Origin: Rhodospirillales bacterium
GTDB lineage: Bacteria > Pseudomonadota > Alphaproteobacteria > Rhodospirillales > UBA2165
Reading direction: 5' to 3'
DNA length: 64,000 bases
NCBI GenBank assembly: GCA_022822205.1
Contig: JAJECC010000062.1
Span: forward strand, 1,831-65,830
Below are positions 1-64,000 of this stretch, one piece after another; the stretch's first letter is position 1; every line of letters starts with the position of its first letter. Both the position numbers and the translations under genes were made by a program. The notes under the pieces were generated by a model that did no database searches, was not told where the DNA came from, and saw nothing but the letters and a program-made list of their open reading frames with translations.

Positions 1-555
1 TTCGACGACGTAACGGAGTCCATTTCCGACAAAATGGTCCGCCGGCACCCTCATGTGTTCAGCGACGATTTCGTGGGCGATGCCGAGGCGCAAACCCGGG
101 CGTGGGAAGAGACCAAGGCTCTGGAACGCAAGGCCAAGGCGGCCGACGACCCGGACCACAGCGCCCTCGACGGCGTGGCCAAGGGCCTCCCTGCCCTGCT
201 CCGGGCGCTGAAACTCCAGAAGCGGGCGGCGCGGGTCGGGTTCGACTGGCCCGGCGCCGAGGGGGCCCTGGTCAAACTTCGCGAGGAAATCGACGAGCTT
301 TCGGAGGAGGTCCGCCGCCCGGGCGCCGCCCGGGAGGAATTGGCCGGCGAACTGGGTGACGTCCTGTTTTCGGTGGTGAACTTGGCCCGAAAGCTGGACA
401 TGGACCCCGAAGCGGCGCTGCGTCACGGCAACGCCAAATTCGAGCGCCGGTTCAGGATCATGGAGCGGCGGCTGAAATCGGCCGGCCGGAATCTGAACGG
501 GGCGGGGCTCGATGAAATGGAAGCCGAATGGCAACAGGCGAAGGCCGCCGAATAG
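1..555 (+). CDS. mazG: Nucleoside triphosphate pyrophosphohydrolase MazG, C-terminal part (5' end outside window)
   Basis: The frame is open to the window edge. The translation RHPHVF...GFDWP...EEIDELSEE...GDVLFSVVNLARKL fits the MazG repeat pattern. Confidence 0.85.
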   Translation, partial: FDDVTESISDKMVRRHPHVFSDDFVGDAEAQTRAWEETKALERKAKAADDPDHSALDGVAKGLPALLRALKLQKRAARVGFDWPGAEGALVKLREEIDELSEEVRRPGAAREELAGELGDVLFSVVNLARKLDMDPEAALRHGNAKFERRFRIMERRLKSAGRNLNGAGLDEMEAEWQQAKAAE

Positions 556-577
556 AGCGGAACCGCTCCCGCCTCCT

Positions 578-1393
578 CTATATCTCCCTTAGCAACCGGT
601 CGAGTTTGTTCCAGCTGGCGCTGTCCGGGGCCAGCAGAATTCGCTCGTGCTGGATGCCTGTGGGTCTGTACGCCGATCCGTCCTCGACAAACCGGCTGCA
701 GCCGCCGGCTTCCCCGTGAATGAGAATACCCGCGGCGTGGTCCCAGGGCTTGAGCATGGCGTATTCGGCGAAATGGAGCTTCCCGAGGGCGAGGTCCATG
801 TATTCGCGGCCGGTGCATCCGTATCGGGTGACGCGGGCGGGGGCCGTACCGGGTCCGGCGGTTTCGCTGTGCCGGTGAAGGCGTTCCCGCCGACGCTTGC
901 CCAGGGAGCCGGTCATGTCGCCGAGGGCCGTGTCTTGCGGGATGCGGACTTGTCCCTCCCCGGTCCAGGCGCCCTCCCCTTTGGCCGCCATCAGCATCAC
1001 ATCGTCCAGAGGATCGTAGATCCAGCCGCGCACCGTTTCACCTTTGTCCGCGAGTGCAATGATCACGGCGAAACAATGTCGCCCATGGGCGAAGTTGCGG
1101 GTGCCGTCCAGCGGATCGACAATCCACGCTGGCGCATCTCCGGTGAGCAGGTCGAGCACCGCACGGTCACGGTCGACGGCTTCCTCGCCGACGACGACGG
1201 TCCCGGGCGCCATCCGGGAGAGCGCGTCGGTGAACCGCGCTTCGGATGCCAGGTCCGCCGCCGTCACCATCTCGCCGGATTGCTTGTCCGACACATGATG
1301 GCTCTCGAGCCGATTGAACAGCGGCATGATCTCGGCGGCGGAGACCTCGCGGATGAGGTCGGCCACCGTCTCGAAGGGCGGCAGGTCCGTCAT
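578..1393 (-). CDS. Inositol monophosphatase family protein
   Basis: Carries the IMPase motifs VVGEE and WIVDPLDGTRNFAHG. The ATG at 1393 is preferred over the TTG at 1411. Confidence 0.85.
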   Translation of the reverse strand: MTDLPPFETVADLIREVSAAEIMPLFNRLESHHVSDKQSGEMVTAADLASEARFTDALSRMAPGTVVVGEEAVDRDRAVLDLLTGDAPAWIVDPLDGTRNFAHGRHCFAVIIALADKGETVRGWIYDPLDDVMLMAAKGEGAWTGEGQVRIPQDTALGDMTGSLGKRRRERLHRHSETAGPGTAPARVTRYGCTGREYMDLALGKLHFAEYAMLKPWDHAAGILIHGEAGGCSRFVEDGSAYRPTGIQHERILLAPDSASWNKLDRLLREI

Positions 1394-1407
1394 CGCGGGG
1401 CCGCGCC

Positions 1408-1677
1408 TCAAGGGGCGTAGATTTCCCGGTCCTGGTGGTAGGCGTCGGTAAATACCGAATGCAGCCGCGCCGCCTCGTCATTGTAGTCGGCGTGCTGCAT
1501 CAGCGCCTTGGTCACATAAACGGCGAAGGTGACGGCCTCGCCCTTGCCGCGCAATCCGTGATCTTCGGAGAGCTCCGCCAGATATTCGTGGATTTGCTTG
1601 CGGGCCATGATGTTGAGTTGGCGCTTGACGAAGCGGTTCTTTCGCCGCCACTTGCGCTGGGCTTCGACGGTTGCCAT
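1408..1677 (-). CDS. Small hypothetical protein (89 aa, basic N-terminus)
   Basis: The internal ATG at 1677 is preceded by AGGAGG with a 5-nt spacer. I recognise no family. Confidence 0.5.
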   Translation of the reverse strand: MATVEAQRKWRRKNRFVKRQLNIMARKQIHEYLAELSEDHGLRGKGEAVTFAVYVTKALMQHADYNDEAARLHSVFTDAYHQDREIYAP

Positions 1678-1766
1678 GGCAACCTCCTGTGGGTTCCCGA
1701 CCTGGTGAATTTTTTCTACTAGTAGACTAGTCGGATATCGGCCCGGTGCAAGCCGGGAATTTGGGC

Positions 1767-3071
1767 TCAATCGCCGGTCCGCCGCTGTTCCAGCCTATCC
1801 GCGTCGGACGGGTCCAGCCGCACCGTCAACTCGACGCTGTCCTCGCCGTCGGTGCGGCTGATCACCTCCCCCTTCTTGTAGAGCCAGGAGAGCGTCTTGC
1901 CGTCCGCCCAGGGCAGGCGGAGGCTGACCTCCCGGCGCTGCGCCGACAGGGCGTCGTCGAGGGTCCGGCGCAAATCGTCGCATCCCTCCCCGGTCATCGC
2001 GGAAAGCAGCATAATCGGGTTGTTGCTCCGTTGGGAGCGATTGCCGAGCGCCGCCCGGCCTTCGTCGTCCAGGCGGTCCGCCTTGTTCAGGACCTCGACC
2101 AGTGGCCGGTTGCTCTGTTCGCCGGCACTCAAATCATCCAGTACTTCGAGGACATCGTCCTTTTGCGCCTCGGTATCGGGGTGCACGATATCGCGGACAT
2201 GGATCAGGATATCCGCTTCGGTGACTTCCTCCAGCGTGGCGCGGAAGGCATCCACCAGTTCGTGCGGCAGGTCCGACACGAACCCCACCGTATCGGAGAG
2301 GATGGCCGCCCGGCCCGACGGCAGCTTCATTTCCCGCATGGTCGGATCCAATGTGGCGAAGAGCCGATCCTTCGATGCCACTTGTGCCGACGTGAGCGTG
2401 TTGAACAGGGTCGATTTGCCGGCGTTGGTATAGCCGACCAGCGCGATCACCGGGTACGGCACGCGCCGGCGTGATTTCCGGTGCAGCCCGCGGGTCCGGC
2501 GGACCTCGGCCAGGTCTTTCTTGAGGCGCGTGATTCGATCGCCGATCATCCGGCGGTCCGCCTCGATCTGGGTTTCGCCGGGACCGCCCATGAACCCGAA
2601 CCCGCCCCGCTGGCGTTCCAGGTGGGTCCACGAGCGAACCAAGCGGCTTCGCTGGTAGCTGAGTGCCGCCAGCTCCACCTGCAATGTGCCCTCCCGGGTC
2701 CGCGCGCGGGCGCCGAAGATCTCAAGAATCAGACCGGTGCGGTCGATGACCTTGCACGACCATGCCCGTTCCAGATTGCGCTGCTGACCCGGTGTCAGCG
2801 TGGCGTCGACCACCGCCACAACGATGTGGTCGGCGCGTACCTGATCCCCGATCCGCTCGACGGTTCCCTTGCCCAACAGCGTCGACGGGCGAACCCTTGT
2901 CACGCCGACGATTTCGGATCCCGCAACGATCAAATCGATGGCCTGGGCGAGGCCGACACACTCGTCCAGCCGTGCCTCGGGTGTCCGGGCTCGGGCCGGT
3001 TGGTCCTTCAGATGAGGATGAACAACCAGGCAACGGCCGCTGGCCGGTCGTTGCTCGCCGCTGGAACTCAG
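1767..3071 (-). CDS. hflX: GTPase HflX (start codon uncertain; CTG at 3069..3071 proposed)
   Basis: Has the G domain motifs GYTNAGKSTLFN, DTVGF and NKAD. The conserved N-terminal HflX pattern (CLVVHP...EARLDECVGLAQAIDL) continues upstream of the first canonical start (TTG at 2933) up to the hfq stop. Confidence 0.9.
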   Translation of the reverse strand: MSSSGEQRPASGRCLVVHPHLKDQPARARTPEARLDECVGLAQAIDLIVAGSEIVGVTRVRPSTLLGKGTVERIGDQVRADHIVVAVVDATLTPGQQRNLERAWSCKVIDRTGLILEIFGARARTREGTLQVELAALSYQRSRLVRSWTHLERQRGGFGFMGGPGETQIEADRRMIGDRITRLKKDLAEVRRTRGLHRKSRRRVPYPVIALVGYTNAGKSTLFNTLTSAQVASKDRLFATLDPTMREMKLPSGRAAILSDTVGFVSDLPHELVDAFRATLEEVTEADILIHVRDIVHPDTEAQKDDVLEVLDDLSAGEQSNRPLVEVLNKADRLDDEGRAALGNRSQRSNNPIMLLSAMTGEGCDDLRRTLDDALSAQRREVSLRLPWADGKTLSWLYKKGEVISRTDGEDSVELTVRLDPSDADRLEQRRTGD

Positions 3072-3077
3072 TCCTGA

Positions 3078-3368
3078 TTACTCCTCGGCGGGCGCGGCCT
3101 CGGCGGGTGGTGCCGCGGCGGCGGCGCCCTCGTCGCGGTCGGCCTCGAACAGCTGGATCGGACCCGATGGCATGACTGTCGATATGGCGTGTTTGTAGAC
3201 CAATTGCGTGTGTCCGTCCCGGCGCAGGAGCACCGAGAAATTATCAAACCACGTAATTATGCCTTGCAGTTTCACGCCATTGACCAGAAATACGGTCACC
3301 GGTGTCTTGTTTTTGCGGACGTAGTTGAGAAACACGTCCTGTACATTTTGAGATTTTTCGGCCGGCAC
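3078..3368 (-). CDS. hfq: RNA chaperone Hfq
   Basis: Sm1/Sm2 motifs are present: [39 protein letters not shown]...[10 protein letters not shown]. Confidence 0.97.
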
Positions 3369-3503
3369 TTCTTTTTCCCCCTGATCTCAGACGTCAGATT
3401 ACCGGGCTTCGCCGCTCGGACGGCAAGCTTCGCCCCTCGTGGGTCGAGAACCCACTTTCACGAGCTTATCCTACACGACTCGCCCGTTGCGGGAAGCCCT
3501 TTC

Positions 3504-4166
3504 TTAATTTGCGGTTATAACGGATGTAAACGCCGCGAGATCGGCGAAATGCGCGGCATAGGTGAGTCCGCCTAATTCATTGGCATTAAATGCTTTTTCG
3601 CCAATCAGCACCCCCGTACAGCCACAGGCCTCGGCGAATTTCATATCGATCCCGGTGTCCCCGATATACCAGACCTTCGCGCCCGGCTTTATCCCGGTTT
3701 CCTCAAGCACGAGATCCATCGCCGCCGGCGCCGGTTTGTCCTCCACCGCATCGCCCGCGCCCACGGCCTTGGCGATGCGCCCGCTCCAGTCCAGGTGATC
3801 GATCTCGGCCCGCAGCAGGGGGCCCTGCTTGTTGCTGACCACGCCGACATAAGGCGCGGATGAGTTGGCGGCCGCGAGCGCGTCCTCGGCGCTTTCCAGG
3901 ACGGTGGTTCCCTCCAGATGGTGGGCCTCCACGTGGTCGTAGAATATCCGTCCGGCCTCTTCCCATCGGTCGCCGAACATCTCCGGGAACGCATCCCGCA
4001 TGGATTTCCGGACCCGCGCCAAAGTCTCCTCATAGGTCCAGGCATCATGCCCCATGGCTTCGAGGGTCGCATTCATGGCGTTGTGGATCGATGGCCAGCA
4101 GTCGACCAGCGTTCCGTCCCAATCGAAAATGATCGCTTCAGGGGGCTCCGCCGGCAGCATAGTCAA
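3504..4166 (-). CDS. HAD-superfamily hydrolase (phosphoglycolate phosphatase-like)
   Basis: Has HAD motif I (IIFDWDGTLVD), motif II (VVSNK) and motif IV (GDTGIDM). Confidence 0.8.
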   Translation of the reverse strand: MTMLPAEPPEAIIFDWDGTLVDCWPSIHNAMNATLEAMGHDAWTYEETLARVRKSMRDAFPEMFGDRWEEAGRIFYDHVEAHHLEGTTVLESAEDALAAANSSAPYVGVVSNKQGPLLRAEIDHLDWSGRIAKAVGAGDAVEDKPAPAAMDLVLEETGIKPGAKVWYIGDTGIDMKFAEACGCTGVLIGEKAFNANELGGLTYAAHFADLAAFTSVITAN

Positions 4167-5035
4167 TCGGCCGCGCCATTCGCGCCCTGACTATCCATGT
4201 GGGCTTCGTAGGCGTGATAGAGGCCGCGGGTCACCTCCCCCGCCTCGCCGTTGCCGATGACCGTGTCGTCGATGGCGACCACCGGCTTCACGTACGACGT
4301 CGAGCTGGTGAGAAAGGCTTCCTTTGCCTGCTTGGCCTCCTCCACGCTGAAGGCCCGCTCCACCAGACGGACGCCGGTTTCTTCCGCGAGTTTGATGACC
4401 GCGATGCGGGTGATCCCGCCGAGGATGAAGTTGTCGAGATGGCGGGTGACCAGTTCTCCGTCCCTGGTCACGATCCAGGCGTTTGCCGCGGATCCCTCGG
4501 TTATGACGCCGTCATCGTCGACCAGCCAAGCGTCGCCGGCGCCGGAATCCAGCGCCGACTGTTTGGCCAGGACGTTCGGCAGCAGCGATATGGATTTGAT
4601 GTCGCACCGCCGCCAGCGAATATCGGGAACCGTGATCACCGAAATTCCCTTAAGTCCGGTCTCGGGCTCAGGCTGACGGACGGACAACGCATAGACCACG
4701 AGCGAACTCTCCGCCCCGGCCGGGAAGGGATGATCGCGGGGCGCGACGCCCCGGGTGATCTGGAGGTACACCTTGCCGTCCCGGACCCGGTTACGGCGAA
4801 TGATCTCGCGCATGATGAACTTGAGGGGCTGCCCGGAAACCGGCGCGGCGAGCCGCAGTTCTCCGAGCGACCGGTCCAGCCGGGCGAGATGATTGTCTTC
4901 GTCGACCAGCCCCCCGCCCCTCACCGCGATCACTTCGTAAACGCCGTCGGCGAACTGGTATCCACGGTCTTCGACATGGACCGCCGCCTCCCGGTGCGGC
5001 AGGTACTGACCGTTGACGTAGGTAATTCTCGGCAT
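4163..5035 (-). CDS. Class IV aminotransferase (D-amino-acid / branched-chain type)
   Basis: The translation MPRITYVNGQYLP...EDRGYQFADGVYE is fold-type IV PLP-like. The ATG at 5035 lies 8 nt past the trkA stop. Confidence 0.8.
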   Translation of the reverse strand: MPRITYVNGQYLPHREAAVHVEDRGYQFADGVYEVIAVRGGGLVDEDNHLARLDRSLGELRLAAPVSGQPLKFIMREIIRRNRVRDGKVYLQITRGVAPRDHPFPAGAESSLVVYALSVRQPEPETGLKGISVITVPDIRWRRCDIKSISLLPNVLAKQSALDSGAGDAWLVDDDGVITEGSAANAWIVTRDGELVTRHLDNFILGGITRIAVIKLAEETGVRLVERAFSVEEAKQAKEAFLTSSTSYVKPVVAIDDTVIGNGEAGEVTRGLYHAYEAHMDSQGANGAAD

Positions 5036-5042
5036 GGCGCGG

Positions 5043-6419
5043 CTAGAAAAACTCCAGGCGGACGGAGAACATCTTCTCGACTTCCTTAACCGCCTCGCTC
5101 CGCGCGAACAAGACAATCCGGTCGCCGACTTCCACTACGGTCGAGCCGCGGGGCAAAATGACCTCATCCTCCCGGACAACCGAGCCCAAAATGACATCGT
5201 CGGGCAGTTCGGCCTCGCGCAGCGGTTTGCCGATCAGGCCGGATGTATCCATGGCTTCGGCCTCGATCAATTCGCCGAACCCGTCCCGCAGCGTGTTTAC
5301 CGAATGAATGCGGCCGCGCCGGACATGCTGAAGGATCGTGGAGACCGTGATGTTGCGGGGGCTGACCGCGACGTCGACCCCGAGGGATGAGATCAATGGC
5401 GCGTAGGCGCCGCTGTTGACCAAGGTAATGGCGCGGCCGCTGCCCAGGCGCTTGGCCAGCAGCGAAGCCAGAATGTTGGTCTCGTCGTCGTTCGTCACGG
5501 CGACCACGGCTTCGGCGGTTGCCACATTGGCCTCTTCCAGGATTTCGGCCTCGAGGACATCGCCCTCGAGCACCACGGATCGCTTGAGCGTCCGCGCCGC
5601 CGCCTCGGCGCGCACCTTGTCCGCTTCGATCACCTTGAGGTTTACCGACGGATTGTTCTCTTCGATCGCCTGGGCCAGGAACTGGCCGATGTTCCCGCCG
5701 CCGAATATGACCAGACGGCGCGCCGCCGCTTCTTCATGCCCGAAGGCCGCCATTGCGCGCGGCACATGGTCACTCTCGGCGACGAAGTAAACCTCGTCTC
5801 CCGGCAACATTTCGTCGCCGGCCGACGGAATTCGCGCCTCGTTGTCCCGCACCAGGCCGATGATCACCACGTTGAGATCGGGGAACAACTGGGTGAGCTG
5901 GCGCAACGGCGTATTGACGATCGGGCAGTCCTCCTCGCATCGGACGCCGATGAGTTTCACCCTGCCCCCGACCAGCGGGATCATGTCGAAGGCGCCGGGG
6001 ACCTCGAGGCGGCGGCCGATGGCCTCCGCGACCTCGCGCTCCGGCGAGATGACCACGTCGATGGGCATGTGATCGCGGCTGTACAGATTCGCCCACATGG
6101 GGTTGAGGTAGCCCTGTTGACGGATACGGGCGATTTTAGTGGTCACGTCGAACAACGAGTGGGCGACCTGACAGGCCACCATATTGACTTCATCGGCCTG
6201 GGTGACGGCAATCAACAGATCGGCGTCCGCGGCGCCGGCCCGGGCGAGGATTTCCGGGTGCGAGGCGAAGCCGGTGATCGCCTTTACATCGAGCGTATCG
6301 GAAATCTTTCGAATGAGTTCGGGCGACTGATCGACAACGGTGATGTCGTTGTCCTCCTGGGCGAGGTAGCGGGTGATATTGAAGCCGACCTGCCCGGCGC
6401 CACAGACGATAACCTTCAT
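5043..6419 (-). CDS. trkA: Trk potassium uptake system NAD-binding subunit TrkA
   Basis: Two RCK/Rossmann repeats (VCGAGQVG and FGGGNIG), 458 aa in total. Confidence 0.9.
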   Translation of the reverse strand: MKVIVCGAGQVGFNITRYLAQEDNDITVVDQSPELIRKISDTLDVKAITGFASHPEILARAGAADADLLIAVTQADEVNMVACQVAHSLFDVTTKIARIRQQGYLNPMWANLYSRDHMPIDVVISPEREVAEAIGRRLEVPGAFDMIPLVGGRVKLIGVRCEEDCPIVNTPLRQLTQLFPDLNVVIIGLVRDNEARIPSAGDEMLPGDEVYFVAESDHVPRAMAAFGHEEAAARRLVIFGGGNIGQFLAQAIEENNPSVNLKVIEADKVRAEAAARTLKRSVVLEGDVLEAEILEEANVATAEAVVAVTNDDETNILASLLAKRLGSGRAITLVNSGAYAPLISSLGVDVAVSPRNITVSTILQHVRRGRIHSVNTLRDGFGELIEAEAMDTSGLIGKPLREAELPDDVILGSVVREDEVILPRGSTVVEVGDRIVLFARSEAVKEVEKMFSVRLEFF

Positions 6420-6451
6420 CTATCCGATTCCGTTAATGCCCGGCCCGGCGG

Positions 6452-7861
6452 TCAGTTGCCGGCGCTGCGCGCCCGGTCTTCGGACTGGACGCCCAGCGAC
6501 TTGAGTTTTCGATGGAGGGCCGAGCGCTCCATGCCGACAAAGGCGGCGGTGCGGGAGATATTGCCGCCGAACCGGGTGACCTGCGCCATCAGGTATTCCC
6601 GCTCGAATATTTCACGCGCCTCGCGCAGCGGCAGACCCATGATTTCCGAATTGTCGTTGCCGAGCTCGACCGCCGGCGCGCCGGAACGAATCTCATTGGG
6701 AATCATGTCGGAGCGGATCGGTTCGTCGCTCTCGCCGGGCGCCATGATCAGGAGACGTTCGACCACATTTTTCAGTTCGCGCACGTTGCCGGGCCATTCG
6801 TAGGCCTGCAGCGTGGCAATGGCGTCTTCGGCGAATTCGCGGGGCGGGTTACCGACATTTTCCGCCGTCCGTTCCATGAAAAACCTGGCCAGAGCGGGAA
6901 TATCCTCCCGGCATTCCCTGAGCGGCGGGACTTCCAGCGGCACCACTCTGAGGCGGTAAAACAGATCTTCGCGGAACCTGCCTTCGCTCATCAGTTGGCT
7001 CAGGTCCTTGGTCGACGCCGCCATGACCCGAACGTCCACCTCGACGCGGGTCGTGCCGCCCACGCGCTGAAATGTCTGCTCCTGCAGCGCCCGCACGATC
7101 TTGCCCTGCGTTTCGATAGGCATATCGGCGACTTCGTCAAGAAACAAAGTCCCGTTATGCGCCTGCTCGAAAGTACCGATCAGATGCTGGTTTTCGCCGC
7201 CGTCCCCGGTTCCGGCCTCGCGGCCGAACAGGCTGAGCTCGAACCCATCGGCCTGCAAGGTGGCGCAATTGACCGAGATAAAAGGGCCCGCCGACCGGTT
7301 GGAGTTGGCGTGCAGCAGGCGGGCGACCACATCCTTGCCTGCGCCCGCCGGGCCGGTGATCAGGACCCGGCTGTTGGCCGGCGCAACCCGGGCGATGGAT
7401 TGCCGGAGTTGGGTGATGGCTGGAGAATCGCCGACCAACTCGATGTCCCCCCCGGCGCGGCGCCGGAGCTCTTCGTTTTCGCGCTTCAAGGCGGCGGCCT
7501 CGACCGCACGATTGACGACCATGATCATCCGGTCGGCCGTAAAAGGCTTCTCGATGAAATCATAGGCGCCCAGATTGATGGCGGTGACGGCCGTTTCGAT
7601 ATTTCCGTGCCCGCTCATCATCACGACCGGCAGCGAGGGATGCGATTGACGGACCGCTTCGAGGATCTGCATCCCGTCCAGCTTGCTCCCTTCGAGCCAA
7701 ATATCCAGCAACATCAGGCTTGGCCGGCGCGTTTCGATCATCGCCGTCGCGCTGTCGGAATCGTGCGCTTCCCTCGTCTGGTGCCCCTCGTCTTCGAGAA
7801 TCCCAGCGGTCAGCATTCGGATGTCTGCCTCGTCGTCGACGATTAGAATGTCATGCGCCAT
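6452..7861 (-). CDS. ntrX: Sigma-54-type response regulator NtrX
   Basis: Receiver domain (ILIVDDE...LDIWL), AAA+ domain (GPAGAGKD, GREAGTG) and a C-terminal Fis-type HTH. The ATG at 7861 overlaps the ntrY stop. Confidence 0.9.
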   Translation of the reverse strand: MAHDILIVDDEADIRMLTAGILEDEGHQTREAHDSDSATAMIETRRPSLMLLDIWLEGSKLDGMQILEAVRQSHPSLPVVMMSGHGNIETAVTAINLGAYDFIEKPFTADRMIMVVNRAVEAAALKRENEELRRRAGGDIELVGDSPAITQLRQSIARVAPANSRVLITGPAGAGKDVVARLLHANSNRSAGPFISVNCATLQADGFELSLFGREAGTGDGGENQHLIGTFEQAHNGTLFLDEVADMPIETQGKIVRALQEQTFQRVGGTTRVEVDVRVMAASTKDLSQLMSEGRFREDLFYRLRVVPLEVPPLRECREDIPALARFFMERTAENVGNPPREFAEDAIATLQAYEWPGNVRELKNVVERLLIMAPGESDEPIRSDMIPNEIRSGAPAVELGNDNSEIMGLPLREAREIFEREYLMAQVTRFGGNISRTAAFVGMERSALHRKLKSLGVQSEDRARSAGN

Positions 7862-10133
7862 GAGCCAGGGTCGTGTTTTCCGTGGTTTCGCCGGAATCCG
7901 GGTTGGTGTCGTTGTCCGCAACGGCTTCCCGCCCGAACATCAATGAGATACGGGCCCCGCCCTCATCTCGGTTCCGCAATACTAGATCACCTTGGTGATC
8001 TTCCATAATTTTCTTCACGATCGCCAGTCCCAGCCCTGTCCCCTTTGACCGGGTCGTGACGTAAGGCTCCGCAAGCCGGTCAATTAGCCGGTTGGGGAGC
8101 CCGCCCCCGTTATCCTCGATTTGGACGATGACGTGGCTCGCGGTGTCATTGATGGTGACGGAGATGACGCCGTTGGCGGTTGATTCGGCTTCGCCGAATT
8201 TGGCTCGGATCGATTCAGCCGCATTCTTGAGAACATTGGTCAATGCCCGCGAGACCTGTTGACGATCGCAATTGAGCCGCAGCGGTTCTTCGGGGAACGC
8301 CACTTGATAGCTGATCTCCGGGCATCGATTGCGCTCGAGGAAGACGGCGTCGCGGCATAGTTCTGTGAGGTTCTGGGGCTTGCGGTCCGGCTGCGGCATC
8401 CGTGCGAAGGCCGAGAACTCATCGACCATCCGGCCAATGTCTTCGACCTGCCGTATAATTGTCTCGGTGCAACTGGTGAAAATTTCCGGATCGCTGACCA
8501 CTTCGTTCCGATACTTGCGGCGCAATCGCTCCGCCGAGAGTTGGATGGGGGTCAGGGGATTTTTGATCTCATGCGCAATGCGCCGCGCGATATCCGCCCA
8601 CGCGGCTTTTCGCTGCGCCGAAACCAGCTCGGTCACATCATCGAACGTAACGACGAAGCCGATCGCCTTGCCGTCGAGCCGTTCGGCCGCAATGCTGACG
8701 ACCAGGGTCCGCTGGCGTCCGCCCCGTTCGATCGTCAATTCGGCATTGGCGGGTTTTCCGGCGGCCGCCGCTACGCCGGCGAACATCTCCGCCATTTCCG
8801 GAACCACCTCGGCCAGGGGCTGGCCCAGAGCATTGTCGAGGTCGGTCTCGAGCAACTCGGATGCACGCCGGTTGGGTAAATTGATGCCGCCATCGGCGTC
8901 CATGCCGATCACACCGGCCGAGACGCCGCCGAGAACCGTCTCGGTAAATTTGCGCCGCTCATCCAGTTGACGGTTGGCGGCGACCAGCCCTTCCTGCTGG
9001 GTGTTGATCTGCTCGGTCATGCGGTTGAAGGCCCGGCTCAGCATACCGATTTCGTCGCTCGAACCGCTGCGGCCCTCGGTTTGGACGCGGGCTGAAAGAT
9101 CGCCGGACCGGATCCGTTCCGCGGCGGCAATGAGATTGCCGATGGGGGTCGCCAATTGATTGGCCACCGTCCAACCCGTCCAGACCGCGGCCAAAAGCAG
9201 CAGCAGCGCCACCAGCGCAAACACGGCCAGAAAACGAATCTGCAACTCTTCGCGGCTGTCCTCCAATTGCTGGTACTGGGTTGCGGCGCCGCGGGTCATG
9301 GATAGGTGGTCGAGGACCTGTGGTTCGACGAACCGGCCAACCAGCAGGTACGCGTCCGGGAAGGCCTCCAAACGAATTCCGGCGCGCACCCGGTCGTCGG
9401 AATCGCTGGACAGTATATGCACCTCGCCGGGTCGCGTTTGGGTAAATATTTTGCCGAGCAGATCCTGTCCGGCTACATCGAACCCGAGAGACACGCTGAG
9501 GCCCGCCGCCATCAGGGTGTTGCCCGCGCCGTCAACCACCGCCGCCTCGGGAAGGCCCCGAATGAGCGCCTGGGTCTGCATCAGCTGACGGAAGAATTGT
9601 CGATCAACGCGAATCCGGGGCGCCGCGCGATTGAGGTCGTTGGCCATCGCCAACGCGTCGCCTCGGATATTCCGTTGGTGCTCGCGCAGATAGGCCGCCG
9701 CCACCGCCTGGGACTCATTGACGGCTGTCCGCACACGATCGCTAAACCATGTCTCGATGCCGTAGTTGAGAAAGAGGCCGGAGAACACGGCCACCAGGAT
9801 GGCCGGGATGACCGCCACGAGGCTGAACAAGACCACGAGCCGGATATGCAAGCGGGTTGCGGCGCCGCCGGCGGTTCCGCTCGACCAATTGCGGACGATC
9901 CTCCGGGCGATCAGCACGCCGAGCGCCAGGGCCAGAATGACATCCAGGTTCAGCAGAATGATCACCGTGGTGAAATCGGTCTCGAGGGGGCCGAGGTCGC
10001 CCATGGCGATCACGGTGGCGGTCCCGGACACGCAGAGGGCCACGGCCAAAATCGCCGCCAGAACGCGATTCACATGCATCCGGCGAAGCCGGACCCAAAT
10101 GCGTCTAAACTTGTAGCTCGTCGTGTTCGCCAT
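7851..10133 (-). CDS. ntrY: Sensor histidine kinase NtrY
   Basis: N-terminal TM helices, a HAMP-like segment, the H-box AHEIKNPLTPIQLSAERL and the ATPase boxes NVLKNAAES and GTGLGLAIV. Confidence 0.9.
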   Translation of the reverse strand: MANTTSYKFRRIWVRLRRMHVNRVLAAILAVALCVSGTATVIAMGDLGPLETDFTTVIILLNLDVILALALGVLIARRIVRNWSSGTAGGAATRLHIRLVVLFSLVAVIPAILVAVFSGLFLNYGIETWFSDRVRTAVNESQAVAAAYLREHQRNIRGDALAMANDLNRAAPRIRVDRQFFRQLMQTQALIRGLPEAAVVDGAGNTLMAAGLSVSLGFDVAGQDLLGKIFTQTRPGEVHILSSDSDDRVRAGIRLEAFPDAYLLVGRFVEPQVLDHLSMTRGAATQYQQLEDSREELQIRFLAVFALVALLLLLAAVWTGWTVANQLATPIGNLIAAAERIRSGDLSARVQTEGRSGSSDEIGMLSRAFNRMTEQINTQQEGLVAANRQLDERRKFTETVLGGVSAGVIGMDADGGINLPNRRASELLETDLDNALGQPLAEVVPEMAEMFAGVAAAAGKPANAELTIERGGRQRTLVVSIAAERLDGKAIGFVVTFDDVTELVSAQRKAAWADIARRIAHEIKNPLTPIQLSAERLRRKYRNEVVSDPEIFTSCTETIIRQVEDIGRMVDEFSAFARMPQPDRKPQNLTELCRDAVFLERNRCPEISYQVAFPEEPLRLNCDRQQVSRALTNVLKNAAESIRAKFGEAESTANGVISVTINDTASHVIVQIEDNGGGLPNRLIDRLAEPYVTTRSKGTGLGLAIVKKIMEDHQGDLVLRNRDEGGARISLMFGREAVADNDTNPDSGETTENTTLAHGA

Positions 10134-10195
10134 GGTATGGCCTGTTTGCCGGCAGGCGCCCGGTGTCGGGCGCCGCCGGTGATTCACTCCCTGCC

Positions 10196-11629
10196 CTATT
10201 TCGGACTTCTCAGGACAGGGATGTTGAGTTCGCGAATTTTCTTCCTGAGCGTGTTCCGGTTCAGTCCCAGCAGCTTGGCGGCGCGCAGCTGATTACCCCG
10301 CGTCGCAGCCAGCGACTGCGAGATAAGCGGGCGCTCGACTTCCTTCAGCACCCGGTCATAGAGCCCGGCCGGTGGCATGACATTGCCGTGCGCCGCAAAG
10401 TAGTCTCTCAAATGAACCTCGACGGCGTCGCCGATACCGTTGCCGGCGCGGTTGGTCGGTTCCGGCGGCGGCTCGACGGCCAGTTCGGCCTCGATCGCCT
10501 GGATGCCGATGGTTTCTTCCGAATAAAGCGCGGCGAGCCGGCGGACCAGATTCTCCATCTCGCGCACGTTGCCCGGCCAATGATAGGCCTGCATCCGATC
10601 CAGGGCCGATTCGTCGATGCTCTTCCACGGCAGGCCCTCGTCGGCGCATTGGCTCAGGAAATGGCTGACCAGCTCCGGAATATCCTCCCGGCGCTCGCGC
10701 ACCGCAGGCATCCTGATCGGCACCACGTTCAGCCGGTAATACAGGTCTTCCCGAAACAGACCCTGGCGAATGAGCTGGGTCAGATCGCGGTGCGTGGCGG
10801 CGATAATCCGGACGTTGGCCCTGATGGGCGTCCGCCCGCCGACCGTCGTGTATTCGCCTCCCTGCAGGACCCGGAGCAAACGGGTCTGGGCTTCGGCGGG
10901 CATGTCCCCGATTTCGTCGAGGAAGAGGGTGCCGCCCTCCGCCTGCTCGAAGCTGCCGGACGCCCGTGCGGTTGCGCCGGTAAAGGATCCTTTTTCGTGA
11001 CCGAACAGCTCGCTCTCGATGAGTTCGCGGGGGATCGCCGCCATGTTGAGGGCGATGAACGGGTGATGCTTGCGCTTGCCGTAATCGTGCAGCGCGCGGG
11101 CGGCCAGTTCCTTGCCGGTGCCCGACTCGCCGGAAATCAGAACCGTGAGGTCCGTACCCATCAGCCGCGCAAGCGAGCGGTATACCTCCTGCATGGCGGC
11201 CGAGCGGCCGATCAGGGGCAGCGTCTCATCGCCGCCCCGCTCCGGCGCATCCTGGGGCTCGGGGGTGGTCTCCAACGCCCGCCGCACGACGCTGATCAGT
11301 TCGTTGAGGTCGAACGGCTTGGGGAGATACTCGAAGGCGCCGCGCTGGGTGGCGTTGACCGCGGTCATCATCGTGTTTTGGGCGCTCATCACGATGACGC
11401 GAAGTTCCGGGCGAATTTTCTTGATCCGGGGTATGAGGTCGAGGCCGTTCTCGTCGGGCATCACGACGTCGGTAACGACCACATTGCCCTCGCCGTCGTT
11501 GACCCACTTCCACAGGGTGGCCGCGTTTCCGGTCGTCCGGACCTCAAAGCCGACGCGGCCCAGCGCCTGGCTGACCACCGTGCGGATGGCGCCGTCGTCG
11601 TCCGCGACGAGTACGGTGGAATTAGTCAT
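10196..11629 (-). CDS. ntrC: Nitrogen regulation response regulator NtrC (sigma-54 activator)
   Basis: Receiver domain (VLVADDD), AAA+ domain ([14 protein letters not shown]) and a C-terminal HTH. The start overlaps the ntrB stop by 8 nt. Confidence 0.93.
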
Positions 11630-12743
11630 CGTCTTCTTCCCGAGGTTGCTGGGCGACGGCGAGCATCACCTTGAACATCGTCCGGCCCGGGACGCTGTCG
11701 AACTCGATGACGCCGCCGTGGTCGTCGACCATCTTGGCGACCAGCGCGAGCCCAAGACCGCTGCCCTTGGGTTTCCCGGTCACGAAGGGGTCGAACAGGT
11801 GATCCCGCAAATCCTCCGGAATGCCGTCTCCGTTATCCTGAACCGAGACGACAAGCGGAAGGTTGGTGCGGGTGGACAGGCCGGGGACGGCGAACCTCAC
11901 GCTGTGCTGGTACGCGGTGGCAATCGTAATTTCGCCCCCCTTTTCCGGCGCCGCCTCGGCGGCGTTCTTGACCAGATTCAGAAAAATCTGAACCAGCTGG
12001 TCGAAGTCACCGTCCACGGCCGGCAGGGACGGGTCATATATTTCACGAATCCGCACGTGGTTCGCGAAGCCGTTGCGGGCCAGCGTGATGACCCGCTCCA
12101 ATACCTGGTGGATGTTTACCGCGGTCCGCTCCAGGGGGCGCTGGTCGGAAAACACCTCCATGCGATCGACGAGCGCCGTGATCCTGTCGGTTTCGTCGCA
12201 AATCAGGCGGGTAAGCGTTTTGTCCTCGGGCTCGGAATTCTGTTCCAGGAGCTGCGCCGCCCCGCGGATGCCGGAGAGCGGGTTCTTCACCTCGTGAGCC
12301 AGCATGGCGGCCATGGCGGTCACCGAGCGCGCCGAGTTGCGGTGCGTCAGTTGGCGCTCGATCTTGTCGGCAATGGACCGCTCGAAAAATGCCAGCACCA
12401 CATGGTCCGGCTGGTCGCCCAGCCGCCCCGCCTGCACATTGACGAAATGCTTGTCGATCCGGGGGGATTCCAGGGTCAGGCCGTATTCCGAAACGGCCGC
12501 GCCGGCATCGCGGACCAGGTCGATGATGGTGAATACCGGACTGTCCCCGGGCAGCAGCGTATGGAGCGGCGTCCCGAAAAGCTGTCCGGCGCTCGCCGAA
12601 AGAAACTGTTCGCCCCGGCTGTTGAGAAAGACGATCCGGTTGGACGAGTCGACGACGACGACCGCCGATTCCAGGGCGTTCAGGATCCCGTCAACATCAA
12701 TGGGTGTTGGCGGCGGCACCGACATGGCGAGGTCCCGGTTCAT
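11622..12743 (-). CDS. ntrB: Nitrogen regulation sensor kinase NtrB
   Basis: PAS-like N-terminus, the H-box [19 protein letters not shown] and GSGLGLALV. There is an ATGA overlap with the dusB stop. Confidence 0.9.
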
Positions 12744-13753
12744 GCGGCGCGCCGTTCCGCCAGCGGCTCGTAGAAGCCGTTGATGGCCGCTTTGACCGCC
12801 GCCGGGTCGGTCATTCGCATGACGCTGTCGCGGAAGCCCGCCGAATTGTGCAGCCCCCGGCTATACCAGCCGATGTGTTTCCGGGCGATACGGACACCGC
12901 GCTCGGTGCCGTAATGGGAGAGAATGTCGTCGTAGTGTCCCAGCAATGTCCGGTGCTGGACCGAAATATCCGGGTCCGGCCGTCTCCCGCCGGTTTCGAG
13001 ATAGTGTTCGATCTGGCCAAGAAACCAGGGCCGGCCATAGGAGCCGCGGCCAACCATTACCCCGTCGGCGCCGGATTGTTCGAGCAACGCGCCTGCGTCT
13101 TCGACCGAAGTGACGTCGCCATTGCCGATGACCGGAATGCTGACCGCCTCCTTGACCTTGCGGATAAACCCCCAGTCGGCATGTCCCTTGTAGAATTGGC
13201 AGCGGGTCCGTCCATGGACCGTCAGCATCTTGACGCCCGCCTCCTCGGCGATCCTCGCCAGCCGGGGCGCATTGCGCGACGAATCATCCCAGCCGGTGCG
13301 CATCTTGAGGGTGACCGGGAGGTCGACCGCGTTCACCACGGCCTCGATGAGTTTGCCGGCAAGCGCCTCGTCGCGCATCAGCGCCGAGCCCGCGTGGCCA
13401 TTCGTCACCTTCTTGACCGGGCATCCCATGTTGATGTCGATGATCGCCGCGCCGCGGTCCGCATTGAGCCGCGCCGCCTCGGCCATGGGTTCCGGCTCGC
13501 AGCCGGCCAGCTGGACCGCCATCGGAAATTCCTCGGCGCAGTTGCTGGCCATCTTCATGGTCTTCTTGTTGGCATAAATCATGGCCACGCTGGCGATCAT
13601 CTCGGAGATAACCAGTCCGGCGCCGTGACGTTTGACCAGGCGCCGATACGGCATGTCGGTGACGCCCGACATGGGCGCCAGCAGCACGCGGGAGGTCAGC
13701 CGGATCGGGCCGATTTCAATGGGCATGGAATGACTCGCCGAAATTTTGCCCAT
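12740..13753 (-). CDS. dusB: tRNA-dihydrouridine synthase B (NifR3)
   Basis: The translation [13 protein letters not shown]...[11 protein letters not shown]...TVHGRTR fits, as does its position upstream of ntrBC. Confidence 0.92.
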
Positions 13754-13808
13754 AAAATGAGCATTTTTGCCAGGAAAGCAACGATTTGCTGGGCCGAAAG
13801 GCGGTTTT

Positions 13809-14609
13809 TTATACGAGCAGGATGTCGGTTACCAGTTTCACTCCCGGATAACCGAGGGTGAGCAACAGATAGGCCAACAGGACCAGCCGGGCCGCCGAGC
13901 GTCCCCGGATGCCCGAGCGAAAGTGCAAAAACAGCAGAAGTCCGACGACGACGAATACGCCGAGGGTGAGCACCGTCTTGTGGTCAAACGCGATCAACCG
14001 GCCGGACGTCGAGTAGAGGGTAGCCATTCCGGTCGCCAAACCGGCGGCGAGAACCGCTTCGCCGGCCATCAGAAGCCGCACCGTAAGGCGCTCGCTATCG
14101 GCAACCGATGGAAGCCGGCGCGACAGGCCGGTGGCCTGCCGGCGTTTGAGCGAGCGTTCCTGGAGCATCGCCGCAAGGGCGGAGATGGCGGCCAGGGTCA
14201 CCAAACCGTAGGTCGCGACGGAAACCGCGATGTGGGTGCCGATCCAGGCCAGCGGGACGCCGCCGGCGAGCGGCCGCGACGGCGCCTGACCCCAAATGGT
14301 CGCCAGCACGGCGAGGAGGATCAGGTAGGGCACCAACAGCGGCGTCAAACGCCACCCCTGTTGGGATACCAGGGCGACGAATGCGTAGATCACCAGACAG
14401 GTAACGACGGTCAGCCAAAGCGCCGTGGAGAGGCCGGTTTGCCATCCCTCGGCCTGGCGGACATAGACCCAAAGGGCCGGCCCGGCGACGGCCACCGCCA
14501 TCACGGCCCAATACACCCCGTCCCGCGCGGGCGTCTTCCGGAGCGCCACGACGGCTGCCGGAATAAGCGCCAGAAGCGCCGAGAGGTTGAGAATGAAACT
14601 TGTCGACAT
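13809..14609 (-). CDS. Cytochrome c assembly family (CcsA/YpjD-like) inner-membrane protein
   Basis: A polytopic hydrophobic protein of about 266 aa starting at MSTSFILNL. The family call is from overall resemblance only. Confidence 0.6.
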
Positions 14610-14736
14610 GTCGAAGGTGTGGCTCAGGTCCCGGCTTGCATATGCCGGCAGAGACCTACGCCCTCGCCCGCTCCTTGGCAAGACGCCCCGCGCATTCTAC
14701 GTTGAAACAATACCCTGACCATCGGACGGGACGACA

Positions 14737-15888
14737 TTGCCGAACCCACCTCGCATCGCCGCGCTGATCGTCTCCGCCGGGCGCGGGCATCGTTTCGGCG
14801 GCGGGACGCCCAAGCAATTTCTGCCGTTGGGGCCGAAATCCGTATTGGCGCGCAGCATCGAGGCGTTTTTGGGGCATCCGTCGGTAACCCAGGTTCGCGC
14901 CGTCATCCATCCGGATGATGTAGAGCTTTACGAGGCCGCGCTGGATCGGATCGACGTTCCGCCGCCGATCTTCGGCGGACCCGAACGGCAGGATTCGGTG
15001 CGTCTCGGTCTGCAGGGCCTCGCCGGGTCACGGCCTGACGTGGTGTTGATTCACGACGCCGTCCGGCCCCTGGTGCCGGCCGGGCTGATCGACCGCGTCG
15101 TTGCCGCGGTTGGCCCCGGGGTCGCGGCCCTGCCGGCCCTGCCGGTGACCGATACGTTGAAGCGCGCCGTCGATGGGACCGTTGAGACCGTCGACCGATC
15201 CGAATTGTGGCGCGCGCAGACGCCGCAAGGCTTCGTGTTCCGGGAGATTTTGTCGGCGCACGAAGCGGCCGCCGGCAATGCGCTGACCGATGACGCCGCC
15301 GTGGCCGAGGCGGCCGGGCTGCGGGTCGAAATGGTTGAAGGGGCCGAGGAAAACCTCAAAATCACCACGCAGGAGGATCTGGAGAGAGTTCGCACCATGA
15401 TCGGCGCGGAACCAGCGACCCGGGTCGGAACCGGGTACGATGTGCACCGGTTCACGCAAGGGGACCGGGTGATCCTTTGCGGCGTGGAAATCCCGCACGG
15501 CGCGGCATTGGAGGGTCATTCCGATGCGGATGCCGGGTTGCATGCCTTGACCGATGCGCTTCTGGGGGCCGCCGGCCTTGGCGACATCGGCACGTTTTTT
15601 CCGCCGTCGGATGAACAATGGCGTGACGCGCCGTCTCACATTTTCCTCTCCCACGCGGCCGCCATGATCGCCGAACGGGGCGGATCGGTGGTGAATGCCG
15701 ACATCACCATCATCTGCGAGAACCCGAAAATCGGGCCTTACCGCGAGCAAATGCGTGCACGGGTGGCGGAAATTCTGAGCGTCGACGAGAGCGCCGTGAA
15801 CATCAAGGGGACGACAACCGAGCGGCTCGGGTTTACCGGGCGCGAGGAGGGCATTGCGGCCCAAGCAGTGGCAACGATTAAAATGTGA
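14737..15888 (+). CDS. ispDF: Bifunctional IspD/IspF (MEP cytidylyltransferase / MEcPP synthase)
   Basis: The N-terminal half has AALIVSAGRGHRFGG. The C-terminal half has GTGYDVHRF...GHSDADAGLHALTDA. Confidence 0.93.
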   Translation: MPNPPRIAALIVSAGRGHRFGGGTPKQFLPLGPKSVLARSIEAFLGHPSVTQVRAVIHPDDVELYEAALDRIDVPPPIFGGPERQDSVRLGLQGLAGSRPDVVLIHDAVRPLVPAGLIDRVVAAVGPGVAALPALPVTDTLKRAVDGTVETVDRSELWRAQTPQGFVFREILSAHEAAAGNALTDDAAVAEAAGLRVEMVEGAEENLKITTQEDLERVRTMIGAEPATRVGTGYDVHRFTQGDRVILCGVEIPHGAALEGHSDADAGLHALTDALLGAAGLGDIGTFFPPSDEQWRDAPSHIFLSHAAAMIAERGGSVVNADITIICENPKIGPYREQMRARVAEILSVDESAVNIKGTTTERLGFTGREEGIAAQAVATIKM

Positions 15889-15900
15889 CAGATCAACCTG

Positions 15901-16215
15901 TTACAATGTTTTTTCGACAATCCAGTTAAGGAATTTCCCGGCCCCCCGCCCGATAGCGATCTCGATGGCGCAAGGCGTGTCGTAGGAATGAAGCTGCTCG
16001 ATCCTCGAGATCACGTCGCCGGCCCGTTCGCTTCTTGTCTTGACGATCATCGCCACCTCCGGTTCCTGTCGGACCGCGCCCTCCCATCGGTAGATGGAGG
16101 TCGTTTCGCCCAGAATATTGGCGCACGCCGCCAGACGCTCCCCGACCAGAGCGGTTCCGATCTTCGCCGCTTCATCGCGACTGGCGGCGGTCATATAGAT
16201 CAGCGAAACGGTCAT
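15901..16215 (-). CDS. cutA: Divalent-cation tolerance protein CutA
   Basis: 104 aa, with the CutA1 pattern LAACANI...SIYRWEG...E..MIVKT...YD.P. Confidence 0.85.
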   Translation of the reverse strand: MTVSLIYMTAASRDEAAKIGTALVGERLAACANILGETTSIYRWEGAVRQEPEVAMIVKTRSERAGDVISRIEQLHSYDTPCAIEIAIGRGAGKFLNWIVEKTL

Positions 16216-16257
16216 TTCCGGGCCCTCCTTGGAACCGGGGTTAATCTAAACTAGGAT

Positions 16258-16563
16258 GTGCCGTTCGTCATGGTCCGGGGAGGAACCGCCATGGAACTCC
16301 ATGCCCGAAACGGGCGTGAACAAACGGTCGGCGCGTCCGGCGTGCGGCCGAGCGCGGCGCAGCGCCGCTGGCTTGAACGCGGGCTCGATCAGCCGGGGGG
16401 CAAGCTGCCTCTGTTCGATTCCGAGGGACAGAAGGTTTCCCGGCGGACGGTGGAAAGCTGCATCAAGCAGGGCTGGGCCGAGCCGTGGTTCGACAATCCG
16501 CTCAAAAAGGATTGGATTGTCTGTAAATTGACCGAAGAGGGCCGCCGCGCCGTGAGCCGCTGA
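16258..16563 (+). CDS. Small hypothetical protein, abuts queF (stop TGA is directly followed by the queF ATG)
   Basis: ORF of up to 101 aa; the start could instead be the ATG at 16291. I recognise no family. Coding is suggested mainly by the tight junction with queF. Confidence 0.45.
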   Translation: MPFVMVRGGTAMELHARNGREQTVGASGVRPSAAQRRWLERGLDQPGGKLPLFDSEGQKVSRRTVESCIKQGWAEPWFDNPLKKDWIVCKLTEEGRRAVSR

Positions 16564-17028
16564 ATGTCGGGGGAAAATTATACCGGGCTCGACCAGCTGG
16601 GCCGCCATGCGGCGCCGCCCGAATCGCCGGAGGCGGCGGTGCTGGAAAAAGTCCCCAATCCCCATCCGGGGGACGCCTACGTCGTCCGGTTCACCTGCCC
16701 CGAGTTCACGTCCGTCTGTCCGGTGACGGGCCAGCCCGATTTCGCGCATCTGGTGATCGATTACGTGCCCGGGCCGTCACTGGTGGAAAGCAAGTCGCTG
16801 AAGCTCTACCTGGGCTCGTTCCGCAATCACGCCGCCTTCCACGAGGATTGCACCGTCGGCATCGCCAAGCGGCTGCAGGCCGAAATCGAACCGCAGTGGC
16901 TGCGTATCGGCGGCTACTGGTATCCCCGGGGCGGAATTCCCATCGACGTGTTTTATCAACTCGGGGAACTGCCCGGGGACGTTTGGCTGCCGGACCAGGG
17001 GGTCTCGCCCTACCGGGGACGCGGCTGA
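16564..17028 (+). CDS. queF: NADPH-dependent 7-cyano-7-deazaguanine reductase QueF
   Basis: Has the QueF motif [22 protein letters not shown] and ES.S.KLYL. Confidence 0.93.
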
Positions 17029-17030
17029 GT

Positions 17031-17366
17031 TCAGGCGTCGAGGACGATCTCGCCGCCGCGCACACCTACCGAAAGCTTGACCAGGCTTTGACCCTCGGCC
17101 GGACCGCCGACACAGCGGCCATCGTCTATGGCGAACAAGGCGCCATGTTTGCCGCAGCGGATCAGCTTTTTGTCGCCGCTGAAAAATTGCCCCGGAACCT
17201 GGTCGATGAAGTCCTGGGCGTGCGGGCACCAGTTCAAATAGGCGAACACCCCGCCATCCTTGCGGACGACGAAAATGTTTCGCTGTTTGCCGTCGACGCG
17301 GGCGACCAGGGCCTTCGCGGCGCCCTCTTCCAGTTCGTCCAGCCGCATCAGGGTTTGTTCAGCCAT
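17031..17366 (-). CDS. Rieske [2Fe-2S] domain protein
   Basis: Has CPH-x21-CGKH. I take the start at MAEQTL (17366). The longer ORF extension runs through the tRNA terminator. Confidence 0.75.
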   Translation of the reverse strand: MAEQTLMRLDELEEGAAKALVARVDGKQRNIFVVRKDGGVFAYLNWCPHAQDFIDQVPGQFFSGDKKLIRCGKHGALFAIDDGRCVGGPAEGQSLVKLSVGVRGGEIVLDA

Positions 17367-17474
17367 CGGGCGTTCCCGGGTTGAAATCTTCGTTCCGGCA
17401 ACCGTTTGCCGTCCCGCCGGTCGAATTGCAACCGAAATCAGCGATGGAAACCGCGGCGGCCCGCAAATGAATTC

Positions 17475-17499
17475 GGGGCCCCGCCGCCGGCGGGGCCCC
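17475..17499 (-). terminator. GC-rich hairpin downstream of tRNA-Pro
   Basis: GGGGCCCCGCC-GGC-GGCGGGGCCCC forms a perfect 11-bp stem 8 nt past the tRNA 3' end. The downstream T tract is weak (ATTT). Confidence 0.55.
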
Positions 17500-17507
17500 G
17501 TCAATGT

Positions 17508-17584
17508 TGGTCGGGGAGACAGGATTTGAACCTGCGACCTTTCGACCCCCAGTCGAATGCGCTACCAGGCTGCGCCACTCCCCG
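17508..17584 (-). tRNA. tRNA-Pro (anticodon GGG)
   Basis: The reverse complement reads CGGGGAGTGGCGCAGCCTGGTAGCGCATTCGACTGGGGGTCGAAAGGTCGCAGGTTCAAATCCTGTCTCCCCGACCA. It has a 7-bp acceptor stem, the anticodon loop CTGGGGG, GTTCAAATC in the T-loop and an encoded CCA. Confidence 0.95.
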
Positions 17585-17651
17585 ACAGGTCCCTTGAAGG
17601 GGCGCGAACTATACTCAGAGGCTTGCCCAAGGGCAATGCGCCCGTGCCGGC

Positions 17652-18047
17652 CTAAACGAGTTTCCTGATGTCTTCGAGTTCGGCGAGAATTTGCCGTAAC
17701 GCCGCTTTCTCACTATCGCCGAGGCCGCCATCGGAAGCCTGCGGCGACGCATATTCGGCCCCGTCGGCGCCCCGGCCCGATTCTTGTTTCAGCAGCTTCT
17801 GCACACCCTTGATGGTGTAGCCGTCGTCATAGAGCAGTCCGCGGATACGCCTCAGAAGGTCGATATCCTCCGGCCGGTAATAGCGCCGGCCTCCGCCCCG
17901 CTTCATCGGTCTGATCTGCGAAAATTTGCCTTCCCAGAACCGGAGAACGTGTTGCGGCAAATCAAGCTCGGCCGCCACCTCGCTGATCGTCCGGAATGCA
18001 CTTGCGGATTTGTTGGACCGCCGCGCGGGCGGCGTTTCTGCCGGCAA
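17652..18047 (-). CDS. MerR family transcriptional regulator
   Basis: Has a MerR-type wHTH: [25 protein letters not shown]...[18 protein letters not shown]. Confidence 0.85.
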
Positions 18048-18058
18048 CGGTTCGGCCC

Positions 18059-18370
18059 TTAATCGAGTTCGCCGGGTCCGGCGCCGCCGATGCGGGCCTT
18101 CAACACCTGGGACGGGCGGAAAACAAGCACCCGGCGCGGCAGGATCGGAACCTCCTCACCGGTCTTCGGGTTGCGGCCGATGCGCTGACCCTTGTTGCGG
18201 ATCGTGAAGCTGCCGAACGACGAAATCTTCACCGAATCGCCATTGGCAAGGGTTTGTGAAATTTTTTCCAGAACCAATTCGAGAAGATCCGCCGATTCAT
18301 TTCGCGACAGACCGACTTCTTGATAGACCGCCTCGCTCAACTGCTGGCGGGTAATCGTCTCTCCAGCCAT
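18059..18370 (-). CDS. ihfA: Integration host factor subunit alpha
   Basis: HU/IHF fold signature [29 protein letters not shown]. Confidence 0.93.
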
Positions 18371-18486
18371 CAGGCTATCCTTTGACCATCCCCTGCAGGA
18401 AACCTAAACCGGCCCGATTATGCCGTCAATATCAGAGGGATGGCGGAAATGGCTATTGCGTGAAACAGGTGACGGCTGTCACTGTC

Positions 18487-19464
18487 TTACCATCGAACCA
18501 GAGCCGCTCCCCAGGTCAGCCCGCCGCCCATCGCTTCCATCAGGATGAGATCGCCCTTCTTGATCCGGCCATCGCGGCGGGCGGCATCAAGCGCCAAGGG
18601 AATGGAGGCTGCCGAGGTATTGGCGTGATCCTGCACCGTCAGCACGACCTTGTCGGTATCCATGCCCAATTTCTTCGTGGTCGAATCGATGATCCGCTTA
18701 TTGGCCTGATGGGGTACGAGCCAATCGATCGCCGAAGATTCCAGGCCGTTCTCGTCCAGCGCCTCGGTCACGACATTCGCCAGATTGGTCACCGCGTGCT
18801 TGAAGACTTCCTTCCCCTGCATGCGGATGAAGCCGGACTGACCGGTGGTCGATGGGCCGCCGTCGCAATAAAGCAGCTCCGCCAGGCGGCCGTCGGAGTG
18901 GATATGGGTAGACAGAATGCCGCTTTCCGTGCCGAGACCGTTCTCCAGTTCCACACCCGTCATCACCACCGCGCCGGCGCCGTCGCCGAACAGCACGGAG
19001 GTCGACCGGTCATCCCAGTCGAGCAGGCGGGAAAGCGTGTCCGCACCGATCACCAGGGCGGTTTTGGATTGGCCCGATTTGATCAGTCCGTCGGCCACGG
19101 ACATGCCGTAAATGAACCCGGAGCATACGGCCTGAAGATCGAACGCGGCGCCCCCGTTCAGCTCGAGTTTGGCCTGTACCTGGACCGCGGTCGCGGGAAA
19201 GGTCCGGTCGGGGGTGGTGGTCCCGACTATTATCAAATCCACCTCGGCGGCATCCACGCCCGCGTCGTCCAGGGCCCGCCTGGCCGCTTCGTAGGCCATA
19301 TCCGAGGTGTATTCGTTCTCCGCCGCGACGCGGCGCTGGCGGATACCGGTCCGGGCGGCGATCCACTCGTCGGAGGTGTCGACCCGTTCGGCCAAATCGT
19401 CATTGGTGACGATTTTTTCCGGAAGGTATGAGCCGCTGCCCACCAATCGTGAATGAATACTCAT
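18487..19464 (-). CDS. fabH: 3-oxoacyl-ACP synthase III
   Basis: Has the active-site context AVCSGF, plus HQAN and GGG.TWG. Confidence 0.93.
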
Positions 19465-20510
19465 TGGACCGCCGCCTTCTCCATGGTTGCTTCCGCCGCA
19501 ATCAATTCTTCCAGATCCTCGCGTATGCGCTCGTTGAATTCCCGGCGCACCAAATTGACCGCCGCGACGATGGCATTGGCGAACCCCACACCGTCAGTGC
19601 CGCCGTGGCTCTTTATGCAGATCCCGTTAAGGCCCACCAGCATAGCACCGTTATACTGGCGGGGATCGAACCGGTCCCGCATTGTTTGGAGGGCGGGCCG
19701 CGCGATCAGGGCGCCGAGCCGCGTGCGGAGCGAACTCAGAAGTGATTCCCTCAGGTAGTGGCCGAACAGCCGGACAGCCCCTTCGGCCGTTTTGAGCGCG
19801 ATGTTGCCCGTGAACCCGTCGGTTACGATGACGTCGACCGTGCCGGCGCTCAGGTCGTCGCCTTCCACAAATCCGTGAAATTTTATCGGCAGCGGTGATT
19901 CGGCCAGGATCGCCGCCGCTTTCTTGACGTGCTCATTGCCTTTGAGTCCCTCGACCCCGACGTTGAGAATGCCGATGGACGGCTGCTCGAGGCCCAGTTC
20001 GTTTCTGGCAAATACTTCACCCATGACCGCGAATTGAACCAGGCTGTCCGCGTCGCACTCGATATTTGCGCCGAGGTCGAGCATCACGGTCTGTCCGCGG
20101 AGTGTCGGAAATGCGCTCGCGATGGCCGGCCGCGCAATGCCGGGGAGCGTCCTGAGCACGATGGTCGCCATCGCCATCAGTGCGCCCGTATTCCCCGCGG
20201 AAACGACGGCATGAGCCTCACCGGTGTCGACCGCGTCGATTGCCAGCCTCATGCTCGAGTTTTTTCCCGTCCGCAAGGCGGTGGTTGGCTTGTCGTCCAT
20301 ACTGACCGCATCGGCCGTGTGGCGGATCGTGCAGGCGCGAGCCGTCTCCGTGTCCGCTTCAATGAGCGGCCTTAGCTGCGATTCATCGCCGAAAACGAGA
20401 AATTCAACGTCGGGCATCCGCCGGCGGGCCAGCGACAGGCCTTCGACGATCATGCCGGGAGCGTTGTCCCCTCCCATGCCGTCGACAGCGACAATGACGG
20501 CGTCAGGCAC
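19461..20510 (-). CDS. plsX: Phosphate acyltransferase PlsX
   Basis: The translation VDGMGGD.AP...SAGNTGA...GLNG fits. There is a 4-nt overlap with fabH. Confidence 0.93.
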
Positions 20511-20537
20511 GGAGGGCCTCCGGCGACAGGACCGGAG

Positions 20538-20723
20538 TTAAGCTACGGAATCGATATCGACGACTTCGCGTCCATCGTAGTAGCCGCAGGAAGAGCACAC
20601 GTGATGCGGCCGCTTCAGTTCGCCGCAATTGGGGCACTCGCCCCACGCCTGCGAGGTCAGCCGATCGTGGGCGCGTCGCATGTTTCTGCGCGACCGGGAC
20701 ACCTTCTTTTTCGGAACCGCCAT
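20538..20723 (-). CDS. rpmF: 50S ribosomal protein L32
   Basis: Reads [19 protein letters not shown], followed by a CxxC...CxxC zinc ribbon. Confidence 0.95.
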
Positions 20724-20852
20724 GGTTACGACTCTCGTTATGCAATTCTTGGATCAATTGATCTTTCCGATCAGGAGCGCGCTTCATATACAAATTCACC
20801 GCCCGGAGCAAGCGGCATAATCACCCATTCTAGCCGCAAAAACGGCTCAATG

Positions 20853-21410
20853 TCAGTCTTTGCGGTCGAGCATGTTTTTGAGGGCGGCAAACGGCTTGGC
20901 GGCGACGGACTCCGCCGGTTCGGAACCCTCCGAAGAGGCATAGCCGTTGAACTCGGCGTGGGCCGCCCTGGGGAATGGGTTTATCTCCAGCCCCAGTCGC
21001 TCCGCGGCGACTTCGCCGATATCGATGATCCCGTCAATGATCGGCTCGTCGGGGTCGTCTTCGTCCCATCCCACGTCCAATTCCGCCTGTTCTTCAGCGG
21101 CAGCCTCTGTCGAAAAAGTGCAATGAAACCGATGGCTTATGGAGTCGCGGACCGGCTCCAAGGTCACCACGCAGGGCTGTTCGACTTCGGCCTCGATCCG
21201 GCCTTCCACGCGGACCTGCACGTTCCCGGCCACCGGCTTCAACAAGAACTCCGCCGAAAATCGCACCAGTTCGTTCAGATCGAAGCGGCGAGCCAGCGCC
21301 GCCTGCTCGTCGCTGTCGGGTGCGATCCGAAACCGGTTGTCGCCGGCCTCCAATGACGTCACCTGGATAGGCCGAGAAAACTCGATGGCAGGCTTTTTTT
21401 CAGTCGTCAC
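20853..21410 (-). CDS. YceD/DUF177 family protein
   Basis: An acidic 185-aa protein upstream of rpmF, which is the classical yceD-rpmF-plsX-fabH order. Confidence 0.75.
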   Translation of the reverse strand: MTTEKKPAIEFSRPIQVTSLEAGDNRFRIAPDSDEQAALARRFDLNELVRFSAEFLLKPVAGNVQVRVEGRIEAEVEQPCVVTLEPVRDSISHRFHCTFSTEAAAEEQAELDVGWDEDDPDEPIIDGIIDIGEVAAERLGLEINPFPRAAHAEFNGYASSEGSEPAESVAAKPFAALKNMLDRKD

Positions 21411-21958
21411 CGCCGCGTATTCTCCGAATCGACGGGCGAGAACGCCAGTTCACCGGCATAAAGATCGTCGAGCGGCCATTCCTCGGATCGGGCAATCTCG
21501 GCGTGCACGTACGCGGCCATCGCCTCGGCAAGGGCGGGCTGCACATCCTCGCCGCGGTAAAGATTTCTTTTCAGCGCCGCGGCCATCCGCGCCTGGTCGC
21601 CGCGGGCTTCCTCGTAGGCCGCAACGCGCCCGTAAAACAGGCTTGCAAGTTCCTTGACCTTTTTGCCGACACGAAGATCGCCGATCCCCATCTCGCGAAG
21701 ATTTCCGTCCATATCGGCGAACATGAGGTCGAACAGCCTCTGGCCCAGCCGCGCGCTTTGCCGGGTGCCGGCGCGCAGGCGCCGCAGGACGATGAAGGCG
21801 AGCAGCGAAATCATGTCGAACCGTCCCTCAACGGTATCCGGAACGCCATACTCGACGTAGAAAACCGGGTTGCGGGCATGGGCGACGATGACGCCGTAGA
21901 GCTTGTGGACGGCATCCTTCTCGTTGGCGCGCGTTGTGAAGAGGTCGAGAATTCCCAT
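21407..21958 (-). CDS. Ubiquinol-cytochrome c chaperone (Cbp3-like) family protein
   Basis: The pattern LY..IV..AR.P.FY...GVPDT.EGRF.M..L resembles this family. There is a 4-nt overlap with yceD. Confidence 0.65.
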   Translation of the reverse strand: MGILDLFTTRANEKDAVHKLYGVIVAHARNPVFYVEYGVPDTVEGRFDMISLLAFIVLRRLRAGTRQSARLGQRLFDLMFADMDGNLREMGIGDLRVGKKVKELASLFYGRVAAYEEARGDQARMAAALKRNLYRGEDVQPALAEAMAAYVHAEIARSEEWPLDDLYAGELAFSPVDSENTRR

Positions 21959-22074
21959 TGAATGTCCGGGGGCCTTTGGTTTACACGATGTATCCGAGAA
22001 TGTTCGCCTTTTTCAGGCGCGTCCAGGGATGTAGTCTTCCAAATACGCTTGTGGCAGGTGAATTGCCACACTTA

Positions 22075-22575
22075 ATGAGAATGGCTTTTGTGAGACAGAA
22101 ATATTTGCCGGGCAAGCGGACGCTGATTGCGCTGACGGCCGCTGTCCTCCTCACCGCGTGCGCCCCGCGGGTCGAAATCCGCGGCAACCTGCCGGACCCG
22201 GATTTGCTGGCGGAGCTCGAAATCGGCGCTCTCGATAAACGGCAGGTCGAGGAGATGTTCGGGTCGCCCTCCAGCGTTTCCACCTTCGGCAACGAGAACT
22301 GGTACTACATCAGCGAACGGGCCGAGACGACCGCCTTCCTTGCGCCCGAAGTGGTCGACCGCAAGGTCGTGGTGATCAGCTTCGACGAAAAAGGGGTTAT
22401 CCGCGACTTCGCCTCGCTCGGCCTGGAGGACGGCCGGATCATCGAATTGGTGGAACGCAAGACACCGACAGCCGGTCACGAGATCACCTTCCTGCAGCAG
22501 CTGTTCGGCAACCTCGGGCGCTTCGAAGGCGGCGATGATAGACCCCCCGGGGTGCCCCGTCTCCCCGGCAACTGA
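22075..22575 (+). CDS. bamE: Outer membrane protein assembly factor BamE (SmpA/OmlA lipoprotein)
   Basis: Has the lipobox LLTAC after a signal peptide, and then RGNLPDP......G..K.QV..MFGSPS. Confidence 0.8.
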   Translation: MRMAFVRQKYLPGKRTLIALTAAVLLTACAPRVEIRGNLPDPDLLAELEIGALDKRQVEEMFGSPSSVSTFGNENWYYISERAETTAFLAPEVVDRKVVVISFDEKGVIRDFASLGLEDGRIIELVERKTPTAGHEITFLQQLFGNLGRFEGGDDRPPGVPRLPGN

Positions 22576-22656
22576 TAACCGAACGCGGGACCGTTGCGAA
22601 GAAAAAGGCCGCGGGGCTGCCGCCCCACGGCCTTTGCTTGGCTCGATTGTGGTGCT

Positions 22657-24756
<2,100 letters not shown>

Positions 24757-24992
24757 GGTCGGGTCAACCTTTGTGTGATGCGTAACTCTTGGGATTGGCT
24801 CGGATCGGCGCAGCCGTCAAAATTCGTGTCCTCCGAACGGGGCAGCCTGAAAAGCGGGGGGAAAATGCCAGAACCGCCCCCGGAAGGCAACCGCGGTCCG
24901 GAACGGATCAAAATCGGCTGATCGGGCGCGAAATCGGACCCTGCCGGACGGGTCGACCGATGGCCGATCGGACCGGCGCGTTATCGATCAAA

Positions 24993-25976
24993 CTAGAAAT
25001 GCCGATAGCCTTCGGACCCGATCTCTACGCTGTTGCCGGCATGATCGAGTACGCGAATTTCGCTCCCGGGTTCGATGGCGCCGATCTTGGTTATTGGGAG
25101 CGCCAATCGTTCGGCGAGCGCGCCGATTTCGCTCTCCGCCGCGGGCGGCGCGGAAAACAGGAGTTCGTAATCGTCGCCGCCCGTGATCAGCCGGGTCAGC
25201 CATGCCGGCTCATCCGCCGCCAGCCGGGCGCCGAATTCGGACAGCGGGATGGCCGGCAATTCGATAACGGCGCCGGTCGAGGATTGTTCGCATATATGGC
25301 CGAGGTCGGCGGCCAGACCATCCGAAACGTCGATGGCGCCGGTGGCCAGCCCAAGGAGCGCGTTCCCGAGCGCGATGCGCGGCTCGGGCAATCGGTAGGC
25401 GGATATGGCGGCCGCGTCGAGCGATTCGTCGCCGATCGACAGCCCGTCCCGGAGCACCCGGAGTCCAAGACCGGCATCGCCGATGGTGCCGGTCACCCAG
25501 ATGTGGTCGCCGGCGCGGGCGCCTCCCCGGGTCAGTTCCCGTCCCTCGCCGACTTCGCCGATGGCCGTGACGTTGAGGGTCGTTGCCCCCGGCGCGGCGA
25601 CGGTATCGCCGCCGATCAGCGTCACGCCGAAGCGCTGCTGATCGTCGGCGAGGCCCGACGCGAAGGCCGCCACCCATTTTTCGTCGCGGCCCCGGCCCAG
25701 CGCCAGCGCCAGCGTGTAGGCGCGGGGCTGGGCTCCCATGGCGGCGAGATCGGAGAGATTGACCCTGAGGGCCTTCCTGGCGATTTGGTCCGGCGGGTCA
25801 TCGGGAAGGAAGTGGACACCCTCGGCGATCGTGTCGGCCGTCACGACGAACGAATGCCCGTCCGCCGGTTGGATTACGGCGGCATCGTCACCCAGGCCCA
25901 GGGCCCCCGGTTCGCCGGCGGACAGGGGGGCGAAATAGCGGCGGATGAGGTCGAACTCGCCCGGCGCGCCGTTCAT
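24993..25976 (-). CDS. thiL: Thiamine-monophosphate kinase
   Basis: The translation EFDLIRRYF...GLGDDAAV fits. The ATG at 25976 is 1 nt past the nusB stop. The longer ORF extension overlaps nusB out of frame. Confidence 0.88.
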   Translation of the reverse strand: MNGAPGEFDLIRRYFAPLSAGEPGALGLGDDAAVIQPADGHSFVVTADTIAEGVHFLPDDPPDQIARKALRVNLSDLAAMGAQPRAYTLALALGRGRDEKWVAAFASGLADDQQRFGVTLIGGDTVAAPGATTLNVTAIGEVGEGRELTRGGARAGDHIWVTGTIGDAGLGLRVLRDGLSIGDESLDAAAISAYRLPEPRIALGNALLGLATGAIDVSDGLAADLGHICEQSSTGAVIELPAIPLSEFGARLAADEPAWLTRLITGGDDYELLFSAPPAAESEIGALAERLALPITKIGAIEPGSEIRVLDHAGNSVEIGSEGYRHF

Positions 25977-25977
25977 G

Positions 25978-26472
25978 TCACTTTGCATCCATCTCGGCGC
26001 CCCGCAGCACGCGCGCAAGCCGGTCGAGCACGCCGTTGACCAGCGCGGGCTCTCCCTCGCTGAAAAACGCGTGGGCCATGTTGAGGTATTCGTTAACCAC
26101 GACTTTTGCCGGGACATCCGGCATTTCGAAGAGCTCGAACGCCGCCGCGCGGAGGAGGTTGCGGAGCAAAACGTCAAGGTTGTCGGGCGTCCGCCCTCCA
26201 TCCAACGAGCCTGCAATCATCTCGTCGAGTTTCGCCGCATCGCCCGAGACGCCGCGGACGATTTTCTTGAACTTCGGTTTGTCCGGCCGGGCATTGGCGC
26301 CGGCTTCGGGGATTTCGGTCCATCGATTGCTCACCACGTCGAGGACCACGTCGTCGAGTTTGGCGTGCGAGATTTCCATCTCGTAAAGGGCCTGAACGGC
26401 GGCCAGGCGGGCGGCCTGGGTTGCCCCGGTACCTTGTCCGGCCTTGTCGCGGGGGGGTGCGGATGCGGTCAT
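25978..26472 (-). CDS. nusB: Transcription antitermination factor NusB
   Basis: Has the RLAAVQALYEME pattern, and sits in the ribH-nusB order. Confidence 0.88.
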   Translation of the reverse strand: MTASAPPRDKAGQGTGATQAARLAAVQALYEMEISHAKLDDVVLDVVSNRWTEIPEAGANARPDKPKFKKIVRGVSGDAAKLDEMIAGSLDGGRTPDNLDVLLRNLLRAAAFELFEMPDVPAKVVVNEYLNMAHAFFSEGEPALVNGVLDRLARVLRGAEMDAK

Positions 26473-26493
26473 TTGACGGTCCGGCCTGTTGCC

Positions 26494-26943
26494 TTACGGG
26501 CCGGCCGGCGGATGGGTGCGTTTGATTTCGGCCATCCGGAGGCACGCGGCGGCGGCCCGGCCGCCGATATCCCGCTGGCCGGGATCGGCGCGTGCCCACG
26601 CCTGGTCCCGGTTTTCGCAGGTCAGGATGCCGAACCCATGGGCAACCCGTTCCAGCGTGCTGAAATCCATCAACGCGCGGCTCACCTCCCGGCAGATATG
26701 ATCGTAGTGATCCGTCTCGCCCCGGATGACGCAGCCGAGAGAGAGAAATCCCAGATAATCCGGATCGGCGTCGTGGGCTATCCGCATGGCGGCGGGGATT
26801 TCGAAAACCCCGGGAACGTCGATCCGTTCCGACGCGATCCCGGCCTTGCCGAATTCGGCCTCCGCGCCGGCGGTCAGCGCATCGGCGATATCGGCGTAGA
26901 AGCGCGCCTCGACGATCAGAACCCGGCCGGCCTCAGCTGCCAT
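26494..26943 (-). CDS. ribH: 6,7-dimethyl-8-ribityllumazine synthase
   Basis: The translation ...RVLIVEARFY..I...L..GA...........VPG.FEIP fits. Confidence 0.9.
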   Translation of the reverse strand: MAAEAGRVLIVEARFYADIADALTAGAEAEFGKAGIASERIDVPGVFEIPAAMRIAHDADPDYLGFLSLGCVIRGETDHYDHICREVSRALMDFSTLERVAHGFGILTCENRDQAWARADPGQRDIGGRAAAACLRMAEIKRTHPPAGP

Positions 26944-28078
26944 AAAAATCTTCCCCGACCGGGATACCCTCGTTGATGCTGATTTTCAGCGGTTTCCGGC
27001 CGACCACCGTCAAACCGAAGCCATCCAACCCGACGATGGTTCTCTGGGAGTTGGACAGCAGCACCATTTCCCTGACGCCCAAATCCAGGAGGATCTGCGC
27101 GCCGATGCCGTAGTCGCGCAACGTCGGTGACGAGGGCGATTGAGTCTCCAGGGTGGTGCGTATGCGGTCCGAAAGGACGGTATTGCTGGCATTCCGGATC
27201 ATCACGATGACCCCCCGCCCCTCCGCCTCGATCATCTCCATGGCGAGGTGGAGCTCCAGGGTCTTCTCGGCGCTGAAAATGTCATCGAACACGTTGAAGG
27301 CATGCATCCGGACCATAACCGGGCCGGGCGTCGACGGGTCGCCCTTGACCAGCGCCAGCTGCTCCACGTCGTTGGCGGTATCCCGGTAGACGATGGTGCG
27401 GAATTCGTGGCCGGAGATCGTCTTCAGCGGCGCCTCGATACCCGGCTTGACGATGCGGTCGTGCTTCAGCCGGTACGCGATGAGGTCGGCGATGGTGGCG
27501 ATCTTGAGGCCGTGGCGCTGGGCGAACGGCACCAAATCGGGCATCCGCGCCATGTTGCCGTCTTCCTTCATGATCTCGCAAACCACCCCCGACGGCGTCA
27601 GTCCGGCGAGGCGCGCGAGATCGACGGCTGCCTCCGTATGACCGGCGCGCGCCAGAACGCCGCCGTCACGCGCCATGAGCGGGAAGATGTGCCCGGGGCT
27701 GACGATGTCGTCTTTCCCTTTCGCCGAGTCGATGGCCGTGGCGATGGTCCGGGCCCGGTCCGGCGCCGAAATGCCGGTGCTGATCCCGTCCCGGGCCTCG
27801 ATGGATACCGTGAATGCCGTCTGATGCCGGGACAGATTGTCGCTGGTCATCAACGGCAGACCCAGGTCCCGCACCCGATCGGCCGTCATGGCGAGACAGA
27901 TCAGCCCCCGGCCGTGGGTCGCCATGAAGTTGATCGCGTCGGGCGTCGCCATTTGCGCCGGGACTATGAGATCGCCTTCGTTCTCCCGCTCCTCGTCATC
28001 GGTCAGGATGAACATCTTGCCGTTGCGGGCGTCCTCGATGATCTCCTCGATCGAAGACAGGTATTCGGTGTCGGACAC
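26933..28078 (-). CDS. ribBA: Bifunctional 3,4-dihydroxy-2-butanone-4-phosphate synthase / GTP cyclohydrolase II-like protein
   Basis: Has the DHBP synthase motif DDEERENEGDLI and HTEA.VDLARLAG. The GTG at 28078 follows the ribE stop, whereas the ATG at 28111 would overlap ribE. Confidence 0.88.
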   Translation of the reverse strand: MSDTEYLSSIEEIIEDARNGKMFILTDDEERENEGDLIVPAQMATPDAINFMATHGRGLICLAMTADRVRDLGLPLMTSDNLSRHQTAFTVSIEARDGISTGISAPDRARTIATAIDSAKGKDDIVSPGHIFPLMARDGGVLARAGHTEAAVDLARLAGLTPSGVVCEIMKEDGNMARMPDLVPFAQRHGLKIATIADLIAYRLKHDRIVKPGIEAPLKTISGHEFRTIVYRDTANDVEQLALVKGDPSTPGPVMVRMHAFNVFDDIFSAEKTLELHLAMEMIEAEGRGVIVMIRNASNTVLSDRIRTTLETQSPSSPTLRDYGIGAQILLDLGVREMVLLSNSQRTIVGLDGFGLTVVGRKPLKISINEGIPVGEDFYGS

Positions 28079-28082
28079 GGGG

Positions 28083-28670
28083 CTATTCCTTTCCCAGGAG
28101 GCGCGCAACATAGCGTGCCAGAAGGTCGATTTCCAGGTTCACGAGATCGCCTTCCTTGCGGGTCCCGAAGGTGGTTGCGGACAGGGTGTGGGGGATGATG
28201 TTGACCTCGAACCAATCGTCGCCGACGTCGTTGACGGTCAATGAAACCCCGTCGACGGTGACCGAGCCCTTTTGCGCAACGTAGTGCTTCAGGCCGTCCG
28301 GCACCCGAATACGAAAACAGGCCGAATCGGAGACCGGCGCGACCGAGAGAATCTCACCGACCCCGTCCACGTGGCCAAGCACCATATGGCCGCCCAGTTC
28401 GTCCTCGGCCCGCAATGGCCGTTCGAAGTTGACCGGCGTCCCCTCGGTCCAGCGGCCGAGCGTGGTAACCCGGAGCGTCTCGCCCGATACGGTCGCGGCA
28501 AACCAGCCCTCGCCCTTTTCGGTTACCGTCAGGCACGCGCCGGAGCAGGCGATGGAGGCGCCGATCCCGACGGCGGCCATGTCGTAGCCGGTTTCGAACT
28601 CGAACCGGGCGTCTTCCCCAGCCTCCACGGAACGCACTCTGCCAAGATCGGTCACGATGCCGGTAAACAT
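28083..28670 (-). CDS. ribE: Riboflavin synthase
   Basis: Starts MFTGIV and has the duplicated GAC(S)LTV / G(V)SLTV motif. Confidence 0.92.
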   Translation of the reverse strand: MFTGIVTDLGRVRSVEAGEDARFEFETGYDMAAVGIGASIACSGACLTVTEKGEGWFAATVSGETLRVTTLGRWTEGTPVNFERPLRAEDELGGHMVLGHVDGVGEILSVAPVSDSACFRIRVPDGLKHYVAQKGSVTVDGVSLTVNDVGDDWFEVNIIPHTLSATTFGTRKEGDLVNLEIDLLARYVARLLGKE

Positions 28671-28679
28671 GCTGCCATC

Positions 28680-29780
28680 CTAGTTGGTTGCCGCGCCGCC
28701 GGCCGGCGCGGCATAGGTTTCCTTGACGTCCTTCCCGACGGCCTCGACGCCGATCAGCTCGAAGCCAGACGCGCGGGTCATTTCCTCCAGCCCGAGGGGC
28801 CCATACTGGGCCAATGCATCTCCGCCCATTGCCGTCGGGCCGCGAAACACAACCAGACGGTCGGCGAGACCGGCCTTGAGAAACGACGCCGCGATGCCGG
28901 CGCCGCCCTCGATCAACACCCGGGTTAGTCCGCGTGCGGCGAGAGCCTCGGCGGCGGACCCGGGATCGACCCCCGGGCCGGAACCGGGCCGGGGCGCCTG
29001 TATCACCTTAGTCCCGCGTTCCTCATACGGCGTCAGTTCCGCCTCGGATTTGCCGTCCGCCGTAATGATCCACAGCGGTACTTCCGGCGCGCCCTGAACC
29101 AGATTGCAGTCGAGCGGTGTCCGCAGGTTCGAATCGAGGACGATGCGCGCCTGGCGTCCGGCCTGCACGCCGGGCAGCCGGCAGGTCAATTGGGGATCGT
29201 CGGCGAGCACCGTCCCGATGCCCACCAGCGTCGCGTCGTGGTCAAGCCGCATCTGGTGTGCGGCGGCGCGCGAATCCTCGCCGGTGATCCACTTGCTTTC
29301 CCCCGACGCCAGAGCGATCCGTCCGTCGATGCTGGTTGCGGATTTGAGCGTGAACAATGGCCGCGATTGCGTCCGGGCAAGCAGGTAGCCGGCATTCAGT
29401 TCGGCCGCCATTTGCCCGCAGCACCCCTGCTCGACCGATATGCCTGCCTCGCGCAGGCGTTCAAGACCGCCGCCGTCAACCCGGGCATCCGGGTCGCGGA
29501 TTGCCGATACGACGCGGGAGACGCCGGCATCGATCAGCGCCTCCGCACAGGGAGGCGTCTCGCCGTGATGCGCACAGGGTTCCAGCGTCACGTAGGCCGT
29601 CGCGCCTTTGGCGGCGGGCCCGGCGCGCCGCAGCGCCTCGGTTTCCGCGTGCGGCCGGCCGCCCGGCTGGGTCCAGCCGCGGCCGGCGACCAAACCGTCC
29701 TTGACGATGACGCACCCGACGGCGGGATTGGGCCAGACGTTGCCCAGCCCCCGCCGGGCCAGCGAAAGAGCGGCCCGCAT
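28680..29780 (-). CDS. ribD: Bifunctional riboflavin biosynthesis protein RibD (deaminase/reductase)
   Basis: Has HMRAALSLARRGLG...NPAVGCVIV...HAE...TLEPCAHHG. I take the start at ATG 29780. The longer ORF overlaps nrdR. Confidence 0.9.
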   Translation of the reverse strand: MRAALSLARRGLGNVWPNPAVGCVIVKDGLVAGRGWTQPGGRPHAETEALRRAGPAAKGATAYVTLEPCAHHGETPPCAEALIDAGVSRVVSAIRDPDARVDGGGLERLREAGISVEQGCCGQMAAELNAGYLLARTQSRPLFTLKSATSIDGRIALASGESKWITGEDSRAAAHQMRLDHDATLVGIGTVLADDPQLTCRLPGVQAGRQARIVLDSNLRTPLDCNLVQGAPEVPLWIITADGKSEAELTPYEERGTKVIQAPRPGSGPGVDPGSAAEALAARGLTRVLIEGGAGIAASFLKAGLADRLVVFRGPTAMGGDALAQYGPLGLEEMTRASGFELIGVEAVGKDVKETYAAPAGGAATN

Positions 29781-29820
29781 GTGCGAAACGTCGTGGGAGG
29801 TAAAGGCGCGATTTCCCGGT

Positions 29821-30273
29821 TTATTCGTCGCCCAATGTTCCGACGAAATCCTCGAAATCCTTTGCTTCGCGGAAGTTCCGATAGACCGAGGCGAACCTGA
29901 CATAGGCCACCTTATCCAGGTCGGCGAGAACGTCCATGACGATCTCGCCGATGACCTTGGACGGCACTTCGGTCTCTCCCAGGCTTTCCAGCCGCCGCTG
30001 GATGGAATTGACGATGCGTTCAATCTGATCCTCGCCGACAGGGCGTTTTTGCAGCGCGACCCGCAGGGACCGGGTGATCTTCTCGCGGTCGAAGAGTTCT
30101 TTTTTGCCGTCCTTTTTGACCACGCTGATCTCGCGCAGCTGAACGCGCTCCATTGTCGTCCACCGGGCGCCGCATTCGGGGCACGACCGTCTCCGGCGAA
30201 TTACCGAATTGTCCTCGGTGGGACGGGAGTCCTTCACCTGTGTGTCGTTGTGACCGCAAAATGGGCAACGCAT
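29821..30273 (-). CDS. nrdR: Transcriptional repressor NrdR
   Basis: Has the zinc ribbon [14 protein letters not shown]...RRRR.CP.CG.R.TT.E and an ATP-cone. Confidence 0.95.
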
Positions 30274-30308
30274 GATTTAAAACCCCCTGAAGGCCTAAGC
30301 GCTAACGG

Positions 30309-31622
30309 TTAGAAGCCCGGATAAATCGGGAAGCGGGCGCACAGTTCGGAAACCTCGGCCCGGACCCGCTTCTCGACGGCTTCATTTCCTTCGGGTCCGT
30401 TCCCGGCAAGCCCGTCGAGAACCTCGGCGATGAGTTCACCGACCTGGCGAAATTCAGCGGGACCGAACCCGCGGGTTGTTCCGGCCGGTGTCCCCAGCCG
30501 AATGCCGGAGGTGACCATCGGCTTCTCCGGGTCGAAGGGAATGGCGTTTTTGTTGCAGGTAATCCCTGCCCGTTCGAGACTGTCTTCGGTGACGTCGCCG
30601 GTCAGCCCCTTGGGCCGCAAATCCACCAGCATCAGGTGGGTATCCGTGCCGCCGGAGACGATGTCGCATCCCCGCTCGGACAGGACGGACGCCAGTGTCT
30701 TGGCGTTCTCGACAACGGCCTGGGCGTAGCTCTTGAAGTCGGGACGCAGGGCCTCGCCAAGGGCGACGGCCTTGGCCGCGATCACATGCATCAGCGGCCC
30801 GCCCTGCAGGCCCGGGAAGATAGCCGAGTTGACCTTTTTGATGATGTCGGCGTCGTTGGTCAGGATCATGCCGCCGCGAGGCCCCCGCAGCGTCTTATGG
30901 GTGGTCGTGGTGGCGATATGGGCGTGGGGAAACGGGCTCGGATGAACCCCTGCCGCGACCAGGCCGGCAAAATGCGCCATGTCGACCATCAATAGGGCGC
31001 CGGCCTCATCGGCGATCGCCCGAAAGCGCTCGAAATCAATGACCCGCGGATAGGCCGAGCCGCCGGCCATGATGATCTTCGGCCGGTGCTCCCTGGCCAA
31101 TTCCTCGACCTCGCCGAAATCGATCAAGGCGTCCTGCTTTCTGACGCCGTACTGGACGGCATTGAACCACTTGCCCGACAGATTGGGTTTTGCGCCATGG
31201 GTCAGATGCCCGCCCGCCGCCAGTGACATACCGAGGATCGTATCGCCGGGCCGCATGAGCGCCAGCATCACACCTTGATTGGCCTGGCTGCCCGAGTGCG
31301 GCTGGACGTTGGCAAACTCGCAGCCGAACAATTTTGCGGCGCGCCCGATGGCGATTTTCTCGGCGACATCCACATGCTCGCAGCCGCCGTAGTAGCGGCG
31401 GCCGGGGTAGCCTTCGGCATACTTGTTCGTCAGAACCGATCCTTGGGCCTCCAGAACCGCGCGGGAGACGATGTTTTCGGACGCGATCAACTCTATCCGG
31501 TCCTGTTGGCGCGCAAGCTCCGACCGAACCGCGTCGAATACATCCGGATCGCTGTCACCGATCCCCTCCCCGAAAAACGCCGTCATGCGGGAGGCGGCCG
31601 AATTGGCGCTAGCTACGGTCAT
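30309..31622 (-). CDS. glyA: Serine hydroxymethyltransferase
   Basis: Has [19 protein letters not shown] and the PLP site [14 protein letters not shown]. The ATG at 31622 has GGAAGGA upstream. Confidence 0.95.
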
Positions 31623-32005
31623 CCAGTGAAATCCTTCCACGGCTATTCGGCGATGAGTCCTGTGGATACAGGTCCAAAATGGCGACATGCAATACCATAT
31701 ATCGGAAGGCCTTGCCAACCGGACACCAGGGGTCGCGGGGAAACCAATATTTGGCCAATTGGAGCAATATTTGAAATTTCGAACGGAATGGCGCGCCGGA
31801 GTTGGCGAGGGATACTAAAGACCAACCGGCGGGAACCAAAAGACAGGCAATTGGATAAGGCGATTGCCGATGGAGCATGACCAGCCACCTGCTAGCGATT
31901 ATTGTATTCTATTTCACTAATACACCGTGGTTTTGGTTGTTTCGTGACCGAACTGCCGCTAACGTCGTCGGGAACATCTAGATAAATTACCCTGGAGCGG
32001 AAACG

Positions 32006-32449
32006 ATGAGCGACAGTGACTCGCGGAACGTCGACCGCGGCGAAATTCTGCGGATGGCGGTTGAAGTGGTCTCGTCCTACGTCGGCCGCAATCAGATCGC
32101 CGGGGACCAAATTCCCGAACTCATCAACACGGTTTACCGTTCGATGGCGGGTCTGGCCAACTCGGACGGTCACGAGGACCGGGAAGTCTCCAAGCCCGCG
32201 GTCGCCATACGGCGCTCGGTCACGCCCGACTACCTCATATGCCTGGAAGACGGCAAAAAGCTGAAGATGCTCAAACGGCACCTCCGGACGACCTACGGAA
32301 TGACCCCCGAGGAATATCGGGCCAAATGGAAGCTGCCGCACGACTACCCGATGGTCGCGCCCAACTATGCCAAGCAGCGTTCGGAGTTTGCCAAGAACAT
32401 CGGTCTCGGCCGAAAATCAGGCCGCCCCAAATCCCGCAAAAGCGCCTAG
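32006..32449 (+). CDS. mucR: MucR/Ros family zinc-finger transcriptional regulator
   Basis: Has the Ros signature YLICLEDGKKLKMLKRHLRTTYGMTPEEYRAKW.LP.DYPMVAPNYA. Confidence 0.92.
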   Translation: MSDSDSRNVDRGEILRMAVEVVSSYVGRNQIAGDQIPELINTVYRSMAGLANSDGHEDREVSKPAVAIRRSVTPDYLICLEDGKKLKMLKRHLRTTYGMTPEEYRAKWKLPHDYPMVAPNYAKQRSEFAKNIGLGRKSGRPKSRKSA

Positions 32450-32510
32450 AGCGGACCCGTGCTAAGGTGATGGTCCGGTTGTCGAGCTAATTGCCGCGGG
32501 GCGTATATTC

Positions 32511-33284
32511 GTGAGTATCGAGGTTCGCGACATCACCAAGACCTTCGGCGGCCTCACCGCGCTTCGCGACTGCTCCCTTACCGTCGAACCCGGGACGATC
32601 ACCGGCCTGATCGGACCCAACGGCGCCGGCAAGACCACGCTGTTCAACATCGTCGCGGGCGCGTTCAAACCGGACTCCGGACAAATATTGTTCGAGGGGA
32701 CCGATATCACGGGCCTCGGGACCCACCGGCTGTTCCGCCGGGGGATCGTCCGCACGTTTCAGGTTCCCAAGGAATTTTCGCGAATGACCGTCCGGGAGAA
32801 CCTGATGCTGGTTCCGCCCGGTCAGACGGGCGAGAGCCTCGCGGCCGCCTGGTTCAGCCGGCGCGCGGTGCGGCGCCAGGAAGAGGAAATCGCCGCCAAG
32901 GTCGAGGATGTCCTGGCGTTTCTCAATTTGGGCCATGTCGGATCGGAACTCGCGGGCGGTCTTTCCGGCGGCCAGAAAAAACTGCTGGAGCTCGGCCGCA
33001 CGATGATGACCGACGCCACAATGGTGCTTCTCGACGAGCCCGGCGCCGGGGTCAACCGCTCGCTGCTGGCGCACCTGGTCGAGGCCATCGAACGTCTGAA
33101 GGAGGAGCGCGGCTACACCTTCTGCATCATCGAGCACGACATGGATCTGGTCGAGCGCCTCTGCTATCCGGTTATCGCCATGGTCCGGGGCGAGATCCTG
33201 GCGTCCGGCGCCATGGAGGACATCCGTTCCAATCAAACGGTGGTCGAAGCCTATTTCGGAAACGCGAAAGCGGGCGGCCGATGA
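32511..33284 (+). CDS. Branched-chain amino acid ABC transporter ATP-binding protein (LivG-like)
   Basis: Has Walker A GPNGAGKTT and the signature LSGGQKKLLE. GTG start. Confidence 0.85.
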   Translation: MSIEVRDITKTFGGLTALRDCSLTVEPGTITGLIGPNGAGKTTLFNIVAGAFKPDSGQILFEGTDITGLGTHRLFRRGIVRTFQVPKEFSRMTVRENLMLVPPGQTGESLAAAWFSRRAVRRQEEEIAAKVEDVLAFLNLGHVGSELAGGLSGGQKKLLELGRTMMTDATMVLLDEPGAGVNRSLLAHLVEAIERLKEERGYTFCIIEHDMDLVERLCYPVIAMVRGEILASGAMEDIRSNQTVVEAYFGNAKAGGR

Positions 33285-33988
33285 CGGCGGTCCTGGAGGT
33301 TGACGATGTCCGCGGCGGCTATGGCGGCGCCGACATTCTCAACGGAACCGATCTCAGGCTCGGCGAAGGGGAAATCGTCGTCATCATCGGGCCGAACGGG
33401 GCCGGTAAATCCACCCTCATGAAGGCCGTCTTCGGGCTGGCCACGATCCGGTCCGGCAGCGTCTCTTTTTTCGGCCGGACCATCACCGGCATGAGGGCGG
33501 ACCAGGTCGCCAAACTGGGAATGAGTTACGTGCCCCAGGAGCGCAACGTCTTTGCCTCCCTGACGGTGAACGAGAACCTGGAGATGGGCGCTTATCTCCG
33601 GGACGATGATTTCGGACCTCAGATCGAACGGATCTACGAGCTTTTTCCGCCCCTCAACGAACGCCGCCGGCAACAGGCCGGCACGCTGTCCGGCGGCGAA
33701 CGGCAGATGCTCGCCATGGGCCGGGCGCTGATGCTCGATCCGAAACTCCTGCTGTTGGACGAACCGACGGCGGCGCTGTCGCCCCGCTACGCCGCCGAGA
33801 CCTTTGAGCGGATCAGGGAAATCAACGCCCTCGGCATCACAATTCTGATGGTCGAGCAGAACGCCCGTCAGGCGTTGGAGCATGCCGACCGCGGTGTCGT
33901 GTTGGTGATGGGCGAAAACCGGTTCGAGGCGCCGGGACCGGAACTTCTGGCCAACCGGGAGGTGGCCGAAATGTATTTGGGGGGATGA
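33281..33988 (+). CDS. Branched-chain amino acid ABC transporter ATP-binding protein (LivF-like)
   Basis: Has GPNGAGKST, LSGGERQMLA and LLLDEP. There is a 4-nt overlap with the upstream gene. Confidence 0.85.
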   Translation: MTAVLEVDDVRGGYGGADILNGTDLRLGEGEIVVIIGPNGAGKSTLMKAVFGLATIRSGSVSFFGRTITGMRADQVAKLGMSYVPQERNVFASLTVNENLEMGAYLRDDDFGPQIERIYELFPPLNERRRQQAGTLSGGERQMLAMGRALMLDPKLLLLDEPTAALSPRYAAETFERIREINALGITILMVEQNARQALEHADRGVVLVMGENRFEAPGPELLANREVAEMYLGG

Positions 33989-33994
33989 GCGAAA

Positions 33995-34855
33995 TTGACC
34001 GATCTCCTTCAGCTCCTGGTCTTTGGGATCGTGTTCGGCAGTATCCTGACCCTCGGCGCCATCGGCGTGTCGCTGATCTTCGGGATTCTCCGGTTCGCTC
34101 ATTTCGCGCATGGCGACATGATGACGGTCGGCGCCTACTTCGCCTTGATTTTCGTCGCGCAGATCGGCTGGCCCATCTACCTGGCGCTGCCGGCGGCGAT
34201 GATCGGCGCGGCGCTCCTCGCCATCCTGATCGACCAATCGGTCTACCGGAGGTTACGGCGCACCGCGCCGGTGATCCTGCTGATTTCGTCCTTCGGCATG
34301 GCGCTGCTGCTCCGGGCCGCGGTGCAGCTCATCTGGGGCACGGACAACCAAGTCTATCAGCCGGGCATCAACGTGCCCTATGTGGTCTTCGATATCCGCA
34401 TCAAGCCGGACCATCTGGTGATCGTCGGCGCCTCCGTCATCCTGGTGTTCGCGTTTCATCTGTTCCTCAAGATGACGCGCATGGGCAAGGCCATGCGGGC
34501 CATGAGCGACAACGTCGATCTCGCACGGGTCAGCGGCATCGACAGCGAGCGGGTGGTGATCTGGACCTGGGTCATCGGCGGCGCGCTGGCCGCCGCGGCG
34601 GGCGTCTTGCTGGCGCTCGATACGCGGCTCAATCCGCAGCTTGGCTGGAACGTCCTGCTCCCCGTCTTCGCGGCGACCATCGTCGGCGGCATCGGCCGGG
34701 TCTACGGCGCCATCGCCGGCGGCATGTTCATCGGCATCGCGACCGAACTCTCCACGGCGGTCATCCTGCCGGCCTACAAGCCGGCGGTGGCGTTCACCCT
34801 GATGGTGCTGGTGCTGATCCTGCGGCCCCGGGGATTGGTGCGGGGCATGAACTGA
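33995..34855 (+). CDS. Branched-chain amino acid ABC transporter permease (LivH-like)
   Basis: A polytopic protein starting LLQLLVFGIVFGSILTLGAIGVSLIFG. TTG start. Confidence 0.8.
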   Translation: MTDLLQLLVFGIVFGSILTLGAIGVSLIFGILRFAHFAHGDMMTVGAYFALIFVAQIGWPIYLALPAAMIGAALLAILIDQSVYRRLRRTAPVILLISSFGMALLLRAAVQLIWGTDNQVYQPGINVPYVVFDIRIKPDHLVIVGASVILVFAFHLFLKMTRMGKAMRAMSDNVDLARVSGIDSERVVIWTWVIGGALAAAAGVLLALDTRLNPQLGWNVLLPVFAATIVGGIGRVYGAIAGGMFIGIATELSTAVILPAYKPAVAFTLMVLVLILRPRGLVRGMN

Positions 34856-35802
34856 TGGAGCTCGGCGGCGTCATCGAGTACGGCTTGTTTTTCCTGAGTT
34901 TCGTCGGGATCTACGCCCTTCTCAGCCTCGGGCTCAACCTGCAATGGGGCCTGACGGGCCAGTTCAATATCGGCATCGCCGGCTTTTTCGCCGTCGGCGC
35001 CTATACCAGCGCCATCGTGACCACGGCGCCGAGCCCCCATCATCTCGGCGGCTTCGGTGCGCCCCTGGCCGTCGGCCTCGTCCTTGCCATGGTGCTGGCC
35101 GGGTTGGTCGCCGTGCTGGTGGGCCTGCTGACGGTCCGCCTCAGAACCGACTATTTGGCCATCGCCACCATCGGCATCGCCGAAATCATTCGCCTGGTGC
35201 TGAAAAACGAGGAATGGCTGACCAACGGGGTCCGGGGCATACCCGGAATCCCCCGCCCCTTCGCCGAGACCCCCGGGGCGGGAACCCTCGGGCAGAGCGA
35301 TGGGGTGTTCCTGCTGGTCGTCGTGGCGCTGATCCTGATCGTCTACTTGGCACTCGAGGCGGCGCGGCGCTCGCCTTGGGGGCGGGTGCTGCGGGCCATC
35401 CGCGAGAACGAGGACGGCGTCCGCGCGGCGGGCAAAGACATCGAGCGGTTCCGCCTCGAAGCGTTCGTCGTCGGTTCCATGATCATGGGCCTGGGCGGCG
35501 CCCTTTTCGCGCACTTCGTCGGCTTCATCAGTCCCGAGGCCTTCACCCCGGAGTTCGCGACCTTCCTCGTCTGGGTAATGCTGATCGCCGGGGGCAGCGG
35601 CAACAACAAGGGCGCGGTCCTCGGGGCATTGATCATCTGGCTGGTCTGGACCGGCACCGAGTTCCTCACCAGCATGGCGCCGCCCGAATACGTGACCCAG
35701 GCCGGCGCCCTCAGGCTCCTGATGATCGGGATATTGGTGCAGGTAATCCTGCTGGTCCGGCCGGACGGCCTGTTGCCCGAAGAGACCGCCGAGCGCAAAT
35801 AG
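34855..35802 (+). CDS. Branched-chain amino acid ABC transporter permease (LivM-like)
   Basis: The ATG overlaps the upstream TGA (TGATG). The translation is MELGGVIEYGLFFL...LNLQWGLTGQFNIG. The long N-terminal extension of the ORF at 33985 is out of frame over livH. Confidence 0.8.
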   Translation: MELGGVIEYGLFFLSFVGIYALLSLGLNLQWGLTGQFNIGIAGFFAVGAYTSAIVTTAPSPHHLGGFGAPLAVGLVLAMVLAGLVAVLVGLLTVRLRTDYLAIATIGIAEIIRLVLKNEEWLTNGVRGIPGIPRPFAETPGAGTLGQSDGVFLLVVVALILIVYLALEAARRSPWGRVLRAIRENEDGVRAAGKDIERFRLEAFVVGSMIMGLGGALFAHFVGFISPEAFTPEFATFLVWVMLIAGGSGNNKGAVLGALIIWLVWTGTEFLTSMAPPEYVTQAGALRLLMIGILVQVILLVRPDGLLPEETAERK

Positions 35803-35851
35803 AAAAGCGGCCCGCCGAAGCGGACCGCTTTCATTATTCACACGTCAGGGA

Positions 35852-37057
35852 TTATTTGGGCTCGAACACCCTCTTCGTGACGATCTTGCCGCCTTCCACT
35901 TCCCAGTGGCCGTAGGTGCCCGCGACGTCGCCGTTCTTGTCGAAGTTCTGGGGCCCCGAGGCGCCGACATAGTCGATATCCTGGCCCGCCTTGATGGCCT
36001 TCACCGCCTCGGCGAACTGACCCGGGCCCACCTGCTTGCCGGGCGGGTTGGCGACCGAGCGCAGCGCATCGCGGATCGCCTTGGGATCGTTCTTGCCCGC
36101 CTTGACGGCCGCGAGACCGGCAAGAATCGTGGCGTCATATGCGCTGTCGATGAACGGCCGCGGCGGCAGTTCTCCGTACTTCTTCTCATACATTTTCCGG
36201 AAGTCGTCCTGGGCCGCGCTCTTGGATTCCGGCGCCGTGGCGTAGGTGCCGTTCAGGAACTTGGCGCCGATGGCCTCGATCAGCTTTTCGTGCTTCATCC
36301 CGTCGGTGAAGACGAACTTGTCGAAGAAGCCGCCTTCGAGGCTCTGCTTGAGGATCGAAATGCCGTCCTCGGGATAGGCGATCAGCAGCAGGCGCTCCGG
36401 CTTGCCCTTCGCCGCTTTCTGAAGTTCGCCCCGGTAGGATGCCTGTTTTTCCTCATAGGCGATGGAGGCGGCAACCTTGCCCTTGAAGTTCTTCGCGAAC
36501 GTCTCGGCCAGGCCTTTGCCGTAGTCGTTGTTGACGTAGATGATGCTGACCGTTTTCAAGTTCTTCTCGGCCGCCACCTGGGCCAGCGCGAGACCCTGCA
36601 CGGCGTCCGTCGGAACGGTCCGGAACAGGAAGTCATTGTCGGCCAGGCCGGTGATGACCGGCGAGGTCGAGGCGCTCGAAATTTGCGGCACGCCCGACTT
36701 GCTGGTGACCGAACTGGAGATCGGAATGGTGACGCCGCTGGACAATGCGCCGATGACCGCTTGGACCTTTTCCACGGACACCAATCGCTTGGCCGCGTCG
36801 ACGCCGGCCTGCGGCGAGGTCTGGGTATCGCCGACGCTGAGCGCCACCTTGCCGCCATTGACGCCGCCCGCGGCATTCATTTCGTCAACGGCCAGTTTGA
36901 CGCCGTTGAGCGAGGCTCCGCCATAGGCCTGCAGGCCGCCGGTCATGGGCATGAGCGCGCCCAGTTTCAGGCCCTCGGCTTGAGCCTGGGTTGCCGGTCC
37001 GGCAGCCACCGCAACGGCAACCAACGCGATACCGGCCATGCGTGAGATTTGAACCAT
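35852..37057 (-). CDS. Periplasmic amino-acid (Leu/Ile/Val-type) ABC substrate-binding protein
   Basis: Has the signal peptide MVQISRMAGIALVAVAVAAGPATQAQA followed by a type I periplasmic binding fold pattern. Confidence 0.8.
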   Translation of the reverse strand: MVQISRMAGIALVAVAVAAGPATQAQAEGLKLGALMPMTGGLQAYGGASLNGVKLAVDEMNAAGGVNGGKVALSVGDTQTSPQAGVDAAKRLVSVEKVQAVIGALSSGVTIPISSSVTSKSGVPQISSASTSPVITGLADNDFLFRTVPTDAVQGLALAQVAAEKNLKTVSIIYVNNDYGKGLAETFAKNFKGKVAASIAYEEKQASYRGELQKAAKGKPERLLLIAYPEDGISILKQSLEGGFFDKFVFTDGMKHEKLIEAIGAKFLNGTYATAPESKSAAQDDFRKMYEKKYGELPPRPFIDSAYDATILAGLAAVKAGKNDPKAIRDALRSVANPPGKQVGPGQFAEAVKAIKAGQDIDYVGASGPQNFDKNGDVAGTYGHWEVEGGKIVTKRVFEPK

Positions 37058-37292
37058 GTTCCCTCCTAACGATTCATGGGTCATGACGGAGAAACTCTAC
37101 TCGGGGCGTCGACCGGGTGCAACGCCCAACCGGCGGCCGATGGTCCCATCCGATGCCTGCGACAGTGGTGTCTTGACACATGATGAACCGGCGTGGTCAT
37201 TGGCGGGTCACCGGGTAGCAGATAATTCTACCGTTCGCCGGCGCGGGGTAAATCCGCGTCATTGACGATCAAGGAAGAGGACCAGAGAAAAA

Positions 37293-39598
<2,306 letters not shown>

Positions 39599-39648
39599 GT
39601 CCCGGCCTTGGCGTTCATCGTCGTCCTCCATGGTGATTTTGGCTGCGC

Positions 39649-42018
39649 ATGAAACGAGTTCTGAAATATGCGGCTTACCTGCTAGGGCTTTTGGCGGTGG
39701 CCGGCGCCGGCGGCATCCTGTGGCTGCGTACCTCCCTTCCCCCGGCGGAGCGCGAGGTCTCCGATCCGCTGCTTGAGGGAACGGTCGAGGTGTTGTTCGA
39801 CGAAAGGGAAGTCCCCTACATCTTCGCGGAAAACCGGCGTGACGCCGCGTTCGCCCTGGGCTTCGCCCACGCGGAGAACCGGCTTTGGCAGATGGAGTCT
39901 CAACGCCGGTTGGCGGCGGGAAGGCTCTCGGAATTCATGGGCTCCCGCACGGTTGGCGTCGACCGTTTCATGCGGACTCTGGGTCTTTATCGGTCCGCCG
40001 AGGCGTCTTTCGCCGGCCTCGAACCCGAAACCAAGGCCGTATTGGAAGCCTACGCCGCGGGCGTGAACCGTTGGCTCGAAACCCGCTCGGGCGCCCTCCC
40101 TCCCGAGTTCGTGGCCTTGCGTCACGAGCCCGAGAGTTGGCGGCCCGCGGACTCGCTGGTATGGGGCAAACTGATGGCCCTCAGGCTCAGCGGCAACTTC
40201 CAGGACGAACTAAACCGGCTGCGGGCGATGAATGCCGGCCATGATCTGGAGCGCCTGAAGGAATTATGGCCGGCCTATCCGGGCGACGGGCCGGTCACCG
40301 GCGGGGAACGGCGGGCGGCGGCGGACCCCGATTACCTCGGCCGGCTGATGGCATCGACGGCCGAAGCCGTGCCGCGTTTCCGGGGCGCCTCGAATTCCTG
40401 GGCGATCGGCGGCGCCCGGACCCAAAGCGGCAAGCCGCTGCTGGCGAACGATCCCCACCTCGGGTTCGGCGCGCCGATTTTGTGGTATCTCGCCAAGATC
40501 GTCACGCCTGAAGGGACATTGACCGGGGCGACGGTTCCGGGCGTGCCGCTGCACGTGTTGGGTCATACGGACGGTCTCGCCTGGGGCATGACGACGACCC
40601 AGACCGATCTCCAGGACCTTTACGTGGAGACCCTCGATCCCGGGCGGCCCGGTCATTATCTCACCCCGGACGGCCCTCGTCCGTTCGAAACCCGGGTCGA
40701 AACATTGGACGTGCGCGGCGGCGAGCCCGTGACGTTCGCGGTTCGCTCGACCCATCGCGGGCCGGTCATCTCGGATCTGGAGCCCGGCGGAAATCCGACC
40801 GTCTCCCTGCAGGCGGTGTTCCTGCGCGGGGCCGATACGACGGCTCAGTCCGTTCTCAAGCTCAATCGCGCACGGAATGCGGCGGAACTGCGGACCGCCC
40901 TCAGGGATTTCAAGGCGCCTCAGCAGAACGTCGTTTACGCCGACACCGACGGCGTATTCGGTTTCATTTCACCCGGCGCCGTGCCGATCCGCAAATCCGG
41001 GCGCGGATTCGTCCCCGGAGACGGCGCCTCCGGCGAGGCGGACTGGACAGGCGTCATTCCGTTCGACGAACTGCCCCAGTCCGAAAACCCCGCCGAGGGG
41101 TTCGTCGCCAACGCCAACAACAAGGTGACGCCGGCGGGCTACCCCTACTTCGTGACGGTGGACTGGACGGCGCCCTACCGGGCCCGGCGAATTGTCGAGA
41201 CCCTGAGGACCCTCGAAGACGCCACCGCCGAGAAGATGACCGGCCTGCAGATGGATTCGGTCTCCCTGGCCGCCCGGGACCTCCTTCCCTTGATGCTTGA
41301 TTTTCAAACCCGGGATGCCGGGCTCCAAAAGGCGATGGACCTGTTGCGCCGGTGGGACGGCGGCATGAACGTCGATCGTCCCGAACCGCTGATTTTCGAT
41401 CGCTGGCTCCGGTCATTGAACCGGGAACTGTATGCCGACGACTTCGGCGGCGCATTCGGCGAGTTCTGGCGAGCGCGGGCGGTGTTCATCCGGAATGTTC
41501 TGTCGGGCGTATCGCCCTCGTGGTGCGACGATGTCGCGACCCGGGCGGTGGAAACCTGCGCCGCGGCCCTGGAGGCCTCGCTCAAGGCGACGCTGGCGGA
41601 GCTTTCCGAGGCCACGGGCGCCTCGAATCCGGCGCGCTGGCGTTGGGGCGATCACCACGTCGCCCGGTTCCGCCATCAGTTTTTCCGGCATGTGCCGGTC
41701 GTCCGCATGCTCACCGACCTCAGCGTCCCGACCTCCGGGGGAAACTTCACGGTCAACCGGGGGACCACCCGGATGCGCAATCCCCGCGCGCCGCACGACC
41801 ATATTCACGGCGCGGGATATCGCGGCGTCTATGATCTCGCCGATCTCTCCCGGTCCCGGTTCGTCATCGCCACGGGGCAGTCGGGAAACCCGTTCTCTCC
41901 GCACTATCGCGATTTTCTGCCGCTATGGGCGTCCGGCGGGCATGTGACGCTCGACAGGACCAAACGGCAACTGGAACAATCGGCGGCCCGCCGCCATACT
42001 TTCCGGCCTCGGCGGTGA
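39649..42018 (+). CDS. Penicillin acylase family Ntn-hydrolase (possible acyl-homoserine-lactone acylase)
   Basis: Has a signal/anchor segment, GFAHAENRLWQM, and the beta-chain nucleophile context GASNSWAIGG (S248, about nt 40390), then LLANDPHL. Confidence 0.85.
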   Translation: MKRVLKYAAYLLGLLAVAGAGGILWLRTSLPPAEREVSDPLLEGTVEVLFDEREVPYIFAENRRDAAFALGFAHAENRLWQMESQRRLAAGRLSEFMGSRTVGVDRFMRTLGLYRSAEASFAGLEPETKAVLEAYAAGVNRWLETRSGALPPEFVALRHEPESWRPADSLVWGKLMALRLSGNFQDELNRLRAMNAGHDLERLKELWPAYPGDGPVTGGERRAAADPDYLGRLMASTAEAVPRFRGASNSWAIGGARTQSGKPLLANDPHLGFGAPILWYLAKIVTPEGTLTGATVPGVPLHVLGHTDGLAWGMTTTQTDLQDLYVETLDPGRPGHYLTPDGPRPFETRVETLDVRGGEPVTFAVRSTHRGPVISDLEPGGNPTVSLQAVFLRGADTTAQSVLKLNRARNAAELRTALRDFKAPQQNVVYADTDGVFGFISPGAVPIRKSGRGFVPGDGASGEADWTGVIPFDELPQSENPAEGFVANANNKVTPAGYPYFVTVDWTAPYRARRIVETLRTLEDATAEKMTGLQMDSVSLAARDLLPLMLDFQTRDAGLQKAMDLLRRWDGGMNVDRPEPLIFDRWLRSLNRELYADDFGGAFGEFWRARAVFIRNVLSGVSPSWCDDVATRAVETCAAALEASLKATLAELSEATGASNPARWRWGDHHVARFRHQFFRHVPVVRMLTDLSVPTSGGNFTVNRGTTRMRNPRAPHDHIHGAGYRGVYDLADLSRSRFVIATGQSGNPFSPHYRDFLPLWASGGHVTLDRTKRQLEQSAARRHTFRPRR

Positions 42019-42034
42019 TTGGAGGCAGGGAACG

Positions 42035-43195
42035 ATGAGCGATGCGGACCGGAAGTCATTCGACACGCGGGTGATCCACGCCGGGCAAGCGCCGGATGCC
42101 GGGACCGGCTCGGTGGTGACCCCCATCTACGCCACCGCGACCTTTGCCCAGGAAAGCCCGGGCAGGACCAAGGGCTATGAATACGCCCGGAGCGCCAATC
42201 CGACCCGGGACGCCTACGAGGCCTGTATCGCCGATCTCGAAAGCGGCGCCCACGGCTTTGCCTTCGCGTCGGGGATGGCGGCAACCACGGCGGTCATCGA
42301 TCTGCTCGATGCCGGCGATCGGGTTCTGGCGCTCCGGGACCTTTATGGCGGCACGACCCGCCTGTTCGAGCAGGTGCGCAAACGAACGGCGGGGCTGGTT
42401 TTCGATTACGCGGACTTCGGCGATGCCGGGGCGCTGGACGGCGCCATCCATCCGGACACCCGGCTGATCTGGCTGGAATCCCCCAGCAATCCGATGTTGA
42501 ACCTCGTGGATCTGGCCGCCGTCGCATCGGTTGCGAGGCAACGGGGAATTTTGACGGTGGTCGACAATACCTTCGCCACGCCATGGATTCAGCGGCCCCT
42601 GGAACTGGGGATCGACATTGTCGTGCATTCGGCGACGAAGTATCTCAATGGCCATTCCGACGTGATCGGCGGCGCCGTCGTGGTCGGCGACGATGAACTC
42701 GCGGAGCGCCTGGGTTTTCTCCAGAACGCCACCGGCGGTATCGCCGGCCCGTTCGATTCCTTTCTTGTGCTCCGCGGATTGAAGACCCTGTCGGTCCGCA
42801 TGGAACGCCATTGCGCCAACGCCCTGAAGATCGCCCGATGGCTGGAAGACCGTCCGGAATTCGGCCGCGTTCTCTATCCGGGCCTCGACTCTCATCCCGG
42901 CCACGGGATTTGCAGCACGCAGATGAACGGGCGCGGCGGCGGTATGGTGACCGCCGTATTGGACCGGGATTTGGCGGGCACGGTCCGGTTTCTGGAACGG
43001 TGCCGGGTATTTACCCTGGCCGAGAGCTTGGGCGGCGTGGAGAGTTTGATCGAGCATCCGGCGATCATGACCCACGCCTCGGTTCCCAAGGCGGTTCGCG
43101 AAGAGGTCGGAATCGCCGACGGACTCGTCAGGCTGTCCGTCGGTATCGAAGACGCCGATGATTTGATCGCCGATTTGCAAACGGCGTTGGAGTAA
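42035..43195 (+). CDS. Trans-sulfuration PLP enzyme (cystathionine gamma-synthase / beta-lyase family)
   Basis: Has the PLP lysine context HSATKYLNGHSDVIGG. The exact specificity cannot be resolved from sequence. Confidence 0.85.
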   Translation: MSDADRKSFDTRVIHAGQAPDAGTGSVVTPIYATATFAQESPGRTKGYEYARSANPTRDAYEACIADLESGAHGFAFASGMAATTAVIDLLDAGDRVLALRDLYGGTTRLFEQVRKRTAGLVFDYADFGDAGALDGAIHPDTRLIWLESPSNPMLNLVDLAAVASVARQRGILTVVDNTFATPWIQRPLELGIDIVVHSATKYLNGHSDVIGGAVVVGDDELAERLGFLQNATGGIAGPFDSFLVLRGLKTLSVRMERHCANALKIARWLEDRPEFGRVLYPGLDSHPGHGICSTQMNGRGGGMVTAVLDRDLAGTVRFLERCRVFTLAESLGGVESLIEHPAIMTHASVPKAVREEVGIADGLVRLSVGIEDADDLIADLQTALE

Positions 43196-43300
43196 GCCCG
43201 CCGCCACCGCCGCCCGGGGGACCAGGCGGGCGCGACTGGCCTCTTGCCGCGGCCCGTCCAATAAGCCTAAGCTGGTCAAAGCCAAAACGGAAGCGGCGCG

Positions 43301-44056
43301 ATGAAACACAACATAAACCGTCGGCCCACCGCCTTTTTCATTACCGCCCCCCTTCCCTGTCCCTATATTCCCGGCAACCTCGAACGGCGGATCGTGGCCG
43401 AGCTTTCGGGCACTACGGCGCCCACGCTTCACGACACGCTATCCCGGGTCGGGTTTCGCCGCAGCCACGGGCTGGTCTATGCCCCGGTCTGCTCCGGTTG
43501 CAATGCCTGTCTCGCCGTCCGAACCGTGGTTTCGGAGTTTGAACCGTCCACCTCGCAGCGCCGGGTATCCCGGGTGAACGAAGATTTGATCGAAGCGGCA
43601 AAGCCGGTCCGGGCGACCGCCGAGCAATTCGAATTGTTCGCCCGGTATCAGGATTCCCGCCACAACGGCGGAGACATGGCGACGATGGACTTTTACGATT
43701 ACCAGGCCCTGATCGAGGAGACCCCGGTCGATTCCGAGTTGATCGAATACCGCACCCCGGACCGCCGGTTGATCGGGGCGTGTCTCGCGGACCGCATGGG
43801 CGACGGCCTCTCCGCGGTCTACAGCTATTTCGATCCGGGCGAGCCGCGCCGCAGTCTCGGAACCTACATGATACTGCGGCTCATCGAGCGGTCCCGGGAA
43901 GCCGGGCTTCCCTACGTTTATCTCGGCTATTGGATCGAGGACAGCCAGAAGATGTCCTACAAGGAACGTTTCAAACCGCTTGAATATTACGCGGGCGACG
44001 GCTGGCGTTCGCTTGAGGAGCGGCACGACTTTCCGGTTCACGAACATTTCTCATAG
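43301..44056 (+). CDS. bpt: Arginyl/leucyl-tRNA-protein transferase Bpt (N-end rule)
   Basis: Has the C-x-Y...C..C..C N-terminal cluster and the SAVYSYFDP...LGTYMIL pattern. Confidence 0.85.
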   Translation: MKHNINRRPTAFFITAPLPCPYIPGNLERRIVAELSGTTAPTLHDTLSRVGFRRSHGLVYAPVCSGCNACLAVRTVVSEFEPSTSQRRVSRVNEDLIEAAKPVRATAEQFELFARYQDSRHNGGDMATMDFYDYQALIEETPVDSELIEYRTPDRRLIGACLADRMGDGLSAVYSYFDPGEPRRSLGTYMILRLIERSREAGLPYVYLGYWIEDSQKMSYKERFKPLEYYAGDGWRSLEERHDFPVHEHFS

Positions 44057-44145
44057 TTGCGCGCTACCGGAATGCGCATATACTTCAAGCAGCTACGAGG
44101 CTCACCAATCGATCAATTTCCAAGTAAGCGAAGGGAGACAATCGC

Positions 44146-45249
44146 ATGAAACGCCGTGAATTTATGAAGGGCGCGGCCGTCGCCGGCGCCGGTGCCGCAG
44201 CCGCCGTATCGACGCTGCCGAAACCGGCGATCGCCCAGGGGAAGAAAGAGCTGAAAATGGTCACCACGTGGCCAAAGAATTTTCCCGGCCTGGGAACCGG
44301 TGCGGAGCGGCTGGCGCGCAACATCACCGCGATGAGCGGCGGCTCGCTTTCGGTAAAGGTGTTCGCCGCCGGCGAATTGGTGCCGCCGTTTGAATCCTTC
44401 GATGCCGTCTCCAGCGGTACCGCCGACATGTACCACGCCGCCGACTATTACTGGCAGGGCAAGTCCAAGGCCTTCAACTTCTATGCGGCGGTTCCGTTCG
44501 GACTCACCGCGACCGAGCAGACCGCGTGGATCCACCATGGCGGCGGCCAGCAGTTATGGGATGAGTTGAGCAAGGGATTCGGCATCAAGCCCTTCATGGC
44601 CGGCAACACCGGAGTCCAGATGGGCGGCTGGTTCAACAAGGAAGTAAACTCGCTGGAGGATTACAAGGGCCTGAAGATTCGCATGCCGGGCCTGGGCGGC
44701 GAAGTCCTGCGCCGGATCGGGGCGGCGGCGGTTTCGCTGCCGGGCGGCGAAATCTTCCCGGCGTTGCAGTCGGGCGCCATCGACGCCACCGAATGGGTCG
44801 GTCCGTGGAACGATCTGGCCTTTGGTTTCTACAAGGTCACCAAGTTCTATTACTATCCGGGCTTCCATGAGCCGGGGACGACTTTGAGCTCGGGTGTCAA
44901 TCTCAAGACATGGGAGGGCCTCAGCGCCGACCATAAGGCGATTATCACCGCGGCGATGGCGGCGGAGAACGACCTCAGCCTCTCCGAGTTCAATGCCCGC
45001 AACAACGGCGCGTTGAATACGCTGACCGGCAAGCACAAAGTCACCGTCAAGAAGTTCCCGGACCCGGTATTGAATGAAATCGGCAAGGCGTCGGGCGAGG
45101 TCGTCGGGGGTGTCCGCTCCGAGGGCGGCATCACGGCAAAGGTGCTCGACAGCTTCCTCGATTTCCGCAAACAGTCCATCGCCTGGTCCAAGCTCTCGGA
45201 TCAGGCCTACTGGAACGCGCGGCTGCTGCCGTTCAAGTACGCAGGCTAA
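44146..45249 (+). CDS. TRAP transporter substrate-binding protein (DctP-type, Tat signal)
   Basis: Has the Tat motif MKRREFMKGAAVAGAGAAAA, and the next two genes are TRAP permeases. Confidence 0.85.
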   Translation: MKRREFMKGAAVAGAGAAAAVSTLPKPAIAQGKKELKMVTTWPKNFPGLGTGAERLARNITAMSGGSLSVKVFAAGELVPPFESFDAVSSGTADMYHAADYYWQGKSKAFNFYAAVPFGLTATEQTAWIHHGGGQQLWDELSKGFGIKPFMAGNTGVQMGGWFNKEVNSLEDYKGLKIRMPGLGGEVLRRIGAAAVSLPGGEIFPALQSGAIDATEWVGPWNDLAFGFYKVTKFYYYPGFHEPGTTLSSGVNLKTWEGLSADHKAIITAAMAAENDLSLSEFNARNNGALNTLTGKHKVTVKKFPDPVLNEIGKASGEVVGGVRSEGGITAKVLDSFLDFRKQSIAWSKLSDQAYWNARLLPFKYAG

Positions 45250-45315
45250 CCGCCTGGACATGATGGCCCGCCCCGACGTGAGGCGGGCCATCGTTCTTTC
45301 GAAGGAGGCTGCCGT

Positions 45316-45861
45316 TTGACTTCCCTGCAGCGCCTCGCCCAAGGCATCGACAACCTCAATGACGTTGTCGGCAAGGCCGCGGCGTGGACCGCCTTGGCCA
45401 TGGTGCTGATTCAGTTCATCGTGGTGGTCATGCGGTATGTGTTCGGCTTGGGCTCGATCATGATGCAGGAATCGGTCGTCTACCTGCACGCCTTCCTGTT
45501 CATGGTCGGGGCCGGGTACACGTTGCTTCATGGCGGCCATGTCCGGGTCGACGTCTTCTATCGGGACGTGTCCCAGTACTGGAAATCGTGGATCGATCTT
45601 GCCGGCGTCGTCGTGTTTCTCCTGCCGGTCTGCCTGCTGGTCTGGTGGTTTTCGTTCCCCTACGTCGAAAACTCCTGGAAGGTTTTCGAGGGGTCCAAGG
45701 AAACCAGCGGCATCCAGGGCGTCTTCCTTCTCAAGTCCGTCATTCTCGCATTCGCGGTTCTCGTGGCGATCCAGGGCGTGTCCATGGCGATTCGGTCGTT
45801 GCTCAGGCTTGCCGGGGTCGAAACACCGGATTCCGAAGCCGAAGACCGGCCCATCGCCTGA
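45316..45861 (+). CDS. TRAP transporter small permease (DctQ-type)
   Basis: A 4-TM protein of 181 aa with a TTG start, lying between the TRAP SBP and the large permease. Confidence 0.8.
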   Translation: MTSLQRLAQGIDNLNDVVGKAAAWTALAMVLIQFIVVVMRYVFGLGSIMMQESVVYLHAFLFMVGAGYTLLHGGHVRVDVFYRDVSQYWKSWIDLAGVVVFLLPVCLLVWWFSFPYVENSWKVFEGSKETSGIQGVFLLKSVILAFAVLVAIQGVSMAIRSLLRLAGVETPDSEAEDRPIA

Positions 45862-45872
45862 GGTCCGCCGGC

Positions 45873-47447
45873 GTGCCGTTTTCCGAAATCCTGACCATCA
45901 TCATGTTCGTGGTGGTGTGCCTGTTCCTGATGGCCGGATTTCCGGTCGCATTCACGCTCGCCGGCACGGCGCTGATCTTTGCCGGGATCGGGTGGATTTT
46001 CGGGGTGTTCGATTTCTCCCTCTTCGGTGCGCTGCCGTCCAGGATTTTCGGCGGGGCGATGACCAACGAGTTGCTGATCGCGGTGCCGCTGTTCGTCTTC
46101 ATGGGCGTGATGCTGGAGCGCTCCAAGGTGGCCGAGGAATTGCTGGATACCATGGGCCGGCTGTTCGGCAGCCTGCGCGGCGGTCTCGGCATTTCGGTGT
46201 CCGTGGTCGGCGCGCTGCTGGCCGCCTCCACCGGCATCGTCGGCGCGACGGTGGTGACCATGGGCCTGCTGTCCCTGCCGACCATGCTGCGGCGCAAATA
46301 CGACACCTCCCTCGCCTGCGGCTCCATCGCCGCCGCCGGCACGCTGGGACAGATCATCCCGCCGTCCATCGTTCTCGTCCTGTTGGGCGACCAGATCTCG
46401 AATGCCTACGTGGACGCCCAGCGCACGGTCGGGAATTTTTCCCCCGAGCCGGTCTCGGTGGGCGATTTGTTCGCCGGCGCGTTGCTGCCCGGCCTCGCCC
46501 TGGTCGGGATGTACATTGTCTATCAGCTCATCGTCGCGTTTCTGAAACCGGATGCCTCCCCGGCGATCCCGAAGGAGGAGCTGGACGACGGCGTCCCGCT
46601 GTTCGGCCGGGTGATGCGCGCCCTGGTGCCGCCCCTGGTGCTGATCGTCGCGGTGCTGGGGTCGATCCTCGCCGGCGTCGCGACCCCGACCGAGGCGGCG
46701 GCGGTCGGCTCCGTGGGCGCCTTGCTGCTCGCGGCGGTTCGCATTTCCGATAGGAAGCCGACCCCCATCTACCTGGCGGGGATCGCTCTTATCGTCATGC
46801 TGTTTCTCACCAACACCATGGATCTCCGGGTGCTGCGGGACGAAATTCCCGCCGGCGACATGGCCGCCATCGCCGCCGCGGTGATCTGTTCGGCGGTTCT
46901 CGCCTGGGGGATGGGGGTGGCGCTCATCCGGGTGACCCAGGATGCGGTGCTGACCCAGGTGGTGCGCTCGACGCTCGAAGTGTCGGCCATGGTCTTCGTC
47001 ATCCTCATCGGCGCGTCGGTGTTCTCGCTGGTCTTCCGCGGCCTCGGCGGCGACGACATGGTGCACGAATTTCTCACCAACCTGCCGGGCGGCATCTACG
47101 GCGCCATGATCGTGGTCATGCTGGTGATGTTCGTTCTCGGCTTCTTCCTCGACTTCATCGAGATCACCTTCGTCGTCGTGCCGATCGTCGCGCCGGTGCT
47201 GCTGCAGTCGGATATCAGTCCCGTCTGGCTCGGCGTGATGATGGCGATGAACCTGCAGACGTCGTTCCTGACGCCGCCCTTCGGCTTTGCCTTGTTCTAT
47301 CTCAGGGGCGTCGCGCCGCCCGAGGTCAAGACGACCCACATCTACAAGGGCGTGCTGCCCTTCGTCGCGATCCAGTTGATCGGGCTCGCCGTTCTGGCCG
47401 CCTTCCCGGCGCTCGCGACGTGGCTGCCCAAGCTGGTTTTCGGTTAG
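45873..47447 (+). CDS. TRAP transporter large permease (DctM-type)
   Basis: GTG start at 45873. It is a polytopic protein reading VPFSEILTIIMFVVVCLFLMAGFPVAFTLAG. The upstream part of ORF 45384 overlaps dctQ out of frame. Confidence 0.85.
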   Translation: MPFSEILTIIMFVVVCLFLMAGFPVAFTLAGTALIFAGIGWIFGVFDFSLFGALPSRIFGGAMTNELLIAVPLFVFMGVMLERSKVAEELLDTMGRLFGSLRGGLGISVSVVGALLAASTGIVGATVVTMGLLSLPTMLRRKYDTSLACGSIAAAGTLGQIIPPSIVLVLLGDQISNAYVDAQRTVGNFSPEPVSVGDLFAGALLPGLALVGMYIVYQLIVAFLKPDASPAIPKEELDDGVPLFGRVMRALVPPLVLIVAVLGSILAGVATPTEAAAVGSVGALLLAAVRISDRKPTPIYLAGIALIVMLFLTNTMDLRVLRDEIPAGDMAAIAAAVICSAVLAWGMGVALIRVTQDAVLTQVVRSTLEVSAMVFVILIGASVFSLVFRGLGGDDMVHEFLTNLPGGIYGAMIVVMLVMFVLGFFLDFIEITFVVVPIVAPVLLQSDISPVWLGVMMAMNLQTSFLTPPFGFALFYLRGVAPPEVKTTHIYKGVLPFVAIQLIGLAVLAAFPALATWLPKLVFG

Positions 47448-47467
47448 GCCCGGGTTACTTCCCCGGA

Positions 47468-48067
47468 CTACGCCCGAAATCTTGCGATCAGTTTCCACGC
47501 GCCCGGCAGCACCGCGGCGGCCAGCGCGATCTTGAACACCTCGCCCAGGAGGAACGGCATCACGCCGAAGGCCCAGGCTTTTTCGGAGCCGATCAGCACG
47601 GCGAGCCAAACATAGCCGGGCACGAAGATGATCACCGTGCCGATGACCATGGCCGCGAGGGTCATGGGGATCGAGCGGTCCCAGCCCTTTTCGCCGAGCC
47701 GGCCGGCGATCCCGGCGGCGAGTACGAAGCCCGCCAGATAGCCGCCCGTCGGGCCGGCCATGTAGGCGAGGCCGATGCCCTTCTCCGGCGTGCCCGCGAA
47801 CACCGGCAGGCCGGCCGCGCCCTCGGCGAGGTAGAGAGCCACCGTGGCGCCGCCCAGCTTCCAGCCGTAGGCCATGCCGATGACCAGCACGGCGAAGGTC
47901 TGCATCGTCATGGGGACCGGATAGAACGGCACCTGGATCTTGGCCGAGACGGTCAGCAGCACGGTGCCCGCGATGGCGAGGATCGCCATGCGGAGCCAGC
48001 TGCCGGCGGCCCCCGGCCAGGCCGAGCCGATCAGGGTGGGATGAACCGTGTTGTCGTGGGTCGCCAT
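47468..48067 (-). CDS. bioY: Biotin transporter BioY
   Basis: Has the BioY pattern VPFYPVPMTMQTFAVLV.G...G...G......YL..GA.GLPVFAG. Confidence 0.88.
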   Translation of the reverse strand: MATHDNTVHPTLIGSAWPGAAGSWLRMAILAIAGTVLLTVSAKIQVPFYPVPMTMQTFAVLVIGMAYGWKLGGATVALYLAEGAAGLPVFAGTPEKGIGLAYMAGPTGGYLAGFVLAAGIAGRLGEKGWDRSIPMTLAAMVIGTVIIFVPGYVWLAVLIGSEKAWAFGVMPFLLGEVFKIALAAAVLPGAWKLIARFRA

Positions 48068-48140
48068 TGTTTCCCCCAACTGTTTGGTGTTGAACCGGCT
48101 TCTAGTGATCGCGGCCGATCAAGTCAATGTTCGCGCCCAT

Positions 48141-50375
48141 TTACCCGAACTTGTTGGAGCGCGGAAAGCCCTTCGGCGGCAGCCGCCCGGCCTGCGCGCG
48201 CTTGCCCCGCCAGGCCAGGAGATCGGTTTCGGTCCGCACCCCGGCGCCGGTGATCCAGGTGAGCCCGTCGGCGAGGGTGAAGGTCTTGATGTCCGACAAA
48301 CCGCCGTCCTTGTAGCGCTGCAGGAAGACGCCCCGCCCCCGCGCCATCTCGGGCACGTCCGCCAGCGGGAACAGCAGCAGTCTCCGGTTCTCGCCGATCA
48401 CCGCGACCGTGTCCCCCCCGACGATGCAGGCGCCCGCCCCCTCTTCGTCGCCGGAGACGTTGAGGATCTGCTTGCCGCCCCTGGTCGAGGCGACCACGTC
48501 GTCTTCGGAGACCACGAAACCCCGCCCGGTGGACGACGCCACCAGCAGCTTGGTTCCCGGCTTGTGGATGAACAGCGCGACCACGTCCTGATCGTTGCCG
48601 AGATCGATCATCAGCCGCACGGGCTCGCCGTAGCCCCGACCGCCCGGCAGCTTGTCGCAGGCGATGGTGTAGCAGCGTCCGTCGGTGGCGAAGACGATCA
48701 GCTTGTCGGTGGTTTCGGCCTTCAGCGCGAACCTGCCCTTGTCGCCTTCCTTGTATTTGACGTCGCCGACGTCGTCCAAATGTCCCCGCGCGGCCTTGAT
48801 CCAGCCCTTGTCGGAGCAGAGGATGGTGATCGGCTCCTTCTCGATCAGCGCCTCAACCGGCACGTCGACGGCCGCCGGCGCATCGCCGATTTCGGTGCGG
48901 CGCCCGCCGAGGGCGGTCTTGGCGCCGAAGCGCTTGCGGATATCGTCGATCTGGCCGGAGATCGCCTTCCAGCGGAGCTTGGGATCCTTGAGCAGTTTGT
49001 CGAGCTCGGCGCGCTCTCCGGTCAGCGCCGAATGCTCGCCCCTGATCTCCATCTCCTCCAGTTTGCGCAGGCTCCTGAGACGCATGTTGAGGATGGCGTC
49101 CGCCTGGCCATCGGTCAGCTTGAAGGCCCTGACGAGCTCGGCCTTGGCGTCGTCCTCCTCGCGGATGATCCTGATCACCTCGTCGAGGTTGAGGTAGGCG
49201 GCCAGATAGCCCTCCAGCACCTCGAGCCGGGCGGCGATCCTGCCCAGGCGATGTTCGGTGCGCCGCTCCAGCACTTCGTGGCGGTGATCGAGGAAGGCCT
49301 GAAGAACCTCGCGGAGGTTCATCACCCTCGGCGTCTTGTCCGCGTCCAGCACGTTCATGTTGAGCCCGAACCGGGTTTCCAGATCGGTCTGCCTGAACAG
49401 CTGCTCCATCAGCAGGCCGGGCTCCACCGAGCGGCTCTTGGGCGCCAGCACGAGACGCACGTCCTCGGTGCTTTCGTCGACCACGTCCTCGAGGAACGGC
49501 AGTTTCTTGGCGTCCATCAGCTCGGCGATGCGCTCCACCAGCCGCGCCTTCTGCACCTGGTAGGGAATCTCGGTGACCACGATCTGATACTGGCCGCGGC
49601 CCAGCGTCTCGGTCTTCCATCTGGCGCGGATGCGGAACGAGCCCCGCCCGATCTTGTAGGCCGCCTCGACGGTTTTCCGGTCCTCCACCAGTATGCCGCC
49701 GGTCGGGAAGTCGGGCCCGGGCATGAAGCCGACCAGCTTGCCGACGGTGGCCTTCGGAAACTTGATCAGGTGAAGCAGCGCCCGGCAGATTTCGTCGGCG
49801 TTGTGGGGCGGAATGTTGGTCGCCATGCCGACGGCGATGCCGGTGGCGCCGTTGGCCAGAAGGTTCGGGAATCCCGCCGGCATGACCGCCGGCTCCGACT
49901 CCTCGCCGTCATAGGTTTCCCGGAAACCGACGGCGTCCTCGTCGAGCCCCTCCATCATCAGGGTGGCGATTTCGGTCATCCGCGCTTCGGTGTAGCGCAT
50001 GGCGGCGGCGTTATCGCCGTCGATATTGCCGAAATTCCCCTGCCCGTCGATCAGCGGATAGCGCACGGCGAAGCCCTGCGCGAGGCGCACCAGCGCGTCG
50101 TAGACGGCGGTGTCGCCGTGGGGGTGGTACTTGCCGATGACGTCGCCCACCACCCGGGCGCATTTCTTGAAGCCCTGGTCCGGATCGAGCCTGAGCTGGC
50201 GCATGGCGAACAGCAGCCGCCGGTGGACCGGCTTCAGGCCGTCGCGCACGTCCGGCAGGGAGCGGGACATGATGATCGACAGGGCGTAGCTCAGATACCG
50301 CTCGGAGATCGCCTCGGCGAGGCGGGTATCGCGGATATCGCCGGCGGGCGCGGCGGGCAGGGTGTCAGTGGCCAT
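48141..50375 (-). CDS. parC: DNA topoisomerase IV subunit A
   Basis: Reads [27 protein letters not shown], with the catalytic Tyr context AAMRYTE. At 744 aa it is ParC-sized rather than GyrA-sized. Confidence 0.9.
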
Positions 50376-50473
50376 GGCGCTGCTCTGCTTCGTTTGGCGT
50401 TTCTTGTAGGTGCGGTGTCTTCAATATACCAAATCTTGTGTCTGCAACAGGGATTTCCGGGTTCACGGGCGGC

Positions 50474-51211
50474 TCACGCCTGCCGGCTCGCCCTGGCCGC
50501 GAGCCGGGTTCGCGCCGGCGGCACCCCCCGGGCGTCGTGGATGAAGGCATGGCGCTCCAGGAAGTAGCCGGTGAGCGTCAGCCCGTCGGCGATTTCGCCG
50601 GCCGGATTTTCGCTCTCTACGCCCCGGGCCGGGTCGTCGAGCAGGAACGCCGGCAGGGCCAGCAGCTTGTCCTTGTAGGTCTCGCCCGCCGCCCGCGAAA
50701 CCGCGCGGCCCGATTTGGGCGAGACGTAGGCTAGGCCCGTCCCGCCGCCGCCGCCCGCGCATTCGGAGAGATCGAGGCCGAACCCCATGTCGGCCAGGAG
50801 ATCCCGCTCCCACAGGACATAGGATTTCAGCCAGTCATCGCGGCCCAGCCCGGCGATAAATTCCGACAGCCTGACGTAGGTCTCGGGGTGCGGCTCCCGC
50901 TCCGGCAGCGCCGCTTCGGCCACCGCGCAAACCGCCGACAGGCCCGCGAGCCGCATGGGATCGTCCAGCCACTCCGCCGCGCTCGCCTGAAGCAACTCGC
51001 AGGTATAGTTTCCGAGATGCTCTTCCAGCCGCGCCTTCCAGGCCGCCCGCACGCGGTTGCCGGGCTCGTAGATGCCCCGCGCCCGCTTTCCGGCCCCGCC
51101 GCGGACCAGGCCCGCATGGCGGCCGTGTCCCTCGGTGAGCAGGTTGACGATCGCCGCGCTCTCGCCGTGCTTCCGCGCGCTCAGGACGATGCCCTCGTCG
51201 GTCCAGTCCAT
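50474..51211 (-). CDS. recO: DNA repair protein RecO
   Basis: The translation MDWTDEGIVLSARKHGESAAIV.LLT..HGR fits. Confidence 0.9.
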   Translation of the reverse strand: MDWTDEGIVLSARKHGESAAIVNLLTEGHGRHAGLVRGGAGKRARGIYEPGNRVRAAWKARLEEHLGNYTCELLQASAAEWLDDPMRLAGLSAVCAVAEAALPEREPHPETYVRLSEFIAGLGRDDWLKSYVLWERDLLADMGFGLDLSECAGGGGGTGLAYVSPKSGRAVSRAAGETYKDKLLALPAFLLDDPARGVESENPAGEIADGLTLTGYFLERHAFIHDARGVPPARTRLAARASRQA

Positions 51212-51302
51212 CAGGACCGTCCAATTCCCTTTGAGCTATGCAAATTTTGCAACTCGCAACCCATTGAAATCAAACAATTCCAAATTTCGCTGTTTGCCGC
51301 CG

Positions 51303-51340
51303 AATGGACATTCATGGACATTTATGGACAAACATGGACA
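51303..51340. repeat. Four phased 10-bp direct repeats (ATGGACATTC / ATGGACATTT / ATGGACAAAC / ATGGACATTT)
   Basis: ATGGACA starts at 51303, 51313, 51323 and 51333, which is exact 10-bp spacing. The block sits in an AT-rich tract 92..129 nt upstream of the recO ATG. Confidence 0.85.
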
Positions 51341-51388
51341 TTTTCATCCCTCTCGATATGCGCCTGACGCATAGCTCCCGCGGCGCCC

Positions 51389-51463
51389 GGCCGGCCATTC
51401 CAGCCGCGATTCGCGGATATCGGTTCGAGGGCTATATATAGGCAGGAAATGCGCCGGGCGGGA
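51389..51463. repeat. Imperfect direct repeat, copy A (partner at 52598..52683)
   Basis: CGGCCGGCCATTCCAGCCGCGATTCGC...CGGTTCGAGGGCTATATATAGGCAGGAAATGCGCCGGGCGGGA aligns with copy B, with two small indels. Confidence 0.8.
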
Positions 51464-51526
51464 GGGGCTCGCGTTGATTTCGCGCCCGGTCATCGCCGGC
51501 TCGATACCGCCGCCGCCATGCAAATC

Positions 51527-51844
51527 TTACGCGACCGCGCCGAGACCGTTCTTCGCCACCAGCGTAAGAAGCTTCAGCGAGGCGCCGCGCGGGCGCTTCT
51601 CGCCGCGCTCCCACTGACTCACAAGGCCCGTGGTCACGTTCAGGTAGCGCGCGAACACCGCCTGGCTCGCCTGCTCGCGCAGACGGAGCGCGCGGATGTC
51701 CCCGGGCGTCATCTCCTTGACCGGTGTGAGGCACATCTCGTCGAACTTCCGCATGGTCTGTTTCGACATCAGGCCGGCCTCGGCCAGACCTTCCGCCGCC
51801 TCGTGCACGGACGCCAGCGCCTCACTCTTGTATTGCTTGGTCAT
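51527..51844 (-). CDS. XRE/HigA-like HTH antitoxin
   Basis: Has the C-terminal HTH LRLREQASQAVFARYLNVTTGLVSQWERGEKRPRGASLKLL. It overlaps the upstream toxin gene by 23 nt. Confidence 0.8.
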   Translation of the reverse strand: MTKQYKSEALASVHEAAEGLAEAGLMSKQTMRKFDEMCLTPVKEMTPGDIRALRLREQASQAVFARYLNVTTGLVSQWERGEKRPRGASLKLLTLVAKNGLGAVA

Positions 51845-52211
51845 CGCAATTCACCTCGATTATCGTTCCCGTGGCCCGCACCGCCTTCAGCCCCGCGTCG
51901 TCCAGCGACAGATACTCGTGGGCCAGTAGCCGGTACGCCACCAGCTCGTCGCGCCGCAGGTTGTCCCGGTCGCTCTTGGCAAACCCGTGCACGAAGAACG
52001 CCAGTTCGCCCCGGCGGAACAGCACGATCATGCGGAACCCGCCGGACCGGCCGCCGCCCCTGCGGGCAATACGCTGCTTGATGACGCCGCCGCCGAGATC
52101 GGCGTCGATCAGCCCCTCTCCGGCGCGCCGGACGGCCTCGCACAGCGCCGCATCCTCCACCCCCTCGCGGTCCGCGAACCGGGCGAACGCCTTGGTCTTG
52201 AACGTATGCAA
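51822..52211 (-). CDS. RelE/ParE-superfamily toxin (COG4737-like), toxin-first gene order
   Basis: MHTFKTKAFARFADREGVEDAALCEAV...GLIDADLGGGVIKQRIAR.G.G.SGG.R....FRRGELAFFVHGFAKSDRDN matches a widespread RelE-like family that pairs with an HTH antitoxin. Confidence 0.8.
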   Translation of the reverse strand: MHTFKTKAFARFADREGVEDAALCEAVRRAGEGLIDADLGGGVIKQRIARRGGGRSGGFRMIVLFRRGELAFFVHGFAKSDRDNLRRDELVAYRLLAHEYLSLDDAGLKAVRATGTIIEVNCDDQAIQE

Positions 52212-52357
52212 CCTGACCCTCGCGCGCCTTTTTCATCATGCCGGGGAATATAGCACCGAGTGTCATAAAATTCAATTCCCGGAGGTGAAAGGGTGGTGGC
52301 CTTTTCTTGCGGAACTGGCTAAGACATGACCGGTTTCACGACCATGTGAGGTCTTTC

Positions 52358-52594
52358 ATGGTTACGGTCAATCTGGCTCAGGCCAAAGCGCGTCTCAGCG
52401 AACTCCTCGACATGGTGGAGGCCGGTCAGGAGGTGGTCATCACCCGCTGCGGCAAAGCCGTGGCGCGCCTGTCCGCCGTCCGGCCCAAGAAACCGATCCC
52501 GCTGCAAGAACTGGAAGGGTTTCGGGCGGCCATGCCGCGGTTGCGCCGCCCCTCCGCCGAACTGCTGCGGGCGGCTCGGGACGAGCGGATTTGA
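52358..52594 (+). CDS. Phd/YefM family antitoxin, no cognate toxin gene downstream
   Basis: Reads MVTVNLAQAKARLSELLDMVEAGQEVVITRCGKAVARL, with GAGG 7 nt upstream of the ATG. Repeat copy B follows directly, rather than a PIN, Doc or YoeB ORF. Confidence 0.8.
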   Translation: MVTVNLAQAKARLSELLDMVEAGQEVVITRCGKAVARLSAVRPKKPIPLQELEGFRAAMPRLRRPSAELLRAARDERI

Positions 52595-52597
52595 GAT

Positions 52598-52683
52598 CGG
52601 CCGGGCCATTCTAGCCGCGATTCGCCAAGCGGAAATCAAAACCGGTTCGCGGGTCATATAGGCAGGAAATGCGGCGGGCGGGA
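52598..52683. repeat. Imperfect direct repeat, copy B (partner at 51389..51463)
   Basis: CGGCCGGGCCATTCTAGCCGCGATTCGCCAAGCGGAAATCAAAACCGGTTCGCGGGTCATATAGGCAGGAAATGCGGCGGGCGGGA. Confidence 0.8.
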
Positions 52684-52695
52684 AACGCCCAATCT

Positions 52696-52839
52696 TCACG
52701 CCACCCGCGCCGTGTGGTTGGCGGCGCCGAGCTTGCGGTAGAGGTTTTGCAGGTAAACTTTCACCCTCTTGAACTGGAGACCGAACTCTGCGGCGATCGG
52801 GCAGAACTTGCTCAGAGCTGCAAACAAGATCACACTGAA
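52696..52839 (-). pseudogene. 3' fragment of a LuxR/GerE-type HTH regulator gene
   Basis: A 47-codon open frame is bounded upstream by TAA (52840..52842). It translates as ...PIAAEFGLQFKRVKVYLQNLYRKLGAANHTARVA*, which matches the recognition-helix half of the GerE HTH (IA..LG.S..TVK.H..NI..KLG). The LT.RE helix and the whole N-terminal domain are missing. Confidence 0.6.
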
Positions 52840-52975
52840 TTAGCAAATACCAGCAATTGCATAAACCAAACCACTAGAACCGCTTTGCTTGCTAAAAGGC
52901 CAGCGGACCAAACAGAATGCCCAAATCGAAACTTCGGATGAAAATCACACCCTCATAAAGAGGTCTGTCAAATAG

Positions 52976-55900
52976 ATGACTTCAAATTATCACGAAATCC
53001 ACTCAGAGAATGAGCGGAGGTATGGAACCGACATTGGGCGAATTGGGCCTATGTTGCTTACCAACCGATATGATGATCGAACCCATTTCATCTTCGAACT
53101 ACTCCAAAACGCGGAAGACGCGCTAGCGCGGCGAAACGGCTGGGACGGTGAAAAATCGATTAGCTTCTTGTTATCAGATGGCAATCTCAAAATATCTCAT
53201 TACGGAGAGCCGTTCAGCGAACCCGACGTAAGAGGTATCTGCGGAATTGACGAAAGCACCAAGGAGCTGACCGATATCGGTACTTTTGGGATCGGTTTCA
53301 AATCCGTCTACGCGTTCACTGACAGACCGGAAGTTCATTCGGGTGAGGAAGACTTCGCGATAGAGAATTTCGTGTGGCCTGTATCGGCGTCGAGTGTGCG
53401 GAGGAAAACAGACGAAACCATTATCATCCTGCCATTGAAGAAAGATGATGAGGACGCAGCTGAGGAAATCACAATTGCGCTCAAGCTTCTCGGCGCGCGC
53501 ACCCTTCTATTTCTGCGTCATCTGCAAGAGATTAGTTGGCGGGTGAGACAAGGTCCTTCCGGTCTGTATATGCGGACCGAGCCTGAGAAGCTGGATGATG
53601 GGATACGTAAGCTAACTCTAATTGGCCAAGAAGAAGACGAAGACGATACCGAGGAAAGTTGGCTGGTATTTTCTCGAGAAGCAAAAGACAGCAATGGCGC
53701 CCTCGCGGGTCATGTGGAGCTGGCCTTCCTTACCTCCACAGATGAAGAAACAGGGACGACCAAACTGGTCCCTGTGGGCGAGTCCCGGCTGATCGCCTAC
53801 TTCCCGACGATGGTCGAGACCCATATGGGCTTCTTAATGCAAGGGCCGTATCGGACCACCCCGAGCAGAGATAACATTCCGCGTCGGGATGAATGGAACA
53901 GGCATCTGATTGCCGAAACAGCAGACCTGTTGTGCGAGGCGTTGCGGTGGCTGCGCGACAGGCGGTGGCTCAATGTGACCGTGCTGGAGACACTTCCCCT
54001 CGACCAAGAGAAATTTGACGAAGCTCATTTGTTCAGACCAATGTTCGAGGCAACACGTGAAGCGCTCCTGACGGAGCCTTTGCTGCCTCGGTTCAAGGGG
54101 GAATATGTCTCCGGGAACAATGCCAAATTAGCCCGTGGTCGGGATTTGCTGGACCTGTTTACTCCTAATCAACTAGCAGAGTTATTCGAATCTGAAGGAG
54201 AAGTTTGTTGGCTAACGGAGGAGATAACTCAGGACCGGTCACCCGAGGTACGTAGTTACTTGATCCAAGAGTTGGATATTCAGGAGTTCACCGCCGAGTC
54301 GATCGTTCCACGGTTGGACGAGCAATTTTTGGTACACCAGTCTGATGAATGGATTCAAAAGCTCTATGTCTTTCTTGCCGACCGGCCAGCATTGCAAAAA
54401 ATCCTCTCTTCCATCCCTCTCGTACGTCTTGAAGATGAATCTCATACTGTCGCGCTAGCACATGGTAAACCGCAGGCGTTCCTACCGAGCACGGTCAAAA
54501 CCGAGTTTGCGACGGTTAGGTCATCGGTTTGCAATTCGGACGAGGCGCTGGAGTTTCTTCGGTCTCTCGGTCTCACGGAACCAAACGCTGTCGACGACAT
54601 CGTCCTGAACGTCCTGCCTAGGTACGAAGCAGATGAACTGTCGCTTGAGGAGGGCGAATACGCCTCCGACATTGGTCGGATTCTGGCAGCCTTCAAAACG
54701 GATTCCACGTCTCAGCGCGAAAAGTTGGCACAAGCACTTCAAGAAGTGGCATTCGTCATGTCGGTCGATTGTGGGACCGGCGAAAAATTCCTTGCCAAGC
54801 CTAGGGAAACCTATGTCGCGACGGAGCGATTGAGTGCGTTGTTTTCGGGGGTTTCCGGCGTATTGATCGTCGACTCCGAGTACGAATGCCTTCGTGGGGA
54901 GTCGATCCGAGATCTATTGGAAGCATGCGGTGCAACCCGCTATTTGCAGCCCGTCGCCATGGCTCCGGACTTCGATTGGCAGGAGCGCAGAGAAATGCGC
55001 ATTAAGGCCGGATGCAATGATTGGAGTTATGACGTAGAAACTTTGGACTATTCGCTTAGAGGTCTCGACGAACTTCTTGGTTCGATATCATCTTTCGATC
55101 AGGAGGTACGAATATCCAAGGCCGCCTTCCTTTGGCAATCACTGCGTGACCTGCATGAACGGCGCGGTGGCGGCGTGTTTCAGGGCACGTACGAGTGGTT
55201 TTACTATCGTAGTCGGTCTACTTCGTTTCCTGCATATTTCATCCGAGAGCTAAATAAGCGGGAGTGGATTCCTTTAGAGGACAGAGAACTGCACAGACCT
55301 GAAGTGTTGGGGTTTGATGCACTGGATTGGCCGAAGGATCACTTTCTCTTGGATCGGATCACTTTCAAGCCCGCCGCAATTGACAATCTCGCCCAGGAGG
55401 CGGGGATCGAACCTGAGGTTCTGGAATTTCTGAAGCGTTATGGCCTCACGAACATCGACGAACTAAAGTCGCATCTCGATATTGAAGACATCTCGCCCTC
55501 GGACAAAACTGGCGATGAGACAAATTCTCCCCCTCCTGATGACGATGAAGCGGGAGACGATGAAACTGAGCATGACAATAACAACGACGAGACGCATGGT
55601 AGTCATGGCCCGGTGGGAAGAGGAAATGGAACAGGCGGCGGTGCGGGAACCGGCTCACCGAGCGGGACAAAGCACTCTGGTTCCACTGGGGGAAAACGCA
55701 AACCGGCTGCGAACTCCGGCAGGGATAATTTCATTTCGTATGTAGCGGTTGCAAACGCAGATGAAGACCCTGACCCGGACGGACTGACGTCAGAGAAGCG
55801 GATGGCACTCGAGGAAAAGGCCATTAGCTTCATTCTGGACGATGAGCCCGAATTGGAGCGGACGTCTACCGGCAATCCGGGCTATGACCTCTTCGAAGCC

Positions 55901-56161
55901 GACGAATCCGACCGTAAGGTTCGACTAGTGGAGGTGAAATCAATGACCGGCGAGTTCATTGATCGGCCGGTCGGGTTGACAAAAACTCAATTTAAATGCG
56001 CCCAAATGTACGGTGAATCGTTTTGGCTGTATGTCGTCGAACGGGCAAACGACGACAAGCCTCGAATAGTCAAGATCCAGGACCCGGCCGGTAAAGCGCG
56101 CACATTCACTTTCGATCAAGGCTGGTCGAATGTCGCAAAAGTGGACTCCGAGCCGAACTAG
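52976..56161 (+). CDS. 1061-aa sacsin/MORC-like GHKL ATPase fused to a DUF3883-like PD-(D/E)xK nuclease domain
   Basis: The ATG is immediately preceded by an in-frame TAG, with AAGAGG 12 nt upstream. N-terminal motifs are FIFELLQNAEDA and DIGTFGIGFKSVY. The C-terminal region reads GYDLF-x12-LVEVKS...FWLYVVE. Base composition is visibly AT-richer than the flanks. Confidence 0.75.
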   Translation: MTSNYHEIHSENERRYGTDIGRIGPMLLTNRYDDRTHFIFELLQNAEDALARRNGWDGEKSISFLLSDGNLKISHYGEPFSEPDVRGICGIDESTKELTDIGTFGIGFKSVYAFTDRPEVHSGEEDFAIENFVWPVSASSVRRKTDETIIILPLKKDDEDAAEEITIALKLLGARTLLFLRHLQEISWRVRQGPSGLYMRTEPEKLDDGIRKLTLIGQEEDEDDTEESWLVFSREAKDSNGALAGHVELAFLTSTDEETGTTKLVPVGESRLIAYFPTMVETHMGFLMQGPYRTTPSRDNIPRRDEWNRHLIAETADLLCEALRWLRDRRWLNVTVLETLPLDQEKFDEAHLFRPMFEATREALLTEPLLPRFKGEYVSGNNAKLARGRDLLDLFTPNQLAELFESEGEVCWLTEEITQDRSPEVRSYLIQELDIQEFTAESIVPRLDEQFLVHQSDEWIQKLYVFLADRPALQKILSSIPLVRLEDESHTVALAHGKPQAFLPSTVKTEFATVRSSVCNSDEALEFLRSLGLTEPNAVDDIVLNVLPRYEADELSLEEGEYASDIGRILAAFKTDSTSQREKLAQALQEVAFVMSVDCGTGEKFLAKPRETYVATERLSALFSGVSGVLIVDSEYECLRGESIRDLLEACGATRYLQPVAMAPDFDWQERREMRIKAGCNDWSYDVETLDYSLRGLDELLGSISSFDQEVRISKAAFLWQSLRDLHERRGGGVFQGTYEWFYYRSRSTSFPAYFIRELNKREWIPLEDRELHRPEVLGFDALDWPKDHFLLDRITFKPAAIDNLAQEAGIEPEVLEFLKRYGLTNIDELKSHLDIEDISPSDKTGDETNSPPPDDDEAGDDETEHDNNNDETHGSHGPVGRGNGTGGGAGTGSPSGTKHSGSTGGKRKPAANSGRDNFISYVAVANADEDPDPDGLTSEKRMALEEKAISFILDDEPELERTSTGNPGYDLFEADESDRKVRLVEVKSMTGEFIDRPVGLTKTQFKCAQMYGESFWLYVVERANDDKPRIVKIQDPAGKARTFTFDQGWSNVAKVDSEPN

Positions 56162-56165
56162 CCTA

Positions 56166-56199
56166 GCGGAGTGTTCGATACGACGAACGAACGCTCCGC
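56166..56199. terminator. Hairpin between the convergent GHKL-nuclease gene and era
   Basis: GCGGAGTGTTCG-ATACGACGAA-CGAACGCTCCGC forms a 12-bp stem with one T/G mismatch. It starts 5 nt after the TAG at 56159..56161 and ends 9 nt before the era stop. There is no clear T tract. Confidence 0.45.
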
Positions 56200-56207
56200 C
56201 TGAGACC

Positions 56208-57122
56208 TCACGCGTTGTAGTCCAGCCCCCAGTCCCGGTAGCGGGCGGGATCGTCGCCCCACTTGTCCCGCACCTTGACGAACAGGAACAGGTGGATGCG
56301 CTGTTCGAGCAGTTCCTGAAGCTCTTCGCGCGCCGCCCGGCCCAGTTGCTTGATGCGGGCGCCCCCCTTGCCGAGCACGATGGCCTTCTGGCTGTCCCGC
56401 TCCACATAGATGGTCTGCTCGATACGCGCCGAGCCGTCTTCCCGCTCCTCCCAGCTGTCGGTTTCCACCGTCGCCGCATAGGGAAGCTCCTGGTGAAGCT
56501 GGAGATAGAGTTTCTCCCGGGTGATCTCCGCGGCCAGCAGCCGCCGGGGCATGTCCGAAATCTGGTCCTCGGGGAACAGCCACGGTCCCGGCGCCATCAA
56601 GCTGGTCAGATGGGCGAGCAAATCCCCGGTTCCGCCGCCCTTCTCCGCCGAAACCATGAAGGTTTCGGAGAACACGCCTTCGGCGTCCAGGACCGCCGCC
56701 ATCTCCAGCAGCGCGGGCTTGGATACCGCGTCGACCTTGTTGATGGCCAGCACGGCCCGGCCGCCGGTCTCTTTCAGCCGGCCGACGATCCGCCGGGTGT
56801 CCGGGTCCGCTTCCCCGCCGCGGAAGCGGGTTGCGTCCGCCAGCAGGCAGATGTGATCGGCCTCCCCGGCGCCGCCCCACGCGGCCGCGACCATCGCCCG
56901 GTCGAGACGCCGCCTGGGCCGGAAGATGCCCGGCGTGTCGATGAAGATTATTTGGGTATCGCCTTCGATGCGGATGCCCAGGACCCGGGTGCGGGTGGTC
57001 TGGACCTTGGGCGAGACGATGGACACCTTGGCGCCGGCGAACCGGTTGAGCAGCGTCGACTTGCCCGCATTGGGCGCGCCGATGAGGGCGACGAACCCGC
57101 AAGCCCGCCCGTCCTCACTCAC
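56208..57122 (-). CDS. era: GTPase Era
   Basis: Has GAPNAGKSTLLN, DTPG, NKVD and a KH domain. The GTG at 57122 overlaps the rnc stop (GTGAGTGA). Confidence 0.92.
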   Translation of the reverse strand: MSEDGRACGFVALIGAPNAGKSTLLNRFAGAKVSIVSPKVQTTRTRVLGIRIEGDTQIIFIDTPGIFRPRRRLDRAMVAAAWGGAGEADHICLLADATRFRGGEADPDTRRIVGRLKETGGRAVLAINKVDAVSKPALLEMAAVLDAEGVFSETFMVSAEKGGGTGDLLAHLTSLMAPGPWLFPEDQISDMPRRLLAAEITREKLYLQLHQELPYAATVETDSWEEREDGSARIEQTIYVERDSQKAIVLGKGGARIKQLGRAAREELQELLEQRIHLFLFVKVRDKWGDDPARYRDWGLDYNA

Positions 57123-57816
57123 CGGAAACCCGCCGGAGCAGCCGCGCCGCCGCTTCCTGTTCCGCGGCGCGTTTCGAAGGTCCCGCGGCCCGGGCCGCCC
57201 CCCGGCCCTCGATTGCCGCCTCGACCGTGAATTCCGGTTCATGGTCGGGGCCCGAGCGGTCCAGGTAGCGGTATTCGGGGAGGCCGAGATCGCGGGCCTG
57301 GGCCCATTCCTGGAGCCGGGTCTTGGCGTCCTTTTCCGGAGACGTCTCGTCGGCGAGAAGCGGTTCCCAGTTGCGGAGGATGAACGACCGGGCGGCCTCC
57401 AGGCCCGCGTCCCGGTAGACCGCCGCGATGACCGCTTCGCACGCATTGGCGAGAATGGCGGCGTTCTCCCGCCCGCCTTTTCGTTCCTCGCCGCCGGTCA
57501 TTTCCAGATATTCGCCGAGGCCGAGGGTCCGGGCGACGCGGGTCAGCGCCTCCTTGCGCACCAGCGCCGTGTGGCGGTAGGCGATTTGGCCCTCGTCCTC
57601 GGCGGGGTGGGCGTCCAGCAGCGTCTCGGCGATCACCAGGCCGAGCACCCGGTCGCCAAGGAATTCGAGGCGTTCATTGGCCGCGCTCCGGCCCCGCTCG
57701 CCGGCCAGGCTCGAATGCACCAGCGCCCGGCGCAGCAAACCGGGATCGGCGAAATTATGGCCGAGCGCCGCCGCCAGATCGTCGAGACCGGCCCGGCTGC
57801 GCGCATCCCCGGTCAT
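57115..57816 (-). CDS. rnc: Ribonuclease III
   Basis: Has the RNase III signature NERLEFLGD and a C-terminal dsRBD. Confidence 0.93.
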   Translation of the reverse strand: MTGDARSRAGLDDLAAALGHNFADPGLLRRALVHSSLAGERGRSAANERLEFLGDRVLGLVIAETLLDAHPAEDEGQIAYRHTALVRKEALTRVARTLGLGEYLEMTGGEERKGGRENAAILANACEAVIAAVYRDAGLEAARSFILRNWEPLLADETSPEKDAKTRLQEWAQARDLGLPEYRYLDRSGPDHEPEFTVEAAIEGRGAARAAGPSKRAAEQEAAARLLRRVSGE

Positions 57817-57820
57817 CGGT

Positions 57821-58564
57821 TCAGACGATATCCTGGAAGAACCGGTGGAAGCGGATCACCCACGGCCAGCGCCAGACGTGCCAGAAGGGCGAGGAGCCGT
57901 CGGTGGAGAAGAACAGAATTTCCGCCCGGCCGACCAGGTTCTTGCGCGGCACGTAGCCGACGGCGCCGATCACCCGGCTGTCCTCGGAGTTGTCCCGGTT
58001 GTCGCCCATCATGAAATAGTGGCCGGGCGGCACCGTATAGACGTCCGTATTGTCGTAGGGCTCGTTGTCGCTCAACTCGTAGATGGAGTGCCGGCGGCCG
58101 CCGGGCAGGGTCTCCGTATAATGGGTCACCCGGTGCGGCCGGCCAAACCCGTCGACGGCGAGTTCCACCCCGGCCAGCTCCCGCCTCACCGGCGCGTCGT
58201 TGATATGCAGAATGCCGCGGCGCACCTGGATCTTGTCGCCCGGCAGGCCGACGACCCGCTTGATGTAATCGGTCTTGTTGTCGGTGGGGAGCTTGAACAC
58301 CGCCACATCGCCCCGCTCGGGCTCGGTGAACAGGACCCGGCCCGGAATGATCGGCAGGCCGAGGGGCAGCGAGTAGCGGCTGTAGCCGTAGGAGTATTTG
58401 GAGACGAACAAATAGTCGCCGACCAGCAGGGTCGGCTTCATGGAGCCGGACGGGATATTGAACGGCTCGAAGGCGACCGTGCGCACCACAAGCGCTATCA
58501 AGACCGCGTATATCATGGTCTTGGCCCAATCCCAGAGGCCGGAGGATTTGGAGTCGCGGGACAA
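57821..58564 (-). CDS. lepB: Signal peptidase I
   Basis: Has the catalytic Ser context IPSGSMKPTL, plus GDNRDNS.DSR. The TTG at 58564 has AAGGA upstream. The maximal ORF runs to 58729. Confidence 0.88.
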   Translation of the reverse strand: MSRDSKSSGLWDWAKTMIYAVLIALVVRTVAFEPFNIPSGSMKPTLLVGDYLFVSKYSYGYSRYSLPLGLPIIPGRVLFTEPERGDVAVFKLPTDNKTDYIKRVVGLPGDKIQVRRGILHINDAPVRRELAGVELAVDGFGRPHRVTHYTETLPGGRRHSIYELSDNEPYDNTDVYTVPPGHYFMMGDNRDNSEDSRVIGAVGYVPRKNLVGRAEILFFSTDGSSPFWHVWRWPWVIRFHRFFQDIV

Positions 58565-58881
58565 GTTGTCCGATAAGTCCTTAATTCCAGAAGATGTTGC
58601 GCGCGTTGGCCGGCGAGACCGGCGCCGGCCGCAATCGCGGGGGATCAAGCCAGCGGTTCGCTTTGCTGTCAAGCCGCATCGGCCTGCGGCCGGTGATACA
58701 CGTGGATGGCCGGGTCCGGGCCCGGCCATGACGCTATCGTTTTATGCCTCACCCCCCTCACCCGGCTCCTTCACCGCGATCGCGAATTGGCGCTCGCCGG
58801 GCGCGCCGGGTTGGGTTACCCTGGGGGCACAGGCTGCCTCGATGTCATCGGCATCTATTGCGGAATGCGGGAGACAATTCC

Positions 58882-59316
58882 ATGAATCGTATCGTCGGCG
58901 TTTTCCTTGTCGCCATGGCCGTGATCGTGGCGGCGCACACGGTGGTGGAGCCGCTTTATCATGTCTCGGCCGACGGCCAGCCGTACTCCCCGCTCTGGAC
59001 GGTCCTCAATCCGCTGACGGCTCTGGCCGTCCTCCTGGGCGTGATGGCCGCCTGGCGGTGCAAGCGGGCCGTGGACAAGGAGGGCGAGGATGCGCCGGTT
59101 TCCCGGGCCTTCCTCATCGCCAACACGCTGTTCTTCGGGCTCCTGTTCCTCGGCATCCTGTTCTTCTGGAACTGGTTCAACCTGCTGAGCCCCGGCTTTA
59201 CGGCCATCCCCCCGGAAACCGTCACGCTGGTCTGGATCGTCATCGATGCCGCCTTGCCGCTGTTGTGGGGGGCGACGGGGGTGGCCTTGCTCCGCGGGCG
59301 GGCCACCGCGGCCTGA
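58882..59316 (+). CDS. Hypothetical membrane protein (about 4 TM helices)
   Basis: Reads MNRIVGVFLVAMAVIVAA.... Its stop overlaps the thiolase start (TGATG). Confidence 0.55.
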   Translation: MNRIVGVFLVAMAVIVAAHTVVEPLYHVSADGQPYSPLWTVLNPLTALAVLLGVMAAWRCKRAVDKEGEDAPVSRAFLIANTLFFGLLFLGILFFWNWFNLLSPGFTAIPPETVTLVWIVIDAALPLLWGATGVALLRGRATAA

Positions 59317-60512
59317 TGCAGCCCGCCATGACCGCGCCGAATCCCATCGTCATCGCGTCCGCCGCCCGCACGCCCATGGGCGGACTGCTGGGCGAGCTTG
59401 CTCCCCTGCCCGCCCCGAAGCTCGGCGCCGCGGCCATCCAAGCCGCCCTCGAGCGCGGCAGGATGAAACCGGTGGACGTGGACGAAGTGATCGTCGGCAA
59501 TGTGCTGCAGGCGGGCCAGGGCCAGGCGCCGGCCCGCCAGGCGAGCCTCGGCGCCGGCATCCCCGACAGCGTCGGCTGCACCACCATCAACAAGATGTGC
59601 GGATCGGGCATGAAGGCGGCCATGTTCGGACATGACCTGATCGCCGCCGGGTCGGCGGACGTGGTGGTCGCCGGCGGGATGGAGAGCATGACCAATGCGC
59701 CCCACCTGATGCTCGGCGTCCGCGCCGGCACCAAGATGGGCCCGGCCCGGATGCAGGACCACATGTTCCTGGACGGGCTGGAGGATGCCTACGAGCCGGG
59801 CCGGCTGATGGGCGCCTACGCCGAGGAAACCGCCAAGCACTACCAGTTCACCCGGGAGGCGCAGGACGAATTCGCCATCACGTCGCTCGAGCGGGCCCTC
59901 GCCGCGACGGACGCGGCGGCCGATGAGATCACCCCGGTGACGGTCAAGACGCGCAAATCGGAAGAGACGATCCGGACCGACGAGCAGCCCCGCAATGCGC
60001 GGCCCGACAAGATCCCGACGCTCAGGCCCGCCTTCGCCGAAGACGGCTCGGTGACCGCGGCCAATTCGTCGTCGATCTCGGACGGCGCCGCGGCGTTGGT
60101 ATTGATGCGCGAGCGCGAGGCGGAGACGCGGGGCCTGACGCCCCTCGCCCGCATTCTCGGACATGCCACCTACGCCGCTGAGCCGGCCTGGTTCACCACC
60201 GCGCCCATCGGCGCCATCAACCGGCTGCTGGACAAGCTCGGCTGGACCAGGGAGGACGTCGATCTCTGGGAAATCAACGAGGCGTTCGCCGTGGTGACCA
60301 TGGCGGCGATGCGCGATCTCGATCTCGACCATGAAACGGTCAACGTCCGGGGCGGCGCGTGCGCCCTCGGCCATCCCGTCGGGGCGTCCGGCGCGCGCAT
60401 CATCGTCACGCTGTTGTCCGCCATGGCCGAGCGGGACCTCAAGACCGGGGTCGCCTCGCTCTGCATCGGCGGCGGCGAGGCTACCGCCATGGCCTTCGAG
60501 CGGCTGCACTGA
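59316..60512 (+). CDS. Acetyl-CoA C-acetyltransferase (thiolase II)
   Basis: Has the active-site Cys context NKMCGSGMKA, plus NEAFA and GGACALGHP.GASGARI. Confidence 0.92.
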   Translation: MQPAMTAPNPIVIASAARTPMGGLLGELAPLPAPKLGAAAIQAALERGRMKPVDVDEVIVGNVLQAGQGQAPARQASLGAGIPDSVGCTTINKMCGSGMKAAMFGHDLIAAGSADVVVAGGMESMTNAPHLMLGVRAGTKMGPARMQDHMFLDGLEDAYEPGRLMGAYAEETAKHYQFTREAQDEFAITSLERALAATDAAADEITPVTVKTRKSEETIRTDEQPRNARPDKIPTLRPAFAEDGSVTAANSSSISDGAAALVLMREREAETRGLTPLARILGHATYAAEPAWFTTAPIGAINRLLDKLGWTREDVDLWEINEAFAVVTMAAMRDLDLDHETVNVRGGACALGHPVGASGARIIVTLLSAMAERDLKTGVASLCIGGGEATAMAFERLH

Positions 60513-60580
60513 CCCAAGGGAAGACCGGCGCCTGTTGACCCCTCCCCGGCCTGGTCCTAGCATTCCAATAGGTCATTGGA

Positions 60581-61348
60581 GTGAATGACATGACACGGAC
60601 GTTGTCCGAACTCGCCGACGAAGCCGAGGAAGCGGCGATCGAGGAGCTCGAAAACAAGATCTTCCTGCGCCAGAACCTCTACGCCCTGGGCCAGGGCGAA
60701 CACGGGCCATACCGGCGGGGCGGCGGGCAATTGAAACCCGGCAAGACGATCTTCATGGGCGACGATCCGCGCCTCCCGGCGATGCCCGACAGGCCCGGCC
60801 TGCTCGACTTCGTCCGCTGCCGGTTCGCCATCGGCGGTCAGCAGCACCTGCTGCAGAGCGCCCGGCTGGCCCGCGGGAACGGCGTCTCCGGCAAGATGAT
60901 CCTGGCGTGCCTGCTCCATGATCTGGCGGTCTCCAGTTTCGTCCGCTCGGACCACGGCTATTGGGGCGCGGCGATGATCGAGCCCTATGTGGACGAGGAA
61001 GTCGCCTGGGCGATCCGCTATCACCAGTGCGTCCGGTTCTTCGCCGATCCCGAGAACGGCTACGAGTATCCCGAGCTCTACATCAAATTCTTCGGCGAAG
61101 GCTACGAGCCCGAGGACTACATCAAGCGGGATTACGAATACGCCCGGAACCACAAGTGGTACGGCTCGGCCCTGGAGATCTGCAAGAACGATCACTACGC
61201 CTTCGACCACGGCATGGTCCTGGAGTGGGATGAGTTCGAGGACGTGCTGGCCGATCACTTCCACGCGCCCGAGGAAGGCCTCGGCAACGACAACACGCCG
61301 GCGTCGCACATCTGGCGGACCCTGCGGCGGCCGAGCAACGGGCTATAG
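60581..61348 (+). CDS. HD-domain-like metalloprotein, function unknown
   Basis: The H89...H113-D114...H125...H148 spacing (QQHLL, LLHDL, DHGYWG, RYHQ) suggests an HD fold. The family was not confirmed. Confidence 0.5.
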   Translation: MNDMTRTLSELADEAEEAAIEELENKIFLRQNLYALGQGEHGPYRRGGGQLKPGKTIFMGDDPRLPAMPDRPGLLDFVRCRFAIGGQQHLLQSARLARGNGVSGKMILACLLHDLAVSSFVRSDHGYWGAAMIEPYVDEEVAWAIRYHQCVRFFADPENGYEYPELYIKFFGEGYEPEDYIKRDYEYARNHKWYGSALEICKNDHYAFDHGMVLEWDEFEDVLADHFHAPEEGLGNDNTPASHIWRTLRRPSNGL

Positions 61349-61374
61349 GCTTGGCGAACCGAATGCCCGGCGCG

Positions 61375-62118
61375 TCACTGTCTGAGTATCTGGCTGAGAA
61401 ATAGTTTGGCCCGGTCCGACCGGGGCGCATCGAAGAACGGACCGGGTTTGTTTTCCTCGATGATCTGGCCTTCGTCCATGAACATGACCCGGTCGGCGAC
61501 CTCGCGGGCAAACCCCATCTCGTGGGTGACGACCAGCATGGTCATGCCTTCCCGCGCCAGATCGATCATCACGTCGAGCACCTCCTTGACCATCTCCGGA
61601 TCGAGGGCCGAGGTCACTTCGTCGAACAGCATGATCCTCGGTTTCATGCAGAGGGACCTTGCGATGGCGACCCGCTGCTGCTGACCGCCGGAGAGCTGGC
61701 CCGGAAACTTGTCGGCCTGGTCGGCGATCTTGACCCGCTCGAGATAGGTCATGGCGACTTCCTCGGCATCGGCCTTCGGCATTCTCCGAACCAGATGCTG
61801 GCCGATGACCAGGTTTTCGAGCACCGATATATGGGGAAACAGGTTAAATGACTGGAATACCATGCCGACTTCGGAGCGGATCGAATCGATGTTCTTGAGA
61901 TCATCGGTAAGCTCGATGCCGTCGACGATAATTTTTCCCTTTTGATGTTCTTCCAGTCTGTTGATACAGCGGATCAGGGTCGATTTTCCGGATCCCGACG
62001 GCCCGCAAATGACGATCTTCTCGCCTCGCGACACATCCAGGTCGATATCCCGCAGCACGTGAAAATCACCGAACCACTTGTTTACTTTATCAAAGATAAT
62101 TACGGGTTCGTCCGGCAT
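61375..62118 (-). CDS. Polar amino acid ABC transporter ATP-binding protein (AapP/GlnQ-like)
   Basis: Has [22 protein letters not shown] and MLFDE. Confidence 0.9.
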
Positions 62119-62136
62119 CGCTGTTCCAAACGGTTC

Positions 62137-63246
62137 CTATTGCGCAACGTTGCTGCGGTTTTCCAGCCGCAGCGAATATTTCGACATGCCGTAGGTAAAG
62201 GTAAAGTAGATAATCGCCGCAAAGACATAGGCCGAGCTGAATATATGCGGCGGGCCGAGCCATTTCGGGTCTTCCAGGGACAGCTGGATAATGCCCAGGA
62301 AATCGCTGAACCCGATCAACAGCACGATCGTCGTCTCCTTGAAGATACTGATGCAGGTATTGACCAGCGCCGGCACCGAATTGCGGATCGCCTGGGGCAG
62401 AATGATGTAACCCATCATTTTCCAGTAGGAGAGCCCGATGGCCTTCGAGGCCTCGAATTGTCCCGATGGTATGGATTGCAGGCCGCCGCGGAATACCTCG
62501 GCCATGTAGGCGGAGTTGAATGCCGCGAAAGCGATGAACGCGCGCACGACGATGTCGATCTTGTTGCCGTCGGGAATGAATATGGGCAGCAGGGCGACGA
62601 ACATGACAATGACCGCGATGTGCGGAACGCCCCGCCAGAACTCGATGAAATAGGTGCAGACCTTGCTGATGACCTTGAGGTCCGAGGTCCTGCCGAGGGC
62701 CAGGATGAGGCCCAACGGAATGGAGCCGAATATTCCGACGGTGGCGATCACCAGGGTCAACAGCAAGCCGCCGAAATTTTCGGGCGAGATATGCTTCAGA
62801 TCGAACACCCCGCCGACGAGAAAAATATACGCGGCAACCGGGAAGCCGATGAACATGGTCAGGCGCAGTTTCCTGGTGATCGGGCCGAAGGAGAATACGA
62901 AGGCGATGATGGTCAGGGCTCCCAAAAGATAGAAAACATTGACCCGCCAATAGAGTTCCTTCGGATAAAGCCCGTAGACGAACAAACGCCAGCGCTCGGT
63001 GATGAATGCCCAGCACGCGCCATCGATGTTCGGGCAGGATTTGGCCGAATCCCCGACCCAGTTGGCGTTGATTATCCCCCAATTGATGACAAAGCCGCCT
63101 ACCTGATAGATCACCCACAAGAGCGCCAGGGTGACCAACGTGTTGAACCAGCTGGAGAAAAAACTGGCTCTGAGCCATCCGATGAAACCGGAGGATTGCA
63201 GGGGCGGCGATTGCGGTTCGATGAAAGGTCTGAGAGCGGGTTCCAT
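62137..63246 (-). CDS. Amino acid ABC transporter permease (AapM-like)
   Basis: A polytopic protein with the EAA-loop-like EASKAIGLSYW, adjacent to the ATPase. Confidence 0.85.
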   Translation of the reverse strand: MEPALRPFIEPQSPPLQSSGFIGWLRASFFSSWFNTLVTLALLWVIYQVGGFVINWGIINANWVGDSAKSCPNIDGACWAFITERWRLFVYGLYPKELYWRVNVFYLLGALTIIAFVFSFGPITRKLRLTMFIGFPVAAYIFLVGGVFDLKHISPENFGGLLLTLVIATVGIFGSIPLGLILALGRTSDLKVISKVCTYFIEFWRGVPHIAVIVMFVALLPIFIPDGNKIDIVVRAFIAFAAFNSAYMAEVFRGGLQSIPSGQFEASKAIGLSYWKMMGYIILPQAIRNSVPALVNTCISIFKETTIVLLIGFSDFLGIIQLSLEDPKWLGPPHIFSSAYVFAAIIYFTFTYGMSKYSLRLENRSNVAQ

Positions 63247-63253
63247 GGTCTCT

Positions 63254-64000
63254 CTACCTTTCCGGAATGCGGGTGGCGCGGTTATAGACCGCCATGACCG
63301 CGGCGATGAACAAACTGACCCCGAGATAGCCGAACAGGGTAATGGCCTGAAGTTCGAGAACCTGTCCGGTCTGGGCGGCGATGGAGCCGCTGAGCGCCCA
63401 GAAGAAATCGGGATACCCGACAGCCGCCGCGAGCGCCGTCGATTTCGTGAGATTCAGATACTGGTTGGTCAGCGGCGGAATGATCAGACGCATCGCCTGG
63501 GGAACGATTATCTGCGAATAGATCTGCATTTGGGTCAGGCCGATGGAATTGGCGGCTTCCCGCTGTCCTTTGTGAACGGACAATATTCCCGCCCGGATAA
63601 TTTCGCCGATGAAGGCGCCGTTGTACAAAGTGAGGCCAATCAGCATCGCGGTGAATTCGGGCTGAAGGGCGACGCCGCCTTCAAAATTAAAACGGCCGAA
63701 TTTCGGAATTTCCCAGGAGACGGGAAAGTCCTGAATCCACGCCGCGACGAACGGAATGACAATGACAATGCCCAAACCGACGATGACGGACGGAAAGGGT
63801 TCACCCGTTCTGACCTGCCGGTTCTTCGCCCATCGCCAAATTCCGAACGCCAGAACGAATGAAATGACGATGGCCCAGATTACCGCCGATGCGCCGGCCT
63901 CGAACACCGGCGACGGAACGACGAATCCTTCGATATTCAGAAAGGCGGCATCGAAAAGATTGATCGACTCCCGCTTCCCCGGCAGCAGCTTCAGCGCGGC
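63254..64000 (-). CDS. Amino acid ABC transporter permease (AapQ-like), 5' end outside window
   Basis: The frame stays open to the window edge; the track's M at 63907 is a GTG inside the frame. Has the EAA loop EAANSIGLTQMQ. Confidence 0.8.
   Translation of the reverse strand, partial: AALKLLPGKRESINLFDAAFLNIEGFVVPSPVFEAGASAVIWAIVISFVLAFGIWRWAKNRQVRTGEPFPSVIVGLGIVIVIPFVAAWIQDFPVSWEIPKFGRFNFEGGVALQPEFTAMLIGLTLYNGAFIGEIIRAGILSVHKGQREAANSIGLTQMQIYSQIIVPQAMRLIIPPLTNQYLNLTKSTALAAAVGYPDFFWALSGSIAAQTGQVLELQAITLFGYLGVSLFIAAVMAVYNRATRIPER

Follow-up and report, generated by a model that had tools for sequence, protein, structure and literature searches.

A mosaic islet of small gene modules at a probably permissive site between era and recO in uncultured Rhodospirillales

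The window, by which the whole analysed stretch of 64,000 nucleotides is meant, carries on its minus strand lepB (starting at 57821), rnc (57115-57816), era (56208-57122; NF000908, E 6e-106) and recO (50474-51211; RecO_N and RecO_C domains; TIGR00613, E 5e-29). The start of era is approximate (57122-57146), and the era gene call in the relative L091 is 304 aa long and overlaps the rnc stop. RecO identity with the close relatives L007-L013 and L091 is 84-96%. In E. coli, rnc-era-recO form one operon. Era-recO spacing was surveyed over 62 alphaproteobacterial loci and the gap was below 150 bp in 25 of them, stop and start codons often overlapping; adjacency is therefore the norm, as a first-pass annotation of this DNA had held. 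In the window, the recO start and the era stop are separated by 4,996 bp (51212-56207), the 5.0 kb given by that annotation, and everything it had listed there was found: phased 10-bp repeats, an ~80-bp direct-repeat pair, a RelE-type toxin-antitoxin pair, an orphan Phd, a LuxR-type fragment and an AT-richer GHKL-nuclease gene. Its reading of the entire interval as unrelated inserted DNA held for ~51511-56187 and failed for 51212-51510, ~300 bp of native intergenic sequence conserved in relatives with an empty site; the phased repeats and the recO-proximal repeat copy belong to this native part, and the other copy lies in added material. On the opposite side, homology to L012, L013 and L091 runs from era as far as 56188, and a hairpin at 56160-56207 (fold energy -24 kcal/mol, z -2.2) between the convergent stops of tmtA and era is a possible bidirectional terminator. 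In agreement with the first pass, no tRNA, integrase or transposase was found in the interval or in the ~8 kb flanking it on each side, and neither terminal repeats nor an integrase remnant were found at the 5-kb block; the interval itself offers too little space for an integrase or transposase.

The native recO leader, P (51212-51385, minus strand), is conserved in relatives including the empty-site loci, with identities of 93% to L013, 95% to L091 and ~80% to the empty-site L012 and L087. It holds a palindrome, TGCAAATTTTGCA, at 51239-51251 and, at 51304-51343, four TGTCCAT units on the recO strand (ATGGACA on the other strand) in 10-bp phase; the phased pattern gave 3 overlapping matches in the window versus 0.14 expected by chance. 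Among relatives the 7-mers are invariant, the 3-nt spacers vary and the copy number is 3-5. Next come one copy of R, an intergenic element of ~85-95 bp (R_A, 51386-51469), and, immediately upstream of it, the native element U (51470-51510), which starts with GCGGTATCG, as it does in L013, where U directly abuts the Phd upstream region. That recO must be expressed from a promoter inside the insertion, as had been concluded earlier, does not follow, given the native ~300 bp with a conserved array upstream of recO. Since the empty-site relatives too have 364-384 bp with the conserved repeat array between era and recO, recO has probably retained a leader and promoter of its own in P, and read-through is possible from a promoter-like site in the adjoining cassette (TTGAAT-17-TATATT, 52275-52247, minus strand).

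This HigBA-type cassette of 784 bp (51511-52294, minus strand) comprises relE (51822-52211, minus strand; PF06296, E 5e-43), the overlapping HTH antitoxin gene higA (51527-51844, minus strand; HTH_3) and the promoter-like site. It is missing exactly from L013, where GGCCACC is contiguous with GCGGTATCG, and is present at 95-98% in L091-L093, which have neither Phd nor TmtA. Its coding region recurs at 88% nucleotide identity in L094 and L095, amid many transposases and integrases, and on alphaproteobacterial plasmids (66-71%); elsewhere, in IS- and integrase-rich islands and on plasmids, the cassette is mobile. Neither microhomology nor a target-site duplication accounts for its junctions. The Phd module beside it (52295-52597, plus strand) is common to L013 at 94% nucleotide identity and contains phd (52358-52594, plus strand; 78 aa; PF02604, E 1e-9), an orphan antitoxin gene. 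In homologues at 81-87% identity a PIN toxin of 148-149 aa starts 18 bp downstream of Phd; homology to the intact Phd-PIN module stops at 52601, in the spacer between both genes, and no PIN toxin remnant was found past phd in the window. The module has lost its PIN toxin by a cut at the gene boundary. Beyond R_B, the second copy of R (52598-52690, or from 52597 when taken as a direct repeat), lies a LuxR/GerE-family gene reduced to its 3' stump (52696-52833, minus strand), the last 45 codons, which encode the HTH part; the GerE match (E 9e-5) is slightly under threshold (22.5 bits, the cutoff being 23.5). The frame of the stump is closed upstream by stops, its GC3 is host-like (0.80), and no counterpart was found in the era-recO sites of relatives. 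The toxin-antitoxin pair, the orphan Phd and the LuxR-type fragment had all been correctly recognized in the first pass.

R_A, delimited by nhmmer and alignment, is the native copy, of L013 type and within an unbroken 93%-identical alignment to L013. R_B is of L012 type, with an 11-nt indel and an end truncated at GGCCCGGCCG; it is 92.5% identical to the lone R of L012 and L087 and only ~79% identical to R_A. In those empty-site loci the one R is placed between era and P, and in the window and L091, with two copies each, the extra one lies between era and the toxin-antitoxin module. Such a position in two alleles is not predicted by pure chance illegitimate recombination. Searches of the 64-kb window, 90 loci, viral contigs and a JGI metagenome scan returned no R beyond the era-recO site. 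R is a locus-specific element, not a dispersed or mobile repeat, and the ~80-bp repeat pair, earlier treated as a stray item, is a duplication of this native element that marks a boundary between modules within the islet. The data do not support a simple double crossover with an L012-like donor: R_B is L012-like but the era 3' end is L013-like (98-99% identical) up to the junction.

The remainder is a foreign segment of 3.35 kb (52834-56161, plus strand; left edge approximate, set by the GC drop), made up of an AT-rich upstream region (52834-52975) and tmtA (52976-56161, plus strand), an intact gene of 1061 aa. Its product matches nine PADLOC TmtA models (best E 1.6e-68) as well as SACS, NOV_C and NF047352, has an N-terminal sacsin-type GHKL ATPase and a C-terminal NOV_C/DUF3883 part (PD-(D/E)xK-like, nuclease-like), and retains all family-invariant residues, including E41, N45, D48, G102-G107, D971 and E986-K988. 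The earlier description as an AT-richer GHKL-nuclease gene was right about low GC and GHKL, but the gene is a member of the named defence family TmtA/Tiamat. The closest homologue is just 58% identical, identities plateau at 50-54% over distant phyla, archaea included, and homologues adjoin type I restriction-modification genes; no trace of tmtA was found in close relatives. The drop in windowed GC to 0.45-0.56 is confined to ~52.6-56.2 kb, and the foreign segment with tmtA (GC 0.524, GC3 0.567) is the strongest tetranucleotide outlier of the window; GC3 is 0.82-0.91 in core genes and, host-like, 0.79-0.88 in the toxin-antitoxin genes, so that the compositional deviation expected for the insertion is present in the tmtA part and not in the toxin-antitoxin part. 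In composition tmtA is foreign, and it is probably a recent acquisition. Tiamat (TmtA), described by Millman et al. 2022 as cited in PMC12926258, is an anti-phage system of one gene, and PMC12926258 lists its mechanism as unknown; from family membership, the TmtA of the window may act in phage defence.

Alignment of the era-recO region of related genomes, which the first pass had proposed, yielded both empty and differently filled alleles. Two Rhodospirillales MAGs have empty sites in the order era, R, P, recO (384 bp in L012, chromosome OZ243926.1; 364 bp in L087), and in five other Rhodospirillales and the window the filling is different in each. L013 has era, orfX, Phd, U-R-P, recO, without HigBA and without TmtA; L091-L093 have era, orf69, R2, HigBA, U-R1-P, recO; L009 has ORFs of no known kind, a toxin-antitoxin pair of Gp49/HTH type and 143 bp left over from the same higA; L007 has orfX alone. 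A host-like 5-kb segment shared by all relatives was thus not found. Farther off in the Alphaproteobacteria, the fillings are in many cases ordinary genes of metabolism or regulation with host-like GC; the site is no hotspot for defence genes in particular.

The islet consists of modules with sharp edges, distributed independently among relatives, and decay is visible three times, in the loss of PIN from the Phd module, the reduction of the LuxR gene to 45 codons and the higA remnant of L009. We consider it probable (roughly 0.8) that in these uncultured Rhodospirillales the space between era and recO is permissive and turns over fast, small modules being gained and exchanged and decaying there, much as the first-pass annotation had proposed in speaking of several successive acquisitions and decay events at a permissive intergenic site. 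The native state consists of era, a short hairpin, an R of ~90 bp, the leader P of ~175 bp with its TGTCCAT repeats, and recO. In the window allele, at least four distinct pieces are added upstream of this leader: a self-contained relE/higA cassette bringing its own promoter, the Phd antitoxin as sole survivor of a Phd-VapC(PIN) pair, a second R of the other allele type together with the LuxR-family stump, and a recent foreign gene for a Tiamat-type protein with intact catalytic motifs. The likeliest route of exchange is recombination, homologous or illegitimate; modules would come and go by RecA-type recombination in era, R, P and recO homology plus occasional illegitimate joins, the incoming DNA arriving by transfer and not by way of an integrase carried on the element. 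The toxin-antitoxin modules may help to stabilize the islet, tmtA may give phage defence, and transcription of recO would still start in its native leader, perhaps supplemented by read-through from the higBA promoter.

Alternatively, R could be the recombination site of a trans-acting site-specific cassette system, integron-like or Xer-exploiting, with its recombinase encoded elsewhere. R does recur exactly at module boundaries (one copy in empty sites, two in the window and L091, the additional one era-side of the toxin-antitoxin module both times), its ends can be paired as an imperfect inverted repeat, and the indel between R types is central; toxin-antitoxin cassettes are typical chromosomal integron cargo. 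As an attC-type site, however, R failed on core sites, folding and covariation: it is without GTTRRRY or RYYYAAC core sites, shows no folding advantage over shuffled sequence (z +0.2 to +0.5) and has 0 compensatory changes in 23 predicted pairs, with an unfavourable covariation term. Its right-hand ends differ by 7 nt (GGCCCGGCCG versus GGCCCGGCCGGGCGCCG), so the junctions are imprecise; its confinement to one locus, the lack of an integrase within 8 kb and the modules of L013 and L009 that come without an extra R further make this reading improbable. That the filled state is ancestral and the shorter alleles of relatives are deletions, nothing having been inserted, draws on the decay clearly seen here, and the HigBA junctions fit insertion in the window or exact deletion in L013 equally; it is quite improbable in view of the foreign composition of tmtA, its distant nearest homologue and its absence from close relatives, of fillings that are mutually unrelated (orfX, orf69, Gp49/HTH, unknown ORFs) and not nested subsets, and of the distant relatives in which era abuts recO. 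Arrival of the 5 kb at once, in the form of one composite mobile element or genomic island that has since lost its integrase, would suit a contiguous block of partly foreign composition, and defence and toxin-antitoxin genes commonly travel together; this reading has a very slim chance, being largely refuted by the alleles of L091 (HigBA without Phd or TmtA) and L013 (Phd without HigBA or TmtA), with GC3 host-like in the toxin-antitoxin genes and not in tmtA, a copy of native R in mid-block, no terminal repeats, tRNA or integrase remnant, and no plasmid or phage record matching beyond the HigBA part. An assembly chimera of co-occurring strains is extremely improbable: several contigs do break here (L001 stops inside relE, L002/L003 inside higA, and L004-L006 begin near phd) and the differing allele of L091-L093 derives from the same study, but every junction from era to parC is covered, at 100% protein identity, by independently assembled contigs of other samples (L096 for TmtA, R_B, Phd, RelE and the HigA start; L001 for RelE, HigA, R_A, recO and parC; L004/L005 for Phd, R_B, TmtA and era), and misjoins are unlikely between R copies of ~90 nt that are only ~79% identical.

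A literature search for era-recO as a hotspot, or in uncultured Rhodospirillales, returned no report, and to our knowledge none exists for this site and host. The relE/higA pair resembles HigBA-type type II modules (a RelE/ParE-superfamily toxin followed by an HTH antitoxin) in that the toxin gene comes first, with a 23-bp overlap with the antitoxin gene, and plasmid homologues are annotated by RefSeq as RelE/ParE-family toxin and DNA-binding regulator; it differs in that the putative antitoxin does not reach the cutoffs curated for the MqsA/NadS families. Phd and the antitoxins of Phd-VapC (PIN) modules share 81-87% identity, whereas the PIN gene is missing in the window and in L013. Like Tiamat, the tmtA product combines a GHKL/sacsin-type ATPase at its N-terminus and a DUF3883/NOV_C part at its C-terminus in one large protein, but it has 1061 aa against the 1063-1782 positions of the PADLOC TmtA profiles, and most profile matches are split into N- and C-terminal stretches. 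As in integron arrays and CALINs (attC clusters without integrase), genes alternate with a repeated ~90-bp element with imperfectly complementary ends and the cargo includes a toxin-antitoxin pair, whereas R lacks attC core sites and structural covariation, has imprecise junctions and occurs in at most two copies at this locus only, and IntI is absent. The islet is a clear but ordinary core-gene-flanked hotspot: as in the defence hotspots of E. coli and Pseudomonas aeruginosa and the GI hotspots of PMC12629846, small lineage-specific cargo occupies a fixed spot between housekeeping genes, here toxin-antitoxin pairs and a known defence gene without an integrase of their own. In Pseudomonas islands, Tiamat is reported to recur as hotspot cargo; the islet differs from such hotspots in being very small and in that distant relatives often carry ordinary metabolic rather than defence cargo.

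The interpretation of the era/recO interval as a mosaic islet, built up by successive gains and decay in a permissive intergenic position and separating two genes that are normally neighbours, was proposed in the first-pass annotation and holds on the basis of the allele series in relatives, the module edges and the gene remnants. In the window, 4,996 bp separate recO (50474-51211, minus strand) from the era stop codon (56208, minus strand), with parC (48141-50375, minus) beyond recO, and rnc (57115-57816, minus) and lepB (from 57821, minus) beyond era. The contents listed for 51212-56207 were all recovered by ORF list, family scans and repeat search: an HTH antitoxin gene, higA (51527-51844, minus), relE (51822-52211, minus; PF06296, E 5e-43), phd (52358-52594, plus), a 45-aa GerE/LuxR C-terminal fragment (52696-52833, minus; family scan), the gene of a 1061-aa sacsin-type GHKL and NOV_C/DUF3883 protein, here called tmtA (52976-56161, plus), and an element of about 90 bp, here called R, present twice (51386-51469 and 52597-52690). 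GC content was 0.65-0.72 in the flanks and 0.45-0.56 only over about 52.6-56.2 kb, and 52.5-56 kb was the strongest tetranucleotide outlier of the 64-kb window. This AT-richer, deviant stretch corresponded to tmtA, with a GC3 of 0.57, while the other islet genes ranged from 0.79 to 0.88 (phd 0.79, luxR stump 0.80, relE 0.85, higA 0.88) and core genes from 0.82 to 0.91. Tetranucleotide distance was also raised at 22501-24500 and 61001-64000 (0.29-0.32 vs a median of 0.22).

For the comparison of alleles, a RecO-based scan with one genome per species yielded 80 loci, 62 of which contained both era and recO in co-orientation, as in the window. The gap was below 150 bp in 25 of these 62 alphaproteobacterial loci, many with overlapping stop and start codons, 150-600 bp in 12 and above 600 bp in 25; adjacency is therefore the norm in the lineage, as had been assumed, though it is often broken. 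The closest clade consisted of Rhodospirillales MAGs with RecO 84-96% identical, and a different allele was found in every genome, both empty and differently filled. Read in recO orientation, the empty sites of L012 and L087 (384 and 364 bp) consist of era, a small hairpin, R, the native recO leader (P) and recO, and a 483-bp allele (L011) is without R. With regard to an E. coli-type rnc-era-recO operon, era and recO are co-oriented here, but in this clade a spacer of 364-384 bp, with the hairpin and conserved repeats, lies between them even where the site is empty. The filled alleles comprise L007, with a 111-aa orphan gene (orfX); L013, with era, inverted orfX, Phd, a short native stretch (U), R, P and recO; L091-L093, from the same study as the window, with era, an ORF termed orf69, a second R (R2), RelE-HigA, U, R1, P and recO; L009, with two ORFs of unknown family, a toxin-antitoxin pair of Gp49/HTH type and 143 bp left of the window higA; and the window itself, with era, hairpin, TmtA, LuxR stump, R_B, Phd, RelE-HigA, U, R_A, P and recO. 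The L010 allele is rearranged: IS630-like transposase ORFs (530-2151 of the 1-10000 segment) and unrelated genes lie upstream of recO, and era was not found within 10 kb, so the rnc-era block has moved away.

Fillings in more distant Alphaproteobacteria included a PIN toxin with a nitrilase (L023), an OmpA-like protein (L018), an ABC transporter with a racemase and an aminotransferase (L074), a Mn-catalase with a PAS-GGDEF-EAL protein and a low-GC orphan gene (L038), and several proteins without family match. The L038 orphan, a 417-aa ORF of an Azospirillaceae MAG (6024-7280; GC 0.50 vs 0.71 for the genome), is another foreign gene at the era/recO junction. No Pfam, PADLOC or NCBIfam match was obtained for the cargo ORFs orfX and orf69 or those of L009, L056, L059, L038, L052 and L018. 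Three relatives carry orfX (about 102-111 aa) beside recO or era, with the gene facing either way (L013 about 8930-9235, minus; L007 9377-9712, plus; L010 about 8936-9364); its N-terminus resembles, by eye only, a HicB-type antitoxin fold.

Every junction of the window allele was bridged by independent metagenome contigs from other samples, which were found by exact-protein look-ups: L096 covers TmtA, Phd, RelE and the start of HigA, L001 covers RelE, HigA, recO, parC and beyond, and L004/L005 cover Phd, TmtA and era. The arrangement is not an assembly artefact. Contigs L001, L002, L003 and L004-L006, from several samples, end within relE, higA or near phd, which, together with the second allele L091-L093 from the same study, fits breaks in the assembly graph caused by co-occurring alleles. 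The L007/L008 contig (CAZUGT010000156.1) contains the era region at 275-1287 (reversed) and again at 8106-9118, an inverted duplication that is probably a palindromic assembly artefact.

Module edges were set by alignment with L012, L013 and L091. Positions 51212-51510 (P at 51212-51385, the recO-side copy R_A, and U) are native, and homology to the same three relatives starts again on the era side at 56188. The HigBA cassette (relE and higA) occupies 51511-52294 (784 bp); its flanks are joined directly in L013 (GGCCACC followed by GCGGTATCG), and neither target-site duplication nor microhomology was seen at its junctions. The adjacent Phd module (52295-52597) is common to L013 at 94% nucleotide identity. 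R_B (52598-52690) has the 11-nt indel of the L012-type R and is 92.5% identical to it but only about 79% identical to R_A, which is of the L013 type.

The RelE match covers the full profile length, and the 105-aa HTH_3 antitoxin is encoded downstream with a 23-bp gene overlap; families and gene order fit a predicted HigBA-like type II toxin-antitoxin system. The two genes are kept as a unit in L091, in L094 and L095, and on plasmids. In L094 and L095 the coding region is 88% identical at the nucleotide level in two unrelated contexts rich in transposases, integrases and other toxin-antitoxin pairs, and matches of 65-71% were obtained on 49 alphaproteobacterial and other plasmids, where the homologues are annotated as RelE/ParE toxin and DNA-binding regulator. 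The HigBA cassette is itself mobile.

Downstream of Phd homologues (81-87% identical), after an 18-bp spacer, lies the gene of a PIN toxin (148-149 aa). Homology of the window to the intact pair stops at 52601, within the inter-gene spacer, R_B begins 3 bp past the phd stop, and a tblastn search with two cognate PIN proteins found no PIN remnant between era and recO in either the window or L013. As no PIN gene lies downstream, the window Phd is an orphan antitoxin, and the sequence comparison shows that the toxin was lost at the gene boundary. An intact Phd-PIN pair is present elsewhere on the L012 chromosome, which has the empty site (L104; OZ243926.1, 1296818-1303057), with the remnant of an IS66-type transposase on one side and a phage-type integrase on the other. 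The LuxR stump (45 codons) scored 22.5 bits against a GerE cutoff of 23.5, aligned to profile positions 23-52 of 57 and has a frame closed upstream by stops, all of which marks it as a remnant rather than a complete gene. Its GC3 is host-like, and its end coincides with the sharp drop in GC at about 52834, a position that points to truncation of an earlier resident LuxR-family gene by the arriving foreign segment.

The 1061-aa protein was matched by nine PADLOC TmtA models (best E 1.6e-68, 5.9e-60 and 9e-58; for PDLC03972, residues 32-778 align to profile positions 38-804 of 1302) and by the sacsin ATP-binding-like domain NF047352 (E 1.3e-21), and its only PDB sequence matches were the sacsin structures 5v44-5v47. 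SACS (residues 30-124) and NOV_C (963-1032) domains were assigned, and the protein shares with Tiamat (TmtA) the N-terminal GHKL-type ATPase and the C-terminal DUF3883 nuclease-like domain, with motifs intact. All residues invariant in an alignment of 20 homologues are retained, namely the ExxxNAxD N-box of the GHKL domain (E41, N45, D48), the glycine-rich box GxxGxG (G102-G107) and D971/E986-V987-K988 of the nuclease-like domain, so tmtA is intact and probably functional. The two-domain architecture recurs in more than 4,300 homologues of about 1050-1100 aa; identity to the closest is 58% and then levels off at 50-54% across Proteobacteria, Acidobacteria and one archaeon. Two homologues examined adjoin type I restriction-modification genes, a context that would support a role of the window protein in phage resistance. 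Positions 5001-7586 of a 46-kb predicted viral contig (L099; IMGVR_UViG_3300033109_000079) encode a TmtA relative with 49% identity across residues 1-868. The literature lists Tiamat among defence systems whose mechanism is unknown (PMC12926258) and reports it as recurrent hotspot cargo in Pseudomonas islands (PMC12629846); our literature search returned nothing specific on its mechanism.

The first-pass annotation had further held that recO must now use a promoter inside the insertion. This was not borne out: empty alleles also separate era and recO by 364-384 bp including P, and recO therefore most likely keeps its native leader. On the recO strand P contains four TGTCCAT repeats in 10-bp phase (51304-51343; ATGGACA on the plus strand), and arrays are present in L012 (9798-9844, five copies), L013 (9872-9908, four), L087 (4125-4151, three) and L091 (about 8880-8920, four with one mismatch). 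The 7-mers are invariant across relatives while the 3-nt spacers vary, which fits protein-binding direct repeats better than slippage products; the array looks like a putative binding site for a direct-repeat-recognising regulator. The likeness to a Pho box is loose: the sequence is different, and the repeats have a period of 10 bp instead of 11 bp. Two TGTCCAT(N3) units were also found in L007 (6055-6071; mirror copy 3322-3338) upstream of a small membrane-protein gene beside lepB, so the motif may serve more than one promoter; none was found at the homologous window position (58600-58900). A perfect palindrome, TGCAAA-T-TTTGCA (51239-51251), about 30-40 bp upstream of the recO start and kept with small changes in L012, L013 and L091, may be an operator. 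A simple sigma-70 scan found no promoter in P and one good site upstream of relE (TTGAAT-17-TATATT with upstream TG, 52275-52247); in the same scan no terminator-like site was detected on the minus strand between higA and recO, and read-through from higBA into recO is possible.

The two copies of R are best read as duplicated native intergenic DNA. The second copy could have arisen if an R-bearing circular fragment integrated by a single crossover, or if two alleles were joined. A double crossover with an L012-like donor, bringing in both TmtA and R_B, was also considered, and the 3' end of the window era, which by sliding identity is L013-like (98-99%) up to the junction, argues against it. 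In two alleles, those of the window and L091, an extra R lies on the era side of the toxin-antitoxin module, which chance illegitimate recombination alone would not predict. Alternatively, R might serve an undescribed cassette-capture system as its attachment site, with the recombinase encoded elsewhere and acting in trans; orf69, HigBA or the LuxR gene would then have been captured next to R, upstream of recO. Alphaproteobacteria reportedly lack integrons, and if true this would be an integron-like mechanism in that class. The capture reading failed every test run on it, and we consider it very improbable. As an integron cassette array, R is without attC core sites (RYYYAAC ... GTTRRRY), covariation (compensatory changes at 0 of 23 predicted pairs), precise boundaries (the right-hand ends of the copies differ by 7 nt) and further copies beyond this locus, and no integrase lies within 8 kb of the interval. 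An integrase-mediated genomic island was rejected likewise: all coding space of 51212-56207 is assigned to genes other than recombinases, the interval contains no tRNA (the nearest is 17.5 kb away) and no repeat pair brackets its outer edges. A plasmid or phage origin of the whole block does not fit, as plasmid matches are confined to the HigBA part and no phage record matches. R is not a dispersed repeat or MITE: an nhmmer profile from four copies found it only at era/recO in the window and 90 loci, a two-block pattern scan of JGI metagenomes returned one contig, another empty site, and in viral contigs searched with a 17-mer there were two chance hits, with no R around either. Nor are R and the leader a known RNA, since Rfam gave no match at E <= 1 across 50300-57300; R folds no better than shuffled sequences (z +0.2 to +0.5).

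The mosaic islet thus provides a base-pair-resolved example of a housekeeping cluster opened and filled without any mobility gene, with empty, differently filled and decaying alleles all at hand among close relatives that are uncultured and in part come from the same study. The comparison shows era/recO to be a junction that is broken recurrently in Alphaproteobacteria, adds a Rhodospirillales lineage to those with a Tiamat-type gene and documents a toxin-antitoxin pair reduced to an orphan antitoxin by a cut exactly at the gene boundary. No specific report of an era-recO hotspot was found in the literature search. Like known core-gene-flanked hotspots, the islet carries toxin-antitoxin and defence cargo and no mobility gene; its gene families and the hotspot phenomenon are all known and no new kind of system is revealed; the novelty lies in the site, the host group and the allele series.
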